Assembly (NCBI GenBank): GCA_963749155.1
Contig: CAVVLO010000002.1
Coordinates: 928,001-992,000, forward strand
Source of the DNA: an uncultured Armatimonadia bacterium
Lineage (GTDB): Bacteria > Armatimonadota > Zipacnadia > CAVVLO01
DNA: 64,000 nucleotides
Direction: 5' to 3'
Below the pieces are notes generated by a model that ran no database searches, was not told the origin of the DNA, and worked only from the letters and a program-made list of their open reading frames with translations. The translations under genes were made by a program, and so were the position numbers. This document shows positions 1 to 64,000 of this stretch, one piece after another. Numbering within the stretch: the stretch's first letter is position 1; each line of letters begins with the position of its first letter.

Positions 1-165
1 AAGGTCTTCATATGGTTGACCGCTATTTACAAACCTGTGCGCGAGTGCCCTTACCAGGTTGGTATGGCGACGCACAAGCTCTTCTTTCACCTCGAGCTGA
101 TAGCTCTGGCGAGTTTCCTCAAGCAATTCATTTGTTGTAAGCTGACTCAGCAGCCGGCGCTTCAC
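1..165 (-). CDS. sigB: SigB/SigF/SigG-family RNA polymerase sigma factor, N-terminal part (runs off the window)
   Basis: Not in the ORF track. Manual translation from GTG at 165 gives MKRRLLSQLTTNELLEETRQSYQLEVKEELVRRHTNLVRALAHRFVNSGQPYEDL, matching the region-2 start of SigB/F (ELV..H..LV..LA.RF...G.P.EDL). GAGGAAGGGG RBS upstream; directly downstream of rsbV-rsbW. Confidence 0.85.
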   Translation of the reverse strand, partial: MKRRLLSQLTTNELLEETRQSYQLEVKEELVRRHTNLVRALAHRFVNSGQPYEDL

Positions 166-178
166 GCTGGCCCCTTCC

Positions 179-559
179 TCATTCCACTTGACCTGAACGA
201 ATCAAGGTCAGGCGGAGTTCGACCCGGCCAGGCGCCGAGTCAACGTTAAGCTCGTCTACCACCGCTTCCATCAACATAAGCGGCAGCCCTTCTTCGCTGT
301 CGGCCGAAGGCACCGGCTGGGTGCAGCCCTCGCCAACTACCTTGACTGCCAGGCCTTCTTCCAGTGGATTGAATTCCAGGGCAAGCGAAGTCGCCTGCAG
401 GCTGATGAGCAGGTTACAAGCCTCCGCGACTGCCAGTTTGAGATCCTCGAGATCTGCCATCGAGGGCAGACTGCGACTGCCTATACCCGAAGCCGTCAGC
501 CGCGCTACAACGACATATTCGGCCGAAGCAGGCAGCACCAGAGTCACAGGCTGGCTCAT
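179..559 (-). CDS. rsbW: RsbW-like anti-sigma factor (HATPase_c-like, degenerate ATP-binding motifs)
   Basis: LPASAEYVVVARLTASGI and DLEDLKLAVAEAC are RsbW-like; lies between the STAS gene and the sigma factor. Confidence 0.8.
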   Translation of the reverse strand: MSQPVTLVLPASAEYVVVARLTASGIGSRSLPSMADLEDLKLAVAEACNLLISLQATSLALEFNPLEEGLAVKVVGEGCTQPVPSADSEEGLPLMLMEAVVDELNVDSAPGRVELRLTLIRSGQVE

Positions 560-918
560 CAGGTCTCGCCCCCTTCAAGTCGGCCAAGCGCTTCCTGGCG
601 CGTGGACACCATATCGAATATCTTCTCCAGCCCGGTCAGTTCGAACAGGCGCAGTAGTCTTGGATTATCGACCACCAGAACCATCTCGCCTTCCCTTTCG
701 CGGAGACGCTTCAGGGCGCCGACCAGTACCCCCAGCCCGCTGGAATCGAGATAGCTCAACTTGCCCAGGTCGAAGAGCAAATGGGTGTACCCATCGCGCA
801 CCAGACCGATAACGGTCTCTCTCACCGTCTCACTGGTGTAGGCATCCAGTTCGCCTTCCAGTGCGATGACGGCCAGATGCTTGACCGGGTTCACCTCGGA
901 GCTGATGTTGAAGTCCAT
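559..918 (-). CDS. rsbV: Anti-sigma factor antagonist (STAS domain)
   Basis: GELDAYT, YLDSSGLGVLV (phospho-acceptor Ser motif), RLFELTGL. Confidence 0.92.
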   Translation of the reverse strand: MDFNISSEVNPVKHLAVIALEGELDAYTSETVRETVIGLVRDGYTHLLFDLGKLSYLDSSGLGVLVGALKRLREREGEMVLVVDNPRLLRLFELTGLEKIFDMVSTRQEALGRLEGGET

Positions 919-947
919 CTTGCTCCCTCCAGCTTAAGAAGCAGTGC

Positions 948-1286
948 TTATTTGTTTTCTCTTGACGAATGGAACAGACCGCGCACCAGCCCTGTAAGCA
1001 GCGAACCTGATTCTTTGCCCTTCTGCTCTTCAGGCTGGTCTTCACGACTTAGTCCTAAAAGGTGCCCAAGGTGACTGAGTCGCTCGATGACTTTATCCAC
1101 CTTGATGGTTATATGCCGGACACGGACGAGAGTAGGATCGAGTTCGGCCTTCATCTCGTCCACTTTTTGTTTTACATCCTCAACTGCCACGACGATACGC
1201 TTGATGTAGAGAATCAGCAGCACCAGGCAGACGCCAGCCACGATGGCAACAACCGCTACAAGCAACTGCAGCCAAAGCGCCATCAC
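948..1286 (-). CDS. DUF948/YtxG-like membrane-anchored coiled-coil protein
   Basis: N-terminal TM helix followed by an amphipathic helical region; start overlaps the rarA stop. Confidence 0.6.
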   Translation of the reverse strand: MMALWLQLLVAVVAIVAGVCLVLLILYIKRIVVAVEDVKQKVDEMKAELDPTLVRVRHITIKVDKVIERLSHLGHLLGLSREDQPEEQKGKESGSLLTGLVRGLFHSSRENK

Positions 1287-2652
1287 TGCTCCTCCTTCTC
1301 CCCAGAGTCAGCCGGCCTGTACCGGTCGCCCCAGCGCTGCACCAGTCTCTCGGCCATTTTACGTTCCTGGCCCAGCAATTTCGGTATATAGAAACTTGCC
1401 TCGCCGACATCCTCCGGCAGATATTGCTGCTTCACAAAAGCCCCAGGAAAATCGTGGGGATAGAGATACCCCTTCCCAGCGCCTAGTTTGGCTGCGCCCG
1501 GATAGCTGCTGTCTCTCAGGCTGCGAGGCGCCTGACCGGTTTTACCAGCTCGCACGGCTGCCAGCGCGTTATCGATGCCTGCGCAGGCGGAGTTGCTCTT
1601 CTCCGCGTTGCAAATATACACAGCCGCCTCTGCGAGCAGTATGCGCGCCTCGGGCCACCCAACGAAGTCTACCGCCTGAGCGGCCGCATTGGCCACTAAT
1701 AAGGCCACCGGGTCGGCAAGTCCCACATCCTCGGCTGCGCTGATGACCAGCCGCGCGCGATAAAGCGGACTTCTTCGCCAGCCTCCATCATCCGTGCCAT
1801 ATAATACAGTGCAGCATCCGGATCAGAGCCGCGCAGGCTCTTGATAAAAGCTGAAGCCAGATTGTAGTGCTCATCACCCGATTTGTCATAAGGCAAACGC
1901 TGCTTTGAGAGGGCCTTTTGGGCATCCTCAAGCTCCAGAAGCGCCGCCTCGCGAAAAATTGCAAACTGGCTTGCCATCTCCAGGGCGTTCAGGGCGAAAC
2001 GCGCATCTCCCGCAGCTTGCTGGGCGATCAGTCTCAAGGCCTCTGGGTCGCCCTTGAAAGGTTTTTCGTCGGGAGTCAGCAGATGACGTTCAACCGCTCG
2101 CTCGAGCAACTCATACAGGTCTTCTTCAGTGAGCGGCTCGAACTGGAAGACCGGCGCCCGAGAGAGGAGAGGCGAGTTAAGCTCGAAAAAGGGGTTCTCG
2201 GTCGTCGCCCCAATCAGCAGCAAATCGCCTGATTCCACAAAGGGGAGGAAGCTGTCCTGCTGAGCCTTGTTGAATCGATGGATTTCATCTACGAATAGTA
2301 CGGTGCGCCTGCCGGTAGCCCGCCTGCGCTCTCGAGCCTGTTCTCCAATCCGGCGTAAATCCTTGACGCTGGCAGTTACAGCGCTCAGAGTCTCAAAATG
2401 GTGCCGGGTTATACGGGCAATGAGGCTCGCGAGAGTAGTTTTCCCCGAGCCGGCGGGACCATACATAATGAAGGAGAAGAGCTCGTCGCGTTCGATGGAG
2501 GCTCTCAGTGGACTGCCTTCAGCCAACAGGTGCCTTTGCCCTACCAACTCATCCAGTCGTTCAGGCCTCGCTCTGGCAGCAAGAGGCGCATCCGCGGCCA
2601 CCTGAGTGAAGTCGCGGGGATTCTGGTTCTCGTCGGCCTCGAAAAGGGTCAT
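1283..2652 (-). CDS. rarA: Replication-associated recombination protein A (MgsA/RarA AAA+ ATPase); one frameshift near 1750
   Basis: PLAARARP, Walker A GPAGSGKTT, FVDEIHRFNKAQQD, SAFIKSLRGSDPDAA in ORF 1696-2652; GLADP...YPHD C-terminus in ORF 1283-1726. One extra base restores IARRLVISA. Confidence 0.93.
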
Positions 2653-2686
2653 CGCATCCTCTGAGAGAGCGATTCAGCAGCAATAA

Positions 2687-2843
2687 GGTGCCCCGCAGTG
2701 CCGTGTCTCAGCGGCGTGGTGAAGCTCGGCTCCACGTGGGTGTCCTCTACTGGCCTGAAGAGACTCCAGGTCAGTGATCTGGACCCCCTTTAGTTAGGTG
2801 TTGCCTCACCCAACTCGCAAGATCACGAACACCGCAGGGCATC
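2687..2843 (-). ncRNA. ssrS: 6S RNA
   Basis: Minus-strand ends pair (GAUGCCCUGCGGUGUUCGUG with CACGGCACUGCGGGGCACC). Internal GGGGGUCC, GAGGACACCCAC and ACGGCAC motifs resemble Firmicutes-type 6S RNA. ~157 nt, own promoter, upstream of rarA. Confidence 0.85.
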
Positions 2844-2849
2844 AAGGAA

Positions 2850-2878
2850 AGGGTAGCACGGAAGTCCGTCCTCGGCAA
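2850..2878 (-). promoter_or_regulatory. Sigma70-type promoter for 6S RNA
   Basis: TTGCCG-17 nt-TACCCT with extended -10 TG, ending about 6 nt before the predicted RNA 5' end. Confidence 0.65.
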
Positions 2879-2924
2879 TTATGAAAGCAACCGATGCTAG
2901 CCGGCTTGAAACACCAGGCGCCCC

Positions 2925-3953
2925 TCAAGTTGCTCTGGTTTTACGCTCGCGCAGCAGGTTCATCGCCACGGCGCCGACCACGACGAGGCCCACAATCACG
3001 CCTTCCCAAAGTGAAGCGTTGGTCTGGACGACCAGGTTGATGCCATTTATCAGCAAGCCAAGCAACGCAGCGCCTAGCACTGTGCCAAGTACGCTGCCCT
3101 CACCACCCATCAGACTGCAACCGCCAATGACCGCAGCTGCTATGGCGTTGAGCTCATAGGCTACTCCGCTACTCGGGCTGCCCTGGCGGATATAAGCCGC
3201 ATAAAGCAGGCCAGCCAGCGCGGCCAAAAAACTCGCCGCCGCGTAGACGAACAGTTTGGTGCGCGCGACATTTACACCCGAGAGCCTGGCCGCCTCCTCG
3301 TTACCGCCTACACCGTAGATATACCTGCCCCAGACCGTGCTGTGCATCAGGAAGACAGCAAGCAGCGCCACTACCGCCAGGAAAATCGCCGGCACCGGGA
3401 TAAAGCCAAAGACCATCCCGTTGCCCAGGTAGTTGAAGGTGGCATAGCTCTTGTCAGTGATGTCGATTGGCATAGCCTCGGTCATCAGCAGCGAAGCGCC
3501 TCTCAGGATTTCAAGGGTGCCGAGTGTGATGACAAAAGGTGGCATCCTGAGTTTGGTAATGAAGGCTCCGTGGATAAGTCCTACTACCACTCCAAGGGCC
3601 AGCACGACCAGCATCGCAGGCAAGATAGGCCATCCAAGCTCGATCATGAGAATCGAGACGACCACTCCGCTGAAGGCGATGAGCGAGCCGACGGACAGGT
3701 CAATGCCCCCGCATATGATGACCAGTGCTTCGCCAATGGCGAATACCCCAAGCAGAGCTATCTGTCTTGCCAGGTTGCTTAGGTTGCCGACATCCAGGAA
3801 GGAGTTGCGCGCCTGGGAGCCCATTGACAGTATTATGCCCGTCACAACCAGAGTGCTTATAAATACGCCCATCTCGCGGCTGCGCAAGGCTCTGGCGAAG
3901 AGGAGCGAGCGAGCGCGCTGTGCCTCTGGCCGCGGTGATTCGTCCGGTTGCAT
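2925..3953 (-). CDS. Sugar ABC transporter permease (RbsC-like)
   Basis: GGIDLSVGS, GGNEEAARLSG, YELNAIAAAVIGG motifs; multiple TM helices. Confidence 0.92.
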   Translation of the reverse strand: MQPDESPRPEAQRARSLLFARALRSREMGVFISTLVVTGIILSMGSQARNSFLDVGNLSNLARQIALLGVFAIGEALVIICGGIDLSVGSLIAFSGVVVSILMIELGWPILPAMLVVLALGVVVGLIHGAFITKLRMPPFVITLGTLEILRGASLLMTEAMPIDITDKSYATFNYLGNGMVFGFIPVPAIFLAVVALLAVFLMHSTVWGRYIYGVGGNEEAARLSGVNVARTKLFVYAAASFLAALAGLLYAAYIRQGSPSSGVAYELNAIAAAVIGGCSLMGGEGSVLGTVLGAALLGLLINGINLVVQTNASLWEGVIVGLVVVGAVAMNLLRERKTRAT

Positions 3954-5474
3954 CAGCCTTCGCCTCCCTGAGCTGCCAGTGCCATAATACCTTCCTGGGT
4001 AGCCCCGGCTTTTGGCAACTGCCCCACCAGGCGCCCTGAGCGCATAACTACTACCGTATCCGACATCCCAAGCACTTCCTCGAGTTCGGAGGAGACCATC
4101 ACCAGAGCGACCCCTTGCCCCGCCAGCTCGTTCATCAATTCGTAGATCTCCACTTTCGCGCCTACATCAATGCCGCGCGTCGGCTCATCCAAAAGCAGCA
4201 CCCTGGGCTCCAGTGCCAGCCATTTCGCCAGCACCACTTTTTGCTGGTTGCCGCCGCTGCAGGAAAGGACAGGCGCTTCATCCGAACTCATCCTGATGCG
4301 CAGCCTGCTTGAATAAGTAGCCGAAACCTCGGCTTCAGCGTATTTGTTTCTTATGCCGCCGCGCGCAAGGCGCCTGGCCGATGGCAGGGTAAGGTTCTCT
4401 CTTATCGCTGCCTGCAGGATTAGTCCTTGCCTGGCCCTGTCCTCGGGCAGGAAACCCATTCCCGCGCGGATGGCCTCGAGCCGGGTCGTTGATAGTGACA
4501 GGCTTGCCCTCTATATAGAGTTGGCCTGACTGCCTGGGCGTCGCACCGAATAAACCCAGCAGAAGTTCACTGCGCCCGGCGCCGACCAGGCCCGATATAC
4601 CAACTATCTCCCCCGCCCTGACCGCAAAACTGACGGGCTCTACAATTCCCGGGCAACGGAAGCCTTCGACCCGGAAGACCTCCGGCCCGAACTCGACCTG
4701 TCGCTCGGGAAAATACTGCTTGAGAGTGCGCCCGACCATCAGCCGCACCAGCGACTCCACATCCAGCTCGGGGGCCGGCTGATCCGCGACTATGTGGCCA
4801 TCGCGCATAACTATAATCCGGTCGCTGACTTGCTTTATCTCCTCCAGCTTGTGCGAAACATATACGATGGCAAGGCCCGCCGCTCTGAGCGCGCCTATGA
4901 GGCTGAGCAGTTGCTCCGTCTCGGCGACTGAAAGCGAACTGGTCGGCTCGTCCATAATCAGCAGTTGGGCATCCAGGCAAAGCGCCTTGGCTATCTCGAC
5001 GCGTTGCCTGGTGGCGATAGGCAGATTGCCAACTAGCTCGCCAGGATCCACATCCAGACCAACCTGGGCAAGCTTCTCGAGCGCCTGGTCGCGCAGCTTG
5101 CGCCGGTCCATTATTTTGAGGAAAGTGCGCCTTGGCTCGCGCCCGAAGTAGAGATTCTCTTCAACACTGAGGTTGGGCAGCAGGTTGAGTTCCTGATGGA
5201 TCATCGCGATGCCAAGGTCCTGCGCCTGGCGAGCGCTATGCAACTCGACACGACTGCCTTGCCAGAGCAACTCGCCAGTATCAGGTCTATGCACCCCTGC
5301 AATCAACTTGCCTAGCGTAGACTTGCCAGCGCCGTTCTCGCCGATGAGCCCAACGACCTCGCCGGGACGGATTACGAAATCCGCCCCGGCCACGGCCTGC
5401 ACCGCAAAAAACCGCTTGCTAACGCCCCTTAGCTCGAGCAGGGGCGGTTGCGCCTGTTGGTCAAGGGCTGTCAT
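3953..5474 (-). CDS. Sugar ABC transporter ATP-binding protein (RbsA-like, two ABC domains); frameshift near 4482
   Basis: GENGAGKST, MDEPTSSL, then SGGNQQK and LLDEPTRGIDVGAK in the second frame; removing one G gives NDPLEAIRAGMGF. Confidence 0.9.
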
Positions 5475-5476
5475 CG

Positions 5477-6532
5477 CTACGACGACTCGACCCCAATACC
5501 TGAGAGATACTTCTTGAACTCTTCGACGGTCTTCGGGGTAACCACGGTGACGCCTGTGTCGATTACTCCGCCAGGGGGAAGCAGCATCTGCGTCTCTTCC
5601 ACGCCCGCCTCGACCATATCGCGCATAAGCTGGACGGCCAGATAGCCAAAGAAGAAAGGCTTCTGGACAACAGTAGCTTCTATCTCGCCCTTGGCCAGAT
5701 GTTCCAGGGTGGCTGGCTCCGCGTCGAAGGAGACGATTTTCACCTTGTCAGCTTTACTTGCGGCCTGGACAGCCTGGGCGATGGCGGGGGCGTTATAGCT
5801 CCACAGGCCAACGAGCAGCGTCACGTCAGGCTTGCTGGCGAGGACTTCCTCGACGTTTTTGCGCGCGCGGTTCTTGTCGGTCTGGTCCTCGCGCACATCC
5901 ACGACCTCAATTACACCCTTGGTCGCATCTTTGAAGCCGTTCAGGCGTTCCTTGGCGTTGCTCGCCGTCATCGTGCCGACGAAAGCGACGGCCTTGGTTG
6001 GCTTCTTGCCGACGACTTTGAGCGCTTCCAGACCGAGTTCCTGGCCAGCTTTGAAATTGTTGGTGCCGATGTAAGCGGCCCGCTTGGAGCCTGCGACATC
6101 CGAATCAAAGAGGATTACAACGATCCCCTTCGCCACCAGGTCATCAATAACCGGCTTGATTGCTTCCTCAGTGATCGGCGAGATGCAGATGGCGTCCACT
6201 TTCTGGGCGGCGAAGTTCTCAATGAGGCGCCGCTGGGTCGCCACTTGACCATCCTGCGGGCCTTCCCACTTGGCGTCTACCCCAAGCTTCTCGGCGGCGG
6301 CTTCCATCCCCTTGGTCATCGGATTCCAGAAAGCTGACACGGCATTGGTCACGATACCAACCCGGATTTGGCCTGTGCTGGTCGTCGCAAGCCCAGGACC
6401 AGTGGGCGCGCCAGCAGGGGTCTCAGGCGGACCAGTCGTTTTGGATGCGCAAGAGGACAGCACGCAGGCAAGCCCGGCAAACAGGCTTAACACCAGGCAA
6501 AGTGAGAGCAGGCGAAGCGAAAGACGTTTCAT
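5477..6532 (-). CDS. Sugar ABC transporter substrate-binding protein, probable lipoprotein
   Basis: Likely start MKRLS at 6532 with GGAGGG RBS; signal peptide ending LSSC; FW..GMEAAA, YIGTNNF.AG, V.QKPF..GY periplasmic-binding-protein motifs. Confidence 0.9.
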   Translation of the reverse strand: MKRLSLRLLSLCLVLSLFAGLACVLSSCASKTTGPPETPAGAPTGPGLATTSTGQIRVGIVTNAVSAFWNPMTKGMEAAAEKLGVDAKWEGPQDGQVATQRRLIENFAAQKVDAICISPITEEAIKPVIDDLVAKGIVVILFDSDVAGSKRAAYIGTNNFKAGQELGLEALKVVGKKPTKAVAFVGTMTASNAKERLNGFKDATKGVIEVVDVREDQTDKNRARKNVEEVLASKPDVTLLVGLWSYNAPAIAQAVQAASKADKVKIVSFDAEPATLEHLAKGEIEATVVQKPFFFGYLAVQLMRDMVEAGVEETQMLLPPGGVIDTGVTVVTPKTVEEFKKYLSGIGVESS

Positions 6533-6605
6533 ATAGATCCCTCCGAAGGCAGACTTGCGGGAAGCTAGCCTCAAGGATTTCTGCGCGCTCTGGCGACCTC
6601 CTGCC

Positions 6606-6638
6606 AAAACAAACGCGGAGCCTCGAAAGGCTCCGCGT
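6606..6638 (-). terminator. Intrinsic terminator after degP
   Basis: ACGCGGAGCCT-TTCG-AGGCTCCGCGT hairpin followed by TTGTTTT on the minus strand. Confidence 0.85.
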
Positions 6639-6664
6639 CGGCTGTTACTCAAACTGGACTGGAT

Positions 6665-8167
6665 TTATCCGCCCGGTCGCACTCCTACAAGTAGCGAGGC
6701 GATGGCGCCTCCGGACTGGCGCTTCACATAGAAGGGGATGAGCGCGCGGTCTTTGCTTGCTTCAATAGCGGCTTCGAAGCCTGCAACGCCCTCGATAACC
6801 TTCCTGCCTACCTGCACGACGACATCTCCTGGCAGTAGCTCGGACCGACCTCCTGGCTTCTCGGGATCAAGCGCGGTGATGATAACCCCAACGCCTGGCT
6901 GCAAACCAACCGCGGTTGCGACTTCCTCAGGCACCGCCTGGACCGTGATACCGAGTATGCTGGCTGCCGCAGCCGCCTGCTCTGCTGGCTTAGCCTGAGC
7001 GGTCTCCTCACCATATTGGCCCAAGGTAACTTTTAGCTCGGTCGGTTCTCCATCGCGCAGCAGCGAAAGAGTCACTTCTGCCCCTGGCGCCGCCTCGCCG
7101 ATGAGAGTGGTGAGGTCCATAGAGTTCTTCACAGGCTTGCCGTCAACCGCGGTTATCAGGTCGAAGGGCTTGAGCTGGGCTTTTTCGGCGGGACTGCCAG
7201 GCACCAGGTCGGTTACCTGAGCCGCCCCTTCGAGGCCAAACTCCCTGGCGATGGCCGGGTCAAGTGTGACCGTGCTCACTCCAAGCCAGCCGCGAGTAAC
7301 CGTCCCGGTGGCCATAAGTTGCTCGGCGATACGCCTGGCGCTGTTGATGGGGATTGCAAAACCAATCCCGACATTGCCCCCCGAAGGGGACATAATGGCG
7401 GTGTTGATCCCGATTACTTTGCCTTCGATGTCCACCAGGGGCCCGCCACTGTTGCCAGGATTGATGGAGGCGTCGGTCTGGATAAGCCCAAAGAGCGCCT
7501 TGCTTGGATCATTGATACCGATATCATGCTCGTTGCGGCCTACCGCGCTGACAATGCCGAGAGTTACAGTGGCCTGCAGGCCGAAAGGACTGCCGACCGC
7601 AACAACCCATTCGCCGACCCGGATTGCCTCCGAATCGCCAAACTCTATAGTGGGAAGAGGCTTGCCTGTATCTATCTTGATAACCGCAGTGTCGGTGCGC
7701 GGGTCAGTGCCAACCACGGTTGCAGGGAACTCCGCCGCCTCGCCAAGCCCTGCCTCGGGCATCAACCGCACTATCAGGCGTGTCGCATCCTCTACCACAT
7801 GGTTATTGGTAAGGATATAACCGGCCGAGTCGATAATCATCCCAGATCCGCTGCTGCGCTCGACGCGCTTCTGAGGTTGCCTCTGCCCCTGCTGGGGCCG
7901 CTGAGGCTGCCCGAAAGGCCAAAAATCCGGACCGAAGAAATCCTTGAAGAAGGGATCATCGAAAAACGGATTGGCCGATGAGCTGTCCACCTGGGTGACG
8001 CTCTCATTGCTTACGAAAACAACCGCTGGCGTGACTTTTGAAGCGACGCTAATCACGGCTTCCTGGACCGAAACCGCGGTGCCGAGATCAGCGAAACTCG
8101 CCATCGAGGCAGCCAGCCCAAGCACCACCATTAGCGGAAGTAGCAATTTGGCTATTCGCCGTGTCAT
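6665..8167 (-). CDS. degP: Do/DegP/HtrA serine protease with two PDZ domains
   Basis: TNNHVV, D..TD.AVIKI, QTDASINPGNSGGPL, two PDZ domains, signal peptide; likely start MTRR at 8167 after GGAGG. Confidence 0.92.
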   Translation of the reverse strand: MTRRIAKLLLPLMVVLGLAASMASFADLGTAVSVQEAVISVASKVTPAVVFVSNESVTQVDSSSANPFFDDPFFKDFFGPDFWPFGQPQRPQQGQRQPQKRVERSSGSGMIIDSAGYILTNNHVVEDATRLIVRLMPEAGLGEAAEFPATVVGTDPRTDTAVIKIDTGKPLPTIEFGDSEAIRVGEWVVAVGSPFGLQATVTLGIVSAVGRNEHDIGINDPSKALFGLIQTDASINPGNSGGPLVDIEGKVIGINTAIMSPSGGNVGIGFAIPINSARRIAEQLMATGTVTRGWLGVSTVTLDPAIAREFGLEGAAQVTDLVPGSPAEKAQLKPFDLITAVDGKPVKNSMDLTTLIGEAAPGAEVTLSLLRDGEPTELKVTLGQYGEETAQAKPAEQAAAAASILGITVQAVPEEVATAVGLQPGVGVIITALDPEKPGGRSELLPGDVVVQVGRKVIEGVAGFEAAIEASKDRALIPFYVKRQSGGAIASLLVGVRPGG

Positions 8168-8239
8168 TGGATTACAACCTCCTGCGTTGGTCTTGCATAT
8201 GTCAGGTAACGCCAACCTGGACGCCGGCGTTCCAGTGAG

Positions 8240-9352
8240 TTAGACGCTCGAAGAGGCCCGCAAGTTCTGACCGAGGGCAAGTTTGAGGAAAAGCGCCTCC
8301 AGGGCAAGCTGGAGATTGGCGTTGGACAGCGCCGCCCGGCGCGCGCGCTGGACCGCCTCAAGCCCTGCCAGCACCCAGGCGGCATCGCGGGTCTGGGCAA
8401 GCGAGGCAAGCAAGGTATATCTGTCGGCAAAACGCAAGCCCGAGGGCTCCTCTCCAAGTTGCACCCTTAGTATCTCGTGAAGCCACCCAAGCAACAGTTC
8501 AAGCGCATCGGCGACAGCCGTTCTGGCAAGTTTCGGTTTGGAAGCCGTAACCTTTTTCTGACCTGTTGAGGCCTGCCACCAATCTTGTGCCAGGCGCTGC
8601 AGCTCTTCGGCCAGACGGAAAGCGGCAAGAGGTGGGGCCTCCACCGCTTCTGCGAACAATCCTAGCAACGCATCGCGTTTCGCCAGCGCCTCGGGGTGTT
8701 CTCCCAGCCCGAAAGCAAGACCCGGCTTGCCCCCTGCCCAGCTTACGATAGCCTTGAGTTCGTTCGCGCCCAGTTTGGGGAAGCGTTGCTTACAGACCAG
8801 AGTCAACGCCTCGCTCTCCATCAGGCCAAACCGCACCTGCCTGCATCTAGACTGGATAGTTGGCAGTACTCCTTCGAGGTTGCTTGCAGTCAAAACAAGA
8901 ATCGTATGCGCCGGCGGCTCCTCAAGTGTCTTGAGCAGAGCGTTGGCAGCCTCGACGGTCATCCTGTCCGCCCCGGCCAACACTTCTACCTTGTATTTTC
9001 CCTGGTAAGGCCTGAGGTCGGAGCGCCGGCGCAGCTCATGCGCCTGTTCGATAGTCACAACAGCGCCTTCAAGGACGATATCTTCCTCGCCCTTGCCCGC
9101 TTTCGCCTGGGTCACAAAGACATCAGGATGATTGTGCTCGGCGATGCGGATGCACTCGTCACATTCGCCACATGCCTCGCCTTCGAGGGGATTCAGGCAG
9201 TTCAGCGCCTGTGCAAGCGCCACCCCCGCCGTCAGCTTCCCGATATGGTCAGGGCCAACAAACAAATAGGAATGAGTCGGCTGCCCACTGGCAACGTCCT
9301 GCCTGAGGCCTTCGATTGCGCGAGGATTGCCCACGAACTCGGAAAACCTCAC
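8240..9352 (-). CDS. holB: DNA polymerase III subunit delta'
   Basis: HSYLFVGP..IGK, Zn motif C..C..C, HPDV, AANALLKTLEEPP, TIQSRC; follows tmk. Confidence 0.93.
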   Translation of the reverse strand: MRFSEFVGNPRAIEGLRQDVASGQPTHSYLFVGPDHIGKLTAGVALAQALNCLNPLEGEACGECDECIRIAEHNHPDVFVTQAKAGKGEEDIVLEGAVVTIEQAHELRRRSDLRPYQGKYKVEVLAGADRMTVEAANALLKTLEEPPAHTILVLTASNLEGVLPTIQSRCRQVRFGLMESEALTLVCKQRFPKLGANELKAIVSWAGGKPGLAFGLGEHPEALAKRDALLGLFAEAVEAPPLAAFRLAEELQRLAQDWWQASTGQKKVTASKPKLARTAVADALELLLGWLHEILRVQLGEEPSGLRFADRYTLLASLAQTRDAAWVLAGLEAVQRARRAALSNANLQLALEALFLKLALGQNLRASSSV

Positions 9353-9996
9353 ACAAGTCTCCCCCCGTCATGGATATACAGAACAGGCTCTATCATACTC
9401 AGAATATCGTCACTCACATCATCAGGCACCTGGGTCCCATCGATGACGCAAACGCGCTCGGGCTCCTGCCCTGCGATAGTCAGATAACCTTCTCTTACCC
9501 GCCTGTGGAAATCAACCTCTTCCTGTTCGATGCGGTCGGTTGGGCCTTCCTGCTGCCGGGCGGTCGCGATCTCGGGTGGCACATCCAGGAGGAGGGTGAC
9601 ATCAGGCCATAATCCCGCAACGGCCAGGTCAAGTACTTGCTGCACCAGCTTCAAATCCAGTCCCCTGCCATACCCCTGATATGCCATCGTCGAATCGGCA
9701 TACCGGTCGGAGATGACAACCCAATCCTCGGCGATCAGGGGGCGAAGCTTTTCTTCGATATGCTGGGCTCTGTCCGCCGCGAAAAGCAAGAGTTCTGCGC
9801 GCGCTACCAGAGCATTTTCACCTGCGGCCTTCACGATGCGCGTTATCTCCTGGCCCAGCGTCGTGCCGCCAGGTTCCCGAGTCAAGGCCACCTTTAGTTT
9901 AGGGTAACGTGATTCCAGCCGGCTCTTCAACATTTCAGCCTGCGTGCTCTTTCCGCTGCCATCGCAGCCCTCGAACGTAATCAATAATCCACTCAA
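9349..9996 (-). CDS. tmk: Thymidylate kinase
   Basis: ITFEGCDGSGKSTQ, TREPGG, DRAQH, SDRY.DST.AYQG. Confidence 0.96.
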   Translation of the reverse strand: MSGLLITFEGCDGSGKSTQAEMLKSRLESRYPKLKVALTREPGGTTLGQEITRIVKAAGENALVARAELLLFAADRAQHIEEKLRPLIAEDWVVISDRYADSTMAYQGYGRGLDLKLVQQVLDLAVAGLWPDVTLLLDVPPEIATARQQEGPTDRIEQEEVDFHRRVREGYLTIAGQEPERVCVIDGTQVPDDVSDDILSMIEPVLYIHDGGRLV

Positions 9997-10086
9997 AGTT
10001 TATCCTTCCCTGTAGAGGAGTTCGGTCCCGGCCTGCTTCCCACTGCCCTCGCAGCCTGCAAGTGCAACCAGTAGTCGAACAAAAAA

Positions 10087-11640
10087 CTAGTTTTCTCTGT
10101 AGATGACTACCCGCCGGAAAGGCTCGCGCCCTATGCTGCGTGACTTCAGATTGTAAGCGTCAGCCAGGTTATGCTGCAACCGGCGGATATAGGCATTGGC
10201 GGGGTTGAGCTCAAAAGCCTCATCCTCATGAGTCACCATATACTCGACCGCGTCCTCGGCTTCTTTGAGCGCCTCTTGTTCTCTCAGGCCGCCTTCGAGC
10301 TGAAAAATATCCTTGAGCGCCTGCGCAGCCTGGGCCACCGTATTGCTCTTCAGAGGGAAGTACTGCGCGTTGCCAGTCCGACCGGCCGTGGCTCTGGCCC
10401 TGCGGAACTTGGATTGCAACGTAAATACCACCTGGGCCTCTTCTGGCGCTTTGACGAGTTCGACCGGCACCCGCAACTCCTGGGCGGCCTTCTCGACTTT
10501 GTTGCGGCTGATGCCATAAAGAAAAACTCTGACAGGCCTTCGCTCGGCAGCAATCCCATCTCCAGGGGCAATCCCAAGCTCGCCCTCGTCTTTGAATTCG
10601 TCTTCGTCAGCGGCCTCTTGCACGACTTCGATAGAACCTGTGGAGGCCCTTCGACGTACTTCAGGGCTGAGTTGCTGTCCGCGCAGCATCAAGTCCACGG
10701 CATGCGCGACTTCCGCGTGGATAGCCACGGTGGCCGGATCTATCATCTCTACCAGCACTTCGAAGGTCGGTGACTGACGCCGCTCGAGCACTGTCTTCTG
10801 CGTGCCCCGGCGCCTGGCTTCCTCATCGGAGAGCGTCACTGATTCGATGCCCCCGACCAGGTCGGAGAGCGTCGGGTTCATCAGCAGATTCTCCAGCGTG
10901 ATGCCATGGGCCGTCGCCACGAGCTGTACTCCGCGTTCGGCTATGGTGCGGGCTGCCGCCGCTTCCTCCGTCGTGCCAATCTCGTCAATTACGATGACCT
11001 CGGGCATATGGTTCTCGACCGCCTCGATCATCACCGCGTGCTGGCGCTCAGGCGAGGGCACCTGCATCCTGCGCGCCCGGCCTATGCCTGGATGCGGCAC
11101 ATCGCCATCGCCGGCTATCTCGTTGGAGGTATCCACCACCACAACGCGTTTCTTGAAGTCGTCCGCGAGCACGCGCGCCGCTTCGCGCAGCATCGTCGTC
11201 TTGCCAATACCTGGTTTTCCGAGCAGTAAAATACTGCGACCGCTTTCTATCAGGTCGCGCAGTATCTCCACTGTGCCAAAAACAGCCCGGCCCACTCTCA
11301 GTGTCAGCCCCAGGATAATGCCTGTCCGGCTGCGTATGGCTGATATCCGATGGAGCGTCCGCGCGATACCTGCCCGGTTGTCTCCGCCAAATTCGCTGAT
11401 GCGCTCGACGACATGCTGAAGCTGGGTCGGAGACACCACTTCATCTGTCAGCACCTCGAATCGTTCGGAAAAGCGCGCCTCGGGCTCCCGGCCGAGATCC
11501 AGCACAATCTCAAGCAGTTCGTGATAGTCTGGATCCTGCTTGACCAGTGAGGCCAGCTCAGGAGGCAGCACATCCAGCAGGATTGGCAGGTCGTCGGTTA
11601 TCTTGAGGCCAGGCGAGGAGAAAAGCTTGTTGTCACTCAA
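10087..11640 (-). CDS. Ycf45/SpoIIIAA-like AAA ATPase with C-terminal R3H domain
   Basis: LDLGREPEARF, RTLHRIS, GKPGIGKTT, AVENHMPEVIVIDEIG, C-terminal RRLQH...S.GREP.RRV. Confidence 0.9.
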   Translation of the reverse strand: MSDNKLFSSPGLKITDDLPILLDVLPPELASLVKQDPDYHELLEIVLDLGREPEARFSERFEVLTDEVVSPTQLQHVVERISEFGGDNRAGIARTLHRISAIRSRTGIILGLTLRVGRAVFGTVEILRDLIESGRSILLLGKPGIGKTTMLREAARVLADDFKKRVVVVDTSNEIAGDGDVPHPGIGRARRMQVPSPERQHAVMIEAVENHMPEVIVIDEIGTTEEAAAARTIAERGVQLVATAHGITLENLLMNPTLSDLVGGIESVTLSDEEARRRGTQKTVLERRQSPTFEVLVEMIDPATVAIHAEVAHAVDLMLRGQQLSPEVRRRASTGSIEVVQEAADEDEFKDEGELGIAPGDGIAAERRPVRVFLYGISRNKVEKAAQELRVPVELVKAPEEAQVVFTLQSKFRRARATAGRTGNAQYFPLKSNTVAQAAQALKDIFQLEGGLREQEALKEAEDAVEYMVTHEDEAFELNPANAYIRRLQHNLADAYNLKSRSIGREPFRRVVIYREN

Positions 11641-11732
11641 TCCAGGACCACCTCGCAGTTGTTGTTTCGATTATAGCACTCACTCTGACTGCAACTGAGG
11701 CGATTTGAACGACTCTTAACTTTCAAAGCTAC

Positions 11733-11761
11733 TTGCCCAAGTTCCAAACGTGCGCTAACCT
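11733..11761 (+). promoter_or_regulatory. Putative sigma70 promoter for the large glycoside hydrolase gene
   Basis: TTGCCC-17 nt-TAACCT upstream of the GGGAGGA RBS and ATG 11795. Confidence 0.45.
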
Positions 11762-11794
11762 TCCTTACTAGCGAACTCACTCAGGGAGGACCTG

Positions 11795-14700
11795 ATGCCT
11801 CGCCTGCTTCTGCTTTGCCTGCTGCTCGCCTGGGCCTGGCCTGCCAGCGCCTTGCGGCTTGCGGTGCTTTCCGAGGCTGGCTTTCCTCATAATGCCCTCG
11901 GTGATGCCAAGGCGCTTTCCGCGACCGAAATCGGCCAGTATCTCGACCGGTTCGGCGATGTCTCGGTGCTGAACTACGATGAAGCCAGCAGGCCTGACTT
12001 GCTCTCACCTGATCTTTTCGACGTGTTTGTAGTTCCCTATGGAGGCAACTATCCCCTTTATCTTTTGCCCAATCTTCTGCACTTCTGCGAGCGCGGAGGC
12101 GATCTCATCCTGGCCGAAGGCGCGCCTTTCTCGGTCCCCTATGAGGTGCGCGGTGGCGCCTGGATGCCTGTCACGGTCAGCAGGCACGATATGGGGGGGA
12201 TGTATTACGAAGGGATGCGCTTGCTGGACTTCCGGGATTTCGGCTTGTTCGCTTACCGGGTGCCGCCCCAGCTCAGATTGCTCGAGTATGGAGAATTGCG
12301 TATCTCAGAATCGTATGACGGCTATCTGGTCGGCGCGCACACAAGTGACAGGCTGCACCAGGACACCCAGGTCGCGCGCAATTTTCCTCTGCTGACCGCG
12401 CGAGATAAATATGGCGAGGTCTCCGGCAGCGCAGCCACTCTTGTCAGGCACTTCGCAGGGCAGTTTCAGGATTCTACCTGGATTATTTTGGGAGGATATG
12501 GCAAGACCAGTCCCTTGCATCCAGCCTTCAAGGACCGCGACCGGTTTTGGGCCGAAACCTTAACTTGCCTGGATTACCCCGCGTTTGCGCCAGCGGCTTT
12601 CGACTTGCCCGGCTATCTGCCCGGCGAGCGCGCTTCCTGTCAGCTTAAAGTCCGCAGCAGTGCCACGACCTACGTGGAAGCCCGATTGAGGCTTAGTCTG
12701 GTTGCAGAAGATGGCACCGAACTAACCTCCTCTCTTGTTACAGGCGTTGGCGAACAGGCTTTGCGGCTTGCGCCTCGCGCGACCGCAACTTTCGCCGCGA
12801 GCTTCACCGTGCCAGACCTGACCAACCAGTTCATCACGCTCACCGCTACGCTCAGTGATCTGTCAGGCCACGAGCTGGATACCTGCGAAGTTGCCTGCTG
12901 GGTACTCGGCGAGACTCCTGAAGGGCCAGAACTCTCCATCACCTCGCCCTTCTTCGAGCTGGACAAGCGTCCGCGCCAGGTGTTTGGCATCAATTATTCA
13001 GGGCCGGTCGATGGCGCCCATTTGGGGCTTGCCAGTTTCAACCTGGCCTCCTACAAGCATGACCTGGAGCACTTCAGGCAAGCTGGCGTGCCTGTTATCT
13101 CTTTGTTCAGCCACCGATATGACGCTGGCCAGTCCGCTGACGACCTGCGTAACCTGCGCCTCGACCTGGCCCGGATGGCCGCTGCCAAGCGAGAGGGGCT
13201 GCTGGTCAAATTCATCACCCTGGACAAACAGGTTATCTGGAGTGGCGAAGGCTACCAGTCCTGGTTGCTCGATAGCAGCTTCCTTACCCGCCAGGGAGAT
13301 GTGCTGGCTGGTTATGCAAGTCAGTGGCGGAATGTCTTGTTCGATATCACAAGCGAAGCCTATCTGGTCCAGCGAGAGAGCGCTCTGCTACGCGGCGCTT
13401 TCCAGGACTGGCTTGCTGATCACTACACTAATCCGGCCGAGGCCCTGGAGCGCTGGGGCCTTGCTCAGGAATCCGCTCCAACCAGCTTTGCGGGGCTGCC
13501 CGTGCCCGATCCCGCTGTCTCGTTGATGGGCGACAACTGGTGCCTCAATCTCGCTACTGTGCTGACTCTGCTGCCAGAAAAACCTGTGCCAGTCCAACAC
13601 GACTATTTTGCGTTTTCTGCCAGCGTCTATGACCGGTTTTACAGTCGCCTTCGGTCTGCGCTTGGCCCAGCTGGCAAAGGCCAGTACCTGACTGGGCTTT
13701 CGATGTCAGGTGGTGGACGCGCCTGGCCCTGGGATACGGCTGGCAGTCTCGATGTGCCCAACTCTCACCTGTACGACCAGTTGCTCGGGCTTGCCGGAGG
13801 CCTGGCTCTGGATGATTTTCGTTCTATAAACAAGCCCTTCTTCGCCGGAGAACTGGGCTACTATGACAGCAGCTATCTGCCGCCCGAGTTTCAGCTAACC
13901 AGTTTCTCCGAGCAGCAACGCGGTTATTACGAGGAAGCCATCACCCGCGCGCTTATGCGTCAGACTGCTGGCTTGCTCTTCTGGGAATTGCATGATGGTC
14001 GCAACGAGTGGCAAATAGAAAAAGGTGTCGAATCGGATTACGGCCTGGTCTCCAAGGCAAATGAGGTGCCGAAGGCAGGCTTCTGGGCAGTGCGCAATGC
14101 CAACCTGTTAGGCGCGCTCACGACGCCCCGTATGCGCCCTCCTCAGGCAGTGCTCGTGCTGCCGATGGAACTAATCAACTCCTCCTATTGGGCGCTGGCG
14201 ATGCACCGGTTGCGCGCCACTGCCAATTGCCTGATGGCGTCGGGACTGGACTTTTGGACTGTACCCTCGACTGCGCTTGCCAGTATCCCGTCTGAAGCGA
14301 AACTCGTGCTTTGCCCGCTCCTCTGGGGGCTCTCCGATGGAGAATGGGCTGCTCTGCGGCAGCTCGCAGAATCCGGAAAACTGGTCTACGTAAGCGGTGA
14401 TGTGCTGCGCGACGAGTACCTGCTGGCTCGCAAGCCCGACCGGCTTGCAGACCTAAAACTCGGCGCGCGCGCTTCGCTCTTTGGCGATCTGCGCGGCCTG
14501 CTGACCTCGGCGCCAGTTGAAGTCACTCCAACCGAAGAGCTTGCCGGCGCTTTGGAAGTCACAACTCACCTGGCTGGGTCATCCCCTGCTCGAGCTTGCG
14601 CCTCGTCGGGAAGGCAAGGTGCTCGCGAGAACCGCCAGTGGCTCTCCTGTCCTGGTGGAGCTTTCTCTTGGCGCAGGACATTTGGTCTACTCGGCTGATC

Positions 14701-15423
14701 CGCTCGAATTCTACATCGCGCTCGATGATGGCGGCACAATCAACGCGTATGCCGAACCCCTCACCTGGCTCTACAGGCGCCTGGCCGCGCGCGCCGGACT
14801 CGAGCTGCCTGCGGCCACGCCCGCGCCTTGGGGGCTGCACCTGGCGAGCCTCAGCTTCGCCGAAGGACCCGGTCTTGCAGCGGTTTATAGCAAGAGGCAG
14901 GCGGCCTCCTGGGAGCTTTATTCTCTGCCTTCTGATACGCCAGAGCGCTTCCAACTTGCCATCGCAGGGCGTTCTTGCGAGGCCGATATCAGGCCGGGCT
15001 CGACTGCACTGGCACTCTTCCTCGAGCGGGGAGGCCCCTGGCTCTTGCAGGTAGATGGCCATTTCGCCGATCCTGTCGGCGGAGACAGAGTGGACACCCG
15101 TAACGGCTCCGCGCTCTTCCTTGTGGGACTCGACCATCAACCGCTGTCCAGCAGCACCGAGTTGCTTGTCATACCGCGCCTGGTACAAGGGAAGGAAAAA
15201 CTTGCCTTGCGTCGTTCTCCCAATGCGCCAAGGCTTGAAGCGGTCGTTGTCGAATTAACTACTGGCAAAGCCCAATTGCTCGAAGCCCCAAGCCTGAAGC
15301 AATCGAGTACAGGCTTCGAACTGGAGCTTATCTCCTGATGAGACTCACCAGCTAATTTTGCTTACCGAGAAGGGGAGGGGCGCCGAAATTGCCGCGAAGC
15401 TGGCCGCTTTGCTTGCTGATTAG
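11795..15423 (+). CDS. Large secreted multidomain clan GH-A glycoside hydrolase-like protein (GH5/GH42-like); frameshifts near 14577 and probably near 15330
   Basis: Signal peptide; GATase-like N-domain (PYGGNYP, RGGDLI..GAPF); TIM-barrel-like core with FDITSEAY and PFFAGELG; GH42 trimerisation-like segment. ORF 14517-15338 continues it; a further shift would read SPDETHQL...LLAD to TAG 15423 (end uncertain: 15338 or 15423). Confidence 0.6.
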
Positions 15424-17311
15424 CCTGAGCTTCACTCTGGCTGGCCCTGGCTTTGCCCAACCGGGCTGGGCGCCACCTGTGCTTGCGGCCTCCTTGGCGC
15501 TTTCGGAGTCTGACTTGTCGCCCGCCGAAGCCCTGGCCTTCGCGGAAAGTCAGCCCCAGACCCCCCAGGCTAATCCCGCGCTCGCTTTGGCTCTTGAGTC
15601 ACCTGATGACACAATCCGCCTTCGCGCCGCCGAATTGTTGCTTGCCCAGTCAGAGTGCCCATGGCACGCGAAAGCACTGCTTGTGAAAGCTGACTCACTA
15701 CCCCAGGCTGAAGCAAAACCGTTGCTTGAGCAAATCGTCCAGCATCATCCGCTAGAACCTGAAGCCTCTGAAGCTTTGTTGCGTATTGCTGAACTGGCTC
15801 TGATCTCTCGTCAGCCGAAACAGGCCGAGATACTTGCGACCGGATTGCTCGCCAAGTATCCCCTTTGCCCCGAGCTCTATGAAGCCCGCCTGTTGATTGC
15901 CCAGGCGGCCGCTGATCAGGGCAATCTCGATCTGGCCTTGCGCCTGCTCAAAGCGCTGATCAAGCTGGCGCCGGATTCGCTTGCCTCCCTTGAAGCCGCC
16001 AGGCGCGCAAATGAGCTGGCCCCTGACACCTATGCAGTCGAGGGCCGTTTCCGCTGCCACGAAGCCGAGGACCATCTGGCACTTGCGCGGTCTTTATTCG
16101 AGCAGGGAGAGGACTATCAAAGCGCAGCCGAGGGCTTCCGGCGTTATATCGAATTCTATCCGACCAGTGAATACTGCCCCGAGGCGCTGGAGCTGCTTGC
16201 AAAGTCTCTTGAGGCTGCTGGCGCTCTCTGGACCCCTGGGCTAGCCCTGCCCCGCCTTGAGACCATCGTTTTCGTTGACACTAGCGATACCGACCGAGAC
16301 CAGCTTGTAAAGCAGCAGGCGCTGACTCGGGGCAAATTAAACGACTTGGACACGGCCTCCAAGGCCTGGCTAGAACTGGCGTTGCGTTATCCTGGCAGCG
16401 GTTATCAACTCGAAGCTATGGCAGGACTAGGCCGCAGCGCTCTGGCTGGCGGCGATCCGACCCCTCTGCTTACCTTTGCAACCCTGGTGAAGCAGCAAGC
16501 GCCAGCTTCGCCCCAGGCGCGCGAGGTTGAAAAATTGCTGGGCAGATGGGCGCTTTCCAACGCTTACAAGCCTGAGGCCTTGTCTGAAGGTCTGCTTGCG
16601 GTTGCACCGGAAGCTTTCCGCCAGCAGGCCTGGCTCGCCGAGGCGCTCTCGACCCCTGCTCTGGAGCTTGCTCCTGGTGAGGTAGCCTCTCTGCTCCTGG
16701 GCGCGCCCAGTCAGCTTCAGGTGGGAGGTTCTCTTCTTACAGGGCCTGCCGGAGCGCTTGCCTTGCTGGGGCAAGCAGGGCTTGACCAACGCCTGGCCGG
16801 CTTGCTGCCAGCCGAACTCAAAGCCTCTCTGGAGATTGCTCCCCTTGACCAGCCTGTCTCGGGAGCTTTGCTTGATGCGATTGACCCAGTTTCCATCGCA
16901 CGCAGACTTTTCTACCGTCAGCTGGAGGTCGCGCTAAGGCTGTCGCCGAGGGCTGACGCCGCCAGGCCTCTTGCCAAGGGACTTGCCTGGTGGCTCGCTC
17001 TGGCCATGACTGGGCAGGCTTTTGGGCAGGAGGTTTCGACGTTGCCAGGTCAGGCAGAGCAACTCGCAGCCGAGTTTGAGCTGGCTTGCGCCCCCTTCGA
17101 GGCACTCGGCGGGGAGGTTGCTTTGGGGCTTTGGATTCGTGCCCTGGGCTCTCCACTTGCTGCTGAAGCAAGTCTGCCAGGCAAGTTGCTTGCCGAAATC
17201 GCCAGGCGCGAACAAGCCAGCAATCCAACTGAGGCTTTGTTCCAGGCCGCCTCTGCCGCATCAGGCAGGCAGGTCGAAGCCAGCTTCGAACCACTTGCGT
17301 TGCCTTACTAA
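15389..17311 (+). CDS. Secreted tetratricopeptide-repeat protein (BamD/YbgF-like repeats)
   Basis: Signal peptide and repeated helical units ending YP/HP (LLAKYP, YIEFYPTSEY, LALRYPGS). Confidence 0.7.
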   Translation: MPRSWPLCLLISLSFTLAGPGFAQPGWAPPVLAASLALSESDLSPAEALAFAESQPQTPQANPALALALESPDDTIRLRAAELLLAQSECPWHAKALLVKADSLPQAEAKPLLEQIVQHHPLEPEASEALLRIAELALISRQPKQAEILATGLLAKYPLCPELYEARLLIAQAAADQGNLDLALRLLKALIKLAPDSLASLEAARRANELAPDTYAVEGRFRCHEAEDHLALARSLFEQGEDYQSAAEGFRRYIEFYPTSEYCPEALELLAKSLEAAGALWTPGLALPRLETIVFVDTSDTDRDQLVKQQALTRGKLNDLDTASKAWLELALRYPGSGYQLEAMAGLGRSALAGGDPTPLLTFATLVKQQAPASPQAREVEKLLGRWALSNAYKPEALSEGLLAVAPEAFRQQAWLAEALSTPALELAPGEVASLLLGAPSQLQVGGSLLTGPAGALALLGQAGLDQRLAGLLPAELKASLEIAPLDQPVSGALLDAIDPVSIARRLFYRQLEVALRLSPRADAARPLAKGLAWWLALAMTGQAFGQEVSTLPGQAEQLAAEFELACAPFEALGGEVALGLWIRALGSPLAAEASLPGKLLAEIARREQASNPTEALFQAASAASGRQVEASFEPLALPY

Positions 17312-18510
17312 TCCCAGCGCCGGGTGGGCACAAGCACCAGTCCAAGGAGCGCTGCTACTAGTCCCGCGCCTGCGCTGACAAAGAAGGCCACCTGGCCCGT
17401 GCCGAAGTGATCCCACAAGGTACCAGCCAACACGCTGGAGGCCATAATCGCAACCCCTTGCACCGCGTGGAATACTCCCAGGGGAGTGCCGCGCGCCTTC
17501 TGTACTCCAAGCTCGCTTGCGATAGTGCGCGAGACAGTTTCCGAGACGCCCTTCTGCCCGCCATACAGCCCCATCAGCACCCAGGCCCAGAGGACTCCAG
17601 TGGTGAGCGCAAAGCCAAGCGACACCGCCGCAAGACCCAGAAAAGCCCCCAGGAGCAGGCTCTTGCGACCGATCTTGTCTGCCAGCTTGCCAGCAGGCAG
17701 GGGCGTGAGCATATAGATGACATTGGAGAAAGCGTAGACCAGCGGCCCGAAATGCTCCGGCACGCCCATCTCGACCGCTCGCAGGATGAAGAACATATAG
17801 CTGAAATCACAGAACGCGAAGAGGCCAGTGACCGCCGCATATTGAGTGACAGCTCTGGCGCGCGCGGCCCGGGCAACTGTACTTGTGTGATTTTCGGCTT
17901 TCAGCTCAGCCTTGCCAGGCACCTCACGAACTAGCAGGAAGGCAGCCAATACCGCCAGTACGCCAAGCCCCGCAGCCACAAGAAAAGTGTCTCTATAACG
18001 GAAGTCTCCCTTGAAGCTGGCGAGCAGCGCAAAACCAAGTAGCGAGCCGATGACAGCCCCGGTTGTATCCATCATCCGGTGAAGGCCAAAACTGGCGGCG
18101 CGCCTTTCCGCCGGGACGGAATCAGCAATCAATGCATCACGAGGCGCACTGCGGATTCCCTTTCCAACCCTGTCAAAAAATCTTAGCGTCAGTACTTGCC
18201 AGCCCAGCGTTGCGAAGGAGAGCAAGGTCTTGGCCAGCCACGAAAACGAATAGCCGGTAACTACCAAACCTTTACGTTTGCCCAGCCTGTCCGATAGCCA
18301 GCCACTGGCCAGCTTGAGCGCGCTGCTGGCGCCCTCCGACAGGCCGTCTATCAAGCCAATCAACTGCTTGGGCAGGCCAAGCTGCACCGCAAGAAAAGTC
18401 GGTAGCAACGCCAGGATTATCTCGCTGTGGACGTCCGTCAGCAGGCTGACGATGCCCAGGTAGACGGGATTGCGTTCGGTCTTGCTGGTCTTTGTGGATT
18501 GTTGTTCCAA
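17308..18510 (-). CDS. MFS transporter
   Basis: GWLSDRLGKRK, DRVGKGIRSAPRDALIADS, GLHRMMDTTGA; ~12 TM. Confidence 0.92.
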   Translation of the reverse strand: MEQQSTKTSKTERNPVYLGIVSLLTDVHSEIILALLPTFLAVQLGLPKQLIGLIDGLSEGASSALKLASGWLSDRLGKRKGLVVTGYSFSWLAKTLLSFATLGWQVLTLRFFDRVGKGIRSAPRDALIADSVPAERRAASFGLHRMMDTTGAVIGSLLGFALLASFKGDFRYRDTFLVAAGLGVLAVLAAFLLVREVPGKAELKAENHTSTVARAARARAVTQYAAVTGLFAFCDFSYMFFILRAVEMGVPEHFGPLVYAFSNVIYMLTPLPAGKLADKIGRKSLLLGAFLGLAAVSLGFALTTGVLWAWVLMGLYGGQKGVSETVSRTIASELGVQKARGTPLGVFHAVQGVAIMASSVLAGTLWDHFGTGQVAFFVSAGAGLVAALLGLVLVPTRRWD

Positions 18511-18519
18511 AGGCGCCTC

Positions 18520-19593
18520 TTAACGTGTCACTGGTTCGACCTGTCCACTTGCAAGACTGCGATGAGCAGCCTGGGCGATTGCGGTGGCCTCCAGGCCTGC
18601 CTCTCCATCAGGATAAGTGCCCGCCAAATCGGCCAGACTGGCGCCCTGGGCGAGGGCCTCCAGGTTCTCCACGAAGTCGGCGATGCTCTCAATCCCGTAT
18701 CCTTTGAACACCGACCGGCCCTGTTTGTCGCTCTCCTCGCGCAGGAAATTGTTGTTCCAGGTGCGCATCCCCTCGGCCTCGGTCGCCGACTGGCTGCCCC
18801 GATACTGGGAATCGCACTCCCACATCCCCTCGGTGCCCACAATCCGGATGCCCTGGTTGACGATGGCCTCAAAGCCGCGCGGCAAGATCCATGAGCTATC
18901 GAAATAGCAACACGCCCCACCCTCGTAGCGCACCTGCACGGAGACATGATCCCAGGCAGGGATGCCGAGGCTCGCAAGTTTGCGCTTGTTGCCGACAGCC
19001 CTCACGCTCTCGGCCTTCAGGCCCGTGATGAAGTGGAAGAGATCGTAGAAATGTACTCCCAGGAACCACGCCGGCGAGCTGTCAGGCGCCCAGCCGGGGA
19101 ACCAGTCCACCGGCACCTCGATGCGGTCTTCCATATGCACATAGCCGTAAAGCGCCTCGCCCAGCTTGCCTGCGGTATATTCGCCGCGCATATTGAGGTG
19201 CTCGGGGTCGTAGCGCTTGTGGAAATCCACCTGCAGCAGCCTGGCTGCCTTCTCCGCCGCCTCGATAAGTTGATTGCACCCCTCGGTGGTGGTGTCCATC
19301 GGCTTCTCGACCAGCACGTGCAGGCCGCGCTCCAGCGCCGCAAGAGCCATCGGGCGGTGCAGATGATCAGGAGTAACGATGGTGACGGCATCCAACTGTA
19401 CTTCCTCCAGCATCTGCTGCCAGTCTGTATAACCGGACGGGCCGGGGAACTCCGCGAGGCGCCCGGTGAGCGTCGCTTCGCTGCGGCTGCAGATTGCCAC
19501 CAGCTCAACCCGGCCCTGGCGCTCCAGTTGCTTCATACAGCGCAGGTGTTGCAAGCCAAATTTGCCGAGGCCTATCACGCCAATCCGGATCAT
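18520..19593 (-). CDS. Gfo/Idh/MocA family oxidoreductase
   Basis: Likely start MIRIGVIGLGKFG at 19593; TPDHLH, VEKP, DFHKRYDP, GVHFYD. Confidence 0.9.
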   Translation of the reverse strand: MIRIGVIGLGKFGLQHLRCMKQLERQGRVELVAICSRSEATLTGRLAEFPGPSGYTDWQQMLEEVQLDAVTIVTPDHLHRPMALAALERGLHVLVEKPMDTTTEGCNQLIEAAEKAARLLQVDFHKRYDPEHLNMRGEYTAGKLGEALYGYVHMEDRIEVPVDWFPGWAPDSSPAWFLGVHFYDLFHFITGLKAESVRAVGNKRKLASLGIPAWDHVSVQVRYEGGACCYFDSSWILPRGFEAIVNQGIRIVGTEGMWECDSQYRGSQSATEAEGMRTWNNNFLREESDKQGRSVFKGYGIESIADFVENLEALAQGASLADLAGTYPDGEAGLEATAIAQAAHRSLASGQVEPVTR

Positions 19594-20627
19594 TACGCGC
19601 CTCCAAAATCCTTGAGTGACAGGGGCATCCCCGTCTCTGCCGACTCTTCGATGGCCATGATAACTCGGGTAGCTTCGAGTCCATCCTGGCCTGTGACAAG
19701 TGGCTCGCGCCCCTCGATGAGACAATCTATAAAGTGAGTGATGCTGGCGCTCATAAAGCCGACTCGCCGCCCGTGGATGACGATATCGCCCAGCACGTCA
19801 GGGCAGGAGGGGCCGGTGGTATATTTTTCCGCCACGCCCGCGTCACTGCTGTTGATGTAGTAGCTGCCCTTACTGCCGATAAGGGAAAATTTCAAGTTGA
19901 AGATATTGCGCTCCGCTTCGGGCAGTATCCAGTTGTTCTCGACACTCGCCACGGCGCCCTTGTGGAAGCGCAGGATGTACTTGTAGAAGTCGGCCGTCGT
20001 GATGCCCTGGCCAGTCAGCACCCCTTCGCCCTTGACCGCGTAAACGTGACTGACCTCATCGTCCAGCAGCCAGCGCAAGGTGTCCAGGACATGCGAGCCG
20101 AGGAACCACAATACGCTGCTGCGGCCAGCCCAGGGCAGGTATTTGGTTGGGACATAGATGGTATCGTTCAGGCGGAAGTCCAGACTTTTTGGCTCGCCCA
20201 GCTCGCCCGTGTCGAGGGCCTGCTTCAGTTGGTAGAAGGGCGGGCTCCATCGGTTGTGAAAGTCAACCATCAGCCGCACCCCGGCGCGCCTTGCGGCCTC
20301 TATCACCCGCGCGCAATCGCCAGGTGTGAGCGCGAGGGGCTTCTCGACCAGCAGGTTCACGCCAGCCTCGGCCGCTGCGATGGCAATCTCGGTGTGAGCG
20401 AAATCTGGCGTTGCGATGGACAAGGCCTCGATACCTGATTGCTCGAGCAGCGCTTCCCAGCTTGCGTAGGCCCTGTCGGCGTTGCACTCTTGGGCGACCG
20501 CTTGCGCCCGGGCCAGGTCCAGATCAGCAATCGCAACCAGTTCGACCCTGGCATCGCCAGCATATACACGCGCGTGAAGCCTGCCCCACGTGCCCGCACC
20601 AATCACACCGACTCTTATGCGTTCCAT
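19593..20627 (-). CDS. Gfo/Idh/MocA family oxidoreductase
   Basis: RVGVIGAGTWG, TPDFAH, VEKP, DFHNRWSP, GSHVLD. Confidence 0.92.
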   Translation of the reverse strand: MERIRVGVIGAGTWGRLHARVYAGDARVELVAIADLDLARAQAVAQECNADRAYASWEALLEQSGIEALSIATPDFAHTEIAIAAAEAGVNLLVEKPLALTPGDCARVIEAARRAGVRLMVDFHNRWSPPFYQLKQALDTGELGEPKSLDFRLNDTIYVPTKYLPWAGRSSVLWFLGSHVLDTLRWLLDDEVSHVYAVKGEGVLTGQGITTADFYKYILRFHKGAVASVENNWILPEAERNIFNLKFSLIGSKGSYYINSSDAGVAEKYTTGPSCPDVLGDIVIHGRRVGFMSASITHFIDCLIEGREPLVTGQDGLEATRVIMAIEESAETGMPLSLKDFGGA

Positions 20628-20647
20628 CCTGGTAACCCCCAGTTATG

Positions 20648-22591
20648 TTAGCCAAACAGCCGGTAGCCTCTGACGCCGGTGATGGAATCTACAACCAGCC
20701 AGAGCAGCATCATTATGAAGTCGCCCAGGATAAGCCCAAGGAAGAAAGGCCTGGCCTGGCGGTAAAGCTTGAGTCCGCCGTACTTGGTCAGCACGTAGTT
20801 GAGCAGGCTGCCCACAAGCATCGAGAACCACATATAGTTGATGCCCCAGGCTGTACTGGCGGCGTAGCCGATGGGGTGCAAGTGCCACCAGAGGAACCGC
20901 CACCGCATAATTGTAAGGAAGAGCATCATCCCCATCCCGATGAAGATGGCGAAAAACTTTTGAGCCGAGAAGCTCTGCGGGAAGGACACCACCGAGATAA
21001 GCTCATCGAAAGGCCGCTGGCCGACATGCACATAACGATAGCCATCCAGGGCTGCCCCACCCCCGTGCGTGTGCACCAGGTAGATCATCGCCCAGTAGGC
21101 GGCGACCATCCCGATGACGATGCCCACCAGGCTCAGCACGGTCAGCCCCCGACGCGGAAGCGACTTCTGCTCGATTATCTTGAAGGCCTCGAAGGCGTGT
21201 GGTCCCACTGCGCCTTTGAAATTCCAGGTGAAATAGGGCATCGAGAAGATGATTTGCCAGGTCTGTTGGCTGAAGCTGCCCCCTCCGTCCAGTGAGAAGA
21301 GGACGTAGTTCGGGGCACTTTGCGCAGCCCAGAGGAAGTTGGTGCCGCCCTCGGCCATCATCCTGTGAGTGGCGATCATGTAGATCAGTGTCAGGATGAA
21401 GAAGACCAGCCCCAGCCAGTAGGGCATCCCCGAAAGCGCCATCCAGCCGCCCAGGGCAAGGATGCCTAATACACTTCCCAGCACGGCCAGCCGGTAGGGC
21501 GGGTCACCAGGGGCCATCTTCACGCGACCAATTACTTTTTGCCAGATCTCGGCAAAGTGATGTCTTGCGGTAAAGAACAGAATGCCCACCAGCATCATCA
21601 GTGAGCCGGTCATCTGAGCGACAATGTACGGGAATTGCGCGTCTCTGAGCCCTCTACTGTCCCCTGCAAAGGACCAGCCCGTCCAGGCGCCGAAGACACA
21701 CTCGAGCTTGAAGAGGAAGAAGAAGACCCACATCGAGACAGCAATATCAAAGGGTAGCAAGAAGGCATATCCGATCACACAGAAGTAGACACAGATGAAG
21801 AACTGCCCGATGCTGCTCCAGGGTCGGTCGGTAAAGTGGTGCCCGAGGTCAATCATCAACAAGGGGATCTGCGGCACCGCCGGGAAATATGTGTGCAGCC
21901 CATTGAGCAGATGCACGACGCCAGGCACAGCGGCGCCAATCCAGAGCAGCTTGTTACGGAGCATTGGCGCCCAGAGGCCCTTCTCGGGCTCCTCCATAAG
22001 CGCAAGTGGCAGCTGCACCAGAGGGAAGGAAAGCCGCTCGCGGCGGATCCATTGCTCCTCGAACAAGACGGCCAGGCACTGGAAGACAAAGTAGAGGAGG
22101 AACACCATCGAACCGATGGAGAGCAGAGGTTTGATCCACTGGCTCCACTGGATTGCGAAAGCCGGCGCGCCTTCGTAGAAACGCCTGATGACCTCTGGGT
22201 CTCGCGGCCCCCACCACTTGGGGATTAGCTGCAGATATTCGCCATAATGGTTCGAGAGACTCTGATAATAGAAAGGCCCTGTCGTGACGGGCACTACCCA
22301 TTGGGAGAACTGGCAAGAGAGGACTGGTGCGGCAGCGAGCAGCACGACATAACTGGTAGCCAGTTCCTGCAGGCTGAAAGGCCTCATCCCCAGCCGGCGC
22401 GGGATTATGCGCAGCAGAGGGTTAATCGCTAGCGCGAAGATGATAAGTGTGACCAGAGCAACGCCTGGTGGCGAGAAGGAGCCAAGCTGGGTCGCCGAGA
22501 GGACTATCTCGACATAGGGATCTATCCAGGCCCAGACGACGACCAGCACCAGAGCAAGTATAATCGACCTTGCCGAGAGCTTCTCGCGCAA
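20648..22591 (-). CDS. DUF6785/DUF6784-type polytopic membrane protein (putative transporter)
   Basis: Probable TTG start at 22591 after GGGGAGGT; QW...ERLSFPLVQLP, NGLH..FP.VP, RWRFLWWHLHPIGY, YGG..LY..ARPFFLGLILGD; many TM helices. Confidence 0.75.
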   Translation of the reverse strand: MREKLSARSIILALVLVVVWAWIDPYVEIVLSATQLGSFSPPGVALVTLIIFALAINPLLRIIPRRLGMRPFSLQELATSYVVLLAAAPVLSCQFSQWVVPVTTGPFYYQSLSNHYGEYLQLIPKWWGPRDPEVIRRFYEGAPAFAIQWSQWIKPLLSIGSMVFLLYFVFQCLAVLFEEQWIRRERLSFPLVQLPLALMEEPEKGLWAPMLRNKLLWIGAAVPGVVHLLNGLHTYFPAVPQIPLLMIDLGHHFTDRPWSSIGQFFICVYFCVIGYAFLLPFDIAVSMWVFFFLFKLECVFGAWTGWSFAGDSRGLRDAQFPYIVAQMTGSLMMLVGILFFTARHHFAEIWQKVIGRVKMAPGDPPYRLAVLGSVLGILALGGWMALSGMPYWLGLVFFILTLIYMIATHRMMAEGGTNFLWAAQSAPNYVLFSLDGGGSFSQQTWQIIFSMPYFTWNFKGAVGPHAFEAFKIIEQKSLPRRGLTVLSLVGIVIGMVAAYWAMIYLVHTHGGGAALDGYRYVHVGQRPFDELISVVSFPQSFSAQKFFAIFIGMGMMLFLTIMRWRFLWWHLHPIGYAASTAWGINYMWFSMLVGSLLNYVLTKYGGLKLYRQARPFFLGLILGDFIMMLLWLVVDSITGVRGYRLFG

Positions 22592-22595
22592 GTTG

Positions 22596-24399
22596 TTACC
22601 TCCCCTCAAAGGCAAGTCGTGGCCAACGCTCGTACGCGCGCAGCTCATACACCCCTGCCAGAGTGGCGCCGTTAGTTTCAATCACTTCCAAAACAAGCTG
22701 CTCAGCCTCACGCGGCTCGAACTCGTGCCTGCGAACGCGCTGGTAGTTGGCTTCTTCCTCCGCCACGACCTCGCCCTGTCCGCCTGTTGCAAGCCACACT
22801 CGGTAGTGTTTTGGCGTCTCTGGGATCGCCCTGGGCGCGAACTGGGCACCGCGATAACTATTCAGGTTGGTATCGAAGGTGATTTGCACCGCGCCAATTT
22901 TTGTCGGTCGCTTGAAGTGCAATGTCACATACTGGGGGAAGAGCCCCTCCGCTACCCACTTGTGCGCCGGCGCCTCCACCAGTTGACGATTATGACCATC
23001 GGTCACGGCAGCCGCAGGCAGGTCGGGAGATTCCGAGGAGGCTGACACCGTTGCCTTACGGGCCAGGTCCAGCGGGTCATCGTTGGTCAGGCCCAAAATC
23101 GTTGCATCCTCGCGCAGCAGCGTCTGCTGCAACTCTTCAAGGTACATACGGACTATCCCGCGCGGGGTTGTGCCATATGCCGCGCAGAAAGCCGCACAGG
23201 CGCCGACCGCTTGTCCCATCGCCCCGCAGGTCTTCATCACCCGGTAAGAGCCATGCGCCACGTGGGTGCCGCTGATATTGCGCCCTGCAAACATTACGTT
23301 ATCCAAATCTTTCGAGTAGAGCGCTCTCAGCGGGATGTCATACAGGTCCGGCCAGTCGTAGTAGACGATGCGCGGCCGCTCAGGATCGGGCACCGCCTCG
23401 TGCTGGTCGATTGGGAAGCCGCCATAGGCTACCCGGTCGAAGAGACGCTCCTGCGGGTAGAGGTCGTGCTGGGTCAGCGTGTAATCGCCGATAAACCTGC
23501 GACTCTCTCTCTTGCCGAGCAGTGGGCTTATCCACGCAAGCTGGTAGTTGGCCATCGCTTCAGCCTGGGGAGAACGATTCTTCGACCCAGTCAACCGTCG
23601 CGTAGATCTGCTCCAGCAGCTTGCGATAGATAATATCTTCATCGCGCAAGGCATCGAGTTGGCCGCCCCACTCGGTCGCCCAGCAGATAACCACCGACCT
23701 GCCGTCTCTCACCACCGGCGGCGTTCCATAAACGACGTCGGAAGCGTCCTTATAGACTGGCGTGCCAGGTGGCGGAGTAAATTCGACAGGTTTGCCGGTG
23801 TTGACCAACCAGTATATGAGGCTTGCGCCCGCAACGTTCAGGTCAGGCTGCTCGGGAGCAAAACACTCCTTGAACTCCTCTCTGCCCTCTCTGCCATACC
23901 GGAAGCTGCACCCCAGCGAGGCCGCGATATCACCATCTCCGGTCGCGTCCACAAGCACATGCTCAATAGTCAGCCTGCGCGTTTCGTGCCGCGAGCCTTG
24001 GGCGATAGTCACTTCGCTAACCTTGAAGCCCGTGCGCTCAGCGGAGAGGGCCAGGCTCTTCAGATAAAGGTGGACGCCTGCCTCCTCGCATTTACGGCGT
24101 AAGAGGTCGCTCCAGCGCGAGTTGAAATAGGGGATGACACCCGGCGCCGGCTCGAAGAAGGCCCCCTCGTGCAGGGCCTCCAGTTCCAGTTCTTCGACGA
24201 TACCGGTCTCTTGTGCCCAGGGCCGGTTGCCATGCTCGGTCGCGCCGAGAATATGGATGCCGAACATTGCACTGGACAAGCCTCCCAGCACCTGCTCGCG
24301 CTCGACCAGGGCCACGCGAGCCCCCAGGCGCGCCGCCTGGATGGATGCGCAGACGCCTGAAAGCCCTCCTCCCAGCACTACCACTTCATAATGAGGCAA
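22596..24399 (-). CDS. FAD-dependent oxidoreductase (FAD_oxidored-like) with C-terminal discoidin/F5-8-like domain; frameshift near 23583
   Basis: VVVLGGGLSG, DATGDGD, RESRRF.GDY.LT.D, YDIPLR.L, AGRNIS.TH.A..S.RVM.TC, C-terminal ATVSASSE...W...VYELRAY. Confidence 0.85.
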
Positions 24400-24405
24400 T
24401 CGAGG

Positions 24406-26892
24406 CTACCTCCTGCGGACCTCGAGGATATCCCAACCGCGCGCCTTTACGCCATAGTCGGGTACGATAAGGGTTGCGCCTTCGTGAGTGAATTCAACTG
24501 GTCTGTTACGCTTCAGGCTCCAAAGCTCCAGTTCATCGAAAGGCAAGTCAACAAGATAGTCCGCGGTGTTGAATTTCAAAGTAATCGTGTCGAAGGCCGG
24601 TCCTGGATTCCACATACAAAGGAACCCGAACTTGCCCTTTAGTTCGTTCCTGAGGTGAGCAATTGCATCGATGTGCGGCGGCTCGGTCACGCCCTCATCC
24701 CAGGAGTCCCAGGTCGGTTCGGTCAGAATCTGAGTATACTGGAGGAACTCCCTGTTCTCCCAGTTCCAGTTTATCCACTTTGTGATGGCGGCCTGTTCCT
24801 CGGGAGTCATCTCCGGCAGCTTGCCATGGATTTCCACATTGCTTATAAAGGCGCCAATCGTCGTGAAATGGTACTCCAGCGCGTCCACACTGGCTGGTGG
24901 CGTGTGGCAGGGCGTCTCCCAGGCGATGCAGAAACTCGGCCGCGTGCTGGCGAGGCTATACAGCGAGCGCCGGTAGATGTCGGCATTCTTGTACCACCAG
25001 TCGAGTTGGTCCATCCTGCTCGGGTCATAACCTATCGCCCAATCGCCAAACCAGCCCTCCTCCTGCATATCGCAGACCTCGGGCCCGCCTTCCCAGCCCC
25101 GGTCAACGATGAAGCCGGGACGCGCCTTGCGCAGCGCGTCACCGAAGGCAGTCCAGCTTTCTACCTGTGCCGCCACAGACTGCCCAGGCAGATGGTCGTG
25201 CCCCGCGCCCGTGCATCCATCGTGGAAGAGTCCCGAGTCACACTTGAAGAAGTCGACCTTCGCCTCTTTAGCAATGCCGACAAAGTGATTGGTCAGCCAG
25301 TCACCCCAGTCGCTGGCCATGCACATCCCCAGGTGGCTGCCCCACTCGTGCTGGATTGAGCCATCAGGATAAGTGATTAGCCAGTCGGCATGTTCGGTGG
25401 CGTTTTGCGTGTTGGGCGAGGTCATAATCGGCGACATCCAGATACCGAATTTCATCCCTGCCTTGCGCGTGGCATCGGAAACCGGACGCAGTCCTTCGGG
25501 AAACTTGGCGTAGTCTATTACCCAGTCGCCAAACCGGTGGCCGCCGTCCTCTGTGAGGGCGCTCTTCTGCCATCCATCATCAATCACGAAATACTGGCAG
25601 CCAATCTCCCTGGCCAGTGGGATTAGTTCATAACACTGGTCGGCGGTTATGCCCGCGTAATAGCCGAACCAGGTGTTATAAAGAGGGGGCACCGCGCGCG
25701 GGCTGGATTTCACATAATGGTAGTTGGAAAAAAGTTGCACGGTGAAATCAGCCACTCGCCGGTCGCCCTCGACGACCGCAAACAGTGCTTTGCGAGTCTC
25801 AAAAGGCTGCTCTGAGAGCGCCTCCATCGGCGAATACCAGCACCTGGCTAACTGGCCTTTCAGCTCGCGCTGGCCTAGATAGCTGAAAACTCCTGACACC
25901 AGGCCTGCTCGGGCAGGCTCCGGCAGCCGCGTAAACTGGGAGTGGCCCTCCAGCCAGTCATTGCCGCTCTTCTCCGGAAAGCTGAAACTTGGGAAGCTGA
26001 CTTCGGTCAGTAACTTGCCCTGCGTGGCGCTGGCGACGTCCACCCAGGTTGTGACCCAGGGCTGGTCGCCCTTGAAAAGGCCGTAGTGGAGCGCGCAAGT
26101 GAGCCCTTCGGTCTCGGGCTGATTGCCGACCAGATTGAAAGTGACTTCCATACCGGCGCTGGTTTCAGTTTGCTTCCAGCTCTCAAGCAAGAAGCCTGAA
26201 GCCAGGTCCGCGCGCTGCCTGGATCTGGCTGTACTACTCGCTGTCACAGGGCCATAGATGCCGTTGGGATGGCCATGACCGGTCAGGCGGATAGCCAGAC
26301 TGGAAGCGCCCTCGGGCACCTCCACTTTATAGGTCATACCCCAGGGGCCTTCCTCAGGCTTGACCGAAAGCAGCAGCTTGCCGCCTGCCCAGATATCGGC
26401 TTCATCGTCCAGCGCCTGGCTGAAAGTAACCTGGCGCGTGCCGGGTGGAAGAGGCAGTCGCAGGTACCAGGTGGCGTTCTCCTCGTCGGTGCGGAAGGGC
26501 AGTTTCAGTTCTTCCCAGCCTGTATCATCGAAGTCTTCCTCTTGCCAACCCTCGGAGGCTGTCCGGCTCATCCGCGCGGCTAGCAGAGCCTGACCCGGGT
26601 CAGAGAATTCCTCTGCGGAGGCAAGCTCAAGCAGCGCCGCTCCAGCCCCGCTCGGGTAGACCTGCCCCGAAGCCAGGTCAGTGATAGACTCAACCACCAG
26701 GCCACCTGCGGTTTGCCCAAGCGCAAGCTCGATCCGGTCGTTGCCCAGCAGGAAACCAGCCTCAGTCTGCCGGGCCTTACAGGCTTCTCCCTTGAAGAAA
26801 TCGCCTGCATTTTTGCTGTTGTCGGCGAAGGCGCCAGTTGATGCCAGGCTTATCAGTGCAGTCAGGATTGCGAGCGCAAGAGTCCCTCTCAT
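24406..26892 (-). CDS. Secreted GH36-family alpha-galactosidase-like glycoside hydrolase
   Basis: Signal peptide; YNTW, FVIDDGWQ, GDW....KFPEGL, KFGIW.SP, FFKCD (nucleophile Asp); inserted jelly-roll-like segment (TWYLR...DDEADIW). Confidence 0.85.
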   Translation of the reverse strand: MRGTLALAILTALISLASTGAFADNSKNAGDFFKGEACKARQTEAGFLLGNDRIELALGQTAGGLVVESITDLASGQVYPSGAGAALLELASAEEFSDPGQALLAARMSRTASEGWQEEDFDDTGWEELKLPFRTDEENATWYLRLPLPPGTRQVTFSQALDDEADIWAGGKLLLSVKPEEGPWGMTYKVEVPEGASSLAIRLTGHGHPNGIYGPVTASSTARSRQRADLASGFLLESWKQTETSAGMEVTFNLVGNQPETEGLTCALHYGLFKGDQPWVTTWVDVASATQGKLLTEVSFPSFSFPEKSGNDWLEGHSQFTRLPEPARAGLVSGVFSYLGQRELKGQLARCWYSPMEALSEQPFETRKALFAVVEGDRRVADFTVQLFSNYHYVKSSPRAVPPLYNTWFGYYAGITADQCYELIPLAREIGCQYFVIDDGWQKSALTEDGGHRFGDWVIDYAKFPEGLRPVSDATRKAGMKFGIWMSPIMTSPNTQNATEHADWLITYPDGSIQHEWGSHLGMCMASDWGDWLTNHFVGIAKEAKVDFFKCDSGLFHDGCTGAGHDHLPGQSVAAQVESWTAFGDALRKARPGFIVDRGWEGGPEVCDMQEEGWFGDWAIGYDPSRMDQLDWWYKNADIYRRSLYSLASTRPSFCIAWETPCHTPPASVDALEYHFTTIGAFISNVEIHGKLPEMTPEEQAAITKWINWNWENREFLQYTQILTEPTWDSWDEGVTEPPHIDAIAHLRNELKGKFGFLCMWNPGPAFDTITLKFNTADYLVDLPFDELELWSLKRNRPVEFTHEGATLIVPDYGVKARGWDILEVRRR

Positions 26893-26971
26893 TGCTGGCC
26901 TCCAGAGCGGAATTATTCAACTTATAGTTCCCCCTGGGTGGCCCTTGTCCTCTTGCGGGCAGGCTTCGCGG

Positions 26972-27000
26972 TTGACAGAGTGCCCCTGGCTGCTTAAGGT
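26972..27000 (+). promoter_or_regulatory. Sigma70-type promoter for the MBL-GNAT genes
   Basis: Perfect -35 TTGACA, 17-nt spacer, TAAGGT. Confidence 0.65.
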
Positions 27001-27030
27001 TGCCTCTACCTCAGCGCAAGGAGTCATCCA

Positions 27031-27834
27031 GTGAGCAGCTTCATCACGTTCCTCGGTACGGGCGGCGCCCGGTTTGTCGTAAGCCAGCAACTGCGTCATT
27101 CGGGAGGGATTTGGTTTAACCTGGGCGGGGTGCAATTCCACGTCGATCCCGGCCCAGGCGCGCTGGTGCGGGCGCTTGCCAGCAAGCCCAAACTCGACCC
27201 GCGCAAGCTGGAAGCGGTCATCCTCACCCACAAGCATCTTGACCACGCCAACGATGTCAACATAATGGCCGAGGCAATGAGCAACGGCGGATTTGACAAG
27301 CGCGGCCTGCTGCTTGCGCCCTCTGACTGCTGGGAAGGAGACCCTGTTATCCGCGAATATCTGCATCCTTACGTCGCCCGGCGTGAGCGGCTTTCGCCTG
27401 GCAGTCAGCATCAGGTCGGGCCTGTCATCATCAGAGCCACTGCCAGTCCAATGCGTCATGGCGCCGCTGAGACATATGGCTTGCTGATTGAATACCAGGA
27501 TCTGTGCATCGGTTATGTCTCCGACACGGATTACTTCGATGAGTTGCCTGGCCTGTTTGCGGGTTGTCAGGTGCTAATCGTAAACGTCGTGATGCATGCT
27601 AACGATCGCCCCGACATCCTGCATATGAGCCTCGAAGACGCCGCGCTGTTGCTGCAGGAAGTGCATCCTGAAGCTGGAATCCTTACGCACTTCGGTCTTA
27701 TGATGCTGCGCGAAAAACCCTGGCTGGAAGCGGCCCGCCTTACCAAACAGCTCGGGCTCAGGGTAGTGGCAGCCTCTGATGGATTGAGTTTTCCACTTGA
27801 TGACTGGCTTGGGGGCGATGAAGATGGAATCTAA
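27031..27834 (+). CDS. MBL-fold metallo-hydrolase (RNase Z/PhnP-like)
   Basis: FLGTGG, VDPGPG, THKHLDH (HxHxDH), SDT, THFG. Confidence 0.88.
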   Translation: MSSFITFLGTGGARFVVSQQLRHSGGIWFNLGGVQFHVDPGPGALVRALASKPKLDPRKLEAVILTHKHLDHANDVNIMAEAMSNGGFDKRGLLLAPSDCWEGDPVIREYLHPYVARRERLSPGSQHQVGPVIIRATASPMRHGAAETYGLLIEYQDLCIGYVSDTDYFDELPGLFAGCQVLIVNVVMHANDRPDILHMSLEDAALLLQEVHPEAGILTHFGLMMLREKPWLEAARLTKQLGLRVVAASDGLSFPLDDWLGGDEDGI

Positions 27835-29032
27835 ACCCAGAAGAGTCTATCTCGAAGAGTTTGGCGAGTTGCTGGACCTGCTGGAGACAGTATTTCGCGG
27901 CAACCGGCTTTTCTTTGAGCATATTCTGTCCAAAGATCCCTGGATGAAAGAGCGGCTTACTTTTGTCATCGAAGAAGATGGCAAGCTGGTCAGTCATGTC
28001 AGTTGCCATATGCGGCCCGTCCGGTTCGGTTCTATCGAGGTGCCGATGGGGGGTATAGGCCATGTCGCCACCCTGCCACAGTATCGCGAGCGACATCATT
28101 CGACCGCCCTGTTGCAAGCGGTCATAGACGGGATGGAGCTCGCCGAGACACCCCTCTCGCTGCTCTTTACGGGCATCAATGCCTTCTACGAGCGCCTCCA
28201 CTGGTATGGCCTGGAACGGGTGGATTATTCTTTTTCAGCCGATGACGCCCTCTGGCTGCCGCGTGGCGAATATGAACTGCGTGCCTTTGGGGAGGAAGAC
28301 CTGCCAGCCGTGATGAGCCTGTATAGCAAGGTCTCTCTCGCCTATACCCTCTCACTCGCCCGCAGCGAGACTTACTGGCGCAACTGGTGGACCTGGGCGG
28401 ATCCAGATCGCCGGGTTTCAGATGATCCGCGCTGCTTCCAATTGGCTTTCGCAGACGACCAGTTGGTGGCGTATGGCCTCTTCCGACCGGGGGAGGAGAG
28501 CACCGGCATCGCCGAACTGCTGGGCTTGCCTGGCCACGAACAAGCGATGGCTGCTCTGGTGGCGAACGCCGCGGGCCAATTCGGCAAGCCGGCTTTTGGG
28601 ATGCGCCTTATCAAGCATCACCCCTATACCGATGCCTTGCTGGCAGCAGGCGCCAAGCTTGAATCGAGTCTCTCGTACGGCAGTATGTTCCGTGTTAACA
28701 GTCTCTATGTGTTGCTTAAGTGCCTGCTGCCCGAGCTCGGGCGACGCCTGGCTGCGGCTGGGGGCGGCAGTGGGAAATTAGTCATCGGGCACTTCTCGGG
28801 GGCGGTCGCGCTTGAGAGCTCGGGCGACCAGGTCACGGTGGCCCCCGCCAGCAGAGCCGAACCTGATCTCCAGTTGCCCGAGACCACGCTGCTCAGCCTG
28901 CTAATCGGGGTAGGCGAACCGCTGGAGACCCTGGGCGAAGCTGCCTCAAAGCTCCAACCCGAACAGCGCAGCCTGCTTGCGGCTCTCTTCCCCGCCGGTA
29001 TGCCCCAATACTGGCCGGGAGATGGCTTCTAG
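27824..29032 (+). CDS. Eis-like GNAT acetyltransferase with C-terminal SCP2-like domain
   Basis: GGIGHVATLPQYR, FYERL.W, second GNAT-like region, C-terminal sterol-carrier-like domain ending LFP...W..D.F. Confidence 0.8.
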   Translation: MESKPRRVYLEEFGELLDLLETVFRGNRLFFEHILSKDPWMKERLTFVIEEDGKLVSHVSCHMRPVRFGSIEVPMGGIGHVATLPQYRERHHSTALLQAVIDGMELAETPLSLLFTGINAFYERLHWYGLERVDYSFSADDALWLPRGEYELRAFGEEDLPAVMSLYSKVSLAYTLSLARSETYWRNWWTWADPDRRVSDDPRCFQLAFADDQLVAYGLFRPGEESTGIAELLGLPGHEQAMAALVANAAGQFGKPAFGMRLIKHHPYTDALLAAGAKLESSLSYGSMFRVNSLYVLLKCLLPELGRRLAAAGGGSGKLVIGHFSGAVALESSGDQVTVAPASRAEPDLQLPETTLLSLLIGVGEPLETLGEAASKLQPEQRSLLAALFPAGMPQYWPGDGF

Positions 29033-29082
29033 ACAGGGAGTGCTAACATATCTAGAGTGACCCCTTCAGGGAGGTGGCTTCG

Positions 29083-29601
29083 ATGCGCCTGGGACTTCTT
29101 TTGGTAATGCTGCTTCTGGCTGCCTTGCTTGCAGGTTGCAGTCCTGGCTCGGTTGATATTGATATCGCCGAAGTGAGGCTGACCTGGACCGACTCGGCGA
29201 CTTCTCACCTGGCGCTTTATGCTTTCAGTCTCGATTCGGGCGGCGAAGTTATCGCCGTGCTGATGCTCGCGAATCCTGTTGAATATCCCCATGAGTTCAC
29301 TCTGCCTCCTGAAGGCTGGGCGCGCGTCGCAATCGCGGTAGAATACCTGGACGGAAGTGAGGCGGCTACTCCCCGGCTGCGCGTCAGAGGGTATCTCGAA
29401 GATGACGAGGTGCTGGACGAAACCTATACAGGCCCCATAATTGATGCGGCTTCGCCCTGGTGGCTTGCCAAATTCTTGCGCATAGACGAGGAAGCACTGG
29501 ATGTGCGCGACTACGAAGGGCCTACGATTGATGAAATCGAAGACCTGCTCGGCAGGGCCCGGGCAAAGGGGCTGACTCCAGGCGCCTGGGTCGAATTGTA
29601 A
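29083..29601 (+). CDS. Hypothetical lipoprotein
   Basis: GGAGG RBS, MRLGLLLVMLLLAALLAGC lipobox; no recognisable family. Confidence 0.65.
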   Translation: MRLGLLLVMLLLAALLAGCSPGSVDIDIAEVRLTWTDSATSHLALYAFSLDSGGEVIAVLMLANPVEYPHEFTLPPEGWARVAIAVEYLDGSEAATPRLRVRGYLEDDEVLDETYTGPIIDAASPWWLAKFLRIDEEALDVRDYEGPTIDEIEDLLGRARAKGLTPGAWVEL

Positions 29602-29629
29602 TTTCGCCCAAGAATCTTCCGAAAACTAG

Positions 29630-29683
29630 TTGTACCCCCCATATGGTGTGGTATGATTATTTTCCACAAACAACATATTGTCT
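29630..29683 (+). promoter_or_regulatory. nrdJ promoter with two NrdR boxes
   Basis: TTGTAC-16 nt-TATGAT with extended TG. NrdR-like 16-mers ACCCCCCATATGGTGT (29634-29649) and AAACAACATATTGTCT (29668-29683) versus consensus acaCwAtATaTwGtgt. Confidence 0.75.
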
Positions 29684-29698
29684 TCTGGGGGGAGACGC

Positions 29699-31900
29699 TT
29701 GGAACTTACTCGCACTGCTTTGCAGGTCCTGGACAAGCGCTATCTACGTATTAAAGACGGCCATAAAGAAACCCCTGAAGAGCTCTTTCAGCGCGTCGCC
29801 AGCGCTATTGGCAAGGTGTTGGTGGAGCGCGGCGATGCCGATGCGACTGCCAAGACCAGTGAATTCTACCGGCTGATGACCTCGCTCGAATTCCTGCCCA
29901 ACACGCCAACCCTCGTGAACGCTGGCACCGAACTTGGTCAGCTCTCAGCCTGCTTCGTGCTCCCTATAGAGGACTCACTCGAGAGCATTTTCGACACTCT
30001 CAAGCACGCCGCAATCATCCACAAGAGCGGTGGTGGCACAGGTTTCGCCTTCTCGCGTCTGCGCCCGGGCGGCGATATTGTGCAAACCAGCAGCGGCATC
30101 TCCAGCGGGCCTGTCTCCTTTATGAAGGTCTATAACGCCGCCACCGAGCAGATAAAACAGGGTGGGGTGCGCAGAGGTGCCAATATGGGCATCCTTCATG
30201 TCTCGCATCCGGACATTGAAGAGTTTATCTCTTGCAAGCGCAACGATGCCGAACTCAACAATTTCAATATCTCGGTCGCCTTGTCAGACGAATTTATGCA
30301 GGCTCGGGCCGAAGGACGCGCCTTCGACCTGATAAATCCTCGCGATGACAAAGCCGTTGCCCAGCTGGATGCGTCCTCACTCTTCGACAAGATTGCCGAA
30401 AATGCCTGGGCCTCAGGCGATCCTGGCGTTGTGTATCTCGACACCATCAACAAGACCCATCCTCTCAAGTCTGAGCTTGTCGAATCGACTAACCCCTGTG
30501 GCGAGCAACCGTTGCTCCCCTACGAATCCTGCAACCTGGGCTCAATCAATGTGAGCAAGTTCGTGACTGGGGGCGTCGTCCACTGGGAGCGCCTCGCGCA
30601 GGCGGTTCACAGCGCGGTAGAGTTCCTCGACTGTGTCATTGATGCCAACTCCTATCCGCTGCCCGAGATAGACGAGAAGTCGCGCGCAAGCCGCAAGATA
30701 GGCCTTGGCGTGATGGGTTTTGCTGATGCGCTCATCGAACTCGGGCTCGAATATGGCAGTCAGGAGTCCTTCGCCTTTGGCGCCGAACTGATGCAGTTCG
30801 TTACAGTAGAATCAGTCAAGGCCTCGAGCGCGCTTGCCGAGCGGCTTGGTTGCTTCCCCAAATGGGCCGAGTCCACCTGGGCTGATAAGGGCATCAAGAT
30901 ACGCAACGCCACGACGACCACTATCGCGCCGACAGGTTCGCTCTCCATCCTGGCCGGTTGCAGCAGCGGGATCGAGCCTCTCTTCGCGGTCGTCTATACG
31001 CGCAATATCCTTGGTGGAGAAAAGTTTTACGAGGTGCATCCCCTCTTCGAGCGCAAGGCCAGGCAAGGCGGGTATTTCTCCGACGATTTGATAACGCGCA
31101 TCGCCGAAGGCGACTCTCACGAGTTGAGCGAGTATCTCGAGATCCCCTCTGAGGACGCGACCCTCTTTGTCACCGCGCACGGGTTGAACCACGAACAGCA
31201 CCTCAGGATGCAGGCGGCCTTCCAGAAGCACACCCATAATGCGGTCTCGAAGACCATAAATATGCCCCAGGAAGCCACAGTTGAAGATGTCAAACAGGCT
31301 TACCTGATGGCCTGGGAGCTAGGTTGCAAGGGCGTGACCGTCTACCGAGATCACAGCAAGGGCGCCCAGGTGCTCGAGACTGGTCACGGAGCCACCAAGA
31401 GCGAGCCAGCCGCAGAACCTACCGTCACAGAGGCTTCGGCCAGTTATAAGCGTCCCCCTGTGCTGACCGGCAAGACCTATCGTATGCAAACTGGCTGCGG
31501 CTATCTCTACGTCACCATCAACCAGCGCGAAGACCACGCCTTCGAGGTGTTCCTCTCACTTGGCAAGTCAGGCGGTTGTCCCGCCTCACAGCTCGAAGCG
31601 GTCGGCCGACTGCTTTCGGCCTCTCTAAGAGCTGGTGTGCCTCTTGGATTGCTGATGAAACAGCTCAAGGGTATCCGCTGCCCCCGCCCTGTGTGGGTAG
31701 AGGGCGGCAAGCAAGTGCTCTCCTGTGCGGATGCCATCGGTATCGCGATGGCGGCGCACCTTGGTCAGAACGGCGATTCGATGAAGACCGTGGGGGGCAA
31801 AGCCGAGCCCGCACTGCCCTGTCCTGAGTGCGGTTCTCCAATGGAACTCTCAGAAGGGTGCAGCGTCTGCCCAAGCTGTGGTTACTCCACCTGCGGATAG
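29699..31900 (+). CDS. nrdJ: Adenosylcobalamin-dependent (class II) ribonucleotide reductase with TSCPD domain and Zn ribbon
   Basis: FLPNTPTL.NAG, LSACFV, RRGANM, STNPCGEQPL, SCNLGS, TIAPTG, KGVTVYR, TGCG..YVT, C-terminal CPECG/CPSCG; probable TTG start 29699; no ATP cone. Confidence 0.95.
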   Translation: MELTRTALQVLDKRYLRIKDGHKETPEELFQRVASAIGKVLVERGDADATAKTSEFYRLMTSLEFLPNTPTLVNAGTELGQLSACFVLPIEDSLESIFDTLKHAAIIHKSGGGTGFAFSRLRPGGDIVQTSSGISSGPVSFMKVYNAATEQIKQGGVRRGANMGILHVSHPDIEEFISCKRNDAELNNFNISVALSDEFMQARAEGRAFDLINPRDDKAVAQLDASSLFDKIAENAWASGDPGVVYLDTINKTHPLKSELVESTNPCGEQPLLPYESCNLGSINVSKFVTGGVVHWERLAQAVHSAVEFLDCVIDANSYPLPEIDEKSRASRKIGLGVMGFADALIELGLEYGSQESFAFGAELMQFVTVESVKASSALAERLGCFPKWAESTWADKGIKIRNATTTTIAPTGSLSILAGCSSGIEPLFAVVYTRNILGGEKFYEVHPLFERKARQGGYFSDDLITRIAEGDSHELSEYLEIPSEDATLFVTAHGLNHEQHLRMQAAFQKHTHNAVSKTINMPQEATVEDVKQAYLMAWELGCKGVTVYRDHSKGAQVLETGHGATKSEPAAEPTVTEASASYKRPPVLTGKTYRMQTGCGYLYVTINQREDHAFEVFLSLGKSGGCPASQLEAVGRLLSASLRAGVPLGLLMKQLKGIRCPRPVWVEGGKQVLSCADAIGIAMAAHLGQNGDSMKTVGGKAEPALPCPECGSPMELSEGCSVCPSCGYSTCG

Positions 31901-31961
31901 GGAACTCTGGCGTCTGGCATGGTATTATATTAGACACATTACAACTTCAGGAGGGACCAAA

Positions 31962-32111
31962 ATGGCCGTCTGGAAATGCGACAAGTGCAGTGAGACCAAA
32001 GAATCACGCTGCAAGCCCAAAAATCCCTGCGCTTGCGGGGGCACCTTCGTAAAAGTCGAAGAGGAAAAGAAGAGCTCCGGCTGCGGGTGCAGCAAGAAGA
32101 AGTGCTCGTAA
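31962..32111 (+). CDS. Small Cys-rich RCKP-type rubredoxin-like protein (49 aa)
   Basis: AGGAGGG RBS; MAVWKCDKCSETKESRCKPKNPCACGG... with CxxC, RCKP and a Cys-rich tail; followed by a terminator. Confidence 0.75.
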   Translation: MAVWKCDKCSETKESRCKPKNPCACGGTFVKVEEEKKSSGCGCSKKKCS

Positions 32112-32128
32112 CCGAGTTCTGAGCAAGT

Positions 32129-32162
32129 GAGGGGGAGGCCAGTTGGCCTCCCCTTCTGTTTT
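32129..32162 (+). terminator. Intrinsic terminator
   Basis: GAGGGGGAGGCC-AGTT-GGCCTCCCCTTC hairpin followed by TGTTTT. Confidence 0.8.
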
Positions 32163-32164
32163 GA

Positions 32165-32269
32165 TCAGTCCTTATTCCACTTGGCCCACCCATACAGGAT
32201 AGACCCCAGGGCTACGGCAAGGCAGGCCCAGTAGGCCAGGGCGATTGCAGGATCAGCCATCCCAAGCAT
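32165..32269 (-). CDS. Symporter small accessory membrane protein (34 aa)
   Basis: Not in the ORF track. MLGMADPAIALAYWACLAVALGSILYGWAKWNKD starts 2 nt after the SSS stop; MLG..DP....AY.......YG...WN pattern, single TM. Confidence 0.8.
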   Translation of the reverse strand: MLGMADPAIALAYWACLAVALGSILYGWAKWNKD

Positions 32270-32271
32270 CG

Positions 32272-33903
32272 CTACTTCGCCTCCTCGACAGATTCGTCGT
32301 AGACGCTCTCGGCAAAACACTTGTCCAGATGCGCCGCATCGGGTTTCGGCGTGACCAGACTTACTACAACCGTTACCAGAGTCGCTAGCGGTAAGGCTAT
32401 CAGAAGTGAGTCGATGCTCGCCCAGGGCTCTGGAAAGAGCGGCCCCCCGAACAGTTTATTGGCAAGCCCGACGGCACCCGCCTCCTTGCCATGCACCAGC
32501 AAGGTCCAGGCCAGACTGCTTAAGCAGCCGGTCAACATCCCGGATATCGCGCCCGCTTTGGTCAGACCTCGTGTGAACAGCCCCCCCACCAGCATCGGCA
32601 GGAAAGCTGCTCCGAACAAGCCAAACACGAAAGCTGTTCCCATCGCCACGATACTGGGTGGCAGGCTGAAGGCTATAACCACGCTGGCCAGGATGGCAAC
32701 GGTGATGGCGATACGTGTCACTTTGATGGTGCTGGCAGCCGCCTCGCCCGATTTCTGCATCCAGACCTGGACTACATCGCGCCCAAGCGCGCTGCCCATT
32801 GCGTGGAAAAGCGAACTCAAGGTGGACATTGCTGCAGCAAGCAAGGTCACCATAAACAAATAGACATACCACTGGGGCAGCTCCAGGTTGAGGAAGAGGG
32901 GCATCACAAGATCCACATTCCCACCTGCGGCGTCCAGCGACAGCTTGCCAGTCTTATCGAGGAAGAAGACATTCGATAACGCGCCTGTGATATAGGCTGT
33001 ACCTACCATCACAAGTATGAAAAGTCCGCCAATAAGCACGCCGCGGTTGAGGTCGCGCCCGCGCTTCACGGTCATAAACCGGACATTGAGCTGAGGCTGA
33101 GCAAGGGAGCCCAGGCCGACAGGCAGTATGATACTTGTAATGAGGAGCCACCAGAAGGGCGAGCCAAAGGCAGGCATTGCTGTCCAGCCCTGCAGGCCTT
33201 TGGCAGCCAAACCAGCGGGCACTTCGGGAGCCAGGGCTGTCAGCGCCTGATGAGCCGGAAGGATGCCGCCCAGCTTCGCATACACCATAATCGCAAGAGC
33301 TGCCATTCCAAGGAACATCAGAGCGCCCTGGAAGGCCTCTGCCATCATGGCCGATTTGAGTCCTCCGATAACCACATAAATCGCGATTATAAGTGAGAAG
33401 ACGATGAGAGAGCCCTCATATGATACTTGCAACGTAGGCGCGATAAAGCGAGCGGCGCCAATCAGGATGACCCCAGCATAAAGAGGCAAGGTTAGGAAGA
33501 TCAGCAAGCCCGCGAAACCTTGCACGAAGCCTGATTGGACTCGCTTGCCGAGTAGTTCGGGGAAGGTGACCGCGTTCAGGTTGGAACCAACCTTACGCAC
33601 TGCCCGACCGAACACCGTGAAGGCCAGCAGGATACCTATAGCAATATTGGCGAATACAAGCCAAAGCAGGCCAAGACCCAGCATTGAAGCCAGTCCCGTA
33701 AAGCCTATTATGGCAGCGGTTGAGATGAAGCTGGCGCCATAACTAAGTGCCATCACGAAGGAGTGCATCCCCCGGCCTGCCAGCATATAGTCTTCGGCGG
33801 TCCTGGTCTTACGCCAGCCCTGGTAGCCAAGCAGCACCAACAAGATAAAATAGCTGCCGACAATCGCAAAGAACAGTGGCATATTAGGAGCAGTGGTTTC
33901 CAT
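32272..33903 (-). CDS. Sodium:solute symporter family protein
   Basis: DYMLAGR, ALSYGASFIST, YVVIGG, QPQL.VRFM, AAAMSTLSS; ~13 TM. Confidence 0.93.
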   Translation of the reverse strand: METTAPNMPLFFAIVGSYFILLVLLGYQGWRKTRTAEDYMLAGRGMHSFVMALSYGASFISTAAIIGFTGLASMLGLGLLWLVFANIAIGILLAFTVFGRAVRKVGSNLNAVTFPELLGKRVQSGFVQGFAGLLIFLTLPLYAGVILIGAARFIAPTLQVSYEGSLIVFSLIIAIYVVIGGLKSAMMAEAFQGALMFLGMAALAIMVYAKLGGILPAHQALTALAPEVPAGLAAKGLQGWTAMPAFGSPFWWLLITSIILPVGLGSLAQPQLNVRFMTVKRGRDLNRGVLIGGLFILVMVGTAYITGALSNVFFLDKTGKLSLDAAGGNVDLVMPLFLNLELPQWYVYLFMVTLLAAAMSTLSSLFHAMGSALGRDVVQVWMQKSGEAAASTIKVTRIAITVAILASVVIAFSLPPSIVAMGTAFVFGLFGAAFLPMLVGGLFTRGLTKAGAISGMLTGCLSSLAWTLLVHGKEAGAVGLANKLFGGPLFPEPWASIDSLLIALPLATLVTVVVSLVTPKPDAAHLDKCFAESVYDESVEEAK

Positions 33904-33965
33904 AAGCAGTCCCCCTGGGGGCGGAATGAAACCTGGTCAGGGCGCGCAAGGCGTCCTTGGCAGGA

Positions 33966-35264
33966 TTATACGCTAGTCATGGATTCTGTTTGGGCATCGA
34001 CCTGGGAAGTGCCGTTTGCCTCAGTAATAAATAACCAGGCCATCAGGGCAGCCAGACCCGCCAGCACTGCACTGAGGATGAAAACCGCCTGGTAGCCCTG
34101 GGCCAGCCGGTCTACCAGCACGCCTCCCATAATCGGTCCCAGTGCTCCAGCAGGTGTAGTCAGAGCGCCTCCGAGTCCAAGAAATCCTGTCGCATCGTCA
34201 TGCGGGCACAGCTTTACTGTCAGTCGCCATTGGGCAAGGAAGAACGCGCTACCGCCCAGGCCACCTACCGCAAAAGCCGCATAAACGAGCCATACCTTCC
34301 CGAAGAGCAACAGCAGGCAGGAGATGGCCATACAGAGTGTAGCACCGATGATTACCGGTTTATAGCGTGTATGGTCGCCTACCCATCCTGCAATTGGACT
34401 GCCAACCATCCCTGCTATGGTGCCCGCGGCAATGAGCAAGGCAGTGCTACCCTCGGACATTCCGACACTTTCGACCGCCCAGACAGCCGAAAAAGCCCCG
34501 GCCATCGAAGCGAAGCCTACCAGACTGCGATTTGCAAGCAGCCCCAGGAAGGGACGGTTGCTGATTACCGACTTGAGCAGGCGACGAAAATATTCTCTGG
34601 GCCCTGGTCGTTGTTTTTCAGCGGGCCAACGCACCTCGCGCAGCCTGAAGATAAGCGCCAGGCTGATTGTCCAAAGCACCGCGCCTGCCAGGAAGCAATA
34701 CCCATAATTAAAGGGGTGGTCGAGATGATCTATCAGCCACTTGGCTGGTTTGGCCGCCAGTACTCCCATCAGGCCAGAGGCGAACATCATAATGCCAAAG
34801 GCCTTGCCGCGAAGGCGGACTGGATAGATTTTGTCGACCATCGCGAACCAGACGGGCATTATAAAACCGAAGGCCAGGCTCTGGATGAACTGGCTAATCA
34901 GCACCAACACAATTGCAGTAGTGTTGCCCAGAGTATCAGCATGGAAAGCTGTGAAGGCGAGTATGTATCCCCCAATCAGCACCGGGACATGCAACCAGAC
35001 CGCAGGGGTTTTCTTCTTGGGAAGATGCTCTGTATAGTAGGCCGTGATTAGCTGTGGGACGGTAGCCGCCACCGCCATCAACGCGGGCAACAAGCCAATG
35101 ATCATCCCACTGGCGCCAAGGCTTCGCAGAAATACTGGCAACAGAGCCTGCTGAGAGACAAACGCCGTCCCGGCGCCCCAGATGGCCTCCACAAAGAGCA
35201 AGACGTTGAGGTTGAAGCGCCAGCGTAACTCGACCTTTGCGTTGTAGTCGACCAGGTGATCCAT
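33966..35264 (-). CDS. MFS transporter
   Basis: Likely start MDHL at 35264; ~12 TM; W..MV.K..P...RGK.FG; GWVGD..RYK. Confidence 0.85.
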   Translation of the reverse strand: MDHLVDYNAKVELRWRFNLNVLLFVEAIWGAGTAFVSQQALLPVFLRSLGASGMIIGLLPALMAVAATVPQLITAYYTEHLPKKKTPAVWLHVPVLIGGYILAFTAFHADTLGNTTAIVLVLISQFIQSLAFGFIMPVWFAMVDKIYPVRLRGKAFGIMMFASGLMGVLAAKPAKWLIDHLDHPFNYGYCFLAGAVLWTISLALIFRLREVRWPAEKQRPGPREYFRRLLKSVISNRPFLGLLANRSLVGFASMAGAFSAVWAVESVGMSEGSTALLIAAGTIAGMVGSPIAGWVGDHTRYKPVIIGATLCMAISCLLLLFGKVWLVYAAFAVGGLGGSAFFLAQWRLTVKLCPHDDATGFLGLGGALTTPAGALGPIMGGVLVDRLAQGYQAVFILSAVLAGLAALMAWLFITEANGTSQVDAQTESMTSV

Positions 35265-35337
35265 CAAGCACCCACAAGGGGGTAATTCAGCGGAATATAG
35301 CACGTCCACCGGCGTGGGAGAAGTCTTTTCCGGAAAC

Positions 35338-35375
35338 AAAAAAGCCGCCTGAGATTTTCCAGGCGGCTTTTTTTT
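35338..35375. terminator. Intrinsic terminator (A/T tracts on both sides) after the hybrid kinase
   Basis: AAAAAAGCCGCCT-GAGATTTTCC-AGGCGGCTTTTTTTT. Confidence 0.85.
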
Positions 35376-35392
35376 CAGACTCACCGAATCAG

Positions 35393-38300
35393 CTAGTCAG
35401 GCAGATGCTTGTCAAGGAGACGGATAAGCTCGTGTTGGCGGTAAGGCTTGGCCAAAACTTCGGTTATACCGACCAGGGCGGCATGATTCCTGTCTACCTG
35501 TTCGCCCCAGCCGGTCGCGAGAATAATCGGCAAGTCAGGGCGCATACGGTGTAGCTCACTGGCCAAATCGAGACCGCTTATACCGGGCATCCCCAGGTCG
35601 GTGACTACCAGGTCGAAGTCTCCCTCGCGCGCCCATTCAAGCGCCTCTAGCGGATCGCCGAACTCGATAACCTGGTGCCCCAGTTTGGCAAGCAGCGTGG
35701 TAAGCACGCGACGCACTTCGGGCAGATCTTCTACCACAAGCAGCTTGCCTGTCTTGGTCCCATGAGCCGGCACATCATCGACTAGCTGCTCGAAGGTAGC
35801 GTGCTGTTGTGGCTCGGGACGAGTATCATCCTCTACTGGCAGGCCGATGGTAATTGTCGTGCCTTCGCCAAGCTTGCTTGCGACTTGCAACCGGCCGCCA
35901 TGCCGCTTGGCAATGCCATGACTGACAGAAAGCCCCAGGCCTGTGCGACCTTTCGTCGAGTAGAAAGCTTCGCGACAATGTTGCAGTACCTCCGGCGCCA
36001 TCCCAAGGCCCGTATCGGCGACTGAAAGTCTGATTTCTCTGCCTTCAACCCCGGCGCTCAAACGCAACTCCCCACCGGCGGGCATAGCTTCTACGGCATT
36101 GAGGACAAGGCTCACGAAGAGCTGCTGCAGAGCGCTCTCATCGCCAACCAGGTCAGGCAGAGGTTCCTCGAGCTCCAGCACGGGATGGATAGTGATACCT
36201 CGGCGTTCGGCTTCATCAAGCCAGCGCGGCTCGGTCAGTTCGAGTACGGTCGAGAACAACTCTCTGACTGGTACCCGCTGAAGGTCGACATCCTTGCGGA
36301 TATTGGCGAATTCCTGGAGGCGACGGACGCTCGCAGCGCCTTCCTCGGCAGAGCCGACTATGCTTTCAAGCCAGTCCTTGCGCAGCTTGGGATCGTCTAT
36401 CTCGAGTGCGAGTTCGGCGTTGCCCATTATCGCAGCGAGTACATTGTTGAAGTCGTGAGCCACTCCCGCGGCAAGCTCGGCGATGATGCGAGTCTTCTCA
36501 CCCGCAGCCAGGCGTTCGCGCAGAGTATAAAGCTCGGTCACATCGGTGCCGACAAGCACCACGCCTTCAAGAGAGCCATCTTCAGCAGCAAGTGGCGAGG
36601 CGCTAAGAGTAAGCTGCCGTTTTCCGCCTTTGCCGTCCAGGAAGCCCAACTGGCCTTCGCGAACCGGCTGCCCTTCAAACAACACCCGAGAGGCGAGTTC
36701 GGCCATTGCCTCGCCCACGGTATTGGCTTCACCAGGCTCGGTAAGCGCCTTATTGGCCAACTGCTCGACATAGGAGTTCTGCGAGCGGATTGTCTTGTCC
36801 TGATTGTAGACCGCAATCGCAGCCTGGGAATTCTCGAGTACGCGCGCAAGGAAGGCATGGGCTCCGCTGGCTTCTTCTTGCGCCTTGCGCAGCTCGGTCA
36901 CATCGCTGAAGGAGAGCAACACAGCCACTTCGCCGTTGCCACCCAGGGTGGTGCTGCCAGAATACTGGAGCCACTGGGTAGACCCTTCCTGCTGTACCTC
37001 ACAAAGACCATAAATACTGGCGACCTTGCCTGCCGCGAGTTCTCGCACCTTGGCGATACAGGGAGTATCTCCCAGACGCGACAGGCTGGTTATCTGCTTG
37101 CCAAGCACTTCGGAGGCAGGCAGTCCAAGCAACTGCTCGGCTTTACCATTCCAAAGCTGGATTGTCAGTGCCTGGTTTAGCACGCACATCCCGCTACCGG
37201 CTTCGTCCAGCACCGAGGCGAGCCAGCGACTCGCCAGATCTGCCCTTTGGCGCTCTCTGAGGCGCCTTAGACTTGACTGTAGAGCTGGTAGCAGAAGCTG
37301 ATATAGATGGTAATGTATTTCGTGCTCTGAAAAAGTGAAAGGCTCGCCAGAAGCCACTACGGCAGCCGCCAGGATATCCTCTGGATTATCCGCATCCGAC
37401 ATTGGAAGGACAACCAGAGAGCGGATACCCGCTTCGACCCAGGCCTCTGCAAGGCCCCAGCTAGCGCTTTGCAACTCATCAAGGACCACGGGCTGGCGTG
37501 ATTTGGCTGCCAGGCTAAAGGGACTGCCAGGCCCTCCTGTAGCTTCGAGAGAGACTTTTTTGAGAGGCCCGCTGGCCTCGCCAAAGCGTTCCCAACCCTT
37601 ATCAACTGGACGCCAGAGGGCAGCGCCGGTCGCTCTGGTGAGTTGTAAGGCGGCTTTCGAGAAAGCTTTGGCCAGCTCTTCCTCTGTTGCACTGCCTAGC
37701 AGTTCACTTGAGAGTTCGTTGACTTTGGCATCAAAGCCAGCTTGTTCGGCGTGTTCTTTGTTCAGACCGCTCTCTCGGCGTGTCTTGATTAGCGTAGTGG
37801 CAAGTGAACCCATCGCAACCAGCAGCACCAGCGTAATGAGCAGGGCCTGACTGCGAGCACCCGCTGTGGCTGCGCCCAGATATGAGCGCGGAGTGGCGAC
37901 GAGGATAGTGAATCTCTGCTTGTCGATGCGAGTAGGCACGGCGCTAATCAGATAACCCGCCGCTTCGCAAGACATAACGGGGGTGCCTGGCGCGGAGTCA
38001 GCGCGCAGAAAGCCCCCTGCCCCCTCGGTCAGTTGCTGATTCAGACGTTCTTCCGCCACATCGACAAGCTTGGGCATATGCGGAAACTCCAGAGCTACTG
38101 GCTTTCCTTTGCCCTCGCTTACCTGGATCCCAAAATTGCTTGCGCTGGGATTGCTTTCGCCTGCGGCATAAGGAAGACGCCATATGACAACCAGAGAGCG
38201 TTGCCCCATCGGCATATAAACGCCGCTGACAACATAGAGCCCGCTATCTTCAGGTGAAGCAGCGGCAGTATTGTCCTGCACTTCGATCTCGGCGAACAAT

Positions 38301-38791
38301 TGCTCTTTGCCACTAGCCAGTTTCTCCAGGCCTTTGGTCATCAGAGGCTGGAAGCTTGCAGCAGATAAGCCAAGGGGCGTTATATAAGGGGTTGTAGCAG
38401 GCGGAGCCAGCACCCCAAGCGCTACCGGAGTAAGCACCTGGGAAGTTGCCTCGGTGGGGCGAAGCAAGCTGGACTTTGAGAGCGCCGCCACTTCGGGGGC
38501 GCTTCCAGTCGGCGGCTTGGCGAGCCTGAGTTTCGCCTCGACAGAATAAGCGAGCAGCTCGGTCCTTTGGCGCGCTTCTGCGACAGCTTGCTGTAATTCA
38601 ACTCGCGTGTCCTGGGCTCTGGTAAATTGCCGCGCGTAGATTTCGCTACTGGCAGCTCTCATCGAGCTGTTGTAGGTGGCCGCCGTGTAGAGAAGCACAC
38701 TCAACACGGCGACAATCAACAGCACGACTGTCGCGACGTCCAATGCAGGACGACCGCTCTTCCAGGTTTTGAACTCACCTGATAGGGCCAT
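35393..38791 (-). CDS. Hybrid sensor histidine kinase (2 TM, periplasmic domain, GAF, 2 PAS, HisKA, HATPase, receiver)
   Basis: AGVAHDFNNVL H-box, LNAVEAMP.GG, DTG.GM, GLGLS, receiver VVED...TDLGMP...KP. Confidence 0.92.
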   Translation of the reverse strand: MALSGEFKTWKSGRPALDVATVVLLIVAVLSVLLYTAATYNSSMRAASSEIYARQFTRAQDTRVELQQAVAEARQRTELLAYSVEAKLRLAKPPTGSAPEVAALSKSSLLRPTEATSQVLTPVALGVLAPPATTPYITPLGLSAASFQPLMTKGLEKLASGKEQLFAEIEVQDNTAAASPEDSGLYVVSGVYMPMGQRSLVVIWRLPYAAGESNPSASNFGIQVSEGKGKPVALEFPHMPKLVDVAEERLNQQLTEGAGGFLRADSAPGTPVMSCEAAGYLISAVPTRIDKQRFTILVATPRSYLGAATAGARSQALLITLVLLVAMGSLATTLIKTRRESGLNKEHAEQAGFDAKVNELSSELLGSATEEELAKAFSKAALQLTRATGAALWRPVDKGWERFGEASGPLKKVSLEATGGPGSPFSLAAKSRQPVVLDELQSASWGLAEAWVEAGIRSLVVLPMSDADNPEDILAAAVVASGEPFTFSEHEIHYHLYQLLLPALQSSLRRLRERQRADLASRWLASVLDEAGSGMCVLNQALTIQLWNGKAEQLLGLPASEVLGKQITSLSRLGDTPCIAKVRELAAGKVASIYGLCEVQQEGSTQWLQYSGSTTLGGNGEVAVLLSFSDVTELRKAQEEASGAHAFLARVLENSQAAIAVYNQDKTIRSQNSYVEQLANKALTEPGEANTVGEAMAELASRVLFEGQPVREGQLGFLDGKGGKRQLTLSASPLAAEDGSLEGVVLVGTDVTELYTLRERLAAGEKTRIIAELAAGVAHDFNNVLAAIMGNAELALEIDDPKLRKDWLESIVGSAEEGAASVRRLQEFANIRKDVDLQRVPVRELFSTVLELTEPRWLDEAERRGITIHPVLELEEPLPDLVGDESALQQLFVSLVLNAVEAMPAGGELRLSAGVEGREIRLSVADTGLGMAPEVLQHCREAFYSTKGRTGLGLSVSHGIAKRHGGRLQVASKLGEGTTITIGLPVEDDTRPEPQQHATFEQLVDDVPAHGTKTGKLLVVEDLPEVRRVLTTLLAKLGHQVIEFGDPLEALEWAREGDFDLVVTDLGMPGISGLDLASELHRMRPDLPIILATGWGEQVDRNHAALVGITEVLAKPYRQHELIRLLDKHLPD

Positions 38792-38980
38792 AATAGCTTT
38801 GCGCCTGACCTGTGATAGGTATAAGAGTTACAAAATGCCCGGGCTGCCTTTTCCCTGTGGCTCTATTATATGACCTTCGAAACCCCCCTTTTTGCGATGT
38901 GCAAAAGAATTGAACGATATGTTGCAATTGTTTACCTCAGAAAAGGCACTTTCAGCGTCTCTTTGACTGACTGAAGGCCC

Positions 38981-39009
38981 TTGACAGCCCGCCGGTGCTT
39001 GAATAAGGT
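38981..39009 (+). promoter_or_regulatory. Sigma70-type promoter for the NIL-ferredoxin/larE/nadB operon
   Basis: TTGACA-17 nt-TAAGGT, then GGAGG and ATG 39032. Confidence 0.65.
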
Positions 39010-39031
39010 AACCTGACTGGAGGAAAACACA

Positions 39032-39454
39032 ATGGATGCCACCAAGCAGGTCGCTCGACGCATTGTTATCAAGTATCCCGTCAACCTCGTAGGCGAGCCG
39101 CTAATATACCGGCTGGCCAGAGATTACGGTCTGGTATTCAATATCCTCAGGGCCAATGTGAATCCAGAAGCAGAGGGAGTATTGGTGCTGGAGCTACGTG
39201 GCACTGACGCCGCCTGCACTGAAGGCATCGAGTTTCTGAGTTCCGCCGGGGTCGATGTTCAGCCTCTGTCCATGCATATCCGCCGCGATGAGGAGGCGTG
39301 CACCCATTGTGGCCTTTGCACCAGTGTCTGCCCGACCGGCGCCCTGGTTGTAGATCAGGCGACGCAGCTTGTCGATTTCCTTCAAGAAGAATGCATCGCC
39401 TGTGGCCTGTGCGTGCGCACCTGTCCGATGAAGGCCATGCGCGTTGAGTTCTAG
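39032..39454 (+). CDS. NIL-domain protein with 2x[4Fe-4S] ferredoxin domain
   Basis: EPLIYRLARDYGLVFNILRA (NIL) plus CTHCGLCTSVCP and CIACGLCVRTCP. Confidence 0.9.
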   Translation: MDATKQVARRIVIKYPVNLVGEPLIYRLARDYGLVFNILRANVNPEAEGVLVLELRGTDAACTEGIEFLSSAGVDVQPLSMHIRRDEEACTHCGLCTSVCPTGALVVDQATQLVDFLQEECIACGLCVRTCPMKAMRVEF

Positions 39455-39478
39455 CTGTGCTGGTGGAGAATCGCCTCA

Positions 39479-40291
39479 ATGAGTTTGCAGCGTCCCTTGC
39501 CTTCTGATGAGCGGCTAGACTGTCTTCGGGCTCGCCTGCGGGCTACGGGAGGCTGCGTTGTCGCCTTCTCGGGTGGGGTTGACAGCACCCTTCTGGCTGC
39601 AGTCGCCCTGGCCGAACTCGGTGACAAGTGCCTGTTTGCCTTTGTAAAGACCGCCTTCATCACCGAGAAAGAAGCTCAAGAGGCCGAAGTGCTTGCCCGG
39701 CGCCTGGGTGGTCGGCTGGTAAGGGTCGAACTCGATCCACTGGACTTGCCTCAGGTCGCCGCCAATGACAGGCTGCGTTGTTATTTTTGCAAACGCGCGC
39801 TGATGACCGAACTCAAGGTGTTAGCCGCCAGAGAAGGCTTGCATGCCGTGGTCGAAGGTAGCAATGCTGATGATCAACAAGCTTATCGCCCAGGAAAGAA
39901 AGCTCTCGAAGAACTGGGCATAATTTCTCCCCTGGCCGAGTGCGGTCTTACCAAGCAAGTTATCCGCGAGTTGGCCCTCGCCCTTGAATTACCCAACTGG
40001 CAGCGCCCCTCGCTCCCTTGCCTGGCGACCCGGTTTCCATACGACACTCTCCTTACGCCAGAGGCGCTGGCGCAGGTTGCCGAGGCAGAAGCCTTGCTGC
40101 GCGAGCTAGGATTTGGTGACTTCCGGGTACGTGTCGATGGCGGACTGGCGCGGATAGAAGTACCCGTCGACCAGATGTCTCGCTTGCTGGCACCGGAGGT
40201 GCGGGGCAGGATTCTGGAAAAACTCAGAGAATTGGGTTATAAATACGTGACTTGCGACCTGGCCGGATTTAGATCGGGCAGTTATGACTGA
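39479..40291 (+). CDS. larE: LarE-family ATP-dependent sulfur transferase (PP-loop)
   Basis: VAFSGGVDS, RCYFCK, GSNADD...RPG, PCLATRFPY, RVR....ARIEV, DLAGFRSGS. Confidence 0.9.
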   Translation: MSLQRPLPSDERLDCLRARLRATGGCVVAFSGGVDSTLLAAVALAELGDKCLFAFVKTAFITEKEAQEAEVLARRLGGRLVRVELDPLDLPQVAANDRLRCYFCKRALMTELKVLAAREGLHAVVEGSNADDQQAYRPGKKALEELGIISPLAECGLTKQVIRELALALELPNWQRPSLPCLATRFPYDTLLTPEALAQVAEAEALLRELGFGDFRVRVDGGLARIEVPVDQMSRLLAPEVRGRILEKLRELGYKYVTCDLAGFRSGSYD

Positions 40292-40311
40292 CACCACTCG
40301 GGAGGCTTCCC

Positions 40312-41903
40312 GTGATAGCGAATCTGCGTCTTGCAGGCGTTGAGCCCGCGGACGCGGCTGAAGTAGTTAGCTGCCACGCGCTGGTTATCGGCTCTGGCGT
40401 TGCGGGACTTACCGTCGCCTTGAGGCTGAGCCAGCTTGGCGATGTGGTGGTTGTTACCAAGCAGCGCCTGGCTGAAACCACAACCGAATACGCCCAGGGG
40501 GGCGTCGCCTGCGTCTGGTCTACTGAGGATTCCTTCGACTTGCATATCTCGGACACCCTGGTGGCGGGCGATGGCCTGTGCAGTGAACCCGCCGTCCGGG
40601 TGCTGGTAACCGAGGGGCCAGCTAGTGTCCACCGACTCATCCAGCTTGGCGCCGATTTTGACGAGAAAGAAGGCGAACTGGATCTAACCCGCGAGGCCGC
40701 GCATAGCAGGCGACGTATCCTGCATGCCAGGGGCGATGCCACTGGCGCCGAGATCCAGACCACCCTCTCCCGAGCTGCTCTCGCAAATCCCAATCTTGCC
40801 CTGCGTGAATACGAATTTCTGCTTGAACTGCTTACTCACGAAGGCCGCGTTGTCGGCGCTCTCACCGTAGACCAGCGCACCCACAAACTGATCTTGTACA
40901 AGACTTCCACTATTGTGCTTTGCACAGGCGGGCTGGGCCAGGTGTTCCGTTACACCACCAACCCGAGCGTCGCCACTGGAGATGGCCTGGCAGCAGCTTA
41001 CAGAGCCGGCGCCGAGGTTGCCGACCTCGAGTTTGTTCAGTTTCACCCGACCGCCCTGGGTGTACCGACGAAGGACCACCGTATAGCGCTGGTCTCAGAA
41101 TCGGTGCGAGGCGAGGGGGCCTTGCTTCGCAACTGCAACGGCGAACTCTTTATGGCGAGTTACCATCCCGAAGCCGAACTGGCCCCTCGCGATGTCGTTG
41201 CGCGCGCCATAGTCCTCGAAAAACAGCGCACTGGCTGCGATACCATCTATCTGGATATGCGCGAGATGGAAGGTGATGTGGCAACTCGCTTCCCCACAAT
41301 TACCCAGTCCTGCCTCGACGTGGGGCTTAACCCTGCCAAGGTGCTGATTCCCGTTATGCCTGTCGCCCATTATCATATGGGAGGCATCATCGTGGACAGA
41401 TATGGTCGGGCCAGCCTGCAAGGCCTTTACGCCAGTGGCGAAGTCACCTGCACTGGCGTGCATGGCGCCAACCGGCTTGCCTCCAACTCAATGCTCGAGG
41501 CGATGGTCTTCTCGGACCGGATAGCCAGCTATCTTGAGCAAGGAAGGGCTTTCAGCTCCCGAAGCCAGCTTGCCAAGTCTGACCCAGGCCAACCAGGAAG
41601 ACAGCTCAAGGGATTGGCGAAGAGACTCTTGCCGAGTTGCAGCAGCTAAACTGGGAAAAACTCGGTATCCTGCGTGATGGAGAAGGGTTGAAATCCGCCC
41701 TTGAAAGGCTGGATACACTGGCCTGGAAGCTGTGTCCTGATTTGTCCAGTATAAAAGGGCTTGAAGTGCTGAACGTGGCGCTCGTGGGCCGTTTGATGGC
41801 AGAAAGCGCTTTGGCGCGCACCGAAAGTCGAGGCGCCCATTATCGACTGGATTATCCCCAGCGAGACGATAAACACTGGCATATCCGGCTTCTGCACGCC
41901 TAG
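40312..41903 (+). CDS. nadB: L-aspartate oxidase; frameshift between about 41545 and 41637
   Basis: GSGVAG, YAQGG, REAAHS.RRILH, QFHPT, SESVRGEG, LAPRD, HYHMGG, HGANRLASNS; C-terminal R.ESRGAHYR.DYP in ORF 41637-41903. Confidence 0.93.
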
Positions 41904-41958
41904 GCCAGCCAGCGCGACGCGTGTCCCTGGATTATCCGCTGAGTGAAGGTGAAGAACA

Positions 41959-42456
41959 GTGACGAATCCGAGTTACTCCACCGTGATTGGCATAGAACAG
42001 TCAGGTGAACGTACCCAGATAATCAGGAGACCTGGTGTAATCAGCATCGTCGTTTACACCGCGACAGGTGCGGTCGAACTGGCCAAAGTGTTTGGCGCGC
42101 TTGCCGATCGCGAGGTCTCGATTATGGTTATGCAGCTTGGAGAAGGTTATGCCAGCTTCGTGGTGGACTCCAAACTGAGGGAGCAGGCGCGCATCGCACT
42201 CGAGGGACTAGGCAAGGAGTTCCGCCTGAGCGATGATCGCACCATCGTCAGCATAAGAGCCAGCAATATGCGCGAGGCCTCTGGCATTATGTATCGCATC
42301 GCGCGCGCCTTGAAGAGAGCCGAGGCCAAAGTAGATTTGATAGGCGATTCTTATAACTCGGTGTCCTGTCTGATTGACGACTCGACGGTAGAGCAAACCT
42401 ACCAGGAGCTTTGTGCCGAGTTTCCGCAGGACGGCGAGTGTGGTGAGGAAGAATGA
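41959..42456 (+). CDS. Stand-alone tandem ACT-domain protein (aspartokinase regulatory-subunit-like)
   Basis: VFGALADREVSI and VSI....M....GIM.RI..AL......I.DS..S.SCLI match aspartokinase C-terminal ACT domains; ATGA overlap with the aspartokinase. Confidence 0.8.
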   Translation: MTNPSYSTVIGIEQSGERTQIIRRPGVISIVVYTATGAVELAKVFGALADREVSIMVMQLGEGYASFVVDSKLREQARIALEGLGKEFRLSDDRTIVSIRASNMREASGIMYRIARALKRAEAKVDLIGDSYNSVSCLIDDSTVEQTYQELCAEFPQDGECGEEE

Positions 42457-43863
42457 CGCAGGCTGAAGGTAGCAAAGGGATAGTAATCCAGAAGTTTGGT
42501 GGCACCTCGGTCGCCACCCAACAGGCGCGTTCGGCTGCCATAGAGCGTATTGAACAGGCCTTGCGCGAGGGTTATCAACCCGTCGTAGTTGTCTCCGCGA
42601 TAGGCCGTATGGGCCAGCCTTACGCCACCGATACGCTTATCTCGCTGACCAATGAGATAGGCCCCAACATCGCCCGGCGCGAACTCGACATACTGATGGC
42701 CTGTGGCGAGTTAATCTCCATTGCGATAATGGCTCACCAAATCCAGACGGAACTGCAGATTCCAACGATTGCCCTAACTGGAGGGCAGTCAGGCATCGTA
42801 ACGGATGCGAATTTCGGCAAAGCCAAGATCCTGCAAATAAATCCGGCCCATATCCATCACCATCTTGAAAACGGCGAGATCTGCGTCGTGGCGGGCTTCC
42901 AGGGTGTCACGGAAGCCTTCGGCGAGGGAATCAATGGCAGCATCACAACGCTGGGACGCGGGGGCAGTGATACTACAGCCTCGGCTCTTGGAGCGGCCCT
43001 TGGCGCCACCAATGTCGAAATCTACACCGATGTCGAAGGGGTATTCACAGCCGATCCCAGCGTAGTCAAATCAGCTACGCCTATCCCCGAAGTCACCTAT
43101 GATGAAGTCTGCGAGATGGCTTATCAGGGTGCAAAAGTAGTGCATCCCCGCGCTGTGGAGATCGCCAAACGTTTCAATGTGCCGATGACAGTGCGCAGCA
43201 CTTTTTCTGGCGCGCCAGGCACCCGGGTGGTTGCCGTCGCCCCTGACCAGATGGACCAGGTCGTAGAGGACAGGCAGGTCAGCGGTATCGTCGAATTCGG
43301 GCCAGGTGCGCCTGATAGAGTTGCACTTTAACTCGCTGGACGAGAAGCTCACCCGAGAACAGGTGGCCTTAGTGGCCTCCGAGGCCGAACTCGAGACTTA
43401 TCGTCTGCTGGGCGAGGCGGGCATCAACCTGTATTTCGTGGCCAAGAGTGGCGGCACAATCCGCTTCGTGGTAAGCAATGATCAGATAGCTCAACTTGGC
43501 GCGCGTTTCAACGGGATGACGGTGCCTCTCAGCACCACAGGGGACAAGCCAGTGCTTGGCCTGCTCAGGTGCGGCAGCAGAGAGGGGCGTTTCTCCACTC
43601 AGGGCGCCGCCTTTGCCGACAGCGGTTTCGCTCTGCTGGAGCTGGAACTGCGCCTGGCCGAGCGTTGCCGGATAGTCAGTGTCATCGGGCCGGATCTCCA
43701 GCGGGTGCCTGGCATCATCGCGCGCGCGGCGGCGGCTTTGGCCAGAGAGGATTTGCCCATCCTGCAGACTTCAGGCTCGAAGCGCGCCTTCTCGATGCTG
43801 ATGAGCGAACAGGATAGTCAGACCGCCTTGCAGGTGCTCCACGACGAGTTCTTCAATAACTAG
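42453..43863 (+). CDS. Aspartate kinase (DapG-like); frameshift near 43300
   Basis: QKFGGTS, VVSA.GR...YATDTL, GE..S, VAGFQG, TLGRGGSDTTA, TDV.GV.TADP, GAKV.HPRA; ACT domains in ORF 43306-43863. Confidence 0.92.
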
Positions 43864-44258
43864 CGATTGGAAGAGGGATGTTGCGCGAGGTAACGCTCCA
43901 GCAACAATACCGCAACATAGTCGTCTATCGGCCCCGGGGGCGTCTGCAGCGAAACTGGCAGCAGGCGCCTCCAGCCTTTTGGAGGATTTTCCACGAAATA
44001 GCGCTTCCGGGCGAGCAAGGTCGTCTCTCGTTCATCCACCAGGGTGACTGGAATACCGGAAGCCTCGGCAAGCCCCTGGGCAAGAGGCTTGTGCCCTGTA
44101 CCCGCACCTACTATCACCGCTGACAATTGCCCTTTATGCCCAGCAGCGAAAACCAGCAGGTCCCCAGGAGACAGGATGCCTCGTTCAAGCAGACGCCCTT
44201 CCGAATCAGCCAGGGCATATCCCGCCTTCTGAGTGCCTGGGTCGACGGCAAGGATCAT
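43860..44258 (-). CDS. YqgF/RuvX-like RNase H-fold protein
   Basis: LAVDPG..K.G.A, VDERETT..AR, IDDY.A. Confidence 0.8.
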   Translation of the reverse strand: MILAVDPGTQKAGYALADSEGRLLERGILSPGDLLVFAAGHKGQLSAVIVGAGTGHKPLAQGLAEASGIPVTLVDERETTLLARKRYFVENPPKGWRRLLPVSLQTPPGPIDDYVAVLLLERYLAQHPSSNR

Positions 44259-45853
44259 TAGTTAGCCTCGGGCTGGGCGGGCGGGGCAGCGGGCTGCACG
44301 GTGAAGTCGAGTTCGACAGGCTGCAAGGTGCGGTTCAGCTTGCGAGCTTTGATACCTACATCTACCGGCCCGGTCTGGTCGATTATGAGGTCCAGCACCT
44401 CGAGCAATTGCTCCCCCGGCACTACGCCATGAGTTTCTTGCGTGGCCGCATAGGGATCGCGTTCTACTATCCTGGCGCGAACGCGCTCGGAGATAGTCTG
44501 GGCCAGCCTGTCATAGAGCCGGGGCAGTGGCCAGTCGGGTTGGACCCTCACTGTCGCGAGCACTTCGCCCTCGGTAAAGAGCACCCGGTCGGGCACGAGC
44601 TGAAGCCTCACAGGGACTGTCTCGCCCCGCACAGTGTTAATGACGCAGACAAGCTGAACCACAGAATCCTCGCCGAGGTCGCCCATCAGGGTCGCAATAT
44701 GGGCCTCGGCTTTTTCGCCAGTCAGCGCCTGGGCTTGTTCGCCAGGAGCGCCTACCGCTATCAGGATAAGTTGGGGCTGGTCGCCAGTCGTCGGACCCGT
44801 AGCCTTGGTGGCGTTGTCCAGCGCGGTCTGCCAGAGCTTCTTCGCCTGGTCGCGCACATACCATTGAGGGGAAGACTGCTTGATACGCGTATCGGCGACG
44901 ACATCCAGCGGTTTGAGGACAATCGTGCCAGCGCGCATCCCAAGCAACTCGGCGACCGTCTGCCTTGCCATTAGTGAAGCCTCGGCAAGCTGTTGCTGAT
45001 AATGCGTAACCTGGGCCTGGAGGCTTTCGGCTTCCTGTTCGAGGGCGCGACGCCGTTCTTCAAGTGCCTGGTTGCGGGCCTGGGTAGTGGTGAGCTGCTC
45101 TTGCGTAGCAACAAGCTCGGCGCTGGTGTGAGCAAGCTGCTGGCGAGAACTGGCAAGCTCTACCCGCTGCGTGTCGAGTTCGGCTCGGACCATCTCCAAA
45201 GCGATTGTTTCTCGGTCCAGCGACTTGGAGAGATCATCCATCTGCAGCCTGGCGCCTGCGAGCTGGCCAAGTGAGGCCTGTAATTCCTTTTCGCGCGCTG
45301 CCACAAGCTGTTCGGTGGATTTCAAGTCCTTTTCGAGCTTGGTCTGCAACACCCCAAGTTGCTTGTTGCGGCTGGCCAGGGTCGCATTCTGCTTCTTTAG
45401 GGCCACCAGACTGGATTGAAGCCGCTTGTACTGGGCGCGCGTTGACTCAAGGCTTGCCTTCATCGTAGCCAGTTGCTTGCGCTCACTCTCGAGTTCGGTC
45501 TTGAGCCCCTGGCTGCTGGCCTCGAGTTCGCTTAGCTTCTCCTGGCTGGTTGTAAGGTGAAACTGGGTGCGTTCGACCTGGAATTGAAGCTGTTTTTGCT
45601 CGGTCAACAACTGGTTGATGTGGAAAAGCCCCATCCTGGCCTGGCTGGAAAGTGCCAGCATGACAATCAGGGTGAAGATTGTGATAGCCATACCGACCGC
45701 GACGCTGATGAGGGTAGCCGTTGTACGAGGCCTGAGACCAAAAAGAGAGAGGCGTTTTTTGCCCAGCCTGTATCCGAGCAGGTCGCCCAGGTAGGCGATA
45801 CCCCCACTAACGATCACCAATATTACAAGCAATAACCAGCCTTGGGCTTCCAT
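44258..45853 (-). CDS. DUF3084 membrane-anchored coiled-coil protein
   Basis: GGIAYLGD.LG...GKKRLSLFGLRPR.TA signature, long heptad region, globular C-terminus. Confidence 0.88.
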   Translation of the reverse strand: MEAQGWLLLVILVIVSGGIAYLGDLLGYRLGKKRLSLFGLRPRTTATLISVAVGMAITIFTLIVMLALSSQARMGLFHINQLLTEQKQLQFQVERTQFHLTTSQEKLSELEASSQGLKTELESERKQLATMKASLESTRAQYKRLQSSLVALKKQNATLASRNKQLGVLQTKLEKDLKSTEQLVAAREKELQASLGQLAGARLQMDDLSKSLDRETIALEMVRAELDTQRVELASSRQQLAHTSAELVATQEQLTTTQARNQALEERRRALEQEAESLQAQVTHYQQQLAEASLMARQTVAELLGMRAGTIVLKPLDVVADTRIKQSSPQWYVRDQAKKLWQTALDNATKATGPTTGDQPQLILIAVGAPGEQAQALTGEKAEAHIATLMGDLGEDSVVQLVCVINTVRGETVPVRLQLVPDRVLFTEGEVLATVRVQPDWPLPRLYDRLAQTISERVRARIVERDPYAATQETHGVVPGEQLLEVLDLIIDQTGPVDVGIKARKLNRTLQPVELDFTVQPAAPPAQPEAN

Positions 45854-45865
45854 CTGCTCCGCGAC

Positions 45866-46996
45866 TCAGTTGTTGGCTCGCCAGGCCAGCACAAGTCCAG
45901 CTGCGGCGAACACGAAATTGGCAAGCCAGGCGGCAATGAAAGGTTCGAGCCGGCCTGACTGACCCAGTATGTCACTAAAATGCATTACCAGGTAATAACC
46001 AAAAATGATCAGCACCGAAAGCCCCAGGCCAAGGGATGCCCCTGTCCTGTGTCGCCTGACTCCGAGTGGAGCGCCAATCATCACAAATACCAGACAAGTA
46101 AAAGGCAGTGACGTACGCGTGTAGAGCTGGGTCTTTAGTTCCAAAAATTCCGGCGTTTTCAAACTGGCCGCTGTAGCAGCAACCGAGAGTTCGTTTAGCC
46201 GGCGCCTCAATTCGACGAAGGTCATCTCCTCAGGTGACTTGGCCCTGGTGAGCAAGTCCTCGGGCTTTGCCTGTAACTGTTGGGTCAGCCTGGCAATCTT
46301 CGCCGTAATGGGTTTCTGGTCCGGATTCTGGCTTGTGACCAACTCGACCAAAGTGCAATCGGTAAGCACCCAGTCGGTGCCTTGCCATTCGGCTTTGGCT
46401 GCGGTCACGAGCGCTGCCGGTTCTTCCCTCTCATCGTAGTGTACCAGCGTAACTTTGTTAAGCACCAAAGCTTTGGGATCATAAGTGTCAGCAATTACCG
46501 CTTGCTTCAGTTTACCTTCTTTGCGCACCTGGTACATCGCGGAGTCGAGTTTGCCTACCTCATAACCTTTCTGGACCATCCCGGCTTCGAGGTAGGTTAG
46601 CCTCAAACTGGCCCGGGGCACCAGTACCTCGGTAAACATCAAGGTCAGTAAACTAATCCCCAATCCGAAAAGCAGAGCGGCTCTGCTAATTCTCAGAAAG
46701 CTCGCCCCCGAGGCTTTCAGCGCAGTAACTTCGGCATCGCCTGACATCCGCCCCATTGCAAGCAGGGTACCTAGCAGCATCGCCATCGGAAAGGTGAGCA
46801 CGAGCAGGGCAGGCAGCTTGAGGATCGTGAATTCCAGCGCGACCAGCGCGGGCACGTTTTTTTCGCTGACCATCTGGAGAAATTTGAACAGCAGGTTGCC
46901 CGCTATCAGCAGAGTGCTGAAAGCAGCTACCCCGAACAGGAAATTCGGGGCCAGCTCCTTGGCTACATAGCGGTCCAGTGTCTTCATCAGCAGCAA
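45866..46996 (-). CDS. LPS export ABC permease LptF/LptG (single copy in the window)
   Basis: LDRY, P.A.LLG.LL..GRMS.D.E..AL.ASG.S, AAWL.N; follows lptB. Confidence 0.9.
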   Translation of the reverse strand: MLLMKTLDRYVAKELAPNFLFGVAAFSTLLIAGNLLFKFLQMVSEKNVPALVALEFTILKLPALLVLTFPMAMLLGTLLAMGRMSGDAEVTALKASGASFLRISRAALLFGLGISLLTLMFTEVLVPRASLRLTYLEAGMVQKGYEVGKLDSAMYQVRKEGKLKQAVIADTYDPKALVLNKVTLVHYDEREEPAALVTAAKAEWQGTDWVLTDCTLVELVTSQNPDQKPITAKIARLTQQLQAKPEDLLTRAKSPEEMTFVELRRRLNELSVAATAASLKTPEFLELKTQLYTRTSLPFTCLVFVMIGAPLGVRRHRTGASLGLGLSVLIIFGYYLVMHFSDILGQSGRLEPFIAAWLANFVFAAAGLVLAWRANN

Positions 46997-47018
46997 GCCC
47001 TTGCCAGCGAGTGAGCGC

Positions 47019-47738
47019 TCAGGCTGTGAACCTCTCTCCCAGGTAGAACTTGCGCGCGATGGGGTCGTTGACCAGATCGGCTGGCGTCCCCTCGGTGAGT
47101 ATCTTCCCGTCGTTGATTATGTAACTGCGATCTGTGATCTGGAAGGTCTCGCGCACATTATGGTCTGTCAGCAGCACGCCAATGCCCCGCGCCTTGAGAT
47201 GCAGTATGATGTCCTGGATATCGTTGATTGCGATTGGGTCTACCCCTGTAAAAGGCTCGTCCAGCAGAATGAATTTCGGCTCGATACAAAGAGTACGTGC
47301 TATCTCTACGCGGCGCCTTTCGCCCCCCGAGAGAGCAAAACCCATCTGGTCTTTCAGGTGAGAGATGTGAAACTCCTCGAGCCGGTCAGCTATGATGCCG
47401 TCCTGCTGCTTGCGAGTCAGCCTTTGGAGCTCCAGCACGATACGCAGGTTGTCTTCGACAGAGAGCTTCTTGAAGATGGAGGGCTCCTGGGCCAAATAAC
47501 CCAGTCCTTTCAGCGCCCGGCGGTGCATCGGCAGGCCGGTGAGATTCTCTTCATCCAGCAGGACACGCCCGGCATTTGGCTTTACAGCGCCCATTATCAT
47601 ATAAAAGGTAGTGGTCTTGCCCGCGCCATTTGGACCGAGCAAGCCAACGACCTCTCCTGTGCCTACGCTAACTGAGAGGTCGTCCACTACACGCCGTTTA
47701 CCATAAATTTTGACCAGGTTGTTGCCAGACAAGTTCAT
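47019..47738 (-). CDS. lptB: LPS export ABC ATP-binding protein
   Basis: GPNGAGKTT, GYLAQEPSIF, LSGGERRRVEIAR, TDHNVRET, YLGE.F. Confidence 0.96.
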   Translation of the reverse strand: MNLSGNNLVKIYGKRRVVDDLSVSVGTGEVVGLLGPNGAGKTTTFYMIMGAVKPNAGRVLLDEENLTGLPMHRRALKGLGYLAQEPSIFKKLSVEDNLRIVLELQRLTRKQQDGIIADRLEEFHISHLKDQMGFALSGGERRRVEIARTLCIEPKFILLDEPFTGVDPIAINDIQDIILHLKARGIGVLLTDHNVRETFQITDRSYIINDGKILTEGTPADLVNDPIARKFYLGERFTA

Positions 47739-48691
47739 CCTTGAACCGCCTCTGGCGCCCCTGTTATGAGGCCTTTCTCCACGCGTACCTTGCCCTGGTC
47801 AATCAGAAGGATTATGCGTTCTCCCTTAACCGTTGGAGGGGCTTGACCTTCTTGCTGAGGAGCAAGCTGCAAAGTGACGTTCCCCGTCAGGACGATTTGG
47901 CTCTCGGCAGCGGAATAGGTCGCGTGGTCGGCATGGCCGGTGGCCTTTCGCGTGCCGCCTGAACTGGTCGCAAGCAGTGACTCGACAGTGACGTTACCGG
48001 TAGCCACGGCTGAAGCAAGGTTCGTTCCCTGGCCCATCTCTGCAGTCAGAGAGTCCGCTTGAAGCGTGCCCTCAGGCGCCTTGATGGAAGTTTTTTCCGA
48101 AGCTGTAATCTTGCCGTCCCGCAGAGAATAGCTGAGCTTGCCGGCGGTAAGCGTGCTGGTGGTTGTGCCCTCTCCGTTGCCTGAAACCATAGTCAGGACA
48201 GAGCTGCCTTCGGATGCAAAGAGCTGGTCGCTCTGCGAGTACGTAGCCGAGGGCGCCTTGAGGCTGACCTTGCGCAGCAGACCCAAAATACCTGCCGCGC
48301 GCAGTTCTACGCCTCCACTGAATACCAGGTTGCCGGTATTAGCCAGATATTTCGCAAGACCCGCGGTGCTATGCACGAGAATCTGATTTCCATCGCTGGT
48401 TGTAAATTGCCCATCGAACTGCAGATTGCCCTGAGCCTGGGCGCCCAGGACACTGGAAAGGTCAGAACTAAGGGTGGCTACGACCTCATCACAGGTCATA
48501 CGCCCCTGATCGAGCTTTAGCGCGCAGTTACCAGTCGCCGTAAACTTGTCGTTTTCTATGTCCCACTCGATGAGGTCAGCTTCCAGCGCGCCGTTGCCTA
48601 CCGAGTTGGCTGCAATTGCCAATCCATTGCCAAGCAACATCACGAATCCAATTGCAAGGAGCCCTGCGAGCGCTCTCATTTTTCTCACCAT
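47735..48691 (-). CDS. lptA: Extended LptA/OstA-like periplasmic protein (two repeats)
   Basis: Signal peptide; beta-rich; two A.GN...A.Y......V..G.V.L repeats; between lptC and lptB. Confidence 0.75.
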   Translation of the reverse strand: MVRKMRALAGLLAIGFVMLLGNGLAIAANSVGNGALEADLIEWDIENDKFTATGNCALKLDQGRMTCDEVVATLSSDLSSVLGAQAQGNLQFDGQFTTSDGNQILVHSTAGLAKYLANTGNLVFSGGVELRAAGILGLLRKVSLKAPSATYSQSDQLFASEGSSVLTMVSGNGEGTTTSTLTAGKLSYSLRDGKITASEKTSIKAPEGTLQADSLTAEMGQGTNLASAVATGNVTVESLLATSSGGTRKATGHADHATYSAAESQIVLTGNVTLQLAPQQEGQAPPTVKGERIILLIDQGKVRVEKGLITGAPEAVQG

Positions 48692-49233
48692 GTCACCTTT
48701 GGCGAACCAGACAGGCGCAGTCTGGAGAGCCTGAGATCGCTCTCCAGCTTGCTCGCTGTCAGTTTGGCCCCTTTACGGCTGGCGGTGATACTGCCCTCCG
48801 CTGTAAGTGTATCCGCGCTGAAATCAAAAACCAGCCTGTCAGCCTCAAAACGCAGACCGCGTGTCTGGCTCCAGGCCACAAACTTGCCGGTCAGCGTCAG
48901 GTGGCGCGTTTCTCTGTCGAAGGCAAGTTCTGGCGCGCGCACAAACAAGACCTGCTTGCCGGCTTCCCTGAGGCTCAGTTCTATACCGCTTGCTGTAACC
49001 CTGGGTTGTTCCAGGCCGCCCTCAATTCTATCACAGGCCGCCTGCCACTCCAGCTTGCCATCCGCGCTGGAGCCGGAAAGACTGAGTTTAGTTGCGCTAA
49101 TCTCAGGTTTACCGTCACTACCAGGCCCAGAGGCCGGTTCTGGAGGACGGACAGGCCAAAAAACTACCAGCAGCACCATTACAACAGCCGCCACAATTCC
49201 GCCATAAAGCAGTAGTCTGGTCTGTCTGCTCAT
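48685..49233 (-). CDS. lptC: LptC-like protein
   Basis: Single N-terminal TM, G...W...A motif, beta-jellyroll-like composition, position before lptA. Confidence 0.75.
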   Translation of the reverse strand: MSRQTRLLLYGGIVAAVVMVLLVVFWPVRPPEPASGPGSDGKPEISATKLSLSGSSADGKLEWQAACDRIEGGLEQPRVTASGIELSLREAGKQVLFVRAPELAFDRETRHLTLTGKFVAWSQTRGLRFEADRLVFDFSADTLTAEGSITASRKGAKLTASKLESDLRLSRLRLSGSPKVTW

Positions 49234-51077
49234 TCCCCAACACCAGGCAAAACAAACAGGCTCACGCGGTTTTGCGAGGTGAGCAATCGCAGTTCTCTCT
49301 TTGCGACAAGCTCCTCCAGCAAGGCGGGCAGGCGGCCAGTCTTGGGCATAAAGCTGAAATTCACCAGCATATAGTCATAACCTTGTCGGTGTAGCTCCTC
49401 AATAAGCGCCTCAGCATCTGCCAGTTTCGAATAATCTACCAGCAACTGGTATTCCTGTTCGCCCCAGAGATAGCCTCGATCGAGATAAAGGAGTCGCGGT
49501 TCGCCATAACATATGACCTTGGCGTCTTGAGGAAGGTTGCGATTTGCCCAGGCCAGAGTCTCATAGGGTTGCAGACCGGCTGTGAGCCAGGGCTCTGGTT
49601 CCGCCAAGCCGACAGCGACAGGCAACTTCACCAGAGAAGGCAAAACCAGCCCAGGCAGGTTAGCGAGAAGGCCAATCCCAAGCGCAGTCGCAATCGCCCA
49701 GCGCACCTTGGGCGCGCGTTTCCACAGTTCGACGAAAGCCCATCCGCCAGTCGCCGCCCAGATAGCCACCGAAGGCAGTAGATAGCGGATCTGCTGCATG
49801 CTGACAAACCAGCCAAGTGCCAGCAACAACGCCGCCAGATTGGCCCACTTGAGGCTCGAGGGAAGAGGCTTTACCAGTAAAGCCAAGGGCGTCAGTGCCA
49901 GGAAGAGCGGACCGATCTCGCCAAGCAACGAGCCGCTGTCGAAGAAAGCAGCCGCATTGAAAGTCAGGTCGAAGGGCAGCCTGATAAACTGCAGCGGCGA
50001 ATGGCCCAGGCCAAAGGCGAGTTGCTCTGCCCTGTAATGAGCGGCAGCCTCGGCCGACCAGTTGGCCCCACCGAAAATCGAGTAAAGAAAGGGATATACT
50101 GGATTTCCCGTCCAGGCCCAACTGCGAAGGAACCAGGGCAGGGCGATTAGCAAGGCCGGTAGACCAACCATCGCCAATCGACCGACAAGAACCCCGATGC
50201 GCTCTCTCTGCTTCAGCCCTGCCAGCAGCAGAAGCGCGCATACAATTACGAGCCACATCAGGCTTGAGAGTTTGAATCCGATGGCAGCGCCAACCAGCAG
50301 GCCGGTAAGCACCCAGAGCCGTGGCCTCGGTTGCTCAAGCGCCGCTAGTAAAGTGACCAGGCTGGCAAGCGTTGCCCAAACGAGTGCCAGGTCAATATAG
50401 GCGATAGTGGCTTCCCATAATATAACTGGCGCTGAAACGAGCAGCAGGGCAGCCAGCATACCCCCGCCCTTGCCTGCGCGCTGGGCAAGTGAATAAACCA
50501 GCAGCGCTGTGAGCAGCAGGAAAACCCAATGCAGCATCTGGGCTGCCGCAAGAGGCCCCAGGACGGCTGGTAGCGTGAAGACGAGTTCCAGCGCGAAGGG
50601 CTGGCTTGCGTGTTTTATGAAGGGCACATAGTGCATCTGGCCCGCTTCGGCGTAAAGCTTCGGCACGGCCAGGTGGTAAGAAATCGCATCCCAGTCATTC
50701 ACCCCTGGCGGAGCCAGAGTCTGCACCAGCGCGAGCAACAGCAGCAGCGCAGTCAGCAGTGAAAAAACTTTGTTGGCCTTCGTTACCCGCAAGGTGGCGC
50801 GCAGCAACCGGGGGGTCACTTTTCCAAGAGGGACGATGCCCCAGGAAATTAGCGCCGCCAGCAAAGCCAGCAGGGCCAGCGGAGAAAGCAGCCCAAGCGC
50901 GCCGAACAGCAGCATCACAAGCGAGAGCAAGGTGAATCCAAGTCCAACTGCCAGCGAGATTCGCGCCGCCAGGCCGAGCTGTGCAATGAAAAACAATCGC
51001 TCCAGGCGCGCGCCAGCGCTCGCGGCCGCAAGGGTCACGAGGGCAGCAAGCGCAATTGCCTGAAGCTGATCGGGCAT
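49230..51077 (-). CDS. GT-C fold (ArnT/PMT-like) polyprenyl-phosphate-sugar glycosyltransferase
   Basis: PP...WDAISYHLAVPK, AYIDL, PWF.RSW..TGNPVYPF, Q.RYLLP; many TM helices. Confidence 0.7.
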   Translation of the reverse strand: MPDQLQAIALAALVTLAAASAGARLERLFFIAQLGLAARISLAVGLGFTLLSLVMLLFGALGLLSPLALLALLAALISWGIVPLGKVTPRLLRATLRVTKANKVFSLLTALLLLLALVQTLAPPGVNDWDAISYHLAVPKLYAEAGQMHYVPFIKHASQPFALELVFTLPAVLGPLAAAQMLHWVFLLLTALLVYSLAQRAGKGGGMLAALLLVSAPVILWEATIAYIDLALVWATLASLVTLLAALEQPRPRLWVLTGLLVGAAIGFKLSSLMWLVIVCALLLLAGLKQRERIGVLVGRLAMVGLPALLIALPWFLRSWAWTGNPVYPFLYSIFGGANWSAEAAAHYRAEQLAFGLGHSPLQFIRLPFDLTFNAAAFFDSGSLLGEIGPLFLALTPLALLVKPLPSSLKWANLAALLLALGWFVSMQQIRYLLPSVAIWAATGGWAFVELWKRAPKVRWAIATALGIGLLANLPGLVLPSLVKLPVAVGLAEPEPWLTAGLQPYETLAWANRNLPQDAKVICYGEPRLLYLDRGYLWGEQEYQLLVDYSKLADAEALIEELHRQGYDYMLVNFSFMPKTGRLPALLEELVAKRELRLLTSQNRVSLFVLPGVGE

Positions 51078-51081
51078 CCAG

Positions 51082-51222
51082 CTAACCTCCGAGGAATAAC
51101 GCCAGCTTTTGGGCTAGCGCATAAAGAGTGATGACAAGCGCCCAGCCAGCCAGGAGTAACAGCAAGGGGCCTTGCTCCAGACGCAGTCCCGAGGAGGCGG
51201 GAGGTTCGTGTTTTTGTTTCAC
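51082..51222 (-). CDS. 46-aa single-TM microprotein
   Basis: Not in the ORF track. GTG overlaps the upstream TGA (GTGA); MKQKHEPPASSGLRLEQGPLLLLLAGWALVITLYALAQKLALFLGG fills the gap and its end carries the GGAGG RBS of the next gene. Confidence 0.6.
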   Translation of the reverse strand: MKQKHEPPASSGLRLEQGPLLLLLAGWALVITLYALAQKLALFLGG

Positions 51223-51944
51223 AGTGAGATGACCTCCCAGTCAGTTATGCGCCAGTCGCCAGGGGCGCCTTCCAGAGTCAGCGCCCCCACAGTCTTCGCG
51301 TGGTCGCCGCTATGCACTATATATGAATTGCCATATTCCAGTGGTTGCTCGGACAGACTGTGCGTATGGCCCCCGAGAATCAGGTCGAAATCGGCAACTT
51401 CTGCAAGCCGTTTGTCCTCGCCGATACCAATATGAGTCAGCGCAATCAGCAGGTCGGCTTGCTCGCGCAGTTCGATGGCGGTGTCCATACCCGCGGTTAT
51501 CGGGTCGAGGAAACTGGCTTTCGTCACGCCCTGCCAGAAGGTGCCTGGCCTCACCATTGGCACCATCAGGCCAGTTATACCGATACGGATTCCCTGATGC
51601 TCAAGCAGGAGATACGCTTGCAGTCCAGTTTTACTGGACTCAGGCAGCTTGAGGTTCGCGCACACAAGCGGCATCGAGAAGCGACCGGCTTTGCGCGCAA
51701 GCCCAGCCTCCCAAAGGTGGAATTCGCGATTGCCGAGGGTCTTGGCAGTGTAATCCAGGCCATTCATAAGGCCAACTAGCGGTTCTTCGAGCAGGCCAAG
51801 TCCTACATTGGCGGCCCTCAGGGCATCTCCACAGTCAAAAAGCAGCGCGCCTCGAGCCTGTTTTAGCTCTCTGAGGTGTTCTGCCTTCTCCGGCGTCAGT
51901 TGCCCGTGGAAGTCCGAGGTGTGCAGCAAGCAGAGCCGGGCCAT
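51219..51944 (-). CDS. Calcineurin-like metallophosphoesterase (UshA/5'-nucleotidase N-terminal domain only)
   Basis: HTSDFHG, DCGD, LGNREF, LTHIG, ILGGHTH; no signal peptide and no C-terminal 5'-nucleotidase domain. Confidence 0.85.
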   Translation of the reverse strand: MARLCLLHTSDFHGQLTPEKAEHLRELKQARGALLFDCGDALRAANVGLGLLEEPLVGLMNGLDYTAKTLGNREFHLWEAGLARKAGRFSMPLVCANLKLPESSKTGLQAYLLLEHQGIRIGITGLMVPMVRPGTFWQGVTKASFLDPITAGMDTAIELREQADLLIALTHIGIGEDKRLAEVADFDLILGGHTHSLSEQPLEYGNSYIVHSGDHAKTVGALTLEGAPGDWRITDWEVISL

Positions 51945-51956
51945 CTCGCGGGCCTC

Positions 51957-52508
51957 CTACTGGGCCAGATACCAGTCTACGACTTGCTTCAGCTTGCCCT
52001 GCTCGCGCAGCAACCAAACTAGCAGCTCACGGACCGCCGAGTCGCCTCCGCTGCGGGTGGAGACATGCGCCGCGAGCGCCTTTATCTCGTCAGGCGCATT
52101 TGCGACCGCCAGTGGCAGCCCGCAGACCTTGAGCCCGGCGGCATCCACATAGTCATCGCCGATAAAAGCGCACTCTTCCAGGGTCACGTTGTTGAGACGA
52201 CAAAGTTTTTTCAGGGCGTCGCCCTTATTGTTCATCCCCTGGATGACATTGTAGGGGGCGACTTTGAATTCTCTTGCTCGCCTGCGGACTGTCTCTGACC
52301 TGCGCCCTGTCGCGAGCGCCAGTATTAGCCCAGCCTTGCGGGCGGCGGCGAAAGCCCAGCCATCAGCAGCATCGAAGGATTTGATGAAATCGCCCTGCTC
52401 GGTAAAGTAGATGCGCCCATCGGTCAGGGTGCCGTCCACATCCATCGCCACCAGTTTGATGCGCTGGCAGGCGGTGTTGAGGTCAGTCTTCCACAGCGGT
52501 TCTTCCAC
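51957..52508 (-). CDS. kdsC: KDO 8-phosphate phosphatase
   Basis: MDVDGTLTDG, F...DG, TGR.S, IGDD..D, GG..AVRE. Confidence 0.93.
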   Translation of the reverse strand: MEEPLWKTDLNTACQRIKLVAMDVDGTLTDGRIYFTEQGDFIKSFDAADGWAFAAARKAGLILALATGRRSETVRRRAREFKVAPYNVIQGMNNKGDALKKLCRLNNVTLEECAFIGDDYVDAAGLKVCGLPLAVANAPDEIKALAAHVSTRSGGDSAVRELLVWLLREQGKLKQVVDWYLAQ

Positions 52509-52511
52509 GAA

Positions 52512-53483
52512 TTACACCACTTTGCTCTTCAGCAGGTCTTGTACGTCAATTACGCCAAGGCAATTGCCTTGCTCATCCACCACAGGCAGGTTGTCCAGTT
52601 CGCGTGCTTCCATCAGGGCAAGCGCTTCGGTGGCCAGCTTGTCTGGTGCGATAGTCGTGGGATTCTTCGTCATCACATCACCGATACGGCTCTGAAGCAC
52701 ATCGCGGTCCTTCTTGAGACTGCGGCGCAGGTCGCCATCGGTGAAGATCCCAAGTAGCTTGCCTTCGGGTGAGATAATATTGGCGACGCCTCGCAGCTCG
52801 GAACTCATCATCAGCAGCAGAGTCTCTTCGACTGTGGCGTCGGGGCCGATTGTCGGATTATGCTCGCCTTTGTGCATCACATCGCCCACCCGCAGCATTG
52901 CGCGACCAAGCGCCCCCGCGGGATGGAAAAGCGCGAACTGCTCGCGCGTGAACTGACGCGCCTTCATCACGGTGACCGCAAGCGCATCCCCCATGGCAAG
53001 CAGCGCGGTAGTGCTGGTCGTTGGCGCCAGGTTGTGCGGACAGGCTTCGCGCTTGACGCGCACAGGCAGGACCAGGTCGGCAGCCTGGGCAAGCTGGCTT
53101 TCCGGCACTCCAGTCATACAGGCGAGTTTTGCGCCAAGTCGGCGTATGGTCGGCACCAGACGCAAGACTTCGTCGGTGCTGCCACTATGAGAAAGCGCAA
53201 TTATGAGGTCTCGTTTCGTGACCATCCCCAGGTCGCCGTGGACGGCTTCAGCCGGGTGGAGGAACAAGGCAGGGGTGCCCGTACTCGCGAAGGTAGAAGC
53301 AAGTTTGCTGGCAACTGCGCCGCTCTTGCCGATACCGGTCATTATGACGCGTCCCTCGAGGCCAAGGATTATCTCGACCAGCTCGGAGAAACACTCGTCC
53401 AGGCCTTCGGCAAGCTGCTGGATAGCCTCGCTCTCGAGGTGCAGGGCTTCGCGGCCACTTGCAAGATACTCCTCCCGGCTCAA
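52512..53483 (-). CDS. kdsD: Arabinose-5-phosphate isomerase (KpsF/GutQ, SIS + 2 CBS)
   Basis: TGIGKSG, HPAEA.HGDLG, EACP.NLAPT.ST, FHP.GALG, CBS pair. Confidence 0.95.
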   Translation of the reverse strand: MSREEYLASGREALHLESEAIQQLAEGLDECFSELVEIILGLEGRVIMTGIGKSGAVASKLASTFASTGTPALFLHPAEAVHGDLGMVTKRDLIIALSHSGSTDEVLRLVPTIRRLGAKLACMTGVPESQLAQAADLVLPVRVKREACPHNLAPTTSTTALLAMGDALAVTVMKARQFTREQFALFHPAGALGRAMLRVGDVMHKGEHNPTIGPDATVEETLLLMMSSELRGVANIISPEGKLLGIFTDGDLRRSLKKDRDVLQSRIGDVMTKNPTTIAPDKLATEALALMEARELDNLPVVDEQGNCLGVIDVQDLLKSKVV

Positions 53484-54307
53484 ACCGACTCCCTCCTGAC
53501 AAGTTCAGAAAGCGCTTTGCACTGACGGGCCGTGCGACGGAAAGCTTCGAGGTCCAGCATATTCGGCCCGTCCGAGAGCGCAGCCGAAGGATCTTCATGT
53601 ACCTCGAAAAAGAGCGCGCTTAGCGCGCCAGTTGCGACCGCGGCGCGCGCAAGCACTGGCGCCAGGCGCGAATCGCCTCCCGATTTCCCTCCCGCCCCGC
53701 TTGGTTTCTGCACACTATGAGTGGCATCGAAAACCACCGGATAACCGAGTTCGGCCATCTCTACAAGGCCTCGCATATCCACTACGAGGTTGTGGTAACC
53801 GAAAGCGCTGCCTCGCTCGCACAGCAGAATCTGATTGTTGCCGGTACTCTCAATTTTTTTCGCGGCCCAGATCATATCGCCCGGCGCGGCCATCTGCATC
53901 TTCTTCACATTTACAGGCTTGCCAGTTTCGCCAGCGGCGACCAGCAGGTCGGTCTGGCGCGCCAGCATCGCCGGAATCTGCAGCAAATCCGCGACAGAAC
54001 CAACCGGATCGGCCTGCCATACCTCGTGTAAATCAGTACATATTGGAAGACCCGAAGCCGCGCGCGCTTTGGAGAGGATATCCAGTCCAGCTTCCATTCC
54101 TGGCCCGCGATAACTGTCTACCGAGGTGCGATTGGCTTTGTCGAAGGAAGCCTTGAAAATCAGTGGCAAGCCTTCTTCGCGGGCGATCTCGGCAAGCGCC
54201 ATCGCAAGTTTCACCGTGTGTTCTTCCGATTCGATGACACAAGGTCCGGCGATAAAGAGTAGCGGGGCAGTTTCGCCCACGGGCAGTTTTGCAATTTTGA
54301 AACTCAT
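53480..54307 (-). CDS. kdsA: KDO 8-phosphate synthase (metal-dependent type)
   Basis: AGPCVIES, FDKANRTS, ERG..FGY..LVVD, DATHSVQ, E.H..P..A.SDG. Confidence 0.96.
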   Translation of the reverse strand: MSFKIAKLPVGETAPLLFIAGPCVIESEEHTVKLAMALAEIAREEGLPLIFKASFDKANRTSVDSYRGPGMEAGLDILSKARAASGLPICTDLHEVWQADPVGSVADLLQIPAMLARQTDLLVAAGETGKPVNVKKMQMAAPGDMIWAAKKIESTGNNQILLCERGSAFGYHNLVVDMRGLVEMAELGYPVVFDATHSVQKPSGAGGKSGGDSRLAPVLARAAVATGALSALFFEVHEDPSAALSDGPNMLDLEAFRRTARQCKALSELVRRESV

Positions 54308-54314
54308 CTCGGAG

Positions 54315-55058
54315 TCACTTCTTCTTTAGCAACTCGGCAGCAAGCTCGCGCGCCGCTTCAAGGTCAGCGGGCGTGTCAATGCCAAGTGAGATGTGGTCGG
54401 TATCGCCCACGAAAATCCGGTGGCCGTTCTCCATTACCTTTAACTGTTCGAGCGACTCGGAAAGCTGCAAGGTAGTCGGCGGCAACTTGGCCATCCCAAG
54501 CAGGAAGTCCCGCTTGTAGGCATAGACGCCCAGGTGGATAAAATGGGGCACATCCATTATTTCGCCATCGCGCACGTAGGGGATGGGCCAGCGCGAGAAG
54601 TAGAGGGCGAAACCCGCCAGATCGCGCACAACCTTCACTTTGTTCGGATCCATCACTTCCTCTTTGCCTGTCGGAACGCGGCAGAGGGTACTCATCAGCA
54701 GGTCGGGATACTTCTCGAAGGGAGCCACGAGTTCGTCAACGACGGTGCGAGAGAGGAAAGGCTCATCTCCCTGCAGGTTGCAGACGATGTCACAGTCCAG
54801 CCCAGCCGCCACTTCGGCGATGCGGTCGGTGCCGGTGATGTGGTCGGAGCTTGTCAGCGCAGCTTTACCACCGAAACCTTCGACGACATCCACCAGTCGC
54901 TGGCTGTCAGTGGCGACGATAACCTCATCGGCGCGGCCACTGGCGGTGCCTGCTTCATAAACCCATTGCACTATCGGCTTGCCCATAAGGTCGGCCAGAG
55001 GCTTGTCAGGCAGGCGAGTTGCAGCAAGCCGCGCAGGTATGACTACTACGACCTTCAT
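54315..55058 (-). CDS. kdsB: CMP-KDO synthetase
   Basis: IPAR..ATRLP.KPL, TGTDR..E, N.QGDEP, ALYFSR, ESLEQL. Confidence 0.96.
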   Translation of the reverse strand: MKVVVVIPARLAATRLPDKPLADLMGKPIVQWVYEAGTASGRADEVIVATDSQRLVDVVEGFGGKAALTSSDHITGTDRIAEVAAGLDCDIVCNLQGDEPFLSRTVVDELVAPFEKYPDLLMSTLCRVPTGKEEVMDPNKVKVVRDLAGFALYFSRWPIPYVRDGEIMDVPHFIHLGVYAYKRDFLLGMAKLPPTTLQLSESLEQLKVMENGHRIFVGDTDHISLGIDTPADLEAARELAAELLKKK

Positions 55059-55546
55059 TTTGCTTCCTCCTCGCGCATCTGCTGGATTACGGCGGTGGTG
55101 GACCTGCCATCGTGAAAGGCCAGGATGTGGATACGCCCTCCCAGGCTCTTCACGAGCGGCGCCTCGGGCAAGGTCTCGGGTGTGTAATCTCCGCCCTTGG
55201 CGTGGACAGAGGGCCTGATGGCCGCGATATTATCGTCAGGACGATCTTCTTCAAAGATGACCACATAATCTACGCACTCGAGCGCGCCCAGCAGCATCGC
55301 GCGCTCATGTTCGGGAAAGACAGGCCGGCTTGGACCTTTAAGGCGTTTTACCGAGGCATCGCTGTTGAGAGAGACTATCAGAAGGTCCCCTTGAGCCCTG
55401 GCTTCGTTGAGTGATTTGATATGCCCAACGTGAAGCACATCAAAGCAGCCATTGGTGTGGACGATGGTCTTGCCCTCGGCATGCAGCAGATCGGCAATCC
55501 GGGTAATCTGCTCTCGAGTCTTGAGCTTGCCTGCTGGATAACGCAT
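55055..55546 (-). CDS. rfaE2: D-glycero-beta-D-manno-heptose 1-phosphate adenylyltransferase
   Basis: TNGCFDVLHVGH, LNSD.SV.RLKG..RP, KGGDY, STT. Confidence 0.9.
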   Translation of the reverse strand: MRYPAGKLKTREQITRIADLLHAEGKTIVHTNGCFDVLHVGHIKSLNEARAQGDLLIVSLNSDASVKRLKGPSRPVFPEHERAMLLGALECVDYVVIFEEDRPDDNIAAIRPSVHAKGGDYTPETLPEAPLVKSLGGRIHILAFHDGRSTTAVIQQMREEEAK

Positions 55547-55578
55547 TTGGTTCAGCTCCTGGTGAGAAGATGGGGCCT

Positions 55579-56549
55579 TCAGGAGGCCGGGCAGTCAGGT
55601 GGAGCTTGCTTCATCCCATCCGGGGCGCTCTTGGGATCAGTCTTCCACCGCCTATGGACCCAGAACCACTCCTCTGGATGACGGCGGATCTGATCTTCGA
55701 TAGCCTTGGTGAAGGCCACGGTATTATCGTAAATGTCGCGTTGCAGATCGCCCGTGCGCACGATTTTAATTGGGGGAAGAATGTGTCCGATATGACGGTC
55801 GTTGGCGTCACGCTCTACAAAGGCTGGCACTACAACAGCGCCGCTCTTGATAGCGAAAGTGGCAGGCCCGGTGAAGGTAGAGGCCTCTCTCCAGAGGAAA
55901 GGCACGAAGATACCCCTGCGGCCAGCATTCTGGTCCATCAGAATAGCCAGGACCATATTCTGCTTGAGTGCCCGGAAAGCTTTGAGTGGTGAACTCATTG
56001 GGATCACTTGCAACCCGTTACGGCTTCGCGTAGCCATCCCAAAAAGCTCTATCAACGGATCGTGGAGCTTTTTGGCGATGGCAGCCAGGGGGTAACCCTT
56101 CTGCACCAGCCGGGCGCCCATAAGCTCCCAGTTGCCATAGTGGGCGGTGAGCAGAAGGACTCCCTTACCTTTGGCCAGAGCCGCGTCCAGATGCTCGATT
56201 CCCTCGATTGTGACACTTTTCTCGAGTTCCTCTTCTGTCCAGCGGAAGGAGTTGAGTACCTCCAACATTGTCTTGGCAGCGTTTCTAACTGACAGGAGCG
56301 CCAGCCTGCGACACTCTTTGGGGCTCTTCTCGGGAAAAGACGGCGAAGCTGCTGATAGGCAGTTATGCGCACGCGCGGCACAACAGGCCCAATCAGGTTT
56401 ACAATTGTATTGAGCAAAAAATATTGAGACTTCATAGGCAGCCGGGAGATATGCCGCGCCCACAGGACAGTGAGCGCGCGCCCAGCATTACGGCTAAGCT
56501 GGCTCAGCAGTCGCTTGGAGAAGGCTCCAGGCAACCTGACTTTCATCAT
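55579..56549 (-). CDS. lpxL: Lipid A late acyltransferase (LpxL/HtrB family); frameshift near 56333
   Basis: HYGNWE, DQN.G..G.FVPF, IR.HPE.WFW.HRRWK; N-terminus is in ORF 56052-56549 up to LFP, then shifts to EKSPKECRR. Confidence 0.85.
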
Positions 56550-57643
56550 CGGATCACATCATCAAGCAGGAGCGTCAGTCGCGTCGCAAGGAGGCTGGCG
56601 CCAAGCTCAAGGGTAAGTTGGGCCTGAACAATTCGCAAGGTCGCGGGAAGTTCAAGGCCGGCCAATTTTACCGCATCCTTCTCTGTGCAGACAATCACCG
56701 TCGCTCCAAGCGCCTGCCGGCGGGCTTCCAGTTCCATTATTTCGTCTTGCGTGTAGGAATGGTGATCAGGAAAAGACGCCAACTCGACCACTTTCGCGCC
56801 AGCCTGGCCAAGTGAAGCCTCAAAGCCTGCCGGGTTGCCGAGTCCGCAGAAAGCCAGCACCGACAGGTCTTGTAGCGCCTCAGGTCCAGCTTCTTCCCAC
56901 TGGCCGGGGGTCGCCAGTCTGACCAGTTCGTATTCAGCCCGCGCAACAGGCACAGAAGGAGCTTTACGTCCGACCAGGTCCATCACAGCGGCAAGTTCGG
57001 CCTGGCTCGCTTCCCCTGTGATAACGCAACAAGCAGCGTGCTCGAGCAAATCCAGGGGTTCTCTTAAAGCGCCCAGGGGAAGCAGCCGGCCTGCTTTCAG
57101 AGTCTGCCTGACATGGAGCAGCAATATATCAGCGTCGCGTTGCAACTTGAGATATTGAAATCCATCATCGAGCAGAGCCAGCTCGCAACCTGCCTGCTGA
57201 GCAAGGCGCAGGCTCTGCTGGCGTTGTTTGCCGACAACGATAACTGCCTCTGGCAGTTGCCGCTTCAGCATCAGCGCCTCATCTCCGACCAGTTCGGCAA
57301 GAGAGTCGCTCTCGACCACCTGGGAGGCGCCAGATTTGCCCCTGTAGCCGCGCAGCAAGAGGGCGGGACGATAACCTTCCTCAACGAGTAATTCCCACAG
57401 CCAGGCTACAAAGGCGCTTTTGCCAGTGCCCCCGACGCTGAGGTTGCCCACGGAGATAACGGGGAGGACAGGCTTTTCTCTCGGCAATAAGCCTCTTTCG
57501 TAAATCCACCGGTGGCCTTTGGCCATTAGCCAGCCGAGGGGAAAAAGCAGATAACACAGCAGGAGGAGGAGCCTGGCCTTGAAGTCTCGCCGGTCTTCGT
57601 AGACCGCCTGCGTCCAGAGTCGTTCCAGTCCGCCCTCAGCCAT
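56546..57643 (-). CDS. lpxK: Tetraacyldisaccharide 4'-kinase
   Basis: VISVGNLSVGGTGK, RGY, GDE, LDDGFQ..L.RD, LREP, FPDHH, TEKD.VK. Confidence 0.95.
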   Translation of the reverse strand: MAEGGLERLWTQAVYEDRRDFKARLLLLLCYLLFPLGWLMAKGHRWIYERGLLPREKPVLPVISVGNLSVGGTGKSAFVAWLWELLVEEGYRPALLLRGYRGKSGASQVVESDSLAELVGDEALMLKRQLPEAVIVVGKQRQQSLRLAQQAGCELALLDDGFQYLKLQRDADILLLHVRQTLKAGRLLPLGALREPLDLLEHAACCVITGEASQAELAAVMDLVGRKAPSVPVARAEYELVRLATPGQWEEAGPEALQDLSVLAFCGLGNPAGFEASLGQAGAKVVELASFPDHHSYTQDEIMELEARRQALGATVIVCTEKDAVKLAGLELPATLRIVQAQLTLELGASLLATRLTLLLDDVIR

Positions 57644-58940
57644 CGGCGCGCTCTAGCAACTCGGTCAGTTTGGCAACTGTGCGCTCGGAAGCACCTTTGT
57701 TGGCAGCCAGGAAGGCCTTCGCTCGAGCGCCAAAACTGGCGAGAAGCTCCTCGTCTCGCATCAGCCGTATGACCGCCTCGGCCAGGGCCTGCTCGTCCTC
57801 TACGACGTAGCAGACGTCCGCTTCAGTAGCCAGTTCGACAAGGCTGCGGAAATTTTGAAAATGAGGGCCAGTCAGGGGAGGCTTGCCATGCGCAAGCGGT
57901 TGCAGCAGGTTCTGCCCGCCCCAGTTGATAAGACTGCCACCCAGGAAAGCCAGTCGCGCAATCGCATAAACGCGCGCAAGCTCGCCCAGTGTATTCAACA
58001 ACACAATTTGCCTGCCTGATGTGACAGCACCAGGCTGCACCTCGGTGCGCAGGAGAGGCTCAAAACCTGCAGTTTTAAGCAGTTGCACCACTTCAGGCAC
58101 GCGATGCAAGTGCCGGGGCGCAATCAGGAGTCTGGCTTCGGGCACTGCGAGGCGTATTTGCTCGAAGGCGGTGAGAAGCTTGGCTTCTTCCCCCTCGCGG
58201 GTGCTGCCACAGACCAGCACCAGGTCGCCCTCGGCAAAACCAAGCTGGCGCTTCAAGGCCGCGGCTTCTTCGGGAGAGACTTCCGGCTCTGGCTCCTCGA
58301 ACTTCGTGTTACCACCCACTGCAGCCCTCTCTCGAGGCGCGCCGAAGGCCAGAGCGCGTTCCAGGTCGGCTTTCGACTGCATCAGGATGGCATCCAGTTG
58401 GCGATAGATAGCCCGGTAATACCACTTGAGCCTGGCGCCGCGTTTGAGCGTCCTGTCGCTGATACGCCCATTGGCCAGCATTAGAGGGATGCCCCGTTTA
58501 CGCGCCAGGAAGACCAGGTTGTACCAAAGCTCGCTCTCCATGAGTACCAGTGCGTCAGGCTTGAGGCGGGCGAAAGCTCTGCGCACGAACCAGGGGATAT
58601 CAAAAGGCAGATAAACCACCAGATCGGCAGGCAGATTACGTTTGGCGACCATCTCTCTACCCGTTGGGGTGACGGTCGAGAGGATCAGGCGGCAGTCGAG
58701 AGCGGCCTTGATGGCGTGGGCAAGCGGAGCGGCAGCGACGACTTCACCAACTGACACCGCATGAAGCCAGATAACAGGCTTGCCAGGCTCGAAGAAACCT
58801 TCAGGCACCTCGTAGAGCCCCCGGCGCTCGCGCCAGGTACCCTTTTCCTTGCCAGAGGCAAGCCGCCGATAAAGGAGATACAGCCCCAACCAGGGCGAGG
58901 CTAATAACAACAACGTATTGTATAGGTAGTAAATCCCCAT
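57636..58940 (-). CDS. waaA: KDO transferase
   Basis: W.HAVSVGE, YLPFD, E.ELW, NGRIS, GNTKF, STREGEE, APRH, F.GGS....GGQN. Confidence 0.95.
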   Translation of the reverse strand: MGIYYLYNTLLLLASPWLGLYLLYRRLASGKEKGTWRERRGLYEVPEGFFEPGKPVIWLHAVSVGEVVAAAPLAHAIKAALDCRLILSTVTPTGREMVAKRNLPADLVVYLPFDIPWFVRRAFARLKPDALVLMESELWYNLVFLARKRGIPLMLANGRISDRTLKRGARLKWYYRAIYRQLDAILMQSKADLERALAFGAPRERAAVGGNTKFEEPEPEVSPEEAAALKRQLGFAEGDLVLVCGSTREGEEAKLLTAFEQIRLAVPEARLLIAPRHLHRVPEVVQLLKTAGFEPLLRTEVQPGAVTSGRQIVLLNTLGELARVYAIARLAFLGGSLINWGGQNLLQPLAHGKPPLTGPHFQNFRSLVELATEADVCYVVEDEQALAEAVIRLMRDEELLASFGARAKAFLAANKGASERTVAKLTELLERADG

Positions 58941-60695
58941 CAGGCCTGTGAGGCGTCTCCCATAGCCGACTGGATCTGGTGCAGCGAATAGTAAAGCCCT
59001 CGCTGAGCAATCAATTCGTCGTGACTGCCCTGTTCAGCCAGCCGGCCGCGCTCCAGCACACAGATAATGTCGGCGTTGCGCACGGTAGAAAGCCTGTGAG
59101 CTATTACCAGGGTCGTGCGCCCTTTCATTAGTTTCTCCAGCGCCTGTTGAACAAGTCGCTCGCTCTCACTGTCCAGCAAGCTGGTAGCCTCGTCCAAAAT
59201 CAGGATGCGTGGATTGAGCAGCAGCGCGCGCGCGATGGCGATGCGCTGCCTTTGGCCACCAGAGAGGCTGACTCCGCGCTCACCAACCTGGGTGTCGAAC
59301 TGCTGGGGCAGCTTCTCGATGAACTCGACCGCGTTGGCGTTGCTGGCAGCCTCGAAGACTTCCTCATCGGTGGCCTCCAGATTGCCATAAGCGATATTGT
59401 CTTTCACACTGCCCGAGAAGAGCAAAGTTTCCTGCGGCACTATGCCCATCTGAGAGCGCAGCGAGGGCAGCGTTACTTTCGTCACGTCGTGGCCATCCAC
59501 CAGCAAGCGGCCCTTGGTCGCTTCATAAAGCCGAGGCACCAGGTTGGCTATGGTCGTCTTGCCCGCGCCCGAAGGCCCGACAAGAGCAACAATCTGACCT
59601 GGGGCTACCTCAAGGCAGAAATCCTCGATGACCCAGTATTCACTGGACTTGTACTTGAAGAAGACATGGTCGAAGGTCAGGCGCCCGGCGGCTGGACCAG
59701 GGAGCTGCTCTGCATCTGGCTCATCGAAGATATCTTCGGGGGTCTGCAGAACCTGGACGAGTCGCTCACTTGCAGCTTCGGCGTGCTGCATGTGATGTTG
59801 AACTTGCCCAGGTCCGTAAACTTGGCGCCTACCTCGCGAATCAGGAACAAAAAGCTGAAGATGGTATTGGTCTCGAGTCTTCCCGCTGTGACTTCGACGA
59901 AACCTAACCAAAGAGCCACAGTAAGCCCACGGCTGCGATGATTTCCACCACAGGGCGTTAGCGCTCCCCGCAGCCGTGCCGCGCGCATCAGGTCGCGGAA
60001 GTTGGTCATATTCTCGTGATGGAAGCGCTCGACCTCGTAGTTTTCCCGACAGAAGATCTGCACTATCCGGATAGACGAGATGGCCTCCTGCATAAAGGAG
60101 GTCATCTGCCCAAGCACCTGCTGGATGCGCCGGCCAATCTTGCGCATACGCCCTCCGGCCCCAGCGATTGCGATCCCAATAAGCGGCACGAGCAACAAGG
60201 TCAGCAACGTTAACTTGGGACTGATTTTCATCATCCCGCACAGAGCGCCGATGATAGTCACCGGATCTTTAATCATCTGGTTGACGCTGCCTGTCAGGCC
60301 CCGCTGGATAGTCTGGATATCATTGGTCAGTCTGGACAGCAACTGGCCAGTTGCCTGGTCTTCAAAATAACCAAGAGAAAGATGCTGAAGTTTGGCATAG
60401 ACCTCCGGCGCAGGTCTACGAGGCTACGCTGGACAGTAAATTCGGTGAAATAGGTGCTGGCGAAGTGGAAAACGCCTTTAACCAGAACAATGCCCAGGAC
60501 GACGATGGTAACCTCGATCATCTTGGCTCTGGCGTTGGGCCCTCCTTCCATCAGAGGGGCCAGAAAACCAGGCCAAGATAATAAGGCAACGCAGCGTTAA
60601 GGCCGCCTTCAATTACTGAACAGAGAATGGCAAGCAAGGCCCGCCACTTTGTAAGGTCTAACGAACACAAAGATTTCTCGGAAGGCGCCCAGCAT
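58940..60695 (-). CDS. msbA: Lipid A flippase ABC transporter; about six indels fragment the frame
   Basis: ATG overlaps the lpxB stop (TGATG). TMD pieces lie in ORFs 60327-60551 and 59677-60342; the NBD (GPSGAGKTT, LSGGQRQR, ILDEATS, IAHRLST) is in ORF 58940-60241. Confidence 0.88.
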
Positions 60696-61840
60696 CAGGA
60701 GGCCGCCTCCTTGTCGAGCAGCTCGAGAGCAAGCTTCACCGTACCATCGAAAGCGCCTGGCTTGAGGGCGCTTGCGCACTCAAGCCAGAGAGACTGGCGT
60801 TGCGCGCGGAGGAGACTGGGCGACTCCAGCAGGCGCAAGGCCGCTCTGGCAAGCTCGGCTCCGCTTGGCTGGATCAACTCGGGCACGACATGGCGCCCAG
60901 CGATTATATTGGGCAAGCCGAACATTGTCGGCCTTAAAGCCAGGTATTGCACCCAGTGCAGCGGATTAGCCCGATAGGCTATCAGCATCGGCCGGACAAG
61001 CAGAGCTGCCTCGAGGGTCACCGTGCCCGAACAGGCCAGCACGAAGTCGCACTCACGAAGCAGGCTGTGGACATCGTCGCGTACCTCAATATCGAGTTCC
61101 CGGATGGCTTCGGCGCGTTTATCGAAGTGACGCTGCAACACGGGCCGGGCCCTGGAGACCAGCAATTTCGCCTTCGAGAAGCGTTTACGCAGGTGATAGC
61201 CAGCCACCAGCAGCGGTGACAGCATATGGCGCAGCTCCGCGTGACGGCTGCCGGGAAGCAGACCGATGACCGGCGCATCGCCAAAATCGCGCACCGCGGT
61301 AGCCTCTTCCTGGGATTTTGGCAAAGCGTCTTTGAGCAAGTCCATCAGAGGGTGACCGACATAAGTCGCGTTTACACCGCTTGCCCGGAGGAGAGTCTCA
61401 GACCAGGGGAACTGGGTAGCCACAGCGTCCGTTACGGCGGCGAAGGGGCTCCAGTCGCGCTCTTTACGTGACCAGGATTTGGGTGGCAGGAAGTAGAGCA
61501 CTTTGCGCCCAAGCGCTTTGGCTTTGGCGGCTATCTTGGAATTGAAGGCGCCAAAATCCACGAGCAGGACGAGGTCGGGCTTGTTCAGCACAAGTTCGCG
61601 CTCGAGCAGGCGTTTGACGTAGAGATAACTGGGCAGTCCCTTGGCCGCCTCGAAGAAACCCATAGCGCCCCAGTCGCTGTTGTCGAAGAGCAACTCCACG
61701 CCAGCTTCGGCCATAAGGGTGGAACCTATGCCAACGCACTCAAGCTCGGGCGCCTGCTCCTTGAGAGCGCGCACAAGATGAGCCGCGTACATTTCGCCGG
61801 AGGCTTCTCCGGTGACCACGAGGAGTCGCTTGGGTTGCAC
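60695..61840 (-). CDS. lpxB: Lipid-A-disaccharide synthase
   Basis: GEASGE, D...FN, P..W, YVGHPL, LLPGSR..E, SGT.TLE, LPNIIA. Confidence 0.94.
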   Translation of the reverse strand: MQPKRLLVVTGEASGEMYAAHLVRALKEQAPELECVGIGSTLMAEAGVELLFDNSDWGAMGFFEAAKGLPSYLYVKRLLERELVLNKPDLVLLVDFGAFNSKIAAKAKALGRKVLYFLPPKSWSRKERDWSPFAAVTDAVATQFPWSETLLRASGVNATYVGHPLMDLLKDALPKSQEEATAVRDFGDAPVIGLLPGSRHAELRHMLSPLLVAGYHLRKRFSKAKLLVSRARPVLQRHFDKRAEAIRELDIEVRDDVHSLLRECDFVLACSGTVTLEAALLVRPMLIAYRANPLHWVQYLALRPTMFGLPNIIAGRHVVPELIQPSGAELARAALRLLESPSLLRAQRQSLWLECASALKPGAFDGTVKLALELLDKEAAS

Positions 61841-61853
61841 CTGGCGTGGCTAC

Positions 61854-62660
61854 CTACCTTCGCCGCGAGGCGCCGCGCGGATCAAGAGCGCGTCCCGCGA
61901 AGCCGGATTCTATCTTCCCAAGGAAATCGACAAACTCTTTGACCTCGGGGATGAGTTCGATTTCGGCCTCGATTTGTTCAAGCGCCTGGGAAAGGTTCAG
62001 TCCCGAGCGATACACCAGCTTGTATGCCCGCTTGAGAAGGGTCCGGTGCTGGGGGCTCATCCCTGACCTGCGCATACCAACGGTGTTGAGCCCTTCGGCT
62101 TCAAGCGGGATGCCATTGACCAAAGTATAAGGCGGCACATCCTGGGTCACGCGAGAAAAACCGCCGATCATCGCGCGCCGCCCAACCCGCACATACTGGT
62201 GCAATCCCGCCATACCGCCAATGGTAACATCGTCCTCGATTACGCAATGGCCACTGATACCTACGCTGTTGGCTACGGTACAACGGTCGCCCATCACGCC
62301 ATTATGGCCAATATGGAAATAAGCCATTAGCAGGTTATCGTCGCCGATGACGGTCTGCCCGCCCTCGCCAGTACCTCGGTGGAGGGTGGAGTATTCTCTA
62401 ATATCGTTGTTATCGCCGACCAAAAGCCAGGTCTCTTCATCGTGGAACTTGCGATCCTGGGGATCGTCGCCCAGCACTGCGCCAGTGTGAAGAATATTGT
62501 TTGCGCCCAGCTTCGTGTTGCGCACGAGGTGTACATGGGGATGCAGCACACAACCCGCGCCCAGGGTGACCCTGGGCCCAATCACACAGTAAGGGCCTAC
62601 TTCAATATTACTGGCAAGTTCTGCAGTTGGATCAACTAGCGCGGTCGGATGAATAGCCAT
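61854..62660 (-). CDS. lpxA: UDP-N-acetylglucosamine acyltransferase
   Basis: IHPTA, hexapeptide repeats, PQD.KF, IRE..T.HRGT, H.GH, HQ..R.G, GLN..G..R; likely start 62660. Confidence 0.95.
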   Translation of the reverse strand: MAIHPTALVDPTAELASNIEVGPYCVIGPRVTLGAGCVLHPHVHLVRNTKLGANNILHTGAVLGDDPQDRKFHDEETWLLVGDNNDIREYSTLHRGTGEGGQTVIGDDNLLMAYFHIGHNGVMGDRCTVANSVGISGHCVIEDDVTIGGMAGLHQYVRVGRRAMIGGFSRVTQDVPPYTLVNGIPLEAEGLNTVGMRRSGMSPQHRTLLKRAYKLVYRSGLNLSQALEQIEAEIELIPEVKEFVDFLGKIESGFAGRALDPRGASRRR

Positions 62661-62697
62661 AAGGGTCGGTCTCCCTTTCAACAAGGCTGAGCCAGAC

Positions 62698-63165
62698 TCA
62701 GCGCTCGACCAGGGCGAAAGACAGGACGCCCTGGGCTACGATTTGGTCGTCGACTTTTGCAACGCAACTTACCTTGCCTGTAATGCCCTTGAGGGCGATT
62801 ATCTCGGCATCGGTAATCAGAGTATCGCCAGGATGCACCTGCTTGCGAAATTTCATCTGCTCGATGCTTCTGAACAGCGCCAGTTTCGAGACGGCATCAT
62901 CAGTCAGATAGAGCAGCACGCCCGCCACCTGGGCCATATGCTCGGTTATAAGAGCCCCAGGCATTATCGGGTTGCCGGGAAAATGCCCATTGAAAAACTC
63001 CTCATTTCGAGTGACGTTTTTCAAGCCCTTGATCCACTTGCCAAGTTCGAAATCGAGAATCCTGTCCACCAGCAGGAAAGGATACCTGTGGGGCAAGATG
63101 CTCTCGATAGCGATAATATCGAGTGGTGGCTCATATTTCGGGTTTGCATCCAGCTCTAAACTCAT
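62698..63165 (-). CDS. fabZ: 3-hydroxyacyl-ACP dehydratase
   Basis: LPHRYPFLLVDR, FNGHFP..PIMPG.LI.E.MAQ. Confidence 0.96.
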   Translation of the reverse strand: MSLELDANPKYEPPLDIIAIESILPHRYPFLLVDRILDFELGKWIKGLKNVTRNEEFFNGHFPGNPIMPGALITEHMAQVAGVLLYLTDDAVSKLALFRSIEQMKFRKQVHPGDTLITDAEIIALKGITGKVSCVAKVDDQIVAQGVLSFALVER

Positions 63166-64000
63166 TCTTGTCCACCCATCCCTGTTTGGTTTCGCAAAGC
63201 CAGCGCTGCCTGGGTGTGCAGCGCATGGCCAGACCTGCTTGCCGTGACTCTTGCTTCAACAAAGGCACCGGTAAGGTATAAGTCGCCCACCAGGTCAAGC
63301 AGCTTGTGGGCTGCCACTTCATTAGCCAGACGAGGCTCGTTTACATAGCCTTCCTCGCCAAGGACCAGGACGTTTTCAAGCGAGGCGCCGCGCGCAAGGC
63401 CTGATTCGATTAAGGCTTTCGCTTCGCTTTCAAGCCCGAAGGTTCGGGCGGGCGCGACCTGCTGGCCGAAAGACGCCTCACACGGGCGATAACTGGCCTC
63501 GACAACGCCAAGCCAGGCCAGTGGAGATTCGAAACGATATTCAAAACTGGCTGTAAGGGCAGGCTCGATGTGTATGAAAGCCTCACCTGCGCGCACCTCA
63601 AGAGGCTCGCTCAGGCGAAGCAGCTTGCGCGAAGCTTCCTGTTTCACAAGCCCCGCTCCCTCGATTAACTCGAGGAAGGGCAAGGCGCTTCCATCCATTA
63701 CGGGTATCTCTGTGCCCTGGACACGCACCAGGCAGTTGTCGACGCCAGCGCCCCAGAAGGCCGCCATCAGATGCTCGACCGTCGCAAGACGAGTTTTCCC
63801 AATACCAAGTGTGGTGCCCCGGCGCGTTTCCAATACATACTCGGCAAGAGCCGGTATGCGTTCGGTCCGTCCCTGACCAGGCACCTCGAATATGATCCCT
63901 GTGTCTTCTGGCGCAGGCAGCAACTCCAGTCCGACCAGCTCACCGGTATGCAACCCGATACCTGCCGCCCTGACTGGGCGCGCGAGGGTGCGTTGCGCTT
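63162..64000 (-). CDS. lpxC: UDP-3-O-acyl-GlcNAc deacetylase (start just outside the window)
   Basis: QRTL....A.GIGLHTG at the window edge, TVEHLMAA, E.P..DGS, ARTFG, HKLLD.VGD, GH. Confidence 0.95.
   Translation of the reverse strand, partial: AQRTLARPVRAAGIGLHTGELVGLELLPAPEDTGIIFEVPGQGRTERIPALAEYVLETRRGTTLGIGKTRLATVEHLMAAFWGAGVDNCLVRVQGTEIPVMDGSALPFLELIEGAGLVKQEASRKLLRLSEPLEVRAGEAFIHIEPALTASFEYRFESPLAWLGVVEASYRPCEASFGQQVAPARTFGLESEAKALIESGLARGASLENVLVLGEEGYVNEPRLANEVAAHKLLDLVGDLYLTGAFVEARVTASRSGHALHTQAALALRNQTGMGGQE

Follow-up and report, generated by a model that had tools for sequence, protein, structure and literature searches.

The 64,000-nucleotide stretch of DNA that we analyzed (the window) carries an LPS gene cluster in the order lpxC-fabZ-lpxA-lpxB-msbA-waaA-lpxK-lpxL-rfaE-kdsBADC-target-GT-lptCAB-lptFG, all on the minus strand, where the target is the gene studied here and GT a glycosyltransferase. 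The cluster opens with lpxC (63162-63953), fabZ (62698-63165), lpxA (61854-62684) and lpxB (60695-61840), followed by msbA (58940-60596), which is broken over three frames (58940-60268, 59677-60423 and 60327-60596). Next come waaA (57636-58940), lpxK (56546-57643) and lpxL (55579-56463), each recognized by Pfam and NCBIfam models, and rfaE domain II, encoding a heptose-1-phosphate adenylyltransferase (55055-55546; TIGR02199, 190.8 bits). The kds genes comprise kdsB (54315-55058; NF003952, 275.6 bits), kdsA (53480-54307; NF003543, 365 bits), kdsD for arabinose-5-phosphate isomerase (52512-53483; TIGR00393, 319.5 bits) and kdsC for Kdo-8-phosphate phosphatase (51957-52508; TIGR01670, 129.8 bits, above the cut-off). 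On the other side of the target, Pfam and NCBIfam matches identify a PMT_2/LIC_10190-like membrane glycosyltransferase (49230-51077), which is the conserved downstream neighbor, and then lptC (48685-49233), an lptA-like gene (47735-48691), lptB (47019-47738), lptF/G (45866-46996) and a gene for a DUF3084 protein (44258-45853). The lipid A cluster listed in the original prediction, which had been made from the bare sequence, is thus real by its Pfam and NCBIfam matches, and the claim that lpxI is not found between lpxA and lpxB also held, as the 13 bases separating these genes leave no room for it. A further pathway gene, lpxD, lies about 400 kb from the cluster, divided between two neighboring frames.

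Between kdsC and the glycosyltransferase gene lies the target (51219-51944, minus strand), an open reading frame that starts with ATG and encodes 241 amino acids, our candidate UDP-2,3-diacylglucosamine pyrophosphatase. A Shine-Dalgarno sequence, AGGAGG (51953-51958, minus strand), sits eight bases 5′ of the ATG and overlaps the kdsC stop codon TAG (51959-51957), an arrangement which implies that translation of the target would be coupled to that of kdsC. Reading frame and Pfam agree with the predicted calcineurin-like phosphoesterase: the protein is intact, and its sole Pfam domain is Metallophos (PF00149; 33 bits against a cut-off of 21.5). It is of the stand-alone UshA N-domain type, with partial NCBIfam matches to the N-terminal halves of the SoxB, UshA-like, UshA, NadN and CpdB models, all scoring far below the cut-offs. 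In the same NCBIfam scan, the models for LpxH (TIGR01854, cut-off 190.35 bits), LpxG (NF033458, cut-off 350 bits) and LpxI gave no match to the target; the LpxI_C domain (PF06230/PF17930) is likewise absent from it in Pfam, and it has no N-terminal hydrophobic segment. Its first motif, HTSDFH, already occupies residues 8-13, leaving no room for a signal peptide, in keeping with the cytoplasmic location that had been proposed. All 41 orthologs start a few residues ahead of this motif.

The AF2 model of the target (pLDDT 96.3) finds its top Foldseek matches among the N-domains of UshA, CD73 and NadN, including 1oid, 3ivd and 1ush (TMq ~0.8, E ~1e-19), and a PDB profile search returned the N-domains of 5′-nucleotidases and UDP-sugar hydrolases (E ~1e-34). 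The C-terminal domain 5_nucleotid_C (PF02872) is absent from the target, and a search of the whole genome found none at E ≤ 0.01. The fold, as modeled, is that of the UshA/5′-nucleotidase N-domain by itself, so that AF2, Foldseek and Pfam bear out the predicted resemblance to this catalytic domain without its substrate-binding partner. The structural model supplied the expected fold, and at the level of secondary structure it shows no acyl-binding lid: the helices lying between core strands are all short, and no large insertion, LpxH-like lid or membrane anchor is seen.

The third motif reads GNREF, as the original prediction had noted (residues 71-75; codons at 51720-51734, minus strand), with R73 encoded by CGC at 51728-51726. 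In the PDB profile search, R73 aligns with the histidine of GNHE in CD73; the catalytic histidine of this motif in UshA we take to be His117 in E. coli numbering. All 41 aligned orthologs share G71, N72, R73 and E74 without exception; the loop G125-L-x-V-P-M is also conserved. GNR[ED] is present in 79/80 short representative matches and in 120/120 homologs from the first search, while the long two-domain relatives (n = 70) almost all carry GNH[ED]. Judged from these alignments, the arginine of GNRE is a family-wide hallmark that occupies the position of the 5′-nucleotidase catalytic histidine. The corresponding motif of LpxH is spelled GNRD. In the parts of PMC5016852 available to us, this change from histidine to arginine is found in LpxH alone, where Arg80 binds the β-phosphate, or lipid X phosphate. 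In a FastTree phylogeny, a single branch with SH-like support of 99 separates GNR from non-GNR rows, which suggests one origin for the GNR-type proteins.

Among the steps of the Raetz pathway, only the fourth is served by unrelated enzymes, namely LpxH, LpxI and LpxG. Whole LPS-making phyla are still without a known enzyme for it, and the accessible portion of PMC3087551 describes bacteria without lpxH and lpxI in which the known enzyme for the step is missing. The genome that contains the window (4.17 Mb in 7 contigs; completeness 100, contamination 5.87) has no match to LpxH (TIGR01854) or LpxI_C (PF06230) at E ≤ 1. Our survey of 201 genomes, drawn from Armatimonadota alone, found lpxB in 195, LpxI_C in none, and neither LpxH nor LpxG above the cut-off in any. 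LpxH gave 14 weak matches, and the four of these that we examined carry GNHD, not GNRD. The predicted gap therefore extends beyond the window: with no LpxH, LpxI or LpxG above the cut-off in this genome or the 201 of its phylum, the lipid X-forming step has no recognizable gene for any of the three.

Weak matches to the LpxG model are nonetheless widespread, with YaeI/LpxG-like phosphoesterases in 197/201 Armatimonadota genomes. Contig C1 of our own genome carries a tandem-duplicated protein of this kind (522 aa) that scores 200.7 bits with NF033458, against the cut-off of 350, and 201.2 bits with NF008460, against 188. No LPS gene lies within 15 kb on either side. Weak LpxG matches also appear in the control genomes of Bacillus subtilis, Lactococcus lactis, Deinococcus radiodurans and Methanosarcina acetivorans, none of which, to our knowledge, makes lipid A.

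The target family is itself unevenly distributed. A scan of genome contigs with the target protein alone was uninformative, giving one distant relative (26% identity), and its matches in the ESM Atlas are Armatimonadota Metallophos clusters only. Among its named homologs are proteins of the cultured relatives Chthonomonas calidirosea and Capsulimonas corticalis. At E ≤ 1e-5, 37 of the 201 Armatimonadota genomes are without a homolog, rising to 56 without a match at the stricter E ≤ 1e-26; the families affected are f10 (15/18), f15 (4/4) and f34. Five target-lacking genomes were searched with a profile of the target family, and none gave a match at E ≤ 0.01. Because the 37 genomes mostly keep lpxB, another enzyme must make lipid X there, and could do so everywhere. 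Replacement in situ was considered at two places and rejected. In five genomes without the target, kdsD lies outside any cluster of LPS genes, with no phosphoesterase near it. In 12 target-lacking genomes (f10, f15 and f34), the clusters read (lpxC)-fabZ-lpxA-lpxB-msbA-waaA-lpxK-lpxL, and among the 31 ORFs scanned with Pfam, out of 67 unlabelled ones near lpxB, none was a metallophosphoesterase. One of these 12 genomes has a single Exo_endo_phos ORF near lpxB.

Gene context was compared in two samples. Clade A comprised 40 hand-picked Armatimonadota loci from 26 families, with neighbors counted within 1.5 kb on the same strand. Here the ortholog stands beside kdsC/kdsD in 28/40 loci, beside a PMT_2 glycosyltransferase in 19/40, and beside one or the other in 33/40; lpt genes are found no more than 8 kb away in 8/40, and 7/40 have no LPS neighbor. 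Instead of lpxA/lpxB, the neighbors conserved in this clade are kdsC/kdsD, the PMT_2 glycosyltransferase and lpt genes. A strict module of target and PMT_2 was rejected, as the genes are decoupled across families: PMT_2 homologs are absent from some families with the GNRE gene and present in families without it. Within the GNRES subclade, a separately encoded 5′-nucleotidase C-domain lies directly upstream (loci L084, L151 and L157), and the function of these proteins may differ from that of the other orthologs.

The second sample comprised 80 metagenome loci, 45 with short GNR-type proteins (clade B) and 35 with GNH/GNN/GNT-type proteins, the latter mostly 430-690 aa. An LPS neighbor within 1.5 kb was found at 32/45 GNR-type loci, compared with 0/35 of the others. 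The typical order is lpxD-lpxC-fabZ-lpxA-lpxB-X-TIGR03492...lptB-lptFG, in which X, the GNR-type gene, comes right behind lpxB. TIGR03492 flanks the GNR-type gene in 20/45 loci, and in P0230, one sequence from one contig, a GNREF domain is fused to one that matches TIGR03492, 'lipid-A-disaccharide synthase-related', at 305 bits (cut-off 219.2). This model also scores above its cut-off in Deinococcus radiodurans, the control that, as noted, we believe to be without lipid A. Clade B loci gave no kds, rfaE, lpxK or waaA matches (within 20 kb for kds, lpxK and waaA). As a partner of the target in Armatimonadota, TIGR03492 was rejected, since it occurs in only 1/201 genomes, G108, which itself lacks the target. 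The expected linkage of orthologs to lpx genes was recovered in part: the association with LPS genes is strong, but the clade A neighbors are Kdo, glycosyltransferase and lpt genes, and adjacency to lpxB belongs to clade B.

LpxH occurs in beta/gamma-proteobacteria and uses a helical insertion (the lid, or HI domain) to hold the acyl chains of lipid X, and LpxI (PF06230/DUF1009) occurs in alpha-proteobacteria and diderm Firmicutes. Like LpxH, the target is a calcineurin-like, predicted two-metal, cytoplasmic phosphoesterase of about 240 aa, with arginine for the family histidine in motif III (GNRE here, Arg80 in the available text on LpxH, PMC5016852), and the reaction we propose for it is the same. 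Unlike LpxH, it has no detectable match to the LpxH model, its fold is nearest the UshA N-domain, and the secondary structure of its model has no helical insertion lid; it also lies inside LPS clusters, in which lpxH is not found according to the parts of PMC3087551 we could consult. With UshA and the 5′-nucleotidases (E. coli UshA, 1USH/1OID; human CD73; NadN; SoxB), it shares the N-terminal metallophosphatase fold and all metal-ligand motifs, but it differs from them in having no 5_nucleotid_C domain or signal peptide, in its exchange of the catalytic histidine for arginine, in its separate clade (support 99), and in the LPS context found at 32/45 GNR-type loci but at 0/35 loci of GNH-type relatives. 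LpxG (Chlamydia Ct461) is described, in the available part of PMC4807358, as a calcineurin-like replacement for LpxH in a lineage without LpxH and LpxI, with GNHD kept and an N-terminal transmembrane helix present. The target is likewise calcineurin-like but has GNRE, no such helix and no NF033458 match; the weak match in our genome is to another protein, the YaeI-like one on C1. LpxI is unrelated to the target in fold and mechanism, and the likeness is one of position: lpxI, placed between lpxA and lpxB in the accessible text of PMC3087551, lies in the lipid A cluster beside lpxB, as does the target family in clade B.

We give about an even chance to the reading that the target belongs to a fourth type of UDP-2,3-diacylglucosamine pyrophosphatase, one derived from UshA. 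UshA converts UDP-sugars to UMP and sugar-1-phosphate, the same bond chemistry as proposed here. The target would be a soluble cytoplasmic two-metal phosphoesterase, descended from the catalytic N-domain of a UshA-type UDP-sugar hydrolase/5′-nucleotidase, that fills the LpxH/LpxI/LpxG step. Its conserved ligands D11, H13, D40, N72, H171, H193 and H195 would hold a metal pair (Mn2+ or another metal), which would activate water for attack on the α-phosphate. R73 would replace the general-acid histidine of 5′-nucleotidases and form a salt bridge to the β-phosphate, the future 1-phosphate of lipid X, comparable to Arg80 of LpxH; the general acid would be dispensable because the leaving group is phosphate. 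We infer this substrate and reaction from what we observe of the gene, its fold, motifs, conservation and context, and from the absence of the known enzymes.

In a phylum lacking those enzymes, the GNRE gene is the best candidate for the lipid X step. Applied to the family, the proposal, which we regard as evenly balanced, is that short GNRE proteins are an independently recruited fourth class in which the UshA-type catalytic domain was cut out and its histidine-to-arginine change converged with that of LpxH, and that most Armatimonadota, the lpxB-X-TIGR03492 lineages and some uncultured AT-rich bacteria would owe their lipid X to them. The literature we searched held no report of a UshA-derived UDP-2,3-diacylglucosamine pyrophosphatase. 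Each computational check suggested with the original prediction turned out in its favor, and the prediction is partly supported: the fourth type that it put forward gains from the absence of known enzymes, the LPS linkage, the family-wide arginine and the UshA N-domain fold, and loses from the 37/201 genomes without a match, the near-universal YaeI/LpxG-like rival, the conserved Armatimonadota neighbors other than lpxA/lpxB, and the lack of a visible lid or anchor.

That rival offers a possible, though rather unlikely, division of labor, in which YaeI/LpxG-like membrane phosphoesterases carry out the UDP-diacylglucosamine step and the GNRE enzyme is a lipid A/LPS-modifying phosphoesterase. The latter might strip the 1-phosphate from lipid X, disaccharide-1-phosphate or a lipid A precursor, or cleave another diphosphate-linked intermediate, and would make ready the substrate of the adjacent glycosyltransferase (PMT_2 in Armatimonadota, the LpxB-like TIGR03492 protein in clade B). 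The 197 genomes with YaeI/LpxG-like matches include all GNRE-lacking families except genus g89, a glycosyltransferase flanks the GNRE gene in both clades (PMT_2 in 19/40 loci, TIGR03492 in 20/45), and clade B loci are without kds, lpxK and waaA matches within 20 kb, all of which fit this account. Cyanobacterial LPS from such four-gene clusters is without phosphate in the available portion of PMC3087551, which would call for a dephosphorylation step. Against it, no LpxG match exceeds the cut-off, matches equally weak occur in the four control genomes, and the YaeI-like gene of our own genome stands apart from LPS genes. If LpxH is a guide (PMC5016852, in the parts available), loss of the general-acid histidine would suit a phosphate leaving group over a sugar alkoxide, which argues against lipid A modification. 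A role in supplying PMT_2 fits poorly with family f23, which has the GNRE gene but 0/5 PMT_2 matches, and with f10 (18/18) and f15 (4/4), where PMT_2 is present and the GNRE gene mostly or wholly missing; a role in supplying TIGR03492 fits poorly with its single occurrence in the phylum.

An improbable alternative is that the target is a housekeeping hydrolase of nucleotides or nucleotide sugars (UDP/CDP, UDP-sugar or CMP-Kdo) that clears glycosyltransferase by-products or tunes precursor pools in LPS operons, rather than a dedicated lipid X enzyme. Both the fold and the closest sequence matches point to 5′-nucleotidase/UDP-sugar hydrolase N-domains, the arginine would suit any phosphoanhydride substrate equally, the nucleotide-binding C-domain is encoded next door in L084, L151 and L157, and no lipid-binding element is seen in the secondary structure of the model. 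However, the usual nucleotide pocket is missing from our genome, which has no 5_nucleotid_C domain, and the LPS link is both tight and clade-specific (32/45 against 0/35 loci), with the clade B position right behind lpxB being hard to explain. Cytoplasmic UDP and CMP, moreover, are normally recycled by kinases. We consider it very improbable that the target is a sugar-phosphate phosphatase replacing a missing core-sugar HAD enzyme, either as an analog of GmhB (heptose-1,7-bisphosphate 7-phosphatase) or as a second Kdo-8-phosphate phosphatase. GmhB (TIGR00213) finds no match in our genome at E ≤ 0.001 despite the rfaE domain II gene of the cluster, and orthologs adjoin kdsC/kdsD in 28/40 loci. 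The GmhB idea was rejected on phyletic pattern, as rfaE domain II occurs in f15 (4/4) and most of f34, both target-lacking families, but gave no match in five of six target-carrying f4 genomes. A second Kdo-8-phosphate phosphatase would be encoded right next to a KdsC that scores above its cut-off, and both versions sit badly with clade B loci without kds or rfaE matches and with a missing general-acid histidine, which would speak against a monoesterase.

If the target is indeed a UDP-2,3-diacylglucosamine pyrophosphatase, its family would cover much of what LpxH, LpxI and LpxG leave unfilled. Reconstruction of the lipid A pathway would then be complete for Armatimonadota and related uncultured diderms, and genomes could be called 'LPS-positive' more reliably. 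The family would also provide a clean case of active-site convergence, in which histidine gave way to arginine for a pyrophosphate substrate on another branch of the metallophosphoesterases.

The gene under study (51219-51944, minus strand) is an intact open reading frame of 241 aa with an ATG start; it aligns with its orthologues over its whole length. By Pfam and NCBIfam, the same-strand cluster around it reads lpxC, fabZ, lpxA, lpxB, msbA, waaA, lpxK, lpxL, rfaE domain II, kdsB, kdsA, kdsD, kdsC, the target, a PMT_2/LIC_10190-like membrane glycosyltransferase gene, lptC, an lptA-like gene, lptB, lptF/G and a gene for a DUF3084 protein (all minus strand). The target's ribosome-binding site (AGGAGG, 8 bases 5′ of the start) overlaps the kdsC stop codon and the PMT_2-type gene starts 141 bases past its end, so the target is packed into the operon. 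Because lpxA and lpxB are only 13 bases apart, no lpxI lies between them, as the original prediction had stated of this lpx/kds cluster. msbA (58940-60596, minus strand) is broken into three frames (58940-60268, 59677-60423 and 60327-60596), reflecting either two assembly frameshifts or a pseudogene. A second sign of assembly indel errors is lpxD, ~400 kb from the cluster (G000:C2:1390209-1391139 in the window's own genome; loci L110/L111), which is split over two adjacent frames (204.8 and 138.9 bits). With both genes split, the assembly must have indels or pseudogenes.

The protein itself resembles the catalytic domain of UshA and other 5′-nucleotidases. Metallophos is its sole Pfam match (33 bits), and in the NCBIfam scan the N-terminal halves of the SoxB, UshA-like, UshA, NadN and CpdB models matched in part, scoring far below cut-off, and the LpxH, LpxG and LpxI models did not match. 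Modelling with AlphaFold2 from an alignment of 41 orthologues gave high confidence (mean pLDDT 96.3, pTM 0.93), and among solved folds Foldseek ranks as nearest to the model the N-terminal domain of E. coli UshA and those of E. coli c4898, human CD73 and NadN (E ~1e-19, TMq ~0.8; TMt is ~0.4 because the matched structures contain a second domain). Just seven residues precede motif I, which leaves no signal peptide, and a 5′-nucleotidase C-terminal domain was found neither in the protein nor, at E <= 0.01, in the genome. These results agree with the original description of a cytoplasmic, UshA-like phosphoesterase of 241 aa lacking a signal peptide and second domain. They also uphold its reading of motif III as GNREF rather than the GNHEF of 5′-nucleotidases: R73 (codon CGC, 51728-51726) aligns exactly with the His of CD73 GNHE in a profile-to-PDB alignment. 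The target's only paralogue in the genome (G000:C1:448682-449680, minus strand; L006:1255-2229; 27% identity, 324 aa) seems to have a signal peptide, reads GNNEF at motif III and is likewise an N-domain only.

Judged by sequence, the Arg of GNR is a hallmark of the target family. When the window protein is aligned with 40 orthologues spanning 26 families in the phylum, the residues that never vary are T9, D11, H13, D37, G39, D40, N46, G71, N72, R73, E74, N97, G125, H171, G173, G192, H193 and H195. GNRE is present in 120/120 homologues among the matches listed by a first database search. Among the best 150 representatives from a library of 1.84 billion proteins, GNR[ED] is carried by 79 of the 80 that are no longer than 320 aa, and GNH[ED] by almost all of the 70 long multi-domain proteins (one of these has GNREF alone, and the motif is absent from one). 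A FastTree phylogeny of 86 GNR-type and 36 non-GNR N-domains parts the two by one branch (SH-like support 99); this is consistent with a single origin of the GNR type without proving it, because the tree is midpoint-rooted and FastTree gives local support values. Metagenome sequences of clade B, in which the gene directly follows lpxB, form a 17-row clade (support 100) and a 6-row group, both apart from the Armatimonadota-type group (63 rows). In the available text on the P. aeruginosa LpxH structure, the motif III His of metallophosphoesterases is described as taking part in catalysis and its replacement by Arg as confined to LpxH, where Arg80 binds the phosphate of lipid X (PMC5016852). The LpxH His-to-Arg change is also singled out in the available text of Opiyo et al. 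(PMC3087551), and LpxG is described in part of another report as retaining GNHD (PMC4807358).

The gap at the lipid X-forming step extends well beyond the window. In its own genome (completeness 100, contamination 5.87, 7 contigs), which encodes ~10 metallophosphoesterases, neither LpxH (TIGR01854) nor LpxI_C gave a match at E <= 1, and LpxG gave none over cut-off. Among 201 genomes spread across Armatimonadota, the phylum to which the names of its homologues assign the organism, lpxB was detected at E <= 1e-5 in 195 (168 of the 169 high-quality genomes), LpxI_C in none, and LpxH and LpxG over cut-off in none. Weak, full-length LpxH-like proteins (~50 bits) occur in 14 of the 201 genomes, in one of which (G174) 8 kb separate the gene from lpxB; the four examined (L044-L047, from G102, G131, G025 and G120) fail on the Arg because they read GNHD, not GNRD. 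Weak YaeI-like matches to LpxG occur in 197 genomes, and also in the controls Bacillus subtilis, Lactococcus lactis, Deinococcus radiodurans and Methanosarcina acetivorans. The window's genome has no GmhB (TIGR00213) match either, though rfaE domain II sits in its LPS cluster; this may be a second gap, affecting the ADP-heptose pathway.

The original prediction had named co-occurrence with lpx clusters as a check, and GNRE orthologues are indeed linked to LPS genes. For clade A, the orthologues of the window's phylum, we mapped the window's LPS proteins by tblastn onto 40 hand-picked loci of up to 20 kb (1-3 per family, long contigs preferred), counting same-strand neighbours within 1.5 kb. 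The neighbour is kdsC or kdsD in 28/40 loci, the PMT_2 glycosyltransferase gene in 19/40 and either in 33/40; lpt genes or DUF3084 lie <=8 kb away in 8/40. The seven loci with no LPS neighbour (families f16, f23, f28 and f36) have unrelated genes around them. An alignment of 12 GNRE proteins, all short, was scanned against contigs from metagenomes and yielded 80 further loci, 45 of them short (193-276 aa) and GNR-type and 35 GNH/GNN/GNT-type, mostly 430-690 aa. Of the GNR-type loci, 32/45 have an LPS gene (lpxB or kdsC/kdsD upstream, TIGR03492 or PMT_2 downstream) no more than 1.5 kb away, versus 0/35 of the others.

In clade B the GNRE gene is immediately 3′ of lpxB, and the commonest order is lpxD-lpxC-fabZ-lpxA-lpxB-X-TIGR03492, where X is the GNRE gene, followed ~2 kb on by lptB-lptFG-DUF3084 (L118, L122, L125, L128, L133, L139, L141 and L160); the lpxA-lpxB gap of only ~100 bases leaves no lpxI. 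In 20 of the 45 GNR-type metagenome loci (L116-L160) the GNRE gene is followed by TIGR03492, a 'lipid-A-disaccharide synthase-related protein', and in P0230 (650 aa, single contig) a GNREF domain is fused to a TIGR03492 domain (305 bits, cut-off 219.2). TIGR03492 also exceeds its cut-off in the controls Synechococcus elongatus and Deinococcus radiodurans. Its one carrier in the phylum sample, G108, has no GNRE gene; there (L115, G108:C227:44000-63999) it is flanked by lpxB and a gene for an msbA-like ABC transporter, in a GT2/GT9/PMT_2 cluster. The DUF3084 coiled-coil protein (44258-45853, minus strand, directly 3′ of lptF/G) is kept in both clades, also following lptF/G in L072, L075, L081, L088, L099, L125, L128, L133, L141 and L160, and may be an unrecognised LPS-transport accessory. 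A GNRES-type subclade has a stand-alone 5′-nucleotidase C-terminal-domain ORF directly upstream of the GNR gene (L084:8710-9420, L151:9280-9879, L157:930-1529) and no LPS genes near these three loci, an arrangement that resembles a nucleotidase split into two genes.

The target is not universal in the phylum. Matches occur in 164/201 genomes at E <= 1e-5 and in 145/201 at E <= 1e-26, the range where synteny confirmed orthology; families f10 (15/18), f15 (4/4) and f34 lack it, and the family profile found nothing at E <= 0.01 in 5/5 such genomes. These genomes keep kdsD and complete-looking (lpxC)-fabZ-lpxA-lpxB-msbA-waaA-lpxK-lpxL clusters. Lipid X must be made by a different enzyme in them, and these families are the main evidence against the lipid X reading. 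Two genomes of family f34 (G119 and G128, genus g89) have lpxB-like and kdsD genes and no match to the GNRE gene, YaeI/LpxG-like proteins, LpxH or LpxI. No substitute phosphoesterase was found beside kdsD, or near lpxB among 31/67 ORFs scanned.

The chief competing candidate for the LpxH step is a YaeI/LpxG-like protein, in the window's genome a 522-aa tandem duplicate with hydrophobic segments (G000:C1:418512-420089, minus strand; L005:448-2016). Such proteins, near-universal at 197/201, could do the LpxH job everywhere, leaving the GNRE enzyme to serve the glycosyltransferase that flanks it in both contexts, for instance as a lipid A precursor phosphatase. We consider this unlikely but a serious contender. 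The 522-aa protein scores 201.2 bits against YaeI (NF008460, cut-off 188) and 200.7 against LpxG (NF033458, cut-off 350), and the LpxG matches are sub-threshold and unspecific. Its gene has no LPS genes within 15 kb on either side. The chemistry of the target's Arg also speaks against this rival, as does the decoupling of the proposed partners: PMT_2 occurs in 192/201 genomes, including target-lacking f10 and f15, and in 0/5 of target-bearing f23, and TIGR03492 in just one of the 201. A housekeeping nucleotide or UDP-sugar hydrolase, which the GNRES-type loci would fit, is improbable, being hard to reconcile with the 32/45 versus 0/35 split in LPS neighbours. Least probable is a GmhB or KdsC analogue: it would account for the missing GmhB, but rfaE domain II is present in target-lacking f15 and f34 and was not found in 5/6 target-bearing f4 genomes.

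UshA-type catalytic domains cut UDP-sugars between the phosphates. In the target such a domain has shed its nucleotide-binding domain and export signal and exchanged its general acid for a putatively phosphate-binding Arg, changes that would be expected if the leaving group were a sugar-1-phosphate; the reaction would then be UDP-2,3-diacylglucosamine to UMP and lipid X. The best-supported reading is thus that the target is a candidate UDP-2,3-diacylglucosamine pyrophosphatase of a UshA-derived fourth class. To this part of the original prediction we give an even chance: the pathway hole, the Arg and the LPS context favour it, and the families without the gene and the YaeI-like rival weigh against it.

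Full-text literature searches, covering the body of the articles, found no paper on a UshA-derived or fourth-class UDP-diacylglucosamine hydrolase or on this hydrolysis step in Armatimonadota; the available text of one study goes no further than naming Armatimonadetes as one of the phyla that carry core LPS genes (eLife, PMC5007114). Besides marking the limits of the idea, in the families without the gene, the YaeI-like rival and the divergent split subclade, the window adds a context control between GNR and GNH types, a second, Kdo-linked gene context, and a pathway hole demonstrated phylum-wide.
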